A stretch of DNA of 63,723 bases, counting the filler, from Bigelowiella natans CCMP2755 (taxonomy: Eukaryota > Protista > Cercozoa), in NCBI GenBank assembly GCA_000320545.1. It is 9 parts of 9 records of this genome, joined end to end, with 100 filler letters (N's around TTAATTAATTAA, not from the genome) between each part and the next. Parts side by side here need not be neighbours in the genome. Positions count along the whole stretch, not along the records: positions 53,389 to 60,380 come from ADNK01000813.1; 8 more parts are not named here. The stretch is one strand, 5' to 3'. Shown piece after piece: positions 1-63,723 of this stretch. The notes below the pieces were generated by a model, which worked only from the letters and a program-made list of their open reading frames with translations, did not search any database and was not told the origin of the DNA. Position numbers and translations under genes: made by a program. The number at the start of each line of letters is the position of its first letter. Position 1 is the stretch's first letter.

Positions 1-152
1 TTTCACAGGGAAAAATACCCGGGGGGGGGGGGGGGGGGGAGCTGGGTGCGGGTTGTTTTATGTGTTGTAAGAGTGGGGTTTCGTAGTAGTAGTAGCAGTG
101 GTAGTAGCGGCCAGAAGAAATAATGTGCTGTGTTCTCCAGCACACATGATAA

Positions 153-207
<55 letters not shown>

Positions 208-387
208 TATTTAAATGACCGGTGCTTGGATGATGAGCGGTGTTCTTAGCATTGACGATTTTCCTTTGACCCCTTTCTACTTGTCCCTACGCGCCTCTTC
301 TTACACTCCCCCCTCCCCCCCCCCCTCTTGTGATTGGATTATGAAATCTTCCCTCCTCTGCCATGAATGGATATCGATCGGCGACAG

Positions 388-584
388 GTTCATGAAGTAT
401 GGAAACAAGATCACCATTGGACCTGACCAGAAGGTCAGAAGAAAATAAGAAGAAGAAGAAAAAGAAGAAAAATAATTAGAAAAAGGAGGGGGGAAAGCAG
501 ATCGTACATGGGATCCTTCAGCACCATCTTATTATAAATCGTTAATATAAATTTTTCTCACCCGTTTTTGCGGCCCTCCTCGAG

Positions 585-618
<34 letters not shown>

Positions 619-1278
619 TCATCTCCTTCATCTCCTTCCTCTCCCTTACCCCAATTCTCAGACCTGCATTGCAGGGCCGTGCTGGATTTTTGACCCTCTC
701 AAATGGGAGGAGGACAAGAAGACCGGCGATGTACGCATGATCACCCGTTGCAGCATGCTGTGATGAAGAAGGGGGGGGGGGGGGGGGGAGGGGGCTACAT
801 CATCGAGTTCCATGTGCCGACCGCGTATGACAATGTATAAGGTGACTGTCAAATCGGTATGGCTGGGAGAGAAGAACAAGAACATCTACCCTTGCGGAGA
901 GGTACTTACCAGAATCAACCACCGAGGATGGAGAAATACTAACTGTTCCAAACTCATGTGGTGAAAGGGGGGGGGAGGGAGGGGGGGGGGGCTGGAAGGG
1001 GGTAACGGGGTGATGAAGAACAGAATCTATCTTGCAACGAGGCAGCAGCAGCTCTGATGTTTTTCGCTGTGACCTCTGCAAATATTGATTATTCGTCATC
1101 GTGTTCTCCCTCTCGCTATCTTCCCGCAGGTCGTAATATCCTCGCGCACCCCTGCTCCATGTGATGCAGGGTTTCCTCCACAGCAGAAACACTATCCCCT
1201 CGCTAGAGCGTCGAGTGGGCGGTATGTAGATGGTACTACTGCTCGAAGACAACAATACACATATAATACACACACACA

Positions 1279-1316
<38 letters not shown>

Positions 1317-1494
1317 GTATATTTGTATATGTGTGTGTGTGTATGTGTGTGTGTGTGTTTATTTTTATACATGATGAGAACTAGCAGCTCTAAGCCAATG
1401 CTCTTCTCCAAAAATGCGTCTATATGTGTTTTAGCTCTGTAGTGATCTTTCATTCATCTAATGCGCAGGTCTACGCAAAAACTACGGAATTTGA
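388..1494 (+). CDS. 3' part of a conserved uncharacterised protist protein (spliced, 5' truncated)
   Basis: GT-AG exons 388-433, ~662-730, 842-901, 1130-1232 and 1469-1494 join in frame: FMKYGNKITIGPDQK-TCIAGPCWIFDPLKWEEDKKTGD-VTVKSVWLGEKNKNIYPCGE-...PCDAGF...ARA...YVDG-LRKNYGI*. From memory this resembles the 'GFHYCKLLSPARAxEWxYVDGL' C-terminus of a protist/fungal hypothetical protein family; needs BLAST. Confidence 0.6.
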
Positions 1495-1630
1495 GGTCAT
1501 TGAGCGAGTGCGACAGATATAACAAGAGGACAGGCGAAGAAGCCATATTGCATTCTTCGGAGTAGCGTGTTGTCGTTCCATACGCGCAGATACCATGCAT
1601 ACTCCTCTAATAATGGTATGGTTTCCTTAC

Positions 1631-1675
<45 letters not shown>

Positions 1676-1849
1676 TATTTATATATTTAGAGTTGAGCAC
1701 GTCCGCACACCGCAGTGTGTGGACGTGCAGATTATATACCAAATACATATAAAGTATAGCTCCCAAAAATAGCTGGTTTTAATACAGTTGACGTTGTGAT
1801 GAAAGCAATCATTTTCAAGTTAATATACGTAACTCATCGGCATATTATG

Positions 1850-3280
1850 TGCGTCGCTCCTGGCAAATTGAATGTGTGTTTTTTTCAATTGTTATTCTAA
1901 TGCCACGGTCTAGCGGTGTACAATCTAGCAATGCACACATTCTATCATGACATGTTGCATGCATGCAGTGCAAGTGCACACCATGTACCTTATTGTCACG
2001 TGCGTGTGACCGCATCCATGCACGCACGGTTCCTTCCTTGCGCGTGCGATGTGGTGGTCGCTAGCGAGGAAGAGCGGGGTAGATACAGCTAGCCAGTGTT
2101 GTTGAGCGCCTGCGAGCTAGCGAGGGTCATCTGGGCATTGTCAAGCATCTAGTTGACATGAAGGCAAACATCGAGGCCGAAGACACATGCAGTGAAGCAA
2201 TATGGGGGAATTGCACCATCGAGCCACACCTGGACTCCATACTTCGCATTGAAAGTTGTGATGACATGCATTTGGGCCTTGTCCTCCGTCTTGGCCTTGT
2301 CATCCTCACTTCGGACACCCAGGAATGCCCGGACTCGGACACTGATTATGACACAAATGAAGAAGACGAAGACGAAATACTTCGCCACCGGAAATTTAGA
2401 CTGCGCAAGGTCGACATTGAAATGTTTCTCAAGCAAAAGTACATCGAGAGACAGATCCCATGTATTCAGCAGAGATGTGACGAGTCTGTTCATGTTGAGC
2501 AAAGATTTGAAGAGGGCGCTGGGAGCACCGGTTCGCATCTTAGCGGGACACAAGAGGAAACGTTGCTAGCCGCTAGCTGGAACATGGCGTGACAGTTGTG
2601 CGTGGCATTTGCACCGCTAGACTGACGATGAACACGAACTAGCGCACTGCAGCACACTGCTAGACTGTGTGTGTTTTGTGTGTGTGTGTGTGTGTGGCAG
2701 TCTGCAATGATGTTGCGGCGGTGCATCATCATGGCACTGTTTATGCCCAAATGATGAACGGAATGATCGGAAAGCAGAAGATTTCTGCGCTAGCTAGCTA
2801 GCTGCACCTGCCCACCTAGCGCTAGCTAGCCACTCACACGCACCTCACTAGCGACAGCCACATTACAATTCTAGAACTAGACAAGAAAATATCTAATCGG
2901 GGATGCGCGGTCACACACGCACGTCGTGTCTAGCTAGATGTCACACAAGTGTGTGCCAGCATGCCACACGCATGCATGCATGTGCATTGAGCACAGTTCA
3001 TCTAAGCACAGTGGAGCGAGCGAGCGCGCTAGCGCGATAGATTGGCTGCTTAGATCACTGACATCCATTGTATTAGAACAAAATGTCCGCTAGAAATGTC
3101 TAGAATGTTCCCAATTTTGCAATGTCTTGCGCGTGGCGATATTGCGCTACGCACTGACTGACATGCGTGTACGTCTAGATGTGTCTAAAAATCTAGAAAT
3201 GGCTGCTAATGATCGCTGTCCACTGGCATGCACGCACTTTTATGTTGTACACTACACGCGCATGTGTGCGCACACATAGT
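1850..3280. other. Intergenic TpA-poor, CTAG-rich island 1
   Basis: In 2543-2860 I count 12 TA within CTAG and only 1 elsewhere. It has a (GCTA)n run near 2790 and lies between convergent gene ends at 1494 (+) and 3319 (-). Confidence 0.75.
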
Positions 3281-3318
3281 AGTGTCAAAAATGATCTGCA
3301 TCCCTTGTGAGATGATTT

Positions 3319-3474
3319 TTACCGATCATTGTAAAGCTTTTTGGTGATGGCTTCCGGCAAATGTTCTTTACCCAGATTTTCCGATTTGTCTTTCGTAAAG
3401 CGATATATCGAGAAGAGCTTGAACCGGGTCTCCATCTCCTCAACAACAAAACCAGCATCCTGAACGCACACAAC

Positions 3475-3513
<39 letters not shown>

Positions 3514-6341
3514 CACACAGATCCCTGAGAATATGCAGAAGCACTCATTTTGCCCTTGCGGTACGACGCCCCTCTTCCACCGTCACTTCCAATGCTTTTG
3601 TTCCATTTGAGAAATCATCGTATTATCTGCTAATGCCTCTCAATTCCTATCAGCCTCGCTCATCAAAGACCTCCATGCGCAATGCGGAAAATGGAAACAT
3701 GATTACTACAATACGTTATTATAACGCTATAGCAAGAATAACTCTGTTGGAGTATCACCTTAAACGCCTTTTCCATGCGCTCCCGCACGATAGGCTTTCG
3801 ATCTGAAAAAGTGCGAAGATGTCCATCATTTTCGTGGTTCTCATCTCGTCATCGTATTGTATAGGAAGGCAAACAAGATGCGCTCAAAGCTTTTAAGAGG
3901 ATCGAAAAATCGTTTGGACTCTCAGTCTTCTCAACCGCAGTAGTAGTAGTAGTAGTAGTAGCAGCAGCAGCAGCGATATACAACAAATGTAATTACTTTT
4001 ATGACTCATCAAGAACTCCCCGCCCGCTGCCAGCAATCGCCTAATGATATAGCATTTGGATCACTTGCAGAAACAAACAAATGACGGTACCGTATCTGTG
4101 CAGAGGAAAAGGGGGAGGGAGGGAGAGAGAGAGAGAGAGAGAGAGAGAAGTAAAGAAGGATGCAACCTGACAGTGCTAACAAGTGGATTGATGGCCTTCT
4201 CGTGGAATATCAAATCCGAGCCGATGATTAAATCAAACATGCGTCCATCCGTACTTGTATCTGGCATCGCCTTCTGCCATAGTTTTGCACATGTACAAAC
4301 CAAGAAGAAGATTCAATATTAGGAGCACCGGCTCTCCTCTCCCCCCCCCCCCCAACCTCTCTCTCTTCGCATTCGTTCCCACGATTTGTCTGCAACCAGT
4401 GGACTCGATGACTCCTAATAATTGCGTGGTAGTGCTCCTCTACTACCAATTGCTTGAGAAACTTCTCCTCAAATTCCTTCGCATCCCCCTCCCTGGATGA
4501 TCCGATAACCAACAGATAAGCGACCAGCGTGACGGTGTTCAGTGATGAAAATCAAATGCCTCATGTCTACACGGAATGCCGTTTTCTGCTTACGACAAAC
4601 CTCCCCCCCCCCCCCTTCCTCTCTCTCTGTGTGTGTGCGCATCATGCTTTCTCCATTGCCATTCGTAAGCTGTGCGCCCTGGGAAGACACAACAGCACAT
4701 ACCCATAGGAATGGAGAACATATGATGTTTGTGCATACATAGTAATCGTGAGGTGAAACTTACGTCCAAGTCCACTCTAGTGGCAGAATGGTCACCTGAA
4801 AGTATACAGCAGCACGGAATATATCATATAATATATATAATACATAGTCGCGCTATGGCAAACGTACATGTTCAGAAATAGAATGCAAATCAACACAAAA
4901 AATCAGCGGCCGATGACTCCTGTCTCCGCGACCATTCTTCCATTGCTATACGACGACATCGAGACGCTTTCCGAATTCTTCGGCGCGAAGAACGCTTCCA
5001 GAAACACACCGCACTTGCACTGCACACAAACAAAGAGCAGAGAGGCAGAGAATACAAGACCTTTCCGCCGTTTCCGCAGCTCTTTATCGTCTCTATATTG
5101 CGATCGACATTCTCTTTCCTGTGGTATACGATGAAGTTGTTGTTGGTGATGATGATGATGACGACGATGATGATATGTATTCCACATTTTGCACCGGCGT
5201 ACAGAGCCAATAAAGGGAAGATCGAAAGTGCATTTCTCCTTCTTCTCTTTCTATCGATTTCTCTCGTCCCCCTCGCCATCTCTCCTTCTGCCACACGATT
5301 GCCATTTTGGGCTTTTTTTGGGGGTCATATCGCTATGTTACGTCGCTTTCATGACGATATTAGGCTGATCCGTGACGACGGCGTGCGCTCCCAAACTTGC
5401 CTGGTATGCATGCCACATGTAGAAACGAGTGAACGATGATGACTACTAGGTGACAGCACGAGATGGCGGGGGGTGGTAGGGATTGGCGCGGTGTGGTTTC
5501 ATGGCTATATGTGCAAATGAAGGAGCGCAGAGAAGATTTTGTATAGGATGTGATTTTGAATATGTAGGAGCGTATGAAGACGTGGCATTTGGCCACTCAA
5601 TCACCACACACATACAACACATACAACACATACACACACGCACACAACATCATCATCATCATCACCAGCCTTATCGTTGTCATCATCATCATCACCATCA
5701 TCATTATAGGTGATCCATAGCAGAGAGACCGACAAAATGACTACCAGGGCGATGCTCGGTAGGCCGACCCCCCCCCCCAGTTCCAGCGTTCGCACAGAGG
5801 TTCTCGTACCTTTATCAAATCACCTCACGATGATGAGCACGTTTCAGATGAAAAAAGGATTTTTCACTAAACAGTCCTTGCCTCATTATCAAATGAGACG
5901 AGAGTGCCAAAGCGGGGGAGGGGGGGGGGCGAAGCAAAACCAGGCAAAAACGAGTTAAAGATTGTGATTTTTGCCGATCAAAGGCGATAGCCCTTCCTGG
6001 TCAGCATCACCCCGCAGTAAAGCGGCTGTCTGCTTCGGTTGGTGCTGTGGATTAAAGGGATTCTGCTTATGCTACCGTTGGAATGCGTTTGAGGAAGAAA
6101 GTGGTGAATTGGGAAATAGTTGTTGTCCTCGTCCTCTTTACACGGTTCCAAGAATCTACCAGAGCACAGTATTATCAATATTAGTATTAACAGTAGTAGT
6201 AGTAGTAGTAGTAGTAGTATTGGTAGCAGCCAGCAATCGAAGGAGGAAGGGGGGAAGAATATGATATTGAGGCTCGTAGAAGATTTACAAACATATGATA
6301 TATCTAAATGCACACACACAGACATACACACACACATATCA

Positions 6342-6384
<43 letters not shown>

Positions 6385-7077
6385 TGAAAACACACTCACA
6401 CCTTGCCATGACAATGGCGCATTCCCAGAGTCTCCATCCTGCGACAACACATCCAATCGATCGCCATACGTTTGAGACGTGCTAGGAGGCAGTTTTCTTC
6501 TTGCATTCAAATGGAATCCCATATATTCTCTGACGTTGCGTGTGCGCGCGCGCGCGTGTGTGTGTGTGTGTGTGTGTGTTCTTTACCCGTGCCGAATGCA
6601 CCACTTCCTACCGGGTCGCTCACCTTATTATTAGGGAATGAGGGGGGGGTTGAATCCCTGGCAGTGTGCACCGATCTTTGGCACGCGACAAGGCGTTTTT
6701 CTTCGTCGCAAGGCCAAAAACAGTGGACGTTTTCGTTTGTCATCATCATCACCATCATCACCACCACCATCATCATCATCGCTATCACCATTATTATCAA
6801 TATGTGTGCAGGCCTATACGAGTAATTCGCCCTGGTGATGTGGCGCATTGGGGGGCGGTGTTGCGTCCCTCCCTGCTGCAGCTGTATTTATCTTTTGTTA
6901 CTGCTACTATTTGCATCAATTCCGAGAGAACTGACCAGATGTGTGTGGTTTGATAATATATATGATGTGTGGGGAGGGGAGTGTGCGCGTAATAAACACT
7001 CTTTTCCCCCCCCCACACTCCCAGCGCGCACACTCGTCATTAATATGTTGTGTGCGCGCGCCTCTAGACACCGCGCG

Positions 7078-7119
<42 letters not shown>

Positions 7120-8075
7120 GTCCCCATAATCATCACCATCATTCTTTACTTAGGTTTACTGGGAGAGTGAACTTGAGCTTCTATGCTGCCGCGTGTGAAC
7201 CTTTTAGTGTGTGTGTGTGTGTGTGCGTGTGTGTGTGTGCGCGCGCGCGCGCAGCATTAAGATGAACGAGCAAAAACATTAAGAAACGATTAAGCGCTCT
7301 GGGAATGAGCTGGGAAAAACGTGAGTATCATCCGCACACATCCCCCCCCCCACACACATAAACATTTACAACTACACACACATACCATAACGTGGAGTTG
7401 AGTGCGGGGACATATTTGCCGTCTTCCAGATTTATCTACCAGGGTAGTAGTAGTAGTAGCAGCAGTAGTGTGTTTATATAGCTGCTGTGTGTGTATGTGC
7501 CTTAAATTTTGAGCGTGTGTGCGTGAGTCTTATCGGTCTGGAAAATGAAGAAACATAAATTCAAAAATCATCTATTTTCTATAGTATAGTACCGTGCTAC
7601 GCATCCAATTCCCCCCACCCTATATCCCCCCTCCTCTCTCCTTCATAACCACCTCTTTACTGACGATTGCTTCATTGACGCTTGCAATTCCAGCAACATC
7701 TTTCGGGGGAGAGCGTCCCTGCCCTTGGGTCTTCGCTGTCCTCCCATCTTCTCCTTCATCCTTAGCTTTCTCGCCGTTCTTCTCATTAATTTCGCATATC
7801 CGCATATTGTGGACGATGGCCCATTTCCTGGGTGGAGGAGGAGGCAAGAAGGAGGATTGGTAATAATGTGAGCCATCGTTTTCTCTCTCTACTCAGTACC
7901 GATACGTAATGTCCAACACTAGCTACGACGGGAGGGGGGGGGGGGGAGGGGGTATACGGCGATTGTGACCGCTGTTTGCATTTTTGGGCAAGTAAATCCA
8001 GATGTAGAACGTACTACTTATCTACCGATATAGCATCCAAGATGCTAAGGTGTTCTCTTTCGTTAGCGGATCTGT
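3319..8075 (-). CDS. SAM-dependent methyltransferase, Methyltransf_16 (METTL21/EFM-like) family; multi-exon, 5' end lost in gap
   Basis: Spliced motifs: VSDPVGSGAFGTG|WRLWECAIVMAR|FLE (~6620-6140), motif I TLELGGGVGLPSIAL (~5790-5745), and FDLIIGSDLIFHEKAINPLVST (~4240-4170). Last exon is DAGFVVEEMETRFKLFSIYRF...YNDR*. Phase-consistent upstream exons continue to ~8075. Confidence 0.85.
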
Positions 8076-8105
8076 TCAGAGAGAAGAGAGGAGGAGGAGG
8101 AGGGA

Positions 8106-8205
8106 NNNNNNNNNNNNNNNNNNNNNNNNNNNNNNNNNNNNNNNNNNNNTTAATTAATTAANNNNNNNNNNNNNNNNNNNNNNNNNNNNNNNNNNNNNNN
8201 NNNNN
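8106..8205. other. Assembly spacer N44-TTAATTAATTAA-N44 (six-frame stop linker)
   Basis: Identical 100-bp spacers also at 27133-27232, 31749-31848, 40721-40820, 51707-51806, 53289-53388, 60381-60480 and 61946-62045. Confidence 0.99.
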
Positions 8206-8529
8206 AGTGTGCCAATGCTAGCATGCACGACCACTTCCGCAATGCGTGTCATCGTGGAGAATTCATCGCTATTATTTTTGTTCATGCATTGTGTATGATT
8301 AATTTTCGCAAAGCCATTTTTGATTTTTAACATCATCCATGTCATTACATTCCGTGATCAAGCTGACCAATTAACACGAATGTAATCTCTCCAGCACAGT
8401 ACTTCATAGACCCTTATAATATAGTACCCGCACCTTCAACCATCATGGTATTCAAGTATAAGTATCACATATATTCATCACATAGCCTTTTCCCCTGAAG
8501 GTTGTACTTGTCACACATTCTTTATTTGT

Positions 8530-10150
8530 CAAGACTGATTGTCCCTAGAATTGCTCAAAAACTCCACATGAAATGACCAACTTGACGACTCGGGGAGTTC
8601 TGATACATGAACATCGTGTGAATATCTTTGCACTACGAAGACAACCATCTCACACCTTAACTTTCGGGTATACAATCTTGAGCCGCAACGCTTTATTGGA
8701 TATATTTCGAAGGGTCTAAAACGTTGAATAATATGTATTGTAGGTAGATAAATGAGGTCATGGCAACAACACATCGCCTCAGCTCTCCTCCAAATTAAAA
8801 GAAACATTCGTACTTCATGGAAGGGAGAAGGTTGCATGAAAATAGGTTGTTGTGTGCGAAGAAATCTATGTGTGGGGCGATTTTGACCAGTTTTTGCACT
8901 ATCCCTTTCTCTTCCGGCACGATGTCTTCAAAGATCACTTCAGCAGGCTCGCATAAGAGCATCCTATTGACGTAGTACACAGAGTCCTCAGAGTTATATC
9001 GAATGACTGCGAAAGCGTATTTCGTAGCCCCAAAATCCAAACTGAAATGAAGAAGCGGACCTGTTCTCTCGAGAACTGAGTGCTGTGCCCATGTATTCTC
9101 CTGTAGACAAGAACGATTCCCCAGCATCCTCATCCTAACGGAAAGATGAGATCATTTTCCACAAGAAAGTTTCATCACCAGCTATGCGTGTTCTGGACTA
9201 TTTTACAGGCTACAGGAATCGGATCCATCGCGCACATATATCTGCAAACCTTTCTTCTCTTAATTGAAATTTTGGAAAATTTACCCCAATTATGTTTGTG
9301 GTGATGATTCAGGGTATACCCTACAGCTAAAATTGTAGCAGCACACCTTCGTCTTGACGGCACTCTTATCCGCCACTGCCTTGTCAGTGGGCATCACTTT
9401 GAGTTTTCGATGCCCTGTAAGCACAAAAATTGTTAGGTGGAGAATGAGCCTCCTCCTCCCCGATGTGCTCCAATAATGACTGACACAGTCCGAATGGAAA
9501 GAAAACACAAACGATCTAGGAGTTTTCCCATACTTACAAGTGACACAAAGCCAGAACTTTGGTGAACACTCATGAAGTCGAAGCCGATGTCCTTCAAAAA
9601 TAATTTATTTTGTTCCCGGATACCTTAGAATGCTTGAGGAAAGCCACTTGCAGGGAGGAGGGAGGTTTGTTCGGTTTTGGAGGGACGCCTTTTCGTTCGT
9701 CAGTTTCGAAAGCAAAGGGTCTGTTTAGTGTTTTCATGCCGTTCTCTGGGTGCGACAACCATTTCATCAACTTAAGCTGTAGGTATTCCCGCTCATGACA
9801 TTGCGCATATTGGTAAAACTGCAAATCGGTAAACTTTTCTTGGCTTTAGCCTAAAATATGGGCTAATTTAGCTGACGTAAACAACAATTTGCCTGAATTC
9901 TAGTGTAATTACTTTTTCTGTTTCTTTGAGGGTACGAATAAATATTCTGTGAAAATAAAATGCGGTCCTGTGCGCGATACCAAGCAGAATTTATTCCAGC
10001 TGTTTTTTAGGGAAACACATGGAAATCTTAAGTCGGATACATGCAGATCTCAAACATTTTTATTTTTGTACGAATTGCGGTGGAAAGAGTGTGACGACTG
10101 GATAGGAATAATATTCCTACGACAAGGAAGTCTACGAGTGATTCTTGCTG
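8530..10150 (-). CDS. Hypothetical spliced gene (exon structure uncertain)
   Basis: Minus-strand intron with gtaagt donor (~9537), ctaac branch point and ttacag acceptor (~9415). Open segments 9824-9620 and 9133-8812 include LLHFSLDFGATKYAFAVIRY. I could not reconcile all exon phases. Confidence 0.4.
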
Positions 10151-11040
10151 GCTAGCAACAGATGCTTTCGCATGATGGTGGGTGCCTCCCCGTCCTGCGC
10201 GTTATTTTTCTGTTTGATTTACGTGCTCATTTTTCATGATTGTTCATGACAACGTTCTGGCTAGCTGGATGCACGTGCCAGCGTGCATGGACCTTGCTAG
10301 CTTGACACGCCGGTCACAATTCCAGAATTGTGAGCTCGAGGTCCAAATCAGTCCACGTCCACCGCCAGCTCTGGAGCTAGACATCCAGCAAAGATTAATC
10401 ATTTCGATGCTCTTGTGGTTCAAAAGTACGCATGCGTTGGAAACACTTCATTCATGCTGATTCCTGCTCGCATCGGTGATCGCTCACAGCTAGCTGGACA
10501 GCTGCAGAGACAGCTAGACAGTCTAGCAGTTCTGCACACACAACACTGACAGAAAATCGTCGCTGACTGCTAGCTGAAGTGCGCATCGCATGCTGGCATG
10601 CTCAGAACAACGCAACCCTGATGCACGAATTTTCCGCATCATGCTAGCATGGCGTGTTGCATGCTGCGGATGGCTAGATGGGTTGTCGTGTGGCTCGCAT
10701 GCAGCAAGCTAGCAAGTAGCAGCAGAGCCGACAGTGGCAGAGCGAGCGATCCATTTGTGCATTGGAGTGACATGGACAATGAACAATTAGCAAAGGGACA
10801 GCCGTGCTCACGTGGTGCTCACGTGGCGGTTGGGTAGAGGGCAGCAACAAGCGCTAGCTGCTGGACGCGCATGATTGAGACACTGATGCTGTGCTCCATT
10901 CTAGCATTGCTAGATTGCGCACTGCCGACTGGATGGACATAAATGATGGTGTCATAGACATGAGTGTGATGACTAGCTAGACATGTTTACTGAAGAGTGC
11001 ATGCGCGTGTGTGTCACGCAATGATGGGTACTGTTGCGTT
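10150..11040. other. Intergenic TpA-poor, CTAG-rich island 2
   Basis: In 10429-10716 all 7 TA dinucleotides are in CTAG. It lies immediately downstream of the KAP3 stop. Confidence 0.8.
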
Positions 11041-11097
11041 CCCTTCCGAATCTAACGTTTCTACGCACCACCTGCATCCAAGTAGTAATTCTGCAAA

Positions 11098-11601
11098 TCA
11101 TCGTCGTCGAGATTCAGCCAAGCTGTCTTCATCATCGTTAGGGTATTCATCTGACATATGACTGGATCCTGGAAGGAGCGAAGAATCGGGTTGCATCTCA
11201 CCGCCGCCACTGGGCACATGGCCGCCAGCATGAAACTTAGGCGAGAAACGACCGCTGCTGTCCAAGCTTTCTCCATAGTCCAGCTGATTGGCAGCGTCCC
11301 CTTGATCTAGCTGCGTACACGGCGTTTCTTTATGTCAATGATTAGATCTCGAATGGTGTTCAAGCAACATACCCAAAGGAACACTATTTTAATCACGTAT
11401 ATGTCCAAACCATCGTTTTTGCATATGTACGTATCTGTGCACATGCATAACGTATAGGCTGAGTAAATGTTGATTACATCCGCACTGTCATCCCATTGCA
11501 TCTGCGAAGGATCGTATCTCAACGCCCCGACTTCGTCTGAGCATAGAACGATAGATTTGATTGATGGGACTCACGAACATGCACGCACCCACTCTCCCTC
11601 T

Positions 11602-11641
<40 letters not shown>

Positions 11642-11662
11642 CACACACATATACACTTATAT

Positions 11663-11703
<41 letters not shown>

Positions 11704-11914
11704 CAAATACTAATCGGAACAGGATATTCTGGACACAATTGATTGTGCAATCAACACATCATTATAAAATATATAATTCTCTTCATTTTCTTCTTTGTGA
11801 CCCTCTTCATAATATTGTTCCTCTCCGTAACTTTCCATCGGGTTCTTGTACTCTCTGCACACACAGTGTATAGCAGAAAAACAAATGAATATTTCGTACC
11901 TTTCCTTTATGAAC

Positions 11915-11949
<35 letters not shown>

Positions 11950-12276
11950 CGATATCTGTCTTACTGTTCAATCAATATATCATTCACGAGGACGCGTGCA
12001 CACACGAAGGCATGCAAGATTACATTTCACAACGATAATACTACCCTTCTGGTGCTTCTGAACTCTCGATGAACTCAATCCATTCGCGATTCATATTCTG
12101 ATGATAGGGGGGAGGATAGCGGTGACAAAACCACAAAAGACAGGGACACGGATGGACGAGTGAGAGACAGGCGTATGAAAATTGAGGAGTTTTTTTCCTC
12201 TTTTCTTTGACACAATGCGATGAAAGCATGCAAGTGTCTATGGCGCGCGCGCACATGCGCGCGCGTATGTGTGTAA

Positions 12277-12323
<47 letters not shown>

Positions 12324-13537
12324 AGAGATTCATGGGTGTTCCACATATTGTCGTGAATGGCTACTTCAAATCTCTTTTCTCGAATGCGCACTTGCCAACC
12401 GTCCACATCCGACTGAACCACCTGTCGAAATTAAGAAGGCGTGAGTTCCTATCATGTTGCAAGTTTTTGAAGATAAACCACGACCTCCATTTTCCATCAT
12501 CGATGATCAAGGAAATTTAACTACTCGAAATTCGATTACTATTTTTCTCATCACCATCAATCATTGTCAAAATCGTCTGCAGCGTCATATTCTGTGAAGG
12601 TAATGATGCATCTATCTCTTTCTCTCTAATGCACTGACCAGATCGAGGAGCTTATTGGTCATGTTCCGAATGGCTTCACTATCGTCGCAAGTAAGGTCCA
12701 GTAATATGTGGATCTGAAAACAGAGGAGAGGCGAGGGATGTTCATGTTGTAAAATGAATGGATACACGCTTAAGTACCGTGTGTGTGTGTGTGTGGTGTG
12801 TTGGAGGAGGGGGGGGGGGCAGCAAAGGAGAGAGAGGGGGAATAGAGAGAGAGAGAAGAAATAATCGAAGTAAGAAGAGAAGGAAAATTAATGAGGAAGA
12901 GGAACTCCGCAGATTTTCCCTCTTCTTCGTCGCAGCGCCAAAATACTCGGTGATTTAGAATAATCAGCCATAGCTCGAAGCCCACACTGCAATTGCCGTG
13001 TATGCGTTCGGGTGTAATAAACGTACCAACTCCTCATGCGCGGCAACAACCTGAATCAAATGAAGATGGTGATGATAGGAACTGGTGAGCGAATGATGAT
13101 CATAATGATGGTGATGATGATGATGATGATGATGGTGATGATGAGTTGAGGTTATCTCGATTCTTATTGCTAGGAGACAAGTCGGAGGCTTTTTGTGAAT
13201 ATTGAAATAAGGTTTTAAGTACGATGACCTCCCTGCCTTCCTCGTGCAAACATATCCGGAACAACGCGAACAGCTGTGGGAATGGATGAGGAAGACACAA
13301 TATTCACTACATCTGACCGATCATGAATGTGGATTGTTCCAATCAATACAAACATGGTACGACATGTATGCATGTACAAATTGTATGTTCGGGTGGTTTT
13401 CACACGGACCGATTGCAGCAGCAAGTCCTCGTCTCGCATTTTATCCTTTACCACCTACACGATGTTGGAGTTTCATCAGATCAATAGAGAAATCTACAAT
13501 CATCTCCCATTTCTCCCCGAAACTGACCCCCCCCCGT

Positions 13538-13582
<45 letters not shown>

Positions 13583-14964
13583 CAAGCATGGTTACTGCCT
13601 GAATCATCATCATCATCACCATCATCATCTCATCATCGTATTGTTGGACTCACCGAGCACAACTTATGCACGAGGTTCGAGTTGGCTAAGAGGGGTCCGC
13701 ACTTCGGGTCCAAAGCGAATGTTCCGATCACAATTATTACTCCCAACACCACGTCGTCCTGAACAAAGAAAAAAGAAGATAGTGATGATAAGGAGGAGAA
13801 GGAGGAGGAGGAGGAGAATATGTTTACGCGCGCACACTCGCGTGTGGTTGTGAAAAGTGCTGAGATATGATTACATATGAAATTGATATTCCAAATTCCT
13901 AGTCGAGATATGTGCTCATTATTTATAACTGACTGTCAATACTATAACTTTACATCGGCGAATCCGGGGTTGAGGTGCTTGGAGAGGGACTCCAGGAAGG
14001 AGTGCTTTATGAGTAATTGATGGTAAAGAACATCGTGCAGTTGGATGTTGCCTGAAGATGGGAAATCATAATTCGAAAGATCCTTAAGCTTATGTTATCA
14101 AACTAGCAAACAAACGATGGAGGACCCGCCACTAAAGACGTATCAATCGGGAATGCTTAGAATATTTACACACGCAAGAGCGCCTCCCTCCCTCTCTCTT
14201 CTCTCTCTCGTCTCTCTCCGTCTTCCTTTACATATATTTATTTATGTGTGTGAGAAGATGCGAAAGGTGATGGACAACCGAGTGTCCTGAGCGTCTCCAC
14301 TAAATAGTCGTGCGACTCCGCTCGAATCGCCATCCCCACCTGGACGTGCATGCATACCAATAATTTCGTAATGTAATGCACGATTTTCCATGAAAAATAA
14401 ACAGAATCCGTTTCTCAAAGGTTGCAGATATCATCGGCATAACTGTGATGTCAATTTATGATTCCAAAATATGAGGTGGCCTCTTGGAAAACGCACTTAC
14501 ATTTTGGTATTTCTTGGAGTGGGGATAAGGAATAGGGGGCGGGGAGGGAAAGGAAGACAAGAGCGAAATAACATGCGATAATTGGACAGGTTCCGGTTTA
14601 GTTGCTGCCGCGTAACTTACGAACCATCTGGTGCATATATGGAGAGAACGCCTTCCATAGACGAGGAAAATTGCTCACATTTCTCACCTAGAAAATGCAC
14701 GTAATGTCAGGATTCCAGATGCTTGGCGATGTAAGAGGAGGGCAAGACAAGGGGAAACATCATAAGTAATAATGTCCCTATACCCGTCCTCTGCTAATAC
14801 ACGCGCTTTATGCTTATGTTTCATCTGTGCTACTTACAAGTTTCATGAGGAGATTATCCCAGTTTTTGTACGCTCTCTGCAGAAGCTTTCCCAACAAATC
14901 TCCTAATATTAGTAGTTTAATTAATGTTACATCTACACATTCACACAAACGCACAGAAACACAC

Positions 14965-15001
<37 letters not shown>

Positions 15002-15880
15002 CGCGCGTCGCTTCATTTTTGCCTTTTTTTACAGGATCTGCGAGAGATTTGAACGGGACCGATTAGCAACGGGCAGATAACCACGACTACGACAACGAAG
15101 ACGATGATACGTAGTATACCTTTGGCTATGAGAGTGGCGCATCGCTCAAAGGAGGCCAGATTCACTCCGAGTGAGATTAGATGGTCGTCCACAAGGTTGT
15201 TCTTGCATCTTTTTTTAAAAAGAGTAGAAGACATTAATATCAAGACTGAAAGCTATCATCATGCATACGTGTAAAAATGTGAAAGGAAGGAAAACATGCA
15301 TGTTGTTCGTCCACTCTCACCCGCCCCACCTCTCGCTTTATCATAAATATTTAAATCTACCAGGTACCTCTTAGTCTCCCCACCCCCCTTCTTTTCCCTC
15401 TCTGTCTACAAGCTATTGCAATGGTTGAGTCTTACTGTATTAAAAGAGCACAGAGGATTTGTGTGCCCATCTCGAGAGACTTCCCAAGTTCTTCGGGAAG
15501 GGCTAAAGAGCAAACGGAATGACAATCACGTGCACGTACAATTAGGTATATTGTATTTAAATATTGTATTTGTGTGTGTGCGTTTGACAGATTCGTAAGT
15601 GCGCTGAATAGATAATGGAACGGTTGCTCTGGAATGAGAATATTACGTTGATTAGGATCCAATCCAGTGGTGATTTGGTAGAGAAGCTGTAGAGAGAGAT
15701 GAACAGAATAGTAAGATAAAAAGACTGCCTCCCCCTCCTTTCCACATACAAAATCCCTCATACATGCCACGCCTTTCCTGCACCTTGATCGCCACATGTC
15801 GGGTGACGGGCTCCTCGATTCCTTTGACAATTTGACGATGAAACCCGCTGTTGATAGGAAACTTCGCGCAAACATACCAT

Positions 15881-15917
<37 letters not shown>

Positions 15918-18900
15918 GACAGACAGACAGGGGAGAAGGGGGGGGGGGGGGGGGGGGGGAGAGAGAGAACGCGGAAATGTGCACAAGTTAGTGCCAGATA
16001 AAGGCAATATCGTTCCCTTTTCTTTCATCGGCGCAATGTACTGGCATAATGATGATGATGATAATAATGATGATACAGACCTGTCTCTGCTTCTCGTCGA
16101 ACGTAAGATTAGACATCACCTGCAATACCTGAATAGACAAATACGACGATAAGAGCATTTTGCTAAGACTCGGAACATAGGATGGCAGTAAGAAGAAAAA
16201 GTAGGGAAAATGGCATAATGAGAACAAGATGATAATGGTAAGATATGTGCGTAATGAAGGCTTCGCCTGTTCGACACCTCATCCTTCAAATCTGGATGGT
16301 TGGAGGCATTATAAAGGCCCTGAAGTTTTTCCATAGCGCCCAATCGAGCTAGCTCCTGCACGTTTTCCTCGAATATCGAAATGGACCTCAAGAATATCAC
16401 CGCCAGCTGTAACAAGTCGTCTGGCGGGAGAAAGTAAGTAAGCAATAGCAAGCATTCATCGTAAAAAGTTGTCAAGAAACTCAGGGATTTGCCAAGCAGA
16501 AACACACAATCTTCAGAAGCCGCAGCAGCGGTAGCAGCACCTGTCATTTTCGTGTCGGTCACAGAGCCCAGCATCTGCTCATTTAAAAAAATATGTTGTT
16601 TTTTCAAAAATATATATTTTGTATAATTCCAAAAAGGAGACCCAAGCAGGTGTGAAGAGGGTCGAAGACATGACAATGGCAATTTCGGTGGACCTTTCTG
16701 GTTTCCTGCCTGCGCAATTCATCGACCAAGAATTTTACGATGTTCCTACGAACCATCTTGACCTGCATTGTTGGATAATTATGATGATGATAATGATGAT
16801 GATGATGATGATATAGGGGTTATGAGGGTCATTCAAGTAGCTAAGGTGTGGACATCACATCGATGATGTTCCACCAGCGAAGGGAGGACAGACAACATGT
16901 TACTAGACTACAACTATCGCCCGGAGGCTCAGCCTTTCTATCTCCCATATATCATGGAAGATTTACTCGTGTTTGTCCCTGTTACCTGCACGTTGCTGTC
17001 TTCTGCGACATTGAGTAGAATGTAGTACGCGATGTATAATAAATGCTCCTGGGGTTACGACAGCAAAGATGCAGCAGCAGCAAGATAAGGGATCGGAACA
17101 AGGAGGAATGGTAGCTAAATAGCCTCCAACGAATACATCAGATCACTATCATCATACACCGCAAGTCTTATTCTTCCTAACTCCTTCAACCTCTCTGTCA
17201 GCTTTACTACTGTATAATAAATTGGTGGAAAAGGCTAATTTTGTGTGGGACAGAATTGGAAACGTTACCTGTTTTTTCAGCCACCGTGCAGCCTTTTCCT
17301 TGCCCTCCTCTCCTAGGAAGTATGGAGACAGTTTTGAGGGACGGGAAGGATCGTAGAGTTGATCTATCATGTTTATTCGGTGAACGCACCTAGTGTCCCA
17401 GCCTTCAGCTCCTGCTTCCAGATATTAATTTTGTGGTTGTATCTTTTCCCTGCGAAACACATACAAAGAATATTCGGGTATATGAAGAAGGCGCAGCATG
17501 AAACGCCTATACTCAGCCCGACTAAAATCCCAAAACAATCATATTCGGAAAACGCTCAACTTTAAATACTTCAAACTACAAGTGCTTTTGGTTACTTTCG
17601 AGCTCCAGGAGCTTCATCGTCGTGTCTCCAACCTTCCAAAAGGCACGAATCATTTATGAGATCACATATGCATCCATCAGCTGCGTGGGAGGAGACATAG
17701 AAGAAAGGCCCACCTTATTTCTCAGTAGCATGTCATGTAGTTGCGAGAATGACGAAAAGCAGAAGAAGATCTGCAACAAACAAGCTAAGCGTTAGACAAC
17801 AAAGAGCTTTCCAGCCGTTTCCCCCTCCCCTTTGAGAATCGTTCGCAATGCCAGTTATATATGTTGTCGTCATGATCGGATGCAACAACTCAGTGGAGTA
17901 TTTGAGGTGAGAATATTCTACTCACATTCAGAATGTTTATGAACAGATCCGAGCTGCCGCGCTTCAAGTCATCTTGGAGCACTCGCCCGAGAATCTACTC
18001 AGGGAATACAGAACACATAAACATAAAACTGCTTCAGCAAAAAAATGTAGTTAAAGAAGGAATTCTTGGATAGTTCAGGAAAACCATGATTTTGTTTGAA
18101 CGGTTGTGCCGTGTAAAAAGATCAAGGGATGCTTCGGGGGAAACGTTTGATATCTCGATAACAATTTCCCATTATGCTATTTGTAGTTCGTTGCGAAACC
18201 TGGCAAATGGACTCTTCTTTGACGAACGTCTCTAAGTTGTCGTGGAATTGTACTAGCTGTAAAATGAATCCAGTTCCTACAGAGAGGTGGTCAAATTATC
18301 AAAATAACTTTCTCGTGAGTAACTTTCTCTTGAAGCAGTGACAATTTTCTCTTCTCCGAAGAAAATATACATCCCACCTTTGATCTTTGACTTAATGTCC
18401 TCCTCGTATAAAAGCTCCACATACCTTAATCAACGGGTCAACGGCGGGATCAATAAGCATAGAAGAAAGAGAGAGACAGAGAGATAGAAGGAGAGGGGAC
18501 GGGGTGTAAGATGACTTCTCAAGATGGCTGAGCTTGGCCTTGGGAAGTTTCTTTTTTTTACTCGACTTTCGAACACTTCTTTGCTTGCTGCTGGTTGTAG
18601 ACGAGGATCTCGCCGTGTCACTGCCATTCTTTCGCGGAGTAGCCGCCGACTGATCACTTCGATTCGTCATGTCCCCCGCCCATTGAACCTTCTTTTCCGG
18701 TGCGGTATCTAGGCTTGGGCCATGCGATGATGATGATGATGATGACTGCGGTTGTTTGAGTTCCGCATTACCGCCTTCGATTGGCCTGCCATCTGATGTT
18801 CGGCCGGTCATAGACACGTCTTTATTCTGCTCTTGCTTCTGTTGTTCTTCAGGCTTTGGCTGCTGCTGCTGCTGCTTAGGCTGCTGCGAGACATGACGTA

Positions 18901-19442
18901 CGACAGGTTTTATTATCTTCACGATTGGTTTTATCTTCCTCGATTGTCTGATGACTGGCCGCGACGTGGGGGGTGCGCTATCGTGTTTGGCGCTCCTTGC
19001 GCTGTTATTCCCGGACGAGGAGGATGTAGTTGTCCTAGTGCTTCTCGAGGTTGAGGAGCCGCCAAGGCGCTGCTTCAGATTTCTCAGCAGCTCGATGACC
19101 TGATTTATCTTAGGACGTATAATCTTGAGCTTTGATTGTATTGACTTTGCGACTTTCTCAGGGTCGGAGGTGGGCTTGAATGTCTTGAGATTGACACGGC
19201 GCGAGTGACGAACGCGCTCGATCAACTCGGACCCCCGATACGTTACATTCGAGTAGTTGACAATGATTACGGGATCTTTGTCGTCGAGTTCGATCCGCCT
19301 AAGGAGTGATATACACGAAAAATTAATACACTGTGGCCAGAACTATCGAGTAGAGTCGAGGAGAGGAAGCTTTGTATTCGAGGCGGGTGAATATGATAAC
19401 CTACCCAAGCGCAATTTTCTTCACTATCTTGGCGTCAGACAT
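11098..19442 (-). CDS. KIFAP3: Kinesin-associated protein 3 (kinesin-II accessory subunit, KAP3/FLA3), multi-exon
   Basis: Exons give MSDAKIVKKIALG|RIELDDKDPVIIVNY..., KINQVIELLRNLKQR, ILGRVLQDDLKRGSSDLFINILN, IFFCFSSFSQLHDMLLRNK, FLRSISIFEENVQEL, DDVVLGVIIVIGTFALDPKCGPLLANSNL and WQVRIREKRFENMNREWIEFIE. These match KAP3 ARM-repeat signatures. Exact last exon is uncertain (stop at 11098 or 11061). Confidence 0.93.
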
Positions 19443-19599
19443 GCTTCCAAAGCTACCGTAGCACCTGTCACTCAATCTAGTCAAGCGATTGGGCTAAAGT
19501 CCTTCCAATACCAAACTTCGTTGTGTCAGAGGGGTCCTAAGCAATATGGAACTCAATATGGGCGGCTAAATGGAATAGCTAGCTATATGAGGTGAAAAT

Positions 19600-20124
19600 G
19601 AGGCCTCAGGACAGAAACAGCTGCATATCAATGAACATGTAAGGTCCAGTGTGATTCGCACTAAAGAACGGAATCAGAGTTTGATATCCGTCTGCTGCAC
19701 ACAATGTTACAGGAAGTAGGAAAGATCGAAACTGATACTTCATCATGTTTATGGTGATGAGATCGTCGTCGGCAGATTCCTCCCTCAAAATGCCGATAGG
19801 AATAACCAAAAAGAAAGGTACTACACAGTACAATCACTTATTCCATCCCAAGCCGATATAACAAAAAGAGGAAGGGGAAGGTGAGGGTGACTTTCTCCAT
19901 GCGGTTGTGCAATCGAGGGTGAGCATTCAAAAAACATGGGATGCAAGCCGAACGATAAGGGGATATCCATGTCGCATCACGTAAAACGCATTGATTCCCA
20001 GCTGGCTGTAACCGAAAGCCGTTCCCTCCAAAGGGCCAATAATTTAGGTCTTTCGGAGGGATGTGTTGTCTCTGTAACAAATGCTACTATACTTTTGATA
20101 AGCCTATCTTCGATATGTGATTGA
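19600..20124 (+). CDS. Small hypothetical spliced gene between KAP3 and AP4E
   Basis: Phase-compatible putative exons ERSKLILHHVYGDEIVVGRFLPQNADRNNQKE|SRYNKKRKGK|GISMSHHVKRIDSQ... with GT/AG borders. No start codon resolved and no homology recognised. Confidence 0.25.
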
Positions 20125-20536
20125 GAATTGTTTTGGATATAACTGGGAGTTTTTTTTATCTAGATACTTGTGCCTTGTTGCATTGCGATTCGCAATGCCA
20201 GGAAACTACCCATCTTTTTCTTCGTAGATTTTTCCTACAATCTCGTCATCGATTTTTCCCAGTTAGTGCGAACGCCGTAGATTTTCCCTTCAATGTCCAA
20301 TTTGAGAAGTCGCAGCATACAAATCTCATTAGTTTCAGTATTTTGAGCTGCGGACTCGCATAGGTCTGCCCCCCCCTCCCCTCTTTCCAACTTCCTCCTG
20401 AACGGTCTTCAATTTCGAATCACATTGATAAATACAATCATTGATGAGTAGTTCCTTCATAGAAGTGGTGGCTCGATATAGTTAAGATTTTGTTGGCATG
20501 ATGGAATTCTAAACCTCCCCCACTTTCAGTGCCAGG

Positions 20537-26311
<5,775 letters not shown>

Positions 26312-26320
26312 GTGAGATAA

Positions 26321-26357
<37 letters not shown>

Positions 26358-27349
26358 CAGTAGAATATGAGCGCGATAACAATGACGATGACGATGATGA
26401 GACAAATATATACAACCATCATGCGATTTTCATCACACATGCACATAGATGTAACACCAGCTGCTCGACTCCTCCCTCCCCCCCCCCAAACCCCCCACTT
26501 GCAAAAAGGGAAAAAATCTTTTTTTTAAACATTCTTGGTTTTCCCCCGGTTACCCCAAATTTCGCCTCCTTGACCGGTACCATTTAAAAGACACTTGCAA
26601 ATGGGCCCCCAGCTTACAAGCCAGGGAACTTTCCAAGGCCTTCCGAACCCCCCGGAGGGCCATTGGGAGGAGGGGGTCCCGGCAGGGAAAGAAAAAAAAA
26701 GCCTACTTCGCAATCCCAGGTATAATGGGAAGAAGAAGGGGGGGGACGAGAAGAACCAGGGTTTGCGCTTCTACCCACAATCAAGGAATAAAACCAAATG
26801 GGGGTCTCAACTTTGTTCATTACAGGGAACAGATGGCATATCTTTGCGTTAAAAACCGCTATTTCACGAGCTCAACTGGATGTCGGGTTTTCTTTCCTGG
26901 GCAACATCAAGTTTCCAATCGATGACCAACGGTCGCTCATCTTACGAAGTCACGTCGCGAATATCCCCATACAAGGGAAGGTGAGCAATAACTACACACT
27001 ACTATCATAACCGCTCGCGGGACACAAAACTTGTAACTGTTGTTCTTTGGCGGTACTCGGGTTCCAGCGCCAGGCCTGCCCTGCGCTCATTTATGTGGTG
27101 TGTATGCGTAGAATATTCTAACTCAGTCCACCNNNNNNNNNNNNNNNNNNNNNNNNNNNNNNNNNNNNNNNNNNNNTTAATTAATTAANNNNNNNNNNNN
27201 NNNNNNNNNNNNNNNNNNNNNNNNNNNNNNNNCACCATGATGGGCATTATGACAAAGGGCGTATTCATGGGTTATTCGCAAATGTGCTCGGTGTCGCACG
27301 TATTTTTGGGCCCCTATCCGCGGTAAAAAATGATCTTTGAGAATCAAGG

Positions 27350-28333
27350 TTGTCCGATGCGCAGATTGCTTCGCCCTCATTTTACCGCACGCGCGTTGCA
27401 GATATAAATCCGAAGAAATGTAGCTTTAGCAGCGTTAATTTTTCCCAGTTGAAGGAAGTTGTCTCTTACATGTCTCTGATAGAGCGGTTGCTTCTGTTTC
27501 TTCCTTCCAATTTTGCTCCGCAGGCCCTCACTCTCGAATTCCATACTCACGGGTTGCTATTTGGTGGGACCCATATCCTCTTCCCGAACGTGTTTTTCTG
27601 CGATTCCGTTTGTTTGATATGTTCATTTTCTCCCCCCCCGGTAGCCCAACCCTCCTCAAAGCAGCCACCCATTACTCTATACCCTCTAGGAATTCTTTGT
27701 CTGGTATATCTGGACTGCGTGACGCTCTTAGCCAATCACATGAGCTCGACCAGGTTGTAGATTGAACTCCCCTGAAATTAGGTTTGGTTGTATTGCTCTT
27801 CGACTGGGCAAAGGGTGGGGGGGGGGGGAGACGAAGTTAGTGGAAAACATTGCACGCAGCCCTCCTATCTGTTTTATTATTGGGAGGATGATAGAAACTA
27901 AGCTGGCACAAGAACGAAGCTGAGGGCGGGAAAGTAGGGGAGGAGGGGAGGGGACAGAAGGGTTTGTTAAAATCTGCTGTTGGTTAGGCTGGAGAGCGAG
28001 AAGAAACGTGCAAGAAGTTTTTGGCGCATCTGGAGGAGGAAGACTCCCTTGTGCACGCATTGAAGCTCTCTTCTAAGTCCTCTTTGCTGAGCACGGTGGA
28101 GCAAGCTTTGTCATCAGCTCGCGCTTTCCGGCCGCTGAAAGTATCTAGAGATGGCCTCGTGGAAGGGGGTGTCGGCACAAAACGGTGAGTGGGTGGGTGG
28201 GTGGGGGCGCGGGCTTGCACATACATGTTTATATTATAAATTAATTTGTATATGATGCTATCTCGTCTTTTAGATATGTTTCTCTCGGCTCACCTCCACC
28301 TTCCCCCCTGTGTACAATTGCGTGGACATTCAC

Positions 28334-28369
<36 letters not shown>

Positions 28370-29370
28370 CGCACGCGCGCGCATATCCACGAATATGGCA
28401 TGTGCGTGCACGCGTAATAGAGCTCTGTCCCACGTACTCAAATCGATCAGGCTTGCTCCGTTGCTAGCTGCAGCAGAAGAGAGACTTGGAGAGCTGAAGG
28501 AAGCTGACAGAATCATCAGCATGATGAGAAGAGGGTGCTGTTTGTAGAGAGGAGAGAAAAATCAGAGAGCCAGAGTGGGGGGAAGGGGGGGGGGATGAGA
28601 AAAAAGGCGACGAGGAGAACGATGCCGTACAGTTATTCGTTTATATAAACGTTGTGTTGATGATGGTAGGCTCTCATCAAGAAGTACCACCGAAATGCGC
28701 AAGATCCTTCGGATGGCCGCTCGCGTGGGGCTGTCCTCCCATGCCCTCTACGCGTCGGTATCACAGCGATACACGCTCCTAGAGCAAGATGAAGCGAAGA
28801 AAAGGTTTTTGCCGTAGATATTCCTCGACTAATTTCTTCCAGAATGACGGATAATTACATCGATTTTGATTCGTGTCCTCGCACAATCCCCTCCCCACAA
28901 CCTTCAACCCCCCCCTCCACTTCCCCCCTTCCTTTTTGCTCATCAGAGAACGGGCGGAGGCACAGAGGCAGCGCGCTCGGATTGCAATAGAGAAGAGGGA
29001 GAGGGAGAGGGCACAGATGCGTCGGCTTGAGGAAGAGACTCTCCGGATTCAAAGAGAAAAGGTTAATACTTTATTCTATAATATTTCAAGCGTACGCGTA
29101 CGTGACATTCTATCGGCTATATCTTACAGGAGGAGCGAGAGGCCTTGCGGCTGAAAGAAGAACAAGAGCGTGCAGAAGCCCTTCGCCAGGAAAAGTATCT
29201 CGCCGAGGAGACGAAGCGAGTAAGCACAACAATGCGCGAAATACATACTCTACGGGGTGTATATGTTCGACTAAATGCACTTGAGTTATGCAACAACACA
29301 ATATACATCTCACCTGCTTCTGCGGGCGCGCGCGTGTGCGTGCTATAAAAGAGAAAGGCAGAGAGAAATA

Positions 29371-29415
<45 letters not shown>

Positions 29416-30257
29416 AGGGTGAAATTGCGTTCGTGTCTATTTATATAGAATTTAGTAAGTATCTGGCATCAGGCCGAGGTAGAGAGGCAGAGGAGGCTTC
29501 TTCGAGAGCAAAAGGAGCAGCAGGAGGAGGATGAGAGGGTGATATAGAATCATAGCCAAATCAAACTTTTACTCAAAACCCCCCCTCCCCTCGCTCCCCC
29601 TCCCATCTCCCCTCCAACAAAATCAGTTGTTTGAAGCTTTTTAGAGCTGCAGTCTCCTCCCCGTCTCTTTCTCTCTCCCTCTCTCTTTCGCCCTCGCCCT
29701 CTCGCTTTCGCTCTCCCCCTCCTTCCCAACATGTGTTTGTTTAATCGTGTGTGGTTCTATCGATGTTGATCCTTCAGATACGGCGCGAGTGGCAGGAACG
29801 CAACTTGCAGCTGTCCTCCTTCTCCGCCAGCCTTTCAAGACCCTCCTCCTCCCCCAACCTCCCCAGCGACTATGGCGATGTGAAGTATGCTCAGGGGAGG
29901 GATTCTGAAGATCGGCTGACAGATAGGACGGCAGCATCTATGGAAAAACCGGCGAATGTAAAGATTGCTGGTGGTGGTGGTGTTGATGGGGGCAATTCGT
30001 ATCGGGAGAGCGCGACAAGGGGCGGTCATATCTACATCACCAGTGCGAAGTCGTCGGGGAGCAGCTCTCGGCTACGAATGTAAGTGCTCTTGTTGTGAGC
30101 GTATTAGATGTGAGGTCTTGGTGGGTGGGGGTGGAGGTGGGGTTGCGATGTGGTGGGTGACACGTACGATTATGAATGATGATGATGATGATGAATGATG
30201 ATGATGATGATATAGCGACCCTCTTACATGTGTGTTTGTATGTGCAAATACGAGGTG

Positions 30258-30340
<83 letters not shown>

Positions 30341-30601
30341 ATGTTCGTGTATTTGTCCATCAGGAGTGCATCTCCACGGAAAGGGGGCAGCAACGGCACG
30401 AGCAGCAGCCGAGTCCAACGCCACGCCTCCCACCATCAGCAGCAATCCAACTCTCGCTCACCACGCGTGTTGCGCGTAAAGAAGAGGATGCGGAAGAAGA
30501 AATCAAAGAGCGCTAGCAGTGTTGCTCTCCGCCATCGTAAGCACACGATTTCATCCCTCCACATCCAATATTGATTTCCCCTTCTAGTCTCGCCTCATTA
30601 T

Positions 30602-30644
<43 letters not shown>

Positions 30645-31599
30645 GTATTTGCCCTTACGATGCACCCATGCTTCCAGCAGCAGAAGGAGGGGAGGGCTCG
30701 GCTCAGCCGTTGCTTTTGGACGAGGTCATCTTAGGCGTCGAGAGGTAAACAGATGGAACTAGCCCAGAATATGCTGCAAAACAACGACGTGCGCCCTCGA
30801 GCACTCAAAACTACACCACATTGCGGGATTTTCCTCTTTTTTTGCTCTTTAAATCCCCCCCTCCTCTGTGATGTTAAAAAACTGCCAAAACCGCAGGAGG
30901 CTGAACGCCGTCGAGTCCGCCCAGGAGAAGAAGTTTGAGGTCATTCTGAACCACCTCACCGCCATATCGCCCAAAAACGAGGGGAGGGCTGCTTCGTCTC
31001 CAGTAGGAAGGGACGTCTCTGCGGTACAAAATACATCGTAAAAGTTTCGGTGAAGCTTTTTCAATGGGACCTACTGAGAGCCTGCCTCCCTCTCCCTACC
31101 CCTCTTCCCCGCTCCCCCCATTTCCTAGGTGATCCACCCTCACCCACGCCCCGCGTTCATGCGGAGAGGAAGGGAGGAGCAAGATCCTTACGACGTCATC
31201 ATATCACCCACAGCGACAACGGGGCCTCGTAGCAACGGCTTACCCCGACATTTCACCCTCGACCCCACCCTCGGAGGGGACGACAGACGAAGCACTGAGG
31301 GGGGGGGGGGAGCGGTTCGATCCCCGACATGGGCCTGGGGGCCTACCGGCGCTAGCAGCAACATGCGGCACGCGAACTCGCTCTCCTCCCCACCCTCCTC
31401 CTCCTCCTCCAACTCCTCCTCCCAAGAGAGCTATCTAAATATTCGCCTCGGGGTGTCAGGACTTGATTTCGTTGCAGGAGGGAGAGGGGGAGGGGGGCAT
31501 GCGAGGGGCCGCGGCGCAGGAGCAGGGGCGGGTGGCGTGTGGGAAGGATGGATCGAAATCTACCAGAGGAGGAGCGGCCGCGTCGTCTCAAAACAATGA
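27350..31599 (+). CDS. Hypothetical coiled-coil / low-complexity protein, multi-exon, 5' truncated
   Basis: In-phase exons include AGEREETCKKFLAHLEEEDSLVHALK..., ALSHVLKSIRLAPLLAAAEERL..., ERAEAQRQRARIAIEKRERE... and IRREWQERNLQL.... Likely last exon ~31129-31599. Confidence 0.6.
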
Positions 31600-32228
31600 C
31601 GCGAAAGGAGAGGTACCCATTTTCAGAAATGCTTACTTTCTCATATTTGCGTGGAGTTTGTATCTGCTTTGAAGGGACTCAAGTAGATCTGATATTCACT
31701 TATACACTATGTACAATTCATGTACATGCAGACCATCCGCACTAACACNNNNNNNNNNNNNNNNNNNNNNNNNNNNNNNNNNNNNNNNNNNNTTAATTAA
31801 TTAANNNNNNNNNNNNNNNNNNNNNNNNNNNNNNNNNNNNNNNNNNNNCGACACCCCTCCCTCCCTCTGAAATAATCCCAGCCTCCCCCCCCCCCCCTCC
31901 CCCCCTCCCTGTCGCTCACCCCCCTTCTTTTCCCCCGTTATTCTTCTACTTTTTCTTCTGCTGCCGTCCCCCCCGTACAAATGATCACATATGATATCAT
32001 CCACCCACTCTCAGTCAAAACTCTCACCCCCACTCACGCCTGGCAGTGCCTGCTTATGCATCTGTATATGTTTATATATATATATATATAAATATAGATA
32101 GAGATATATACGCACACACAAGCATGCAATGACAAACATCCCCCACCCCCCCCCCCCCCCCCCCCAATATATCACATAGCGCCTGGAGCTATCGTACATT
32201 CTGTGCGTGAAACCGAGCGTAAAGCAGA

Positions 32229-32322
32229 ACCTAGATCTGAGTGCTTTCGAGTTGAAGGAGGTGGAGAGGCAGCTCCAGTGGTCCAGTTAAGTAAGGGATT
32301 AGGGGGGAGGGGATATCATATA

Positions 32323-32371
<49 letters not shown>

Positions 32372-32548
32372 ATTTGTTGGTAGAAAGAGACGAGTCATGA
32401 GCATCTATTTTCTGTGGCAAAAATGGCTGAAACTAACTTGTTTTCCATCATAATCGCCATTCTCTCTCTATACTCAGGAATTCTCTCGTTGGCAAATATC
32501 GCAACAAAGGGGTTAGTGCCGGATGGTTTCGGCTAGGAATGGGGGGCG

Positions 32549-32587
<39 letters not shown>

Positions 32588-33254
32588 CGCGCGTAATAAT
32601 ATTTCAAAATATTTATTACTTATTTATGATGATTGGGTGAGAAGGGGGGCAGTGCGATTGGTTCTTACTTGTGGGCATGCCGTGCCGCTCTTGTTCATTT
32701 TAAGCTTTGATCAAATCTTCTCAGTTGCTCCGAGTGTATGCCTCTAAACGACTTTATCAACGCATACGGCAATATAATTCCCCCGCATGTTCGAAGAGAG
32801 GGTCAGTCCAAGAGAGAGAGAGGTGCCTTTAAGCACTTCCTCGGGGGGGAGAGAGCAGCAGCAGCAGCAGCAGCAGCAGAAAATGAGTGATGATAATGGT
32901 GATGGAGAGGAGGCTCCACTGCTTCGGAACGAATAGATTTGGGGAGATCTCTTATTACACCTTGACAATTGCGACTACGATGTTATGCCCTCACAACCGC
33001 ATCTTCTTCACTCATCGTATATCCTCCTTCTGACGATGATGATGGTGATGTTGACAGGAGATCTGGTGAAGGACAGCAAGCTGATAGTGAAGCACGCATG
33101 CACGCCCTTCAATGGGATAATGCCCAAAGCCGTCTCGTACGATATCACCGACAAGATGATTCTCTTTAACCATGCCTTCCGGACTCTCTTGAACTACTGC
33201 AGGTAGTAGTAAGAAGGATCATGACGATGATGATGATGATGATGATGAAAACAT

Positions 33255-33287
<33 letters not shown>

Positions 33288-33294
33288 ATGTACA

Positions 33295-33366
<72 letters not shown>

Positions 33367-33539
33367 TTCCTTCTATATCTCCTCATTCGGTCTCGTATCC
33401 TACACTATTTGCAATCGTCTTCGTCCTTAGGGTGAAGATCGCGTTGAGGCCATCCGGGCGATTGATTGCTGCTTTGTTTGCGGCACATCGCCTACGGACA
33501 AATTTCAAGTAAATAATAAGGCGAGAGATTACCGGGATG

Positions 33540-33577
<38 letters not shown>

Positions 33578-33827
33578 GAAAATATTGTAAGTGTCGAAAT
33601 ACATGAAATATGCTGTTTTCCCGTGTCGTAATTTCTGCTGAGCCCTTCTCTTCTCCAACCCTCCCGTCCTCCCCGCCCTTCTCGCTCCTCCCCCTCCTCC
33701 TCCTCCTCTTCACCGCCGCCACTCCTAGATCGATCATTGCCACTTGCGCACTGGTTTACAAGTTGATCTGCAAGAAGAGGCGCTCGAGGATCATAACCGA
33801 AGCTGAGGAGGTAGAGATAGAGAATAT

Positions 33828-33907
<80 letters not shown>

Positions 33908-35101
33908 TTGTGTGTGTGTGTGTGTGTGTGTGTGTATTTATATATGAATCTTCAGCTATAGACAGGAAAAACTCTCTAATTATGATGATGACGAGTGGTG
34001 GTGATGATGATGATGATGATGATGGGTGATGGTAATAAGTGATGGTAACGGTGACGGCGGGTAAACGTATCTTTCATTTACTTCAGAACAAGAAAAAACC
34101 ATACAATCTGAGGTTTGCGCGGACGGCAAAGAAGAAATTGATAAGGTGGAATAGCAAAAAAGCAGCAAGGGGAGACATGAAAGCATAATCTGATTGTACC
34201 GCAACAGCTTGCAAAATATTTCACGCCCGTCGCTGTGCAATATGAGGGCATAGATACGTGCATTTTCTACACACACACACACACACACACACACCTACTC
34301 AGCATGAAAAGGCGGTTCGATGCTAAAATGAAGGCAGATCTGACCATGGTAACACCCCATACTACGTGCACCAGCAGCAGCAGCAGCAGCAGCAGTAGCA
34401 GCACACATTGCCTGCGTCGTTATTTTGAATGCTGTTTTTTAAGTTCCATTACCTCCTTCACCGACAGATAAATAAGGAAAAGATAAATGCATCTGCATCA
34501 TGATGATGATCATCATCACCAATCATCACCCTCATCGGCATCCTCTTCTTCTTCTTCTTCTCCGTCTTCTTCCTTTCCTCAGAAATCAACGAATGAGTCG
34601 CATCTGAAGCTTCGGGCCCATCAGCTTTCACAAATCTACAGCCTTTTCGAGTATTGAAATCTCTGCTGTTTATTCGTTGCTCTGCTACGTCCACAGCCTA
34701 TACCTCAACGCTTTGTAGAACACGTGCAAATACATTCGTGTCTCTTTTTTAATGTTTCTCCTCTTCTCTTCTTCTCTTCTTCTTCTTCTTCTTCTTCTTC
34801 TTCTTCTTCCACCCCTTCACCAGGGTGATGACTCACTTGGAAGAAAATCTAAGCAAATCCCCTGAGGGCAAATCGCCTGCTCCTGGTATTTTCACTATGA
34901 TGGTGTCTTTTATTTGTTTGGGAAGACAACCTGTTGGGAAGGGAATAACAAATCAACATGGGGATTAGAAATAACGAACCCTTCGTCATTGCGAGGGTGT
35001 GTCTTACGATTTCCATGCCGGTCCTTTGTCGGCAGAAACCATCACCATAGAGTGCTTTCAGTACTATCGAAGATTTAGTGCAGTATATTTTACTTAAAAG
35101 A

Positions 35102-35138
<37 letters not shown>

Positions 35139-36787
35139 TTATCACCCATGCACTTTGCCTAAGTATTAACTTTCGTTTTCTCCTTCTTACCCCCCCCCCC
35201 CTCCCCCCTCCCTCTCCCTCCTAATCTGCTACACTTCACAGGCATCGGGCTGGCACAAAAGATCGCGAGCATTGACAATACAGAGCTCCACAGACGCCCT
35301 GTGAAAAGTAAGACTAGCAATCGCTGATGCATGAATGCAACGAGCGAGCCACCACCAGCAGTATCTTTGAGCTAGTTGTCCTCACGAGAGAGGACAAACG
35401 AGGATGGATTCCGTTTCATACCACCATGACGAGTAGCGATGGGAGGAGGGGTTTGCGCATTACGTTCTATGGAACACGCTGGTGATTGCGGTTCGGCTGT
35501 TGCGACTAGTTTTTCGTGGTTTTTTTGGGATGGATCTGGATATGTTTTTAACGCTCCTCTTCGTTCGTTTCTGGACAGACATCTCACAAGACAGCTACCT
35601 TGCCGAGCATATTAAGTCTCTGGTAATGATGGTGGTGTTTGTTTTCGCTTACACAGATGATTTACGTGATCAATTATTCCTTCCTCCCCGTGACAGCATA
35701 CTACTTGCACTCCCACAATCGCACGCAGCATGATTATACAACTTTTCCACCACGACCACTGTTGTCATCATTATCACAATCATCATCATCATCAACAACA
35801 ACAACAACAATAAGAGTGGTGGTGATGATGATGATGAAATGACGGTTGTTGCTATGGTGCTATCTGCCCAACATATCAGAGTAAGCTCTGTATGACTGTG
35901 AAAAAAGTGCTGCAGAAAATTGGAGAGGAGATAAAGAAGGTGCAGGCATATCACGCTACATAAAACTCGATGGCTGACGGCACATTCACTGAGACCACAC
36001 ACGTTTTCTTTCTCTCCCTCCCTCCGCCATTCTTTCGTGTATGCTCACAGTCACACCCCACGCACACACTGCTGTGTTCTTGAACAATGTCTGCTAACGA
36101 TGAATTTGGGCTTATATTACATGATGGGAGAAGAGGAAGCAGAAGAAGATCGAGACGATATGCTCACGCACTTAGACACTCTATGTCGACTACTTTTCTC
36201 AGTCTGTTGTGCACGACTCGGAGAACCTCTATCCTGCGAACGAGAAGCCAGGGGGTCCCTCGTCCCGAACGGAGGAGAAGTGCAGGGCTGCGAGTGCACT
36301 ACTGAAGAAGATCAACCCAGCCATCTTCGACGTCGAGTCCATTGTAATCCCACTGTCGTTTTCCCCCACCATCATCCACACCATTTGCATGCTATGCGGT
36401 CACCGCGTCGATCCCTTTCGTGTCTGTATTACACCGCCACCACCACCACCACCACCACCACCACCACCACCACCACCACAGAATACCCCATCCACTAAAA
36501 GCTATAACAAACTAGTGTGCTGATGCTGCTGCTGTCTCGCACGCCAGTGCTGAATGATGTGTGTCGGTTTGGTTGCTGCCACTCACGTCGAAATCACCTT
36601 CAATATCTGGCCAGATCGAAGTGAAGCAAGCTTTGCAGCTCGCAAGACAGCTGCAAAGCCTCCAGGGCCGCGTTGCGAAGGCTCTATCTCAGACGACACA
36701 CTCAGACTCCAAGGACCTCCGTGCCTTGCTGGTAACATGGTTAAGATGTAGAAGTACGATGTGTGCATGTGTGCGTGTTGGTGAGCA

Positions 36788-36828
<41 letters not shown>

Positions 36829-38529
36829 TCTTGCCCTCCTCCTCACATTCACTTACAATGAACGAACAGAGCGAAAGTGAGGCCTTGGAAGTTCCACTGG
36901 CAGGCCCTACTAAGCAGAAACTTCTCGAAACGCTTGCGACGGTAGTATTAGCTGTGGTGGTAGTAGTAGTAGTTGTTGTTGTTGTAGTATTGATCACTGG
37001 GTGAGTAAGAAAACACCAATGATATTGACGATGATGTAACGATGGTGGGCTTCTCTCTTTCTCTCCTTCTCTCCTTCTCTCACTCTTTCTCTTTCTTTCT
37101 CTTTCTCCTACTTATCATCGTCCTCCGGACAGATCGACAATAAGAGCGTGGTTTCGAGTATAAAAGAGATGCTGTCCAACGTCGGAGCGCAGTTTCATGT
37201 TCTCTGCGAGGTGGCACAGTTGCTGCATTGCATGCATACAATAGGCATGCGTACATGGATGAGGTTTCATCTCCCAGATCGATTCACCGCGGATGAATGC
37301 TCTTATTTCTTGCCTGCCTTGTCGCGATGAAAATGCTGATGTGCTGGAATATAGATGATAAACGATGGTGTTGAGGCACCACAGCCAGCCGTGATCTGCT
37401 TGCTGTGAATTCTCCTCTCTCCACGATTTCGGGCCTCATTGTTTTGGGTTGTGCTGTTCTGGCCATGTGGTCGTGGTGGCGTTTTCATCATCAGAGCGGA
37501 GGATCACTGGAAGAACTGAGTTCCCTCACATATACTGGCATCAAGCAAGCCAAGTCGCAGGTGCTGCTGCTGCTACTTGCTCGTGGTGTTGGTGGTGGTG
37601 ATAATTGCTCCGTGCATGTTGTAGTGTCCAGCTCACATCTGGATATTTGTATGCGTGTTGCTTCCAGATCTCATCTCTAGGACTGACGCTTTCGGGTGCA
37701 AATGCCCAGTTCCTTCACCTAGCGGTATGCTAATGAGTGGCGAGGACGGCGTTGTTACCACAAATCATTATCATCATCATCATTGTCATCATCATCATTT
37801 CGATGAATTTCTCTTATTCGCACCCTGTTGCTGTGACGATCGGATATATAAGAACCAAATAATACAACAACAACAACAACTACAAGAACAATGTTCTGAT
37901 CAGGAAAATACACGAAATGCAATATCGAAGCTGCAAATCAACCGCAATCGTCTCCGGAAAGGCGTCCAGCAGGCAAAGCGTGCTGGCGGCGGATCAAGGT
38001 TGTCCTGTGGTTAAAAAGGGGGGGGGGGGGGGGGGATGGTATTTTTAGTAGCATATTTTTTTGAATCACTTGACAGCATATTATATTCCCATGCCTAAAC
38101 TTTGCTCTTGTCATCTTTTCTTTACCCCCCCACCCACCCCCTTTTTCGCACATTAATATTAGCGCTGCTTCTGAGGATTTCGGGCGGTTTGTTGAGGCGT
38201 CAAATGTCGTAAGGGGGTGACCCTTATTCCGGAGACATATGACGGTGAAAATGATGAGGAGGGTGATGATTATTATGATGATGATGAAAAAAAAGAAGAA
38301 GACCTAGATGCACGCTCATGTATGATGCTTCAACTGTTCCCCCAGAAAGCAATATTAGACTCCAAATCCTCTTTAAATTTTAACATCCCCCCCCCCCCTC
38401 CCCATTTCGTATATTTGCTGCGTGTAGAGGCGAGATGGAGGACATCGCGAAAGGGATAAAGGCCTTCGACGATTCCGGAGGGGAAGGCATCATGGAATGG
38501 TTGGCCATCCACTTCGATCCTCTGGTACA

Positions 38530-38574
<45 letters not shown>

Positions 38575-38633
38575 GTGTGTGTGTGTGTGTGTATTTTTAT
38601 CTTCCTCTTGGAATATGTCTGATGACGCAGGCA

Positions 38634-38665
<32 letters not shown>

Positions 38666-39054
38666 AATGATGAGGATGAGGATTATCATGATGATGAATG
38701 CGATGCTGAATGTGATGATGAATATGATGCAGCAGTACTGACCTCCTCCCTCCTCCCCTCCCCGTGTTTGGTACCTCCTCTCTTACATTAGATCAAAGAC
38801 GGGAGACAAACACTTTCCGCGAAGCCAAGAATTACGTCTTCGTTAGGTTCAATTGCGTCATCAGCTACAGGAACGAAGGACCTAGAGCGAGATTCAAATC
38901 TATCGAAAAACAGTACGTATTAGTTGCAGTATTAGTAGTATTATCAGCAGTAGCAGTAGCACTAAAAGAAATGCAATCAATCGGAGGGCTACTTCTCTTT
39001 TCATTTTGTTCCCTGGAGTCGCCTCTACAGCATCGCAAACATGCACATTAATAT

Positions 39055-39093
<39 letters not shown>

Positions 39094-39367
39094 CAGTCTT
39101 TCTGTCGTTCTCTCTCACCCATATCCGAGATCATGATATCCCCCATCATCGTCAGTATCATCATCATCATCATCATCTTCTTCTTCTTCTTCTTCTACCT
39201 CTTCCTCTGCCTCTTCACACCATTTGTCACCTCTTCGAGCATGCTTAAACGCAAACGTGGTGTTGCTCAGGTATCATGCAACGATTCAGCAGACGCAAAG
39301 GGAATTAGAGCAGTAGTAAGTCTTCTGTAGTAGCAAGAAGGAAACATGATGATGAGGAACATGCCAC

Positions 39368-39409
<42 letters not shown>

Positions 39410-40482
39410 CTCTCTATCTTTTCTGTGTGTTTGCGTGTGCGCGTGCGTGTGCGCGTGCGTGTTCGCGCAGTCACGATTGCTACGAGAATGGGGACTCAGA
39501 CCCGCGATTGCTGCTTCAGACCCTTCTCATGCGGCAGGTTGTTCATTCCTATGCTAACCTGCTTGTTGCCATGCAAACACTGCGGCAAACTCAACCCACC
39601 ACTGTGCGATGAAATGATTGATTACCCGAGAGAGGGCGGGGGAGGGGTCACGACTTACAATGCTTTCAGTTCTAAATGCTGCCGTGTTCGCCTTTACCGC
39701 TGTCACCCTAATCCAGCATCATCGTCGATGTCGTCGTCGTCGTCGTCGTCGTTTGTTCCTACAATCCATCAGATCTTGAGCATTACCGACCCCTCTCATC
39801 TCGTCCGCATTGCTGTCTCGGCATTCTCGCCCATGGCAATTCCAAGATCGCAGCAAATCTCTATGGTGACGCCGATGATAGAAGATGATTTTCGTGTCTC
39901 TCTCCTGGAGGACCTGCTGTTTTGTTGCCGCTGTTGTGTTGTTTCTGCCTGTGTGATGATGTTTGTTGTCGTGCTTATGGGGCTCAAAAGCTTGTGCTGT
40001 TCTTTTTGTGTTGCTTCTTTGTTTTCTGTCCTCTGCCCGTTGGTTCCCCGTCTCCCCCCACTAGCTCGAATCATTGCTGAAAGTCAACGCGGTAATAGAT
40101 TTGTCTAACCCCTTTTTGAGCACTTGTTGTCAGCATCATCAGCACCATCATCATTCTTCGCCAACCACCATCGTCAATCATCATGATCAACCACCACCGT
40201 CATCATCATGGCTATGAAAACAGATTACGGAGAGCGCCACAGCGAATCTCCCGTTGGCAGAAACCAATATCGCTCTGATCAAGAGGTATGCGAGCAAGCC
40301 CCCCCCCCCTCTCTCTCTCTTCCTGAATTCGCTCCTTCTCTTTCTGCATCACCTCCTCCTCCTCCTCCTCCTCCTCCTCCTCCTCCTCCAATTCTGCACA
40401 GCTCTCTGCCCTCACCGTCTATTTGATGTTTAGGTTGCACTGTAATTTAATGATAAAGGAGAATGATCAGCTGAAGACAGAG
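32229..40482 (+). CDS. Large hypothetical alpha-helical protein, multi-exon, partial
   Basis: Many GT-AG exons, e.g. DLVKDSKLIVKHACTPFNG..., IEVKQALQLARQLQSLQGRVAKAL...DLRALL|SESEALEVPL, WEDIAKGIKAFDDSGGEGIMEWLAIHFDPL and ILSITDPSHLVRIAVSAF. No firm family assignment. Confidence 0.55.
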
Positions 40483-40820
40483 GTGAGGCTTTGTTAGTAA
40501 TGATAGTGAGGGCGATGCCTTACTGATGGTGGGTAGATGACGACGACGACAACGATCGTGCCTCTCAGCACAACTTCACCCTCACCGGATGTATGTGATT
40601 ACTGTTATTTTTCTTCCTCTACTCCCCCCTCCGAATGTTATTATAGACTACCCGGGAAGGGGGGGGGGAGTTTCAGGAAGCCCTTTTTTCTTTCCAACCC
40701 CAAAACCCCCCGGAACCCTTNNNNNNNNNNNNNNNNNNNNNNNNNNNNNNNNNNNNNNNNNNNNTTAATTAATTAANNNNNNNNNNNNNNNNNNNNNNNN
40801 NNNNNNNNNNNNNNNNNNNN

Positions 40821-40851
<31 letters not shown>

Positions 40852-41527
40852 TTGTGTGTGGTACGAGCGCATGCATGTTCACCATCTCTTCGGACGATGC
40901 TACGCTCATCAGCATTACTCATCATGATCCATCTTCTCTCCTCCTCCTCCTCCTCCTCCTCCTCCTCCTCCTCTTCCTCCTTCGCCCCCTTCCTCCTCTT
41001 TCTCCCCATCGCAATTTATCCCTTTCTCCTGGCCAAAGGGTGCATACAAGAAGCGTTTCCCCCGTAATAGCACTACTGTTACTACTACTATTACTACTAC
41101 TGCTGCTACTATTACTACAACTACTTCTACTACGAATGCTATGCTGTACTGATTAACTGATCGACTTAACAACCGAACATACACATGCACGCGCATTTTG
41201 GCTATTGCTGCAATATTTTACAAAAGCCCTGTGAAAAGCTGCCAAAGGGCACTACCACCAGCAACAACTATCGATATTCTCTATCTCCCTCCCCCCCCCC
41301 CCCCCCATCCCCTCTTTTTCCCCCGCCTGTTGTCCTGCAGGAAAAAAACTCTCCCAATGTATTACATTTGTGATAGTGTACCTAATGGTCTTTCCTTTAC
41401 GCCGCCCTTACCACCCTCATGACCATGCGCATGGATGCGACGACGACACATGTTGTCGCTGATTTGTATCCCATCGTTTTGCTGTTGTTGTTGTTGTTGT
41501 TGTCTGCTGCTGCTGCTGCTGCTGCAG

Positions 41528-41625
41528 GGTCTCCAATTGTACCGAAAGCAGCAGCTAAGGCACGCTCGGAGCGGAACTGGCGATTTGGGTGATAATTATA
41601 ACAATCGATGCGGCGCACGTGTTTA

Positions 41626-41664
<39 letters not shown>

Positions 41665-42168
41665 AATCAACACAACTTACTAGGTACAAGAAACACTTCA
41701 AGGCAATGGTGGAAGCATCTATTGCAAGCCCTGAGGTGATGTCCATGCACTCACACAAATACAAACGCACTAACACAAGTTAACATATATTTACAAATAG
41801 GCTGTTCTTATCGCCATGCTGCACCTTCTTGCCTAATTTATCACCATCTTCGTCATCATCATCGTTTCCGTGTCAATCCCCCCCTCCCTCCAGGCTGCTT
41901 TGGCCGTATCAGAAGCAGGAGCTGATTTCCTCCACTCAACGTTCGAGTTCCGTCGTCCCGGTAACGATGAGAAGAAAAGCTTTGAAGAAAAGACGATCGT
42001 CAGCTTTAAGGATGAGATGAAGCGTAAGGACACATGCTTTGTCGGCACTATGCGTGTCGAGGGCGAGGGCAAAGCAGCGGAGGAGTTCATGGTGAGGGGA
42101 AATAAAGGAGAGGGGGGGGGGGGGGGTATTAGATACGACGATGACGACAACGATATTGATGATAAGGA

Positions 42169-42202
<34 letters not shown>

Positions 42203-43050
42203 GGTGATGTTAAATGGATCTTATGTTGGGTGCGTTCTTCTGGACATCCGAAGCACGCACATGCACACGCACATGCACACGGGTCATCGAGTAAATGCGA
42301 AAAAAGAAACTTGAGCTCTCCAACAACCAAAAGAAATCCTAATTTTTACCCGAAGCTATTATCATCATCATCATCATCAACCATCCATCTAATATATCTT
42401 CGTCTTCGTCTTCTTGTTCTTCATGAATGAAACAACTGCCGGTTAGGTGCCTTACAAATCTCGAGGTGTTGAGAACCCTCTGAAGGGCGATGAAGTCAAG
42501 AAACTTGCTGACAGATGGGCGAAGTACGGTACAATCGAGCCTGATGCAGCAGCTTCACTGAAGGTAAGGTGGTGGTGGTGATGCCGATGTTAGCGAAGAT
42601 AACGTGGGAAAAGGAGGACAAGAAGGGGGAGGAGGAGGAGGAGGAGGAGGAGGAGGAATCCGTGTTTGTTGTTATCTCTTTTGGCTTCAAAGCAACCTAC
42701 TCGATAAGATTTGATAAGATTTGAAGTGAAATGAGAGGCAGTTGTTATTCGCATCATGGCGTGCATGGCGTCATCTTTATTAAGACACCGGCGTGTCTAT
42801 GTGTTACTTTCATCATCATTATATCATTATCATCATCATTATTATCATCATTAACATCATCATTGTCACCCCCTCAACTAGGCTGTTGTTGATCATCCTG
42901 AATGGTTGGGCAAGGGCCTCAAAGATCACTACTTCGTGCTCATCGGGGCAGGTTTTTCAGATTGAAAATGATGATGAAACACTGCCGTTACCATTCGTCT
43001 CGATTAGTGTTTTTCGTCATCGGCGTTTTGATGTCTGGCTTCGTGGTCAT

Positions 43051-43088
<38 letters not shown>

Positions 43089-43276
43089 CATCTAGGATCT
43101 GCTATGGGGCCATTCTTGAAACTGATGGAGCTGGTAGTTAAATAATATGACAAAGTGGAAATATCACGATATGTAGTAATATCAAGCGTGCATATCATAC
43201 CTGGTCCATCTCCTGCTGTCCCCCTTCGCTCTCCCTCTTACCCCCCCCCCCTCCCTCTCTCACTCATGTATACTAC

Positions 43277-43310
<34 letters not shown>

Positions 43311-43398
43311 TGTGTGCTGTTCAGGGCGCAAACGTGATTGCACTAGACATTCCTGGTGCATGGGAGAAGAAAGGTGCTGGCTGCTGTGTTTATCACTA

Positions 43399-43431
<33 letters not shown>

Positions 43432-43673
43432 ATGCTACTTCTATCAAAGCCTTTCCCTGCCACCTAAATTGTAGCAATCTCTCTTCCCCCCCTCCCCCTC
43501 CCCCCTCTCTCCTCCCTTTCATCATTCTGATCACGGGGTCCTCCCTATCCTCCCCAGGACGGCCCTCTGTTTGGCGTCGGTTGATGGAGGTGGCCAGGAA
43601 ATCTGCAGGCAAGATCATCTTCCCTCTCAACAAGAAAGCAAAGGACTGCAAGAATGACGACGACATCGTACGA

Positions 43674-43714
<41 letters not shown>

Positions 43715-45557
43715 GTAAGCTTTATAGTAGTAACACGTAACGCGTAACGATCGGAGAGGCTCTTCATCATTGCATTCATTCGTATCGTTTGAGGTTGCAG
43801 TCATTCTCCCATTCTTTGTGTGCACTAGCTTCCCCCCTTCCTTCAACCCACTACTACTACTGATTATTATGCATACGTGCACCAGGTCAAAGCCGCTGGT
43901 GCCAACCTCATGACACAACCCGCAGATCTGAAGAACTGGTCCGTGTGTTTGTGCGTGTGTGCGTGTCTGTGAGGGGGGGGGGGGGGGGATGACCGAATTA
44001 TTCACTGATAATCTTTCACTACTTTCTCCTCCTTCTCTTCGCCTTTGTTGTCTCCCCTCTCCCTCCCCTCTCCTTTTTTAAAAAGGCTGTTGAATCTCCC
44101 TGAAATCAAGAATAAGAAGAACCACGTCGTCATCGGCAACTACACCTATCTTGACGGAGCTCTCCACGTGAAGTTATCGGTGCTGCAGTGAATCATCATC
44201 ATCATATTCATACAATCACAACTTGAATGATAATAGTAATAGCAATAGATACGCGACGCGAAGCTATCTGGCTTGTAGCTTAGCGTCATCATGCACAATC
44301 GCTATCATATATAAATTGGTGATGATTGCTACACAGCAACCAACGACACGACAGTGAGTAGTGTACGCGTATCTTTTCATCAGAGCTTTTCCATAATATT
44401 ATGTGTAAAATGCATTTATTGCAAAAGATACTCAATACTTGTATTTTTATATTTGTGCGTGTGAGTGTGTGTGTGTTGGTATAAATCCCATCATATCATC
44501 AAGCATCATCATCATCATCATCATCATTGGTAAATGCTGCTGCTGCTGCACATTAAACAGGTGTGTGCGGATGCGATCATGAAGGCTGTCTATGAAAGCC
44601 GTCCGAAGAACAAAACGACTCTTTGCTTCCTCTGCACTCCAACCGATATGCACGTATGATGCGAAGCGAATATGAAGAAGAAGAAGATGATGATGATGAT
44701 GATGATGGTGTAGGTAGTGGTTGTGCATAATCTGCGTATGTTTATGTAATATATATACATGAAATCAAAGCAGCAGCAGCATCTTCACTAGTCACCTTTA
44801 TGCATTGTGTTGTTTGGAAATTATGATCATCATTTACATCACCATCATCATCATCATCATCATCATCATCACCACCACCATCCGTAACTTTGACAGGTCA
44901 TTACCAAAGAGGCCTCAGAAGCAGCTGAATCTAATCTTAACGCCTTCCTCTTCTGAGGTGTTTGAGCAGGAAACCACGAATGCGGTCATGACAGCTGGTA
45001 ATGCTGCTGAATACGACAAAGAGGGGGGGGGCGGCTGATGGGGAGGAGGATCATACACACCATCATCTTTTCTGTGTAACAATGATGTGGGTCATTGTGC
45101 CATTGTGTCATCATCAGCACCATCGTTGCCTTCGCATTCATCCTCATGACGAAATAGCTGATAATCGTTGTCATCCTCCTCGTTGTTGTGGTCGTCGTTA
45201 TCAGCTCTGCTCTTTGACATCTTCTCTCCCGACTCGGCTGCAAAACCAGCCAACCGGGGCAAGAAGAGCATCAACAACACTCTCGAGCTGTTCAAGTACG
45301 TTTCCACGCACCTTCCTTCCTCTAAAAACATGATGGCGATCGATGGTGATAATGACGGTGATGATGATGATCATGATGATTTATGATCAAAAAGGTACAA
45401 TTCCTTCCACGGCGGAGTATGGCGCTGCGGCTATTCCATGGACACGCTCGGGGTGCCGTCTGTGCTCATTTACTTCCTGGGGGGGCCAAACCTATTCGTA
45501 CCTCTCGTTGTCGCGCTCAGCGGTGCGCTCTCCGCGGCAATCTACAACGCTCTGTGA
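41528..45557 (+). CDS. Conserved uncharacterised Rossmann-type (GAGSAMGP) protein; apparently missing an internal segment
   Basis: Exons: ERNWRFG|YKKHFKAMVE, VPYK...WAKYGTIEPDAA, HYFVLIGAG|SAMGPFLKLMELG|ANVIALD, WRRLMEVARKSAGKIIFPL, GANLMTQP, GNYTYLDGALHVKLS, FLCTPTD, VFEQETTNAVMTA, LFK|YNSFHGGVWRCGYSMDTLG...NAL*. Start not resolved. Confidence 0.8.
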
Positions 45558-45599
45558 GTGTGGAACCATTGATTGAGGGAACACAGTTGTTTGCTGACG

Positions 45600-45823
45600 C
45601 TGTTGCTGATCGAGGAGGGTTGTCATCGTCCGCCGCAGTCCGCGCCTAGACATGTGCGTATCAACTTCAGCATGAGTAATATGAGAGCTGTAGGACCAGA
45701 TATCATCCGACCGATGCTGCATGGAGCGGAATCACACATGCATAAGATAATATACTACTCAAAACTAGAGAAAGCATGCAAATATACACATGTATATACA
45801 AGCAACACACGGCTCTGTTTGTG

Positions 45824-45866
<43 letters not shown>

Positions 45867-46800
45867 CGAATACATATCTTACGATGTTATACTAATTGCT
45901 AGGTCGTCTTGCATAAATATCAATACGTTTTTCTTTAACAAAAGCCAATCGCCTAGTACACATAGCATTTAGTTGCTCCAAAACAGAATTGGCCCACATC
46001 TAGACATGGAGGTGTTGTACGTCCATATGTTACATGATGATGCTATGTACACACAATGATGCAAGTACAGTGTGTAGCAGTACGTAGTGGTAGAAATTAA
46101 AGCGCTAGTTATAGCATTCGAGTTTAAGGTATAACATAAGCTATCTAACTAGATTTAGTTATATATGAGACAGATTAGTAGTGTTATGACCACATGCATG
46201 TAGTATGACTAAATGACGGTGGAGCATGCGCAACCAGACATATCACACATCGCACAAACATCATGCATCGGCCCACGCACGCTTGCTTAGACGTTGGTGG
46301 GTGGCGCGGTGCGCGCGGTCAGTTGCGTGACGGTGTCGCCTGACGATGCGTGATGGAAATCGTATGGCACATCACGTGAAAACTGGCAGACTGGTTTGAC
46401 ACAATCGATTGATGCACTTGCACACCGCGATCGAACGACGTACTCCGCTAATGACGATGTAGCCACTCGCTTGTGCTGCATGCTAGCATGCCCAGCTGCT
46501 GCATCAAGCTAGCTAGCTAGCTAGTTGCTAGTCAGCATAGCTCGGATAGCAAGCTGGCGTACACGCACTTCAAGCAAGCTAGTCAAAGATGCCGACACAG
46601 GCTTCGCTCAACAACGGTCGGCAGTTGCACGAACTTATTGGTACTAGCACAGTGTCAGCTCGAAAACAAGTGTCCTCGGGCACAATACCATGATCCAAGT
46701 GAGCAAAGCTGCTTGCGTTTGAATGAATTACCACTCAACAGGTGCGGTTGAAAGGATCCTCAGTCACGCTGACATGCAGCATGTACAGGAATGAAATCGC
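45600..46800. other. Intergenic CTAG/CATG/TGCA-rich island 3
   Basis: (GCTA)4 at ~46508-46523 and a TA-poor core at ~46250-46560. Lies between convergent stops at 45557 (+) and 47370 (-). Confidence 0.6.
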
Positions 46801-47045
46801 AGCATACGTACATATAGAGAACACGATGTACGCATAAATCATTCTATGTAATAATGGAAAACTTACATATCATACGAATGAAGTGATTGGGAGCCATATA
46901 TGGGAACGCACGGATAAAAATGGCCAACTTCGTCGGCATCGTGAATGTATAGCTATCGCGTCGTTGCAGCGTTTTTAAGCCATGTAATCGACACATCGGA
47001 GGACGTGGAGGAGGAGGAACTCGTAATGAAAAGGTTTGGATATAA

Positions 47046-47092
<47 letters not shown>

Positions 47093-47369
47093 CATTTATT
47101 AAGAAGATGGTGATGATGGCACAAGCAAGCCGGTGTGTCTCTTTGCTCTAAGAGGAGGAGGACATGCAATCATCGATGGTTTTTTGATGGATGCGACTCC
47201 TCCCTCACTTGCTGCTTTACCTATATGATGGTTTGGTATGTATATATGCTGGTACGATAGTTCCTTTCTTCTCCTGTCTTTTTCGTCCTTCTTCTTCTTC
47301 TTCTTCGATGGCAGTTGCCACTGCTCTTAATCTCCCATCTCCTGTGAATCAGCAAAGGATGTATAAAAC

Positions 47370-47631
47370 TCAGGCCTTCTTCTTAGCGAAATCATCACTA
47401 GTGTACTACGGCTGCTGCTGATGTTCATCATGTTAAGAGCGAGACTGACCTCTTCCCTTGACTGCTTTGCCAGTGCCATCAGCTCCGACACAGAGACTTC
47501 CCCTGCCCAATTGCCATAACGAGAGGCCAGGGTCTTTGCCACCTTTTGGATGGGATGGGATGGGATGGGATGGGATGGGATAAATGATAACATCATACAA
47601 GAGAACGACAACAGGTTTGGTGGGATTGCAA

Positions 47632-47684
<53 letters not shown>

Positions 47685-48951
47685 TTTATGTCTTCCTGTA
47701 GAGATGAACCTGTGAATTCTACAGATTTTCTGCTACCGAGATCTCTCCCCCCGGCCCCCTCCCCACTACTACTTCTTCTTCTTCTTCCTCTTCCACCACT
47801 CCTTCTCACCACCACCACCACTACCACTACTACCCTCTCTGCTGCTTCTGGGGAGTCCTTAAATTCGACCAAAGTACTCGTAAGCACCTGAAGGTAAAAG
47901 GTTAAAAGGAGCTTAATTAGATGGGAACATCCTTTCAGGCACCAACGCTGTGAGCAGTAGTAAGCAGCTGCTCCGATGATATTTGGCAGTAGTAGACATG
48001 ATTATGGCCTTGGCAACCCCATCTTCTTCCTCTTCATCCTCATATTACCATACAGCATGAGAAGACGTACGTCTCCATTCTTCTTTCTTTCTCCTACTAT
48101 CTTCATCACACCTGTACGATTTCTTGCTGAGACACACTTCCATCGGCATTTTCGTCGAGTTTTGCAACGGTAGGAGCTCTTTCTTCTGTCTCGCTGCTCA
48201 CTGAGGAAGAGGAGGAGGAGGAGGGAGGAGGAGGAGAGGGGAGGAAACAGTAAGGTGTGTTGCACTCGTAGTAGAGCAGCAAAGACTGCCTACTTGCTAC
48301 TGCTACTTCTTCTTTAACCTTATGAACGAATTCGTCTAAATCCTGTCTATCCTTCATTTTATTCGTGCATATTTGCAGCATCATTTATCTTTTCATCTCC
48401 CTCCATCGGCACAATAATACCTTAACCCTAATCCTAATACTCACCTTTTTCAAGCCTTTTTTCAATCTTATCGATTACTGAATCTAGACGAAACTTGAGC
48501 CTTTTTTGATGATGATAGGTTTCGATTTAGCTGTTTTGGTAATGGTTGTACTGCAGAAAGGGGTAACAATCTGGCTGATCTCCTCTCAATCATCAGCATC
48601 GAATTGTTGCATAGCTCATCGAGTTCATCGCACACCACATCATCATCGTCATCATCCATCATCATCTGCAGAAATCATTATCACCTTCGTTCCAACACAG
48701 TATCATAATCATCAGCCGGCACTTCTGTGCTCTCTGCTGCTGCGCTCGCTTCTTCCTTTCCACCGGCAGCTTCGTGGGGGGGAGAGCTCTCTTCGGCCAT
48801 TTCATTAAAAGAGTAAAAAAAAATTATACAAACGTTCTCTATCTGGACAATGTTATCTCTCTCTTCTTCTTCGTGGGCGCTCACAACGGTCTCTGTGGGC
48901 CTTTAGTCAGCTACAGCACGTGCCCTAGCGGGCGGCAGCCGGGATTCCTGG

Positions 48952-49004
<53 letters not shown>

Positions 49005-49265
49005 TGGCATTAGGATGGCGAGGGGAATGCGATGGTGTTCTATGTAATAGCTGCAGCTCTGTATCTAAGGATGAGGGGCATCTTTCGGCACAACCACGCA
49101 TCTAACACACACACACACACACGCACACATAGGAATCTGCACTATGCTGTGTTCCATAAAAACATAAAACGGCAACGATGCTGCTGCACATGGACGACGA
49201 GTAGGTGAGGATTCATGGCTTAGAAATGGGAGACAAAGAGGAGACGAGGGAGGGAGCGTGGGGGG

Positions 49266-49306
<41 letters not shown>

Positions 49307-49791
49307 GAGCGTGTACGTCCTGTGGCCTGCTCGGGAGAGGAGTCGGTTTTCTCCATGATGTTCATCAAGTATTCTCTCTCAGACACGAAAGGGTCATCCA
49401 CCAAACTAAGAGCGACGACAACGAGGATAACAACAATACATAATATGTTAGGGAATGGCAGCAGCAGCGGCGGCAGCATGCATGCATACTAAACAGGCGT
49501 TGACTGCTTCGTCTAATGTCCTCAGCAGGTTGGAGGGTGCTACTACTGAGCTAAGTATTTTTCTTCGTGTTTTGGCCGATGACAAAGCACAGCGAGGACG
49601 TACGTCCTGCGACATACTGCGACATGCCAATTATTGCACTGATCCATCGCATCCGGGGGGGGGGGGGGGGGGGGATTGTATGATTATATTCTTGTGTCAA
49701 GTCATCGCAAGCAGCAACATACCCTTCGAGCTCTTCGGCAATCCTACGTGGAGATAGGGGGGGGGGAGGGAGAGGAGAAAGGGCAAAGAAT

Positions 49792-49823
<32 letters not shown>

Positions 49824-50124
49824 GTGACGACAGTGCACAATCAGCGGCATATGATGCAGCAGAATTGAATGGAAAATGGCCACAGAGTACCATGGTGACG
49901 GTGTACTCGTTATAGTCATCGTCGTCGTCGATATGGTGCTTTCTGTTGGTGCCTTCTGCTATTACTACCACTACCTTATGAGCTCATCCTCTGTTATTGC
50001 ATCTGAAACCTGGGAGCTCTCGAGTAATTCGAGCTTTCCCAATACCTTCATATATTGCATTTGGATGATAATTATTAATTATTAATAACAATAATAATGA
50101 TCACTTGTTGCTACATGGTGTGTT

Positions 50125-50171
<47 letters not shown>

Positions 50172-50190
50172 TAGAGAGAGAGATAGAAAG

Positions 50191-50230
<40 letters not shown>

Positions 50231-51320
50231 GATGGCCTGACCCACAAGATTTTGTTTAATACTACAAGCCACACTACTCTTTTATTGTCTCATCGTCGTC
50301 ACATCATCATCATCGTCGTCACTATCTTCTTCTTCTTCTTCTTCTTCTTCCGGCTCATAAAACGCACCGCGCCTGCAACTTCCCCAGCGTTAACTTGTGG
50401 AGCAGCAGCGACATCTTTGCCCGAAGATGCTGCTCCGGCACCAGCAGCAGTAGTAGCAGCAAGAGCACCCGTAGCACTCACTTCCTTGCTTGTTGTTGTA
50501 TTGGTAGCGGCAGCTCTGGCTGCTTTCTGCGATGGCGAGGATGGTAACAAACACGGGGGGGGGGAGAGGAAAGAATGAGTGGTATTATTAAGTTCTCCGT
50601 GTTTGTTTGGACGACTCCCTCCTCCTTCACAATAGATGATGATCAGTCCATCGTGCCGTCGTTGTTAGGAAGGATAACGGGCTGCTGCTGCTGCTACTGC
50701 TGCTGCTACTGTATATGGTCAGCAAACCAACGACTACTACTACTACTACTACTACTACTCACAAGAACGCACCTTCTTCTCTGCCATTTCAAGGATCTTT
50801 GGCCCTTCGAGCTCCTGTTGGGGGAGAGATTGATAGCAAAGTTTACGCGTGTGAGGAGGGAGGGGGCGGGCTAGCTGGCCGTGGCGATGATGATGATGAT
50901 GGTGATGATGATTATGATGGTGGTGATAGCGATTCTGCACCTGCTCCTTCTCGCTTCGAATGAGCTTGTTCTGATTTGCAATCAACTCTATCTTCTTAGA
51001 GAGATCTTGCGTCACCTGTGCGTGAGAGAGAGTGGAGGGAGAACGACGACGACGACATCTTAGGTACCAATGACCCATCATTAATCTGTGGAGGAGGGGG
51101 GGGGAGATGGGGGGGGGAAGCGCTGCATCAGCGAGAATCACGACACCCCCCCCCCCCCCCCTCCTGCATATGGAGTGCTCGTGCTTGCTTTGTCAGTAAG
51201 ATACATATTTGTCGCATCATTTACTACAGCAAGATTCGAGGGAAGCTCAACTGAGAAAGGAGCTGAAGGTCTACTTTGCTCACCCGCAGCTTTTCCTTCC
51301 AAAGACGATCAAAGGATTGT
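47370..51320 (-). CDS. Hypothetical protein with an EF-hand-like loop, multi-exon, 5' truncated
   Basis: Exon VAKLDENADGSVSQQEIVQ has a DxNxDGxVSxxE pattern. Other exons: RIAEELEGYVAACDDLTQEY, VAKTLASRYGNWAGEVSVSELMALAKQSREE|YTSDDFAKKKA*. Confidence 0.6.
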
Positions 51321-51828
51321 CTAGAACAGAGAACTCAAAAACCAAACGAACTGTTCGGGAACTAGGGGGGGGGAAGGGGATGCAAAAACTTTCTCTTTTT
51401 TGCTTTTTTGAATCCCTGGGCTTTTACACAAAACAGGTGGGAATCAATTACCCCAACAGGGGGCAGGTTCCCTCGTTTCGATAGAACAAGGGAGAAAAGA
51501 GACATCCAACCAAAAATCTTTGTTAATAGGTGGACCTCCCAGGCTGGGGAATCTTCAGTCATCCGGACCATCATTTCCCCAGATGCCTTGCGCCCGAGTA
51601 TCTATATCAACATGAAGGGGCCCAGCCCCGGCCCCAAGAAGGGTAATAAAAAAATTCTCAATAGTGAGATATTGTACGTAAATTCATAATGGAAGTTCGC
51701 TCTCTCNNNNNNNNNNNNNNNNNNNNNNNNNNNNNNNNNNNNNNNNNNNNTTAATTAATTAANNNNNNNNNNNNNNNNNNNNNNNNNNNNNNNNNNNNNN
51801 NNNNNNCCCCCCCCCCCTCCGCCCCTGT

Positions 51829-51940
51829 CTATTTCTCACTTCGGCGCATTTGAAGGCTTGAATGTGAGGGCGGAGAGGGCCAGGGCGGAGTTGTACTTGA
51901 TTGGGAGCACGTTATGCTGCGGTGCGTTGTCTTTGGGCTG

Positions 51941-51976
<36 letters not shown>

Positions 51977-52741
51977 GATGACACAAAGGTTGCACACCAT
52001 ACCGACAAAGAACATGGGCGAGGGAGGGGGAGGGAAGAGAGAATGACGATGATGATGATGATGATGATGATGATGAGGATGATGATGGATGGTGATAATT
52101 TAGGAGGGGAGATGGGTAGATAGTAGCTAGAATAACAACAACAGCTACTGCCACTACTATTACTACTTCTAATGGCTTTTACTTTATTGATGACATTCTT
52201 GACGAGGGTTCTTATGATATCCATGTTCCCAAACACCTCTTTGCATTTCAAGTCCTCCATACACGTGTATGTGAGCTGGTGGAGAGAGAGCCGCAGAGGT
52301 GGGGGGGGGGGAGGGGAGGAAGAGGAGGAGGAGGAGGAGGAGGAGGAGGAGGAGGAAGAATGAGGAGATGTGTTGCGTGCGCACTTTTCATCACGATGAA
52401 ATCATCGATGCTAGCGCACCCGTACACTTATATATCGATATCATCATCGCCATCGTATGTCGATGACGATGTTGTCATCATGCTATCTCAAAGTAGCATA
52501 GGTTATGAGTGATAATCATCATCATCATCATCATCATCATCTGATGTGCATTCACCCCATCGTGCAGGGTCGACATAAATACCGTGAGCAGAGCGGAGTT
52601 TCTTACGTCGTCGCTGGACCCCTTCTCAGAAGATATGGTGTGCTCGAGGAATTTAACTCCTGATTTTAGGGGGGGGGGGGGGGTTGGTGACGCGAAGGAT
52701 GATATCCACATAATACCGTCAGAAGGGCAGGATCAAGATGA

Positions 52742-52772
<31 letters not shown>

Positions 52773-53043
52773 TGATGGTGATGATGAGAGAGAGAGCATA
52801 TTTGATACACACGAAGCATAATTTACATATTAAAAAGCAGTCAAAGAACTTGGGGGGAAATCAAGGATTTCTCCTCCTCCTCTTGTGAGGCTTGATTGAG
52901 AGGAGAAGGAGGGGGAGGGGGAGGACGCGGAGAAACACCATTCTTCGCTAAATACTGCTACTGGCTATACTAGTCAATGACGAGCCCTTTTGGAACTCTT
53001 CCGGAAAGTGAAAATATGAAGCTGCCCGCACTAAAATAGACGC

Positions 53044-53103
<60 letters not shown>

Positions 53104-53187
53104 TTATATCACCGTTGTTCTTGATGAATACATCCCTCGCCTTCTGATTTACGAGCATGATGTTCCCAAGGAGGTCCAAGCACTGTA
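51829..53187 (-). CDS. Fragment of helical/ARM-like protein (possibly upstream part of the 47370-51320 gene)
   Basis: Exons LDLLGNIMLVNQKARDVFIKNNG, GVKFLEHTISSEKGSSDDVRNSALLTVFMSTL and CMEDLKCKEVFGNMDIIRTLVKNVINK. Confidence 0.45.
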
Positions 53188-53480
53188 CAAGTGTTGTAAT
53201 GGGGAGGAGGAGGGGTACAGGAGCAGAAGGAGGCCAACAACGACGAGGATGACGGTGAGGGAATAAAGCCAGAGAGAGAGAGAGAGAGNNNNNNNNNNNN
53301 NNNNNNNNNNNNNNNNNNNNNNNNNNNNNNNNTTAATTAATTAANNNNNNNNNNNNNNNNNNNNNNNNNNNNNNNNNNNNNNNNNNNNTCATGTATTTTC
53401 GTTTTTCTGTCAGCGCCCTCCGCGTGTGCCTCTGTATATCTCGAGCCACCTTCCCCCCCCCCCCCCCTTTGCCCCCCCAG

Positions 53481-53700
53481 TTCAAAACTGTCTCCCCCGC
53501 CCCCGCAACTTCAATGGAACGCAGGTGGTTGCTGCTCTCGAACGCAACTACACACACGAATGCATACATAGATTTTGGTGTATTTTGCGGGGTGGTAGAA
53601 GAAGGAAGAAGTATTTATGCATACTCCCATAGGAAGGCAACTACACACGCATTAGGAACTAACTAATACCCATATGTGTAACACACACATACAAGCACGG

Positions 53701-53745
<45 letters not shown>

Positions 53746-54420
53746 ACTGTAATGGGTGTGTATAATTATTTGTGTTTGTGTACGTAAAATGAAAAGCTAC
53801 GCCAACACGCTTGCAGCCGCGAAGAGTACTATCGCGTTGATACAGGGTACTGTAGATAGCTTAGTAAGAGCCCTTAATAGCGTGGTCGAGGCATTACGCG
53901 CTGTTGTTCATCGTATTTCGGACTTTGCAAGACCGGGCGTCGAGTTTGTGATGGCTAAGACTCAACCGATCCGTAAGGAGGTTACCCTTGCTATCGATGG
54001 GATCACTCAGGTTGGCTTTCTTTAATTCGCCTACCGCCATGAAACTGCTCTTCGGAGCAGTAGTAGGTTTTTGCCATGTTGCTATTGTTGTATGGTTGAT
54101 TGTGTGCATATATGTGTGGTTGTCTCGCTACGCATCGCACACACTTCAAGTACCTACGCAAACAGGAGGTCATAAGGACATCAACTGCGGAACTGCACAA
54201 CGTAGAGGGCACGCTACTAAATGTTGCAAGTCAAGCTCGCGAAAAGATTGCGGACGCCGTGTTAGGTGTCGAAGGGTCTGAACTCGTAGTCGAAGGGCGC
54301 CAGGAGGCTTTGCACGTTGCTGAAGGTGTTCTTGAGGGCGCATCTTCCGCTCTAGGAAGTGCTAAAGAAGAGGTCGATGCTGTTGTAGCCAACATGAAAG
54401 ACATGGAAATGGTCAATTGA
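53481..54420 (+). CDS. 3' exons of a host gene encoding an amphipathic/coiled-coil protein
   Basis: Exons 53481-53524, ~53797-54010 and 54166-54420 splice in frame: FKTVSPAPATSMERS|YANTLAAAK...IDGITQ|EVIRTSTAELHNVEG...MEMVN*. Confidence 0.6.
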
Positions 54421-54429
54421 TTGCTTTGC

Positions 54430-55400
54430 ACAAAACAAAACCAGTGGAGCTAACACGTTTGAATGCACGACGAGGCGTGCTAGAAAGTCGATCATGCTCA
54501 GCTCCAGAGCTGCGCAAGCGCTGGTCCACGCACCACTTCGCTAGCACCAAACGCGTCTGATGACAACATGCGTTGACACAGCTGCACGTTGGACGTTCTA
54601 GCGTTGTGTGCATGGCATTTCACGTGGCATGCATCAATCATGTGTGCAACCAGCTGTGGACCACACGTTCACATTGAACACCCATCATTGTGGTCAAGTT
54701 CATCGCACGGCCAGTTGGGCTAGCTAGCTAGCAGGGTGCACATTGTGGTGCACAATGAGCAGAGCTGGCCATTTGTTGACCCTTCAACACACGCGTGGTG
54801 CGCAATGTGCACACAATGCCAAGTTGAAACGACAAACGAAGTTCACGTTTTTGTTGGAGCAATCGCTAGGTTGGTTCATTGACCTGTTCGTTCACTTTGT
54901 CTCGTCGTCCAGTCAAAGTGCACGGAAACAAAGCACACTTTGCGGGAGACATGAAAATCTCCGAGTGTGAAAGCGTGAGTGAAAGTCGTCAACACACCGT
55001 CCTGGCATCGATGCGTGCGTGTTGTGGACACAGCGTGACCGCTGCACGCAGCTGCACCGCAGGTGACCATTGTGAAAACTCTTGATCGCTTCATCACATC
55101 CGTCTCACCGTCGGTGTTCCTCCAACAGCAACGTGAATTGCCATTGCAACAACACGCATGCACTGCAACGTGTCTGTGTGCAAGGGTCAACGTGAACAAC
55201 ACTGGAACGCGCTGATCGATCACAGGTGCAGAGCGTCGTTCACCTTTCAACGGCGGTGACGCTGTTCGGCAAGAAACGCACAACTTGTTCGTGCGCACGT
55301 CATTGGCTGGTTCACGTCCTCGATCAGCAATGCAACTGGCACCCAGGTTCACCATGTAGCGCGTACCACTACGCGGGCACAAGTCACGTGCGACAACAAA
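54430..55400. other. Intergenic TpA-free island 4
   Basis: 54453-55356 has only 7 TA, all in CTAG. 54869-55356 has none. Confidence 0.9.
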
Positions 55401-55405
55401 GGGGT

Positions 55406-55680
55406 TGTCGCGGATATAGAATATAGATAACGTAGATATTAATACAGCATAGGCACGTGGGTTCCGGCGGGACTCATGGCAGCACACCGGAAGTGTGCTG
55501 CCCCACGTGCGGCGGCATTCGCGAAAGCTTCGCGAATGATTACGCAGTGCACGATTTAATAAAAATATAATCTTTAATAAAAATAAACACAACTCTTCAA
55601 AAGGAAGCAAACGTGCCTTTCCCCCCCCCTGCCTACTTGTGCACGTAGCGCCTCGGCCTGTGAACACCTTACGCGCAACA
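55406..55680 (+). repeat. Putative 5' LTR (275 bp)
   Basis: Ends are TGTCGCG...CGCAACA (6/7 inverted). It has an AT-rich TATA-like start, duplicated TTTAATAAAAATA polyA signals (55555-55587), and a TGG-starting PBS-like site 5 nt downstream. No second copy is available to confirm. Confidence 0.65.
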
Positions 55681-55685
55681 ACCTT

Positions 55686-55703
55686 TGGCTTCCACACACG
55701 GGA
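55686..55703 (+). promoter_or_regulatory. Primer-binding-site-like sequence TGGCTTCCACACACGGGA
   Basis: The reverse complement ends in CCA and resembles tRNA-Glu/Asp 3' ends. It lies between the LTR and the gag ATG. Confidence 0.45.
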
Positions 55704-55719
55704 AACGATTTGACTAACA

Positions 55720-58700
55720 ATGTCACAGCAGCTAGAAGAACAGCAGGACTTTGGCTCGCAGGCCGTGCAAGGGCACGAGCAGAAACAGGAAAGGAAGGGC
55801 GATACGGACGCTAAGGAAGGAGGAGGAACACCTCCACAGGCACCGCCGGGACCAGCACCCGGGATTAAGAAAGCAGATGCAGCAGCAGAGGCACTGGAGA
55901 ACTTCTACGAGGCGGACGACGAGGACGTGGCCGCCGAAAGCAAGAAGGTCGTAATGGCATTACGAGCCTTGCGACCCAGGGCGAGCAACTACGCCAAACT
56001 GAAAGTATCGATAGAATACAAGTATCAGACACATGATGTTTGGGCAGCTATCATGCAGGACATCATGGATTACGAAGCAGACTTACCTCCAGAGTGGGCA
56101 GCTTTGTTTAGGAACGACGGGGGTCTGGGCGCCTCGCGGGGGACGACCCAGAGCACCGTCAAGCAGCAGCAGCCGGTACAGCGGAACACCCAGTTCATGT
56201 CTGTTAAAACAGCACCGGTTATGATAACGAAATACAACGGGAAAAGAGGTGAGGCAAGGAGGTGGTGGAAGAACGCTAGGAGTATACTCTGCGACTTTAC
56301 CCCTAACCCCACCGAAAACGACAAGCTCAAATGGCTAGCTATAATAAAGCAAGCCATGGACCTTTACGAGACAGGCAGGACCCGGATCAGGCAGCTAGAG
56401 AAAATACACACTACAGTTAGTGGGCTACGAGACGTTGAGGCGATAATGAAGGCTTTTGTAAATGAACAGGATGCTAACTCCCTACCCCAGGCTATTAGAA
56501 AATACAGAGCAATGATGCAGCATGAGAGAGAACCTGTTAGAGACTTTGCCACGCGCTTCCAGGATATGATCGACGAACTACATGATTTTAATTACAACAC
56601 AGGTGATGATCAGGCAAGGTTTGAAGAGTTCAAGTTAAAGATAAAGGAATCCACTTACGTTACGGAGAAAGGCTACACCACGATGGAGGCAGCAGTGCAG
56701 GCTATATCCCTACGCGAGCAGGAGCAGGACCGCAAGTTTACCAGCCCTAAGGTACCTGGCATAGGAAACATTAACGCTATTAAGCCGCAGCGAGACTGGT
56801 ACAAGGACAGGGAAGGTAACCGACGTTGCGGATACTGCTCACGTAAAGGGAAACACACCGCTAAAGACTGCAGAGACAGGAAAGAAGGACGACCCAGGAT
56901 GACGATCAGGCAGCTCAACGAACACTACGAGAAGTTAAAGAGAAAGAAAGGCAGAGGACAAGGATATAACAACAGCAAATGGCAAGGCAGCAACAACGGG
57001 AAGAACAATAAATATAAGAACAAAAAGCAGAACAGTATCAATGCTATACAGCAGCAGATAAACGGAATATTAGATCACCTTAAGCAGGCGCCGACGAAGA
57101 CAGCAGTACCAGCAACGCAGGACCAAGACAAGCCCATGACCCTAGACGACATAAAGAACTTAGGAGTATGCAACATTAATGACGAAGACGCTAACAGGAC
57201 TATCAAAGTTGCTATGACCAAGGTTAAAGTTAAAGACAGCTACGGAGACTACAAGAAACTACCTGCCCTTTGGGATAGTGGCAGCATGCCGAAGTCCTTC
57301 ATAAGCCTAAGCACAGTAAGAAGGTTAGGACTATTGGATCAAGTGACTAAGAAAGAACGTAAATATGCTCAAGCAGACGGAAGCTCTTCCATGAAGACCG
57401 TCGGTGAGCTAATGCTAAAGCTACAGATACCTGGCAGCGACGCGGAGACCCAAATCAAGACCCGAGTAGCCATGACTTTATCCATGGAACTACTCCTCGG
57501 ACAGGATGCCCTAGAAAAATTAGGGGGGATCATATCATTCTACAATCACAAGATATACTTTGCTAAGTTGCCAAAGAAGTCAGGCAGGACCATCAGCCAG
57601 AACATGATACGGCTTGACGAGTGGACCTCTGAGTCAAGCGTTAATGCGTTAGAGTTTATGGACCTAGCGGACAACAAGCTACCTACACCTACCGAGCTAC
57701 GGAAGAAGAACCCCGGCAAGACCATCCGACAGATAACGGAGCTACTGGACAAGACCCCCCCAGCTGATGATTGGGATATCGACAAAGGCAAAAAGTACAT
57801 TAATAAAATATTAAACGAGAAGTACTCTGACATCACCAAGCCGACGACGAAGCCCTCCAGCAAGCTTACCCCAGTAAAGATCGAGCTAAAGAAGGGATAC
57901 GAAGAGTGCATCATCAATGACCCAGAACATAGGCGACCGGAAGCGGACTGGGAAAAGATAGAGTGGCAGATCAATGAATGGGCAAAGGAAGGGAAGATAG
58001 AGCCAAGCAACTCACCATGGAACGTGAGACATGTGCTAGCTAAGAAACCTACTTACCCTTTCTTCCGCCTGGCGCACAACTTCATCCGCCACAACCGAGT
58101 AATAAAGAGGATCCAGACACCTACACCAAGGATAGATGACGTTATTGAACACGTCATAGGATACAAATACTACTCTTCCCTAGATAAAAATGAATCATAC
58201 ATGCAGACACCCATCCACAAAACCTCCCGCCCCATTACCGCGTTCTCCAGCAGGCACAGGAAGTGGCACTTCGTCGTATTCCCTTACGGCCTAAGCATAT
58301 CAGGGGATGCGTTCAGTAGTCAGAACTACAGGGCATACACACATGATGGGATGGCGTCTGTGTTGTGGGTGTTTGTGTTTGTGTATGTGGATGATGACAT
58401 AATATGTACCAACACAGTCGTCGCTCAGATCTTCCTCCTGGAAAATATATTTATTAGGTTTGCACACTTCGGTTTTACTATTAGACTGCAGAAGTGTACA
58501 TTCCTAGCTACAAGAATCAAGTGGTGTGGATATTACCTGGAGCAAGGCCGCATCACCCCAAACCCCGAGAAAGTAGCAGCACTACAGCAAGCCCCTAAAC
58601 CTAAGAATGCAAAGGAGTTAAAGTCATTCTTGCAGACTGCAGCTTGGATACTACGTAGGTTCTCCCCTACCTACGCTAGGACTGCAGCTGCTTTTACTAC

Positions 58701-60042
58701 TGCTTACCGGAAGGAGAACTCTGTAGGCCTCAGCTTCGCTAAGGTGTGGGCCAAGGCTGGCCTTGATGCCCACTTCGATAACCTAATAAAGTTATGCAGC
58801 AACACCCTATTGAATGCTAAGCTAGACACTACTAGACCAGCTACCCTATGGACAGACTGGTCTAAGCTAGGTATGGCTGCTGTACTTACCCAAGACCAGC
58901 AGATCATACGGGTGTGGGGCAGGGCCTGCACAGCAGCTGAGGCCAAGTACAGCCCTACAAAAGGAGAGTATAAAGCCATGACTGAGGCGCAGAGGAAACT
59001 AAGATACTACCTGCTGTCGGTGCCCAGCTTCACCTTAATGACTGACCACAAGCCCCTCCTAGGCATCGACCGCAAGCTCGAAGCGCCTAACGATGAGTAT
59101 GCAGCTATGAGGGCGGACACGGAAGAGTTTAGGGACAAGAGGACAGTGGTCTACGCACCAGGAGACAAGCAGCTTGCTGACTATTTCAGCAGGCTGTTCG
59201 AAAAGAAAGTCCCTACCCAGGTCACCCCTATGGTTAACGCGATTACCTTCGAGGACGGCGACTTCCTGCCTGAGCCAGAGGAGCTCCAGCACCTTCAAGA
59301 ACACCTGGATAAATACAAACACAAGCATGAGGTACTTAGTGATAGGATATATGTATACACTAATAATGTTAGGCGTACCTACGTGCCACGGCGGACCAGG
59401 GGAGCCCTTCTCTTTACCGCCCATGGACCTGCACACGTAGGAGAAAACCATATCACTGCTCTACTCTACCATTACTACTGGCCCTACAAGCTAAAAGAGA
59501 TAAGGACATACCTGCGTGGCTGCAGGTGCTCCAGCTTGAAGGCGGCAGGCGTCGCCACCAAGGAGTCCAGCAAGAGCCGTGCATCTAAGAAAATCAAAGC
59601 AAGGAACTTCTTAGATATCGTGCAAATTGATGTTTATAAGTACGATGGCTATCACTACCTTACCTTCGTTGATGTGGCCACTGGAAAGTGCTGGGTTAAA
59701 AAGATTATCAAGGTCAACGTTGCTAAGAAGAACAAAGGCTTATATAAGCAGAGGCTTACTAACTGCTACCGTACCTGGGAGTCTGAGCTCCAGGCTATCC
59801 CTGATGAAGTTAGCATAAACAAGATACCAAAGAAGTTACATGTGGATAATGAGACCTCTCTTCTACAGCTACCACACCCTAATATTGATGCCTCACCTGT
59901 ATACTATGCCCAGTCCAACTCCAAGGTAGAGCGACTCCACCGCACCTTGGCCAACCTAAGCAGGATAAATAGCACCACACCAGACAAGATACAAAGGGTT
60001 AGTAAACGACACCTTCACGTCTGGGGGAGGTATCAAGGATAA
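55720..60042 (+). CDS. Gag-Pol polyprotein (1440 aa; integrase C-terminus continues in another frame)
   Basis: Zn knuckle CGYCSRKGKHTAKDC, protease ALWDSGS, RT (IEPSNSPW, SSLD, PYGL, YVDD), RNase H (WTDWS, KYSPTKGE, TDHKPL, LADYFSR) and integrase (H-H-C-C, IDVY, VDN, QSNSKVERLHRTL). Confidence 0.96.
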   Translation: MSQQLEEQQDFGSQAVQGHEQKQERKGDTDAKEGGGTPPQAPPGPAPGIKKADAAAEALENFYEADDEDVAAESKKVVMALRALRPRASNYAKLKVSIEYKYQTHDVWAAIMQDIMDYEADLPPEWAALFRNDGGLGASRGTTQSTVKQQQPVQRNTQFMSVKTAPVMITKYNGKRGEARRWWKNARSILCDFTPNPTENDKLKWLAIIKQAMDLYETGRTRIRQLEKIHTTVSGLRDVEAIMKAFVNEQDANSLPQAIRKYRAMMQHEREPVRDFATRFQDMIDELHDFNYNTGDDQARFEEFKLKIKESTYVTEKGYTTMEAAVQAISLREQEQDRKFTSPKVPGIGNINAIKPQRDWYKDREGNRRCGYCSRKGKHTAKDCRDRKEGRPRMTIRQLNEHYEKLKRKKGRGQGYNNSKWQGSNNGKNNKYKNKKQNSINAIQQQINGILDHLKQAPTKTAVPATQDQDKPMTLDDIKNLGVCNINDEDANRTIKVAMTKVKVKDSYGDYKKLPALWDSGSMPKSFISLSTVRRLGLLDQVTKKERKYAQADGSSSMKTVGELMLKLQIPGSDAETQIKTRVAMTLSMELLLGQDALEKLGGIISFYNHKIYFAKLPKKSGRTISQNMIRLDEWTSESSVNALEFMDLADNKLPTPTELRKKNPGKTIRQITELLDKTPPADDWDIDKGKKYINKILNEKYSDITKPTTKPSSKLTPVKIELKKGYEECIINDPEHRRPEADWEKIEWQINEWAKEGKIEPSNSPWNVRHVLAKKPTYPFFRLAHNFIRHNRVIKRIQTPTPRIDDVIEHVIGYKYYSSLDKNESYMQTPIHKTSRPITAFSSRHRKWHFVVFPYGLSISGDAFSSQNYRAYTHDGMASVLWVFVFVYVDDDIICTNTVVAQIFLLENIFIRFAHFGFTIRLQKCTFLATRIKWCGYYLEQGRITPNPEKVAALQQAPKPKNAKELKSFLQTAAWILRRFSPTYARTAAAFTTAYRKENSVGLSFAKVWAKAGLDAHFDNLIKLCSNTLLNAKLDTTRPATLWTDWSKLGMAAVLTQDQQIIRVWGRACTAAEAKYSPTKGEYKAMTEAQRKLRYYLLSVPSFTLMTDHKPLLGIDRKLEAPNDEYAAMRADTEEFRDKRTVVYAPGDKQLADYFSRLFEKKVPTQVTPMVNAITFEDGDFLPEPEELQHLQEHLDKYKHKHEVLSDRIYVYTNNVRRTYVPRRTRGALLFTAHGPAHVGENHITALLYHYYWPYKLKEIRTYLRGCRCSSLKAAGVATKESSKSRASKKIKARNFLDIVQIDVYKYDGYHYLTFVDVATGKCWVKKIIKVNVAKKNKGLYKQRLTNCYRTWESELQAIPDEVSINKIPKKLHVDNETSLLQLPHPNIDASPVYYAQSNSKVERLHRTLANLSRINSTTPDKIQRVSKRHLHVWGRYQG

Positions 60043-60498
60043 AGAGAGGGAAGAAGCGACGACACGACGACATCCGAGAGCGAGACGAGAAGTCCCGTAC
60101 GATGGCCGAGTTCTAAAGGAAGGACAGTATGTTACAAGCAAGGTAAATCTGAGATCGAGAAATAAACAGACCCCCTTCTGCTGTGACCTTTGCATCAGGT
60201 CCCGAGAGGAAGGAGTTGAAGCAGTACTACATTTTCTATGGCTACAGGGTCCCTTGCATCTCTCCTTGTCGCCTAAAAAAGCATCATATCGCTCAAAGCT
60301 CCTAGAGCATGAGCACGAACAAAAACGCAGTGAGACGGAACAGCACTGTATATAATACTTGTACCCGACTCACACTCGCANNNNNNNNNNNNNNNNNNNN
60401 NNNNNNNNNNNNNNNNNNNNNNNNTTAATTAATTAANNNNNNNNNNNNNNNNNNNNNNNNNNNNNNNNNNNNNNNNNNNNCTTGTGTGTGTGTGTGTG

Positions 60499-60534
<36 letters not shown>

Positions 60535-60647
60535 TGGATGCGGGGGGGGGGGTTAGTCATCATCGCTATCATTATCATTGTCATCATTGTCAATAGCACG
60601 TGACGATGAAGAGTTGAGACGATGGACTTGACTATTGCGACACACAA

Positions 60648-61183
60648 GGATTGTCATTCATGAGTATATGCAATTTAAATGTGCACAAATTGTGTAAGGT
60701 CAAAACGCCAAGTGAGAAGAAAGATGAAAGTCCAGAGGAAAAGACGGTACGGTCATTGATGAGGACATGCTGAATGTGATAAATCGCTGCTTCCAATCAC
60801 TACTACTACTACTACTACTGCTACTACTACAACTACTACTACTATTACTACAATGCACACACAGCACGCACGCACACAGGAGGTTGATTGTGGTCGTGTC
60901 CCTGTCTTCTAACTACTCCCCCCTTCCCCCTCCCCCGTCCCCCTGCCTACCACACTCTCAGTTGAAGGAGGATTTAGAGCAGCTGAACAAGATCATTGCA
61001 GCACGTCCGAAATCATCGATCTCGCCGAGGAGAAGGTAGTAGCGCCATGACGCTCCTTGTCTTTTGGGGGGGGGGAGGAGGGGGGCATAATTTGTCGCTG
61101 TTTGCAATTCTTTCTCATCAGTTGACTTTCCGAGATGCGTAATTTACGACGCACACACACACACACACACACACACAACAAAC

Positions 61184-61234
<51 letters not shown>

Positions 61235-61349
61235 TTAATGATATATGTGCATACTCCCTCGTGTGTTCCATTGGAATGATAGCAAATCGTCGTTGTTGTT
61301 GTTATTGTTGTTGTTGTGTTCTGCTACCGCCCGCACATCCTATTGATCG

Positions 61350-61383
<34 letters not shown>

Positions 61384-61790
61384 ACATCAATCGACCGCAC
61401 TCGCACTCGATGATGCATCATCCAAGAGCAATGAGTGGGAATTGGAGGTGGCGTTTCTGGAAGACGACCGCAAGTATGTTAGTAGTACTTGAAGTAGTAG
61501 TTGTACTAGAAGTAGTAGTAGTAGTAGTAGCGGTAGTAGTTAAGCAGTTGTGGTAAGAGTCGTAACAGTAGTAGTAGTAGGCGGAGGAGGGGGAGTTGTA
61601 GTAGAAGTAGGAATAGCAATATCCTCTTAGTCGTAACCCTTTCGATGTCAGACATAAATATATGTATATATATCCCACAACCACGATATATAATGTGATG
61701 TCCTTTCGCTCTATACTGCTAATACCTGCCAATACTCACTGTCATGACATTTCAAGGCGCGTTGATTCGGAGGAAACCAAGGTGTGACAT
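60648..61790 (+). CDS. Hypothetical gene 3' fragment
   Basis: GT-AG bounded exons VKTPSEKKDESPEEKT|LKEDLEQLNKIIAARPK.... Terminal frame is ambiguous. Confidence 0.35.
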
Positions 61791-61829
61791 TTTATCATGC
61801 GCGTGTGTGTGTGTGTGTGGAGGGGGGGG

Positions 61830-62400
61830 ATGATGCCTAGCTAGCTAGCTAGCTAGGCACATTGTGCCAGTGGCTAGTGTGGGATGGAGCTTGCTAGCTA
61901 GCTACCAGCTATTGACGGCTTACGCCCTATTATTCACGCAGGATTNNNNNNNNNNNNNNNNNNNNNNNNNNNNNNNNNNNNNNNNNNNNTTAATTAATTA
62001 ANNNNNNNNNNNNNNNNNNNNNNNNNNNNNNNNNNNNNNNNNNNNTGCACGCCCACGTACCGCCTCTAGCTAGGCTTGAGCTAGCACTAGAGCACTCCAC
62101 TAGTCTGGAAACTTGATCATGCTAGCTAGCTAGCATGCATCTCTAGATCTAGACGTACGCACGCGCCACGCGTGCAGATGCACAGAAGCATGCAAACAAC
62201 GCCATGTGTCTAGATGTGTGCAACGCATGTTAGCATGTAACAAGCAACAATGCTCGACCGCAATTTCTTGACCTAGCGCGCTCTGGAGCCTGGAGCTGCA
62301 CGTCTGACTAGCTGAGCCCCTCCAGCTAGCTAGCTAGCTAGCCCTGCCGCTGCCAGTCCCAGCAGTGCCAGCACCACTAGACTAGAGCACGCTCGCATGG
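61830..62400. other. Intergenic CTAG-rich island 5 (spans the gap)
   Basis: (CTAG)n runs at ~61837, 61893, 62121 and 62326, on both sides of the 61946-62045 spacer. Confidence 0.75.
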
Positions 62401-62409
62401 GGAGGGGGG

Positions 62410-62448
<39 letters not shown>

Positions 62449-62975
62449 GGAGAGCGCAACATGGCCGCACGCTTTGGGAAATGCGTTCACCGCAGCTGCC
62501 AACAGGCGCCCCTGCATGTAGGCTGCGAGCCGGTGGTTGGGCGTGGTGTAACCTGTCGGTGTGAGCTCAATGCCGCACAGCTCTAGCTCGAACGCTAGTG
62601 ATGGTACAGATGTCGGGGGGGGGAGAGGAGGAGGAGGAGGAGGAGGATGATGATAATGATAGTGTGGAGAAAGAAGGGAGGGCAACACAGCAGCAGCAGC
62701 CCACGGGTAGGTAAAGGGAGGGGGAGGAGACGGAGCAAGAGCTGAGATTAGCGAAATAGCACATATCGGACCCTCTCAAACCTGAGGCTTCCAACCCCCC
62801 CCCCACCACCACAAGTGAAAGGGGAAAAGACACAATCGGCTGTGGTTGGTACCACGTTTGTTTCTCTGTAACAGCATTTTGCGAAGCATCTTCCGCTCGG
62901 CCTCCTGCTCCTCCGGTGATAGCTGAGCAAAAGGCCGAATATCTACATTGGCTACGCATATAATATTATATATAC

Positions 62976-63011
<36 letters not shown>

Positions 63012-63035
63012 TTCGTTGAGGGAATACGTCAATGC

Positions 63036-63076
<41 letters not shown>

Positions 63077-63297
63077 TATACACACATATATGTCTACACG
63101 CAGGCACATTCACATGCTTATAATCATTTATATAAATAAATATATATATATATATATATATATAACAGGCTAGGGTGTGATTTGAGTTATGTACCATGAC
63201 TGGGACCTCGATTGTAGACGTGTGAAACAACGTAACATGATAGTATTCTAAGCAAATCAGGCGGAGCGAATAGGATTGGGGAGAGGTCAACGAAAGC

Positions 63298-63357
<60 letters not shown>

Positions 63358-63510
63358 GTTAAGTATCATTATCCTCTTCATCATCATCATCATCATCATC
63401 ATCGTCATCTGCATCATCATCCTCATCATCATCACCATGAACGATCGTAAGGCGCGCGCACACCTGCTCTCCCAGCAAAGTAGCAATACCCAGGCCCGAG
63501 CTCTTCGCGT
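62400..63510 (-). CDS. Hypothetical gene 3' fragment
   Basis: Exons ANVDIRPFAQLSPEEQEAERKMLRKMLLQRNKRGTNHSRL and AFELELCGIELTPTGYTTPNHRLAAYMQGRLL. Confidence 0.4.
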
Positions 63511-63723
63511 AAAATCTCAATCGCCCCCCCCACAAACGCCTTCATTGCCGCCCCCAGTCCCCCGGTCTCACTCACCTGCTCGGAACAGGCTCTCAGGTAG
63601 GATATTATATCTACGCTTAGGCGCTATATACACCCTTCATCCCCCCCCCTCGCTCCTTCATCACCTAGATTCGCAACCCCTCTTTCATATAGGTACATTG
63701 GGTGCTAGTTAACGCGTATGTTC

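What the first reader, a model, noticed from the sequence alone, without database searches (positions are those of the whole stretch)
54430..55400. TpA-erased islands that spare CTAG: possible undescribed DNA-modification or 'reverse-RIP' mutational system at gene 3' ends
Seen (manual count): about 900 bp (54453-55356) contain just 7 TA dinucleotides, all inside CTAG, and about 490 bp (54869-55356) contain none. Dozens would be expected at this base composition. CpG is plentiful, CA/TG words (TGCA, CATG, CACA, GTGT) are enriched, and I saw no CCGG. The same signature recurs at ~1850-3280, 10150-11040, 45600-46800 and 61830-62400, always intergenic and adjoining a gene 3' end. Established: CpG deamination and fungal RIP deplete CG/CA and create TG/TA, so they cannot explain TA loss. 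In Leishmania, modified thymine (5hmU/base J, made by JBP enzymes) marks convergent Pol II termination regions. Inference: a localised process converts TA to CA/TG (T>C via a modified T, or A>G via adenine modification or deamination). CTAG would be protected, or generated from CCGG/CCAG, marking termination or heterochromatin zones.
Basis: partly seen in the sequence, partly recalled or inferred. Interest (0 to 1): 0.88.

Follow-up and report, generated by a model that had tools for sequence, protein, structure and literature searches.

The report
TpA-erased island in Bigelowiella natans
A silent 0.9-kb stretch of the alga Bigelowiella natans has lost almost every TA dinucleotide to CA/TG, which matches a TpA-specific hypermutation process that a 2026 preprint already demonstrated in this species, so the core finding is real but no longer new.

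Summary
Positions 54453-55356 (904 bp) carry 7 TA against about 50 expected. All 7 lie in CTAG, and the last 488 bp have none. CA and TG are 1.7-1.9x enriched and CpG is normal. Chance is excluded (z = -7.9).

The organism is Bigelowiella natans. The island begins at the poly(A) site of a spliced, expressed gene. It is RNA-silent. It ends to the base at the 5' LTR of a highly expressed Ty3/gypsy element with normal TA content.

A 2026 bioRxiv preprint (10.64898/2026.01.13.699255) shows by mutation accumulation that B. natans hypermutates TpA to CpA/TpG about 1000-fold in integrated viral DNA. [quoted passage not shown] This island meets its thresholds. Converting the TAs of the neighbouring DNA in silico reproduces most of its composition.

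The base-J and termination-zone link is unsupported.

Two details are absent from the preprint's main text and held supplements:
- CTAG is spared completely.
- ACG/CGT is about 2.5-fold in excess, which fits a minor ATG>ACG class in the preprint's mutation table.

The island's origin is unresolved.

The parts
53789..54010 (+). Exon 1 of a small expressed gene of unknown function (74 codons from the ATG)
   Evidence: The frame is open (no Pfam match). Metatranscriptome contigs join 54010 to 54166 (tables 5 and 8).
54011..54165 (+). GT..AG intron of 155 nt
   Evidence: table 5: 'skips 155, GT..AG (cut +3)', seen in contigs of two metatranscriptomes (X15, X16).
54166..54420 (+). Exon 2 plus the TGA stop. 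Transcripts end at about 54450-54480, which is the left edge of the island.
   Evidence: tables 2 and 8: contigs end at 54450 and 54460. X22 depth falls from 17.6 to 0.38 after 54480. TA occurs in varied contexts, with 9 TA from 54166 to 54452 (read).
54453..55354 (.). TpA-erased island. Rho_TA is 0.14 and Rho_CA+TG is 1.78. It is RNA-silent, has no tandem repeats or long repeats, and has no recognisable coding content.
   Evidence: composition; depth about 0 across 54481-55332; no Pfam match or homologues; no repeats, and no similarity to the neighbouring DNA.
54480..54483 (.). Surviving CTAG
54541..54544 (.). Surviving CTAG
54598..54601 (.). Surviving CTAG
54720..54731 (.). (CTAG)3 run holding three of the seven surviving TA
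54866..54869 (.). Last surviving CTAG. No TA follows until the LTR.
55355..55653 (+). Putative 5' LTR (about 299 bp, starting TG) of a Ty3/gypsy element, with a poly(A) site at 55602. TA content is normal from its third base.
   Evidence: 4,321 reads carry a purine-rich (..GGGGGAGG) loose end just before 55355, as expected of 3'-LTR copies preceded by a polypurine tract. 13,527 reads carry a poly(A) loose end behind 55602. A joint links 55653 to 55355. Depth is 9,000-17,000. The exact 3' end of the LTR is inferred.
55720..60042 (+). gag-pol ORF of 1440 aa (protease, RT, RNase H, integrase zinc-binding domain). TA o/e is 1.14.
   Evidence: Pfam; 86-100% identity to JGI Bigna1 models. It probably belongs to the 5.7-kb LTR element with about 150 copies mentioned in the preprint's Fig. 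S5.

Best explanation
The island is a stretch of silent B. natans nuclear DNA on which the species' TpA-targeted hypermutation has run to completion. Every TpA was turned into CpA (T>C) or TpG (A>G on the same base pair, read from the other strand). This raised G+C by roughly 8-9 points and left an excess of CA/TG, TGCA and GTGCAC. Only TA inside the palindrome CTAG survived, because there both strands present the least-favoured context (TAG).

A slower secondary step, ATG>ACG (CAT>CGT on the other strand), probably produced the ACG/CGT and ACGT excess.

The enzyme is unknown. The preprint proposes an ADAT2-like adenine deaminase, and a thymine-modifying route gives the same signature.

The left edge coincides with the end of an expressed gene. 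The right edge is the insertion point of a younger or exempt, actively transcribed LTR retrotransposon.

Shown: the composition, the boundaries, the silence, and (by the preprint) the existence and spectrum of the process in this species. Inferred: that this particular island was made by that process, that CTAG is refractory, the secondary step, and a foreign origin for the DNA.
For: The species is B. natans.

The preprint reports de novo A>G and T>C at TpA at about 6e-7 per site per generation in integrated NCLDV and virophage DNA. It also reports 124 clusters of 1-kb windows with Rho_TA <= 0.43 and Rho_CA+TG >= 1.52. The island scores 0.14 and 1.78.

I converted all non-CTAG TA of the left flank to CA or TG in silico. 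The result had GC 0.54, rho CA 1.74, rho TG 1.78, TGCA 18.7 and GTGCAC 2.0 per 904 bp. The island has 0.53, 1.86, 1.69, 17 and 4.

CA and TG alternate without strand runs (z = 1.15), just as both strands are hit in the mutation-accumulation lines.

The island is RNA-silent, like the hypermutable NCLDV region.

My hand tally of the preprint's Table S2 gives TAA-type 71, TAT-type 76, TAC-type 56 and TAG-type 23. TAG/CTA is therefore the least-hit context, which fits CTAG being the last to go.

The same table lists three T>C changes in ATG context. The island holds 56 ACG/CGT against 19-24 in the flanks or simulations, while the other NCG classes sit at background.
Against: No foreign origin could be shown for the island. 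There was no Pfam match, no protein homologue and no match in viral or metagenome contigs.

At 904 bp the island falls below the preprint's cluster size of three or more 1-kb windows.

The context bias in the mutation-accumulation data is only about 2-3 fold, and the target counts are not known to me. By my rough reckoning that is too weak to explain complete survival of 5-7 CTAG alongside total loss of about 45-85 other TA. Something more must protect CTAG.

Simple conversion does not explain the CC/GG depletion (0.46 and 0.59).

No mutation has been observed at this locus itself.
Confidence: 0.85

Rival explanations
1. The outcome is the same but the chemistry differs. A TET/JBP-like enzyme oxidises thymine in TpA (5hmU, 5fU or a base-J-like product), and this mispairs with G to give T>C.
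For: TpA is self-complementary, so T>C and A>G cannot be told apart in either the island or the mutation-accumulation table. The preprint's deaminase candidate rests only on homology and a structural model.
Against: No paper in the library links B. natans with 5-hydroxymethyluracil. No modification data exist for this locus. No TET/JBP gene was examined here.
Confidence: 0.2
2. The island is a functional element, such as a termination or insulator zone, a nucleosome-organising tract or an array of protein-binding sites. On this view selection, not mutation, keeps it TA-free and retains the CTAG sites.
For: The island starts within about 30 bp of the upstream gene's poly(A) site. CTAG is twofold over expectation and includes a (CTAG)3 run.
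Against: A measured mutational process in this species predicts the composition without any selection. The right edge is set by a transposon insertion, not by a gene feature. There are no tandem repeats or long repeats and no periodic motif. No structured RNA family matches.
Confidence: 0.06
3. The island is foreign DNA that already lacked TA in its donor, so the composition is inherited rather than acquired.
For: Its G+C (0.53) is above the nuclear mean of 0.449 given in the preprint's Table 1. It matches nothing else in the piece.
Against: As far as I know, no genome lacks TA altogether over about 500 bp while keeping AA, TT and AT near expectation. CTAG is usually the rarest tetranucleotide in bacteria (established knowledge), which is the opposite of what is seen here. 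The higher G+C is what TA>CA/TG conversion would produce.
Confidence: 0.03
4. ADAR-like hyper-editing of a double-stranded RNA, followed by reverse transcription and insertion.
For: The A>G direction fits. The preprint notes that ADAR favours U upstream of the edited A.
Against: From established knowledge, ADAR also edits AA and CA contexts and favours a 3' G, so UAG should be lost first. Here AA (o/e 1.08) and CA (1.85) are not depleted, and TAG inside CTAG is what survives. CA and TG show no strand-coordinated runs. The preprint's mutations arise in place in single-copy genomic DNA.
Confidence: 0.02

Closest known systems
TpA-specific hypermutation of integrated viral DNA in Bigelowiella natans (Mettrop et al., bioRxiv 10.64898/2026.01.13.699255, 2026)
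   Same: It is the same species. The dinucleotide signature is the same: TpA lost and CpA+TpG gained. Both of the preprint's thresholds are met. The DNA is silent.
   Different: The island is under 1 kb, so it would not count as one of the preprint's clusters of 3 kb or more. No viral or TE ancestry is detectable. Erasure is complete (Rho 0.14, and 0 over 488 bp), whereas the NCLDV region stands at 0.45. CTAG sparing and the ACG/CGT excess are not mentioned in the preprint's main text (for CTAG).
Fungal repeat-induced point mutation (RIP)
   Same: Both are localised, context-specific transition hypermutation of selected genomic DNA that leaves a dinucleotide scar. The preprint's authors draw the same comparison.
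   Different: The direction is opposite. RIP turns CpA into TpA, whereas here TpA becomes CpA/TpG and G+C rises. RIP is triggered by duplication, yet here an LTR element that is probably the one the preprint counts at about 150 copies sits next to the island with its TA intact.
Deaminase-based restriction (APOBEC3 C>U, ADAR A>I, ADAT2/3 acting on DNA)
   Same: The proposed logic is the same: an editing enzyme mutates invading nucleic acid.
   Different: No enzyme has been shown. The context rule (TpA, with CTAG spared) fits neither the APOBEC nor the ADAR preferences. The action is on resident chromosomal DNA over many generations.
Base J / 5hmU marking of termination regions in kinetoplastids
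   Same: The only shared points are a possible thymine-directed chemistry and a position after a gene's 3' end.
   Different: From established knowledge, base J is an epigenetic mark that leaves T in the sequence and causes no TA loss. No evidence of such a base exists for B. natans.

Membership tests
B. natans TpA-hypermutated region (preprint's definition) | The sequence belongs to the B. natans nuclear genome | tested here: met
   the adjacent gag-pol ORF is 86-100% identical to JGI Bigna1 gene models. DNA runs of one organism label, each about 100-190 million letters, hold all the sampled words.
B. natans TpA-hypermutated region (preprint's definition) | Rho_TpA <= 0.43 together with Rho_CpA+TpG >= 1.52 in a window of about 1 kb | tested here: met
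   Rho_TA is 0.14. (CA+TG) observed over expected is 200/112.6 = 1.78.
B. natans TpA-hypermutated region (preprint's definition) | A cluster of at least three consecutive such 1-kb windows | tested here: not met
   The island is 902-904 bp. It is bounded by an expressed gene and cut off by an LTR insertion. Whether it resumes beyond the retroelement cannot be seen, because the piece ends at 60380.
B. natans TpA-hypermutated region (preprint's definition) | De novo or polymorphic A>G and T>C changes at TpA observed at the locus | not testable with these tools
   No TA targets remain apart from CTAG. The one environmental contig over 54507-54654 differs by a G>C change and a 3-nt insertion, which is uninformative.
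B. natans TpA-hypermutated region (preprint's definition) | Viral, transposon or other foreign ancestry of the target DNA (proposed by the preprint, not strictly defining) | tested here: inconclusive
   There was no Pfam match at E <= 0.01, no homologue, no similarity to the neighbouring retroelement under T>C/A>G-tolerant scoring, and no hits in viral or metagenome contigs. Heavy mutation may have erased any signal.
Fungal RIP | C>T at CpA, giving TpA excess and CpA/TpG deficit in repeated DNA | tested here: not met
   One search shows the opposite: TA o/e 0.14 and CA/TG o/e 1.7-1.9. The island has no second copy within the piece.
CpG-methylation decay | CpG deficit with matching TpG/CpA excess | tested here: not met
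   CpG o/e is 1.02. ACG/CGT is in excess rather than deficit.
ADAR-type hyper-editing | A lost in UA, AA and CA contexts, a 3' G favoured, and strand-coordinated clusters | tested here: not met
   AA o/e is 1.08 and CA is 1.85. TAG within CTAG survives. The runs test gives z = 1.15.
Base J / 5hmU domain | Presence of a modified thymine in the DNA | not testable with these tools
   This needs LC-MS or long-read kinetics. No literature link was found.

The most novel reading that the evidence does not exclude
CTAG is not merely the slowest context but is truly immune. Either the editing enzyme reads a four-base context on duplex DNA, or B. natans (or a resident virus) marks CTAG with a methyl group that blocks editing. 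On this reading, saturated islands like this one also record a second activity, ATG>ACG, that makes new CpG. Endpoint islands would then give the full specificity of an unidentified eukaryotic DNA editor and a sequence handle for finding it.
Probability: 0.3. Interest if true: 0.6.

Novelty: already known. Interest (0 to 1): 0.4.

Why it matters
It is an A:T>G:C 'reverse-RIP' confined to TpA, and it was shown experimentally in this alga only in 2026. That supports the scan's approach, but the system is no longer undescribed.

What this locus adds is a fully saturated example with base-exact borders:
- The process stops at an expressed host gene on one side.
- A probably high-copy, highly transcribed retrotransposon next door keeps its TA, so repetition alone is not the trigger.
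- CTAG survives completely.
- ACG/CGT accumulates.

The last two are testable specificity rules that could help identify the enzyme, whether it is an adenine deaminase or a thymine modifier.

Tried and rejected
- The look-up of encoding contigs found neither the gag-pol ORF nor its Bigna1 paralogue P0001. No further B. natans genomic DNA could therefore be fetched, and CTAG sparing could not be tested on other islands.
- The metagenome search with exon 2 of the upstream gene found no relative (one search failed because the machine was busy).
- A degenerate island pattern (CA as YA, TG as TR) found nothing in metagenome or viral contigs. The substitutions could therefore not be polarised against a relative.
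- The ten longest island ORFs gave no Pfam match beyond noise. The 159-aa ORF had no homologue.
- I tested whether the island is a decayed copy of the adjacent retroelement or of the left flank, using local alignment that tolerates T>C and A>G. Scores were no better than shuffles, so I rejected this.
- There is no tandem array or long repeat. Rfam gave only low-complexity miRNA noise outside the island. The bacterial promoter and terminator scan was empty and is irrelevant for a eukaryote.
- I considered a simple rule that 'A followed by G is never edited'. It is rejected as absolute, because the preprint's table lists 4 TAG and 19 CTA events.
- The spliced protein of the upstream gene was not searched as a joined sequence. 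Its exons were scanned separately.

Full report
**1. The observation**

I read the piece and counted dinucleotides.
- Positions 54453-55356 (904 bp, G+C 0.53) hold 7 TA against 49.7 expected from base composition.
- The TA start at 54481, 54542, 54599, 54721, 54725, 54729 and 54867, and every one lies in CTAG.
- From 54869 to 55356 (488 bp) there is no TA.
- CA is 1.85x and TG 1.69x expectation, AC 1.33x and GT 1.43x.
- CpG is at expectation (1.02), while CC (0.46) and GG (0.59) are low.
- The DNA on either side has TA at 1.11-1.14x.

Chance is excluded. Base shuffles never gave fewer than 29 TA (z = -7.9). At the flank frequency, seven or fewer TA has P = 2e-19. In the flanks only 4% of TA lie in CTAG, so seven of seven has p about 1e-10. 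Counting the (CTAG)3 run once gives 1e-7. Fourteen DNA runs dated 2011-2025 hold every sampled word of the stretch, so it is not an assembly artefact, although some may be the source sample.

**2. Anatomy**

*Left of the island.* A small gene lies on the + strand, with exon 1 at 53789-54010, a GT..AG intron at 54011-54165, and exon 2 at 54166-54420. Two marine metatranscriptome contigs confirm the splice. Transcripts end at about 54450-54480. The last ordinary TA (54451) lies just there. The gene has no Pfam match. Its TA content is ordinary for coding DNA. A (TA)n microsatellite at 53703-53740, about 700 bp to the left, is untouched.

*The island.* It has essentially no RNA coverage in the species' own RNA reads, with depth 0 in most bins from 54481 to 55332.

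*Right of the island.* At 55355 RNA depth jumps to 9,000-17,000.
- Thousands of reads carry a purine-rich loose end (..GGGGGAGG) immediately before 55355.
- 13,527 reads carry poly(A) after 55602.
- A joint links 55653 back to 55355.

I read this as the 5' LTR (about 299 bp, starting TG) of an LTR retrotransposon. The reads over it mostly come from the 3' LTRs of many copies, each preceded by its polypurine tract. That tract is not in the piece, which fits a 3' LTR lying beyond 60380.

The ORF at 55720-60042 encodes a 1440-aa gag-pol with protease, RT, RNase H and an integrase zinc-binding domain. The island therefore lies outside the element, and its right border is the insertion point, exact to the base. 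The element's TA is normal (o/e 1.14) from its third base onward.

**3. The organism and the literature**

The gag-pol ORF is 86-100% identical to JGI 'Bigna1' gene models, so the organism is Bigelowiella natans, a chlorarachniophyte. [quoted passage not shown] I read its results, discussion, methods and the held supplements.

The preprint followed 15 mutation-accumulation lines of B. natans.
- 231 of the 302 nuclear point mutations fell in one integrated giant-virus region and one virophage region. The rate there was about 6e-7 per site per generation, roughly 1000-fold above the rest of the genome.
- 230 of the 231 were A>G or T>C, and nearly all fell on TpA (TA>TG or TA>CA).
- The authors then scanned the genome in 1-kb windows. 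They found 124 clusters of three or more windows with Rho_TA <= 0.43 and Rho_CA+TG >= 1.52, enriched for transposon and viral domains and for unannotated genes.
- They propose a defence by DNA editing, perhaps through an ADAT2-like adenine deaminase, and compare it with RIP.

The island here has Rho_TA 0.14 and Rho_CA+TG 1.78. It is a small, saturated example of the same scar.

**4. Does the process explain the composition?**

I converted every non-CTAG TA of the neighbouring DNA at random to CA or TG. Starting from the left flank, the result compares with the island as follows:

| Measure | Converted left flank | Island |
|---|---|---|
| G+C | 0.54 | 0.53 |
| rho CA | 1.74 | 1.86 |
| rho TG | 1.78 | 1.69 |
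| TGCA per 904 bp | 18.7 | 17 |
| GTGCAC per 904 bp | 2.0 | 4 |

The main features need nothing beyond TA>CA/TG acting on ordinary local DNA. CA and TG are interleaved along the island with no strand runs (z = 1.15), just as both strands are hit in the experimental lines.

**5. What simple conversion does not explain**

*(a) CTAG.* The island has seven, against 0.9-2.9 in the simulations. I tallied the three-base contexts in the preprint's Table S2 by hand, pooling both hypermutable regions and collapsing strands:

| Context | Events |
|---|---|
| TAA-type | 71 |
| TAT-type | 76 |
| TAC-type | 56 |
| TAG-type | 23 (TAG 4, CTA 19) |

TAG/CTA is the least-hit context, and CTAG is the only tetranucleotide that shows it on both strands. 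CTAG should therefore be the last TA to go. That is qualitative agreement.

The bias is only about 2-3 fold, and the target counts are unknown to me. My rough reckoning is as follows. If all of roughly 45-85 other TA are gone, CTAG at a two- to three-fold lower rate should also be largely gone. The 5-7 survivors therefore point to much stronger protection of the full palindrome. This is inference. The preprint's main text does not mention CTAG.

*(b) ACG/CGT.* The island holds 56 per 904 bp against 19-24 in the flanks and simulations, while CCG, GCG and TCG classes sit at background. ACGT is 11 against about 1.5-3. CpG with a 5' A or a 3' T makes up 69% of island CpG against 50% in the flanks (Fisher p = 0.006). 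The preprint's table lists three T>C changes in ATG context (ATG>ACG). Over a long time such a minor activity would turn ATA first into ATG and then into ACG, and ATAT into ACGT. I offer this as the likely source of the excess. It would also explain why CpG is not diluted.

*(c) CC/GG.* The depletion remains only partly explained. Local host DNA is already CC/GG-poor.

**6. Origin of the island**

I could not show that the DNA is foreign.
- Its ten longest ORFs give no Pfam match.
- The 159-aa ORF has no homologue.
- It shows no similarity to the adjacent retroelement or to the left flank, even under scoring that forgives T>C and A>G.
- It has no tandem or long repeats.
- Searches of metagenome and viral contigs found nothing.

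The preprint also notes that most genes in its clusters are unannotated. A foreign origin is plausible but not shown.

**7. What the locus says about targeting**

The borders are sharp. On the left the erasure stops where an expressed gene's transcript ends. On the right it stops at the first base of an LTR element that is highly transcribed. That element probably belongs to the 5.7-kb family with about 150 copies mentioned in the preprint's Fig. S5. The element keeps all its TA. Repetition alone is therefore not the trigger, unlike RIP. Either the insertion came after the erasure, or targeting follows the identity or chromatin state of a segment rather than spreading from a neighbour. Silence goes with erasure here, as in the NCLDV region, though the preprint's virophage region is expressed.

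**8.

- The 'reverse-RIP' idea, TA converted to CA/TG by T>C or A>G, is correct and now has experimental backing.
- 'Undescribed' is out of date.
- The link to termination zones and base J has no support. Base J does not remove T from the sequence. No paper links 5hmU to B. natans. In this piece the position after a gene's 3' end is matched on the other side by a transposon insertion.
- Sequence alone cannot tell whether the chemistry acts on T or on A.
Creation from CCGG or CCAG is unnecessary.

**9. Verdict**

The feature is real and correctly read in its essentials, but it belongs to a process already described for this species, so I rate its novelty as 'already known'. Its value lies in two unreported specificity details, CTAG immunity and the ACG/CGT build-up, and in a clean example of base-exact borders. 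All of these can be tested at once on the public genome and on the preprint's mutation list.

Noticed in passing
window 55355-55800: The LTR region is covered at depth 9,000-17,000 in B. natans RNA reads, with a poly(A) site at 55602. From about 55546 to 55800 thousands of reads lie in the opposite orientation. This suggests an antisense transcript that ends in the same AT-rich patch (55556-55600). However, the reads pool four runs of possibly different strandedness.
   Followed up: partly
window 53703-53740: A perfect (TA)n microsatellite of about 19 units lies just upstream of the expressed gene, only about 700 bp from the TA-free island. The hypermutation evidently does not reach this host DNA.
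   Followed up: no
preprint Table S2, not in the window: By my hand tally of the de novo mutations, A>G in TAG context (4) is much rarer than its strand-mirror, T>C in CTA context (19). The binomial p is 0.003. The other three contexts are strand-symmetric. This may reflect gene orientation in the viral regions or a real strand effect.
   Followed up: partly
preprint Table S2, indel list, not in the window: Many of the de novo insertions in the mutation-accumulation lines end in ..ACA (for example TGACA, CCAACA, TACA, TACACA and GCATTACA). This looks non-random and is not discussed in the parts of the preprint I read.
   Followed up: no
window 53452-53469 and 55621-55628: Poly-C tracts of 18 and 8 bases lie in the DNA upstream of the gene and in the U5-like part of the LTR.
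   Followed up: no
window 58354-58392: A GT-rich, microsatellite-like stretch lies inside the reverse-transcriptase coding region just before the YVDD motif. It encodes 'VLWVFVFVYVDD' and gives a weak false mir-297 match.
   Followed up: no
window 54507-54654: A seawater metatranscriptome contig (run X18) covers the left part of the island with one G>C change and a 3-nt CAG insertion. A near-identical island therefore exists in wild populations. Whether the contig comes from RNA or from contaminating DNA is unknown.
   Followed up: no
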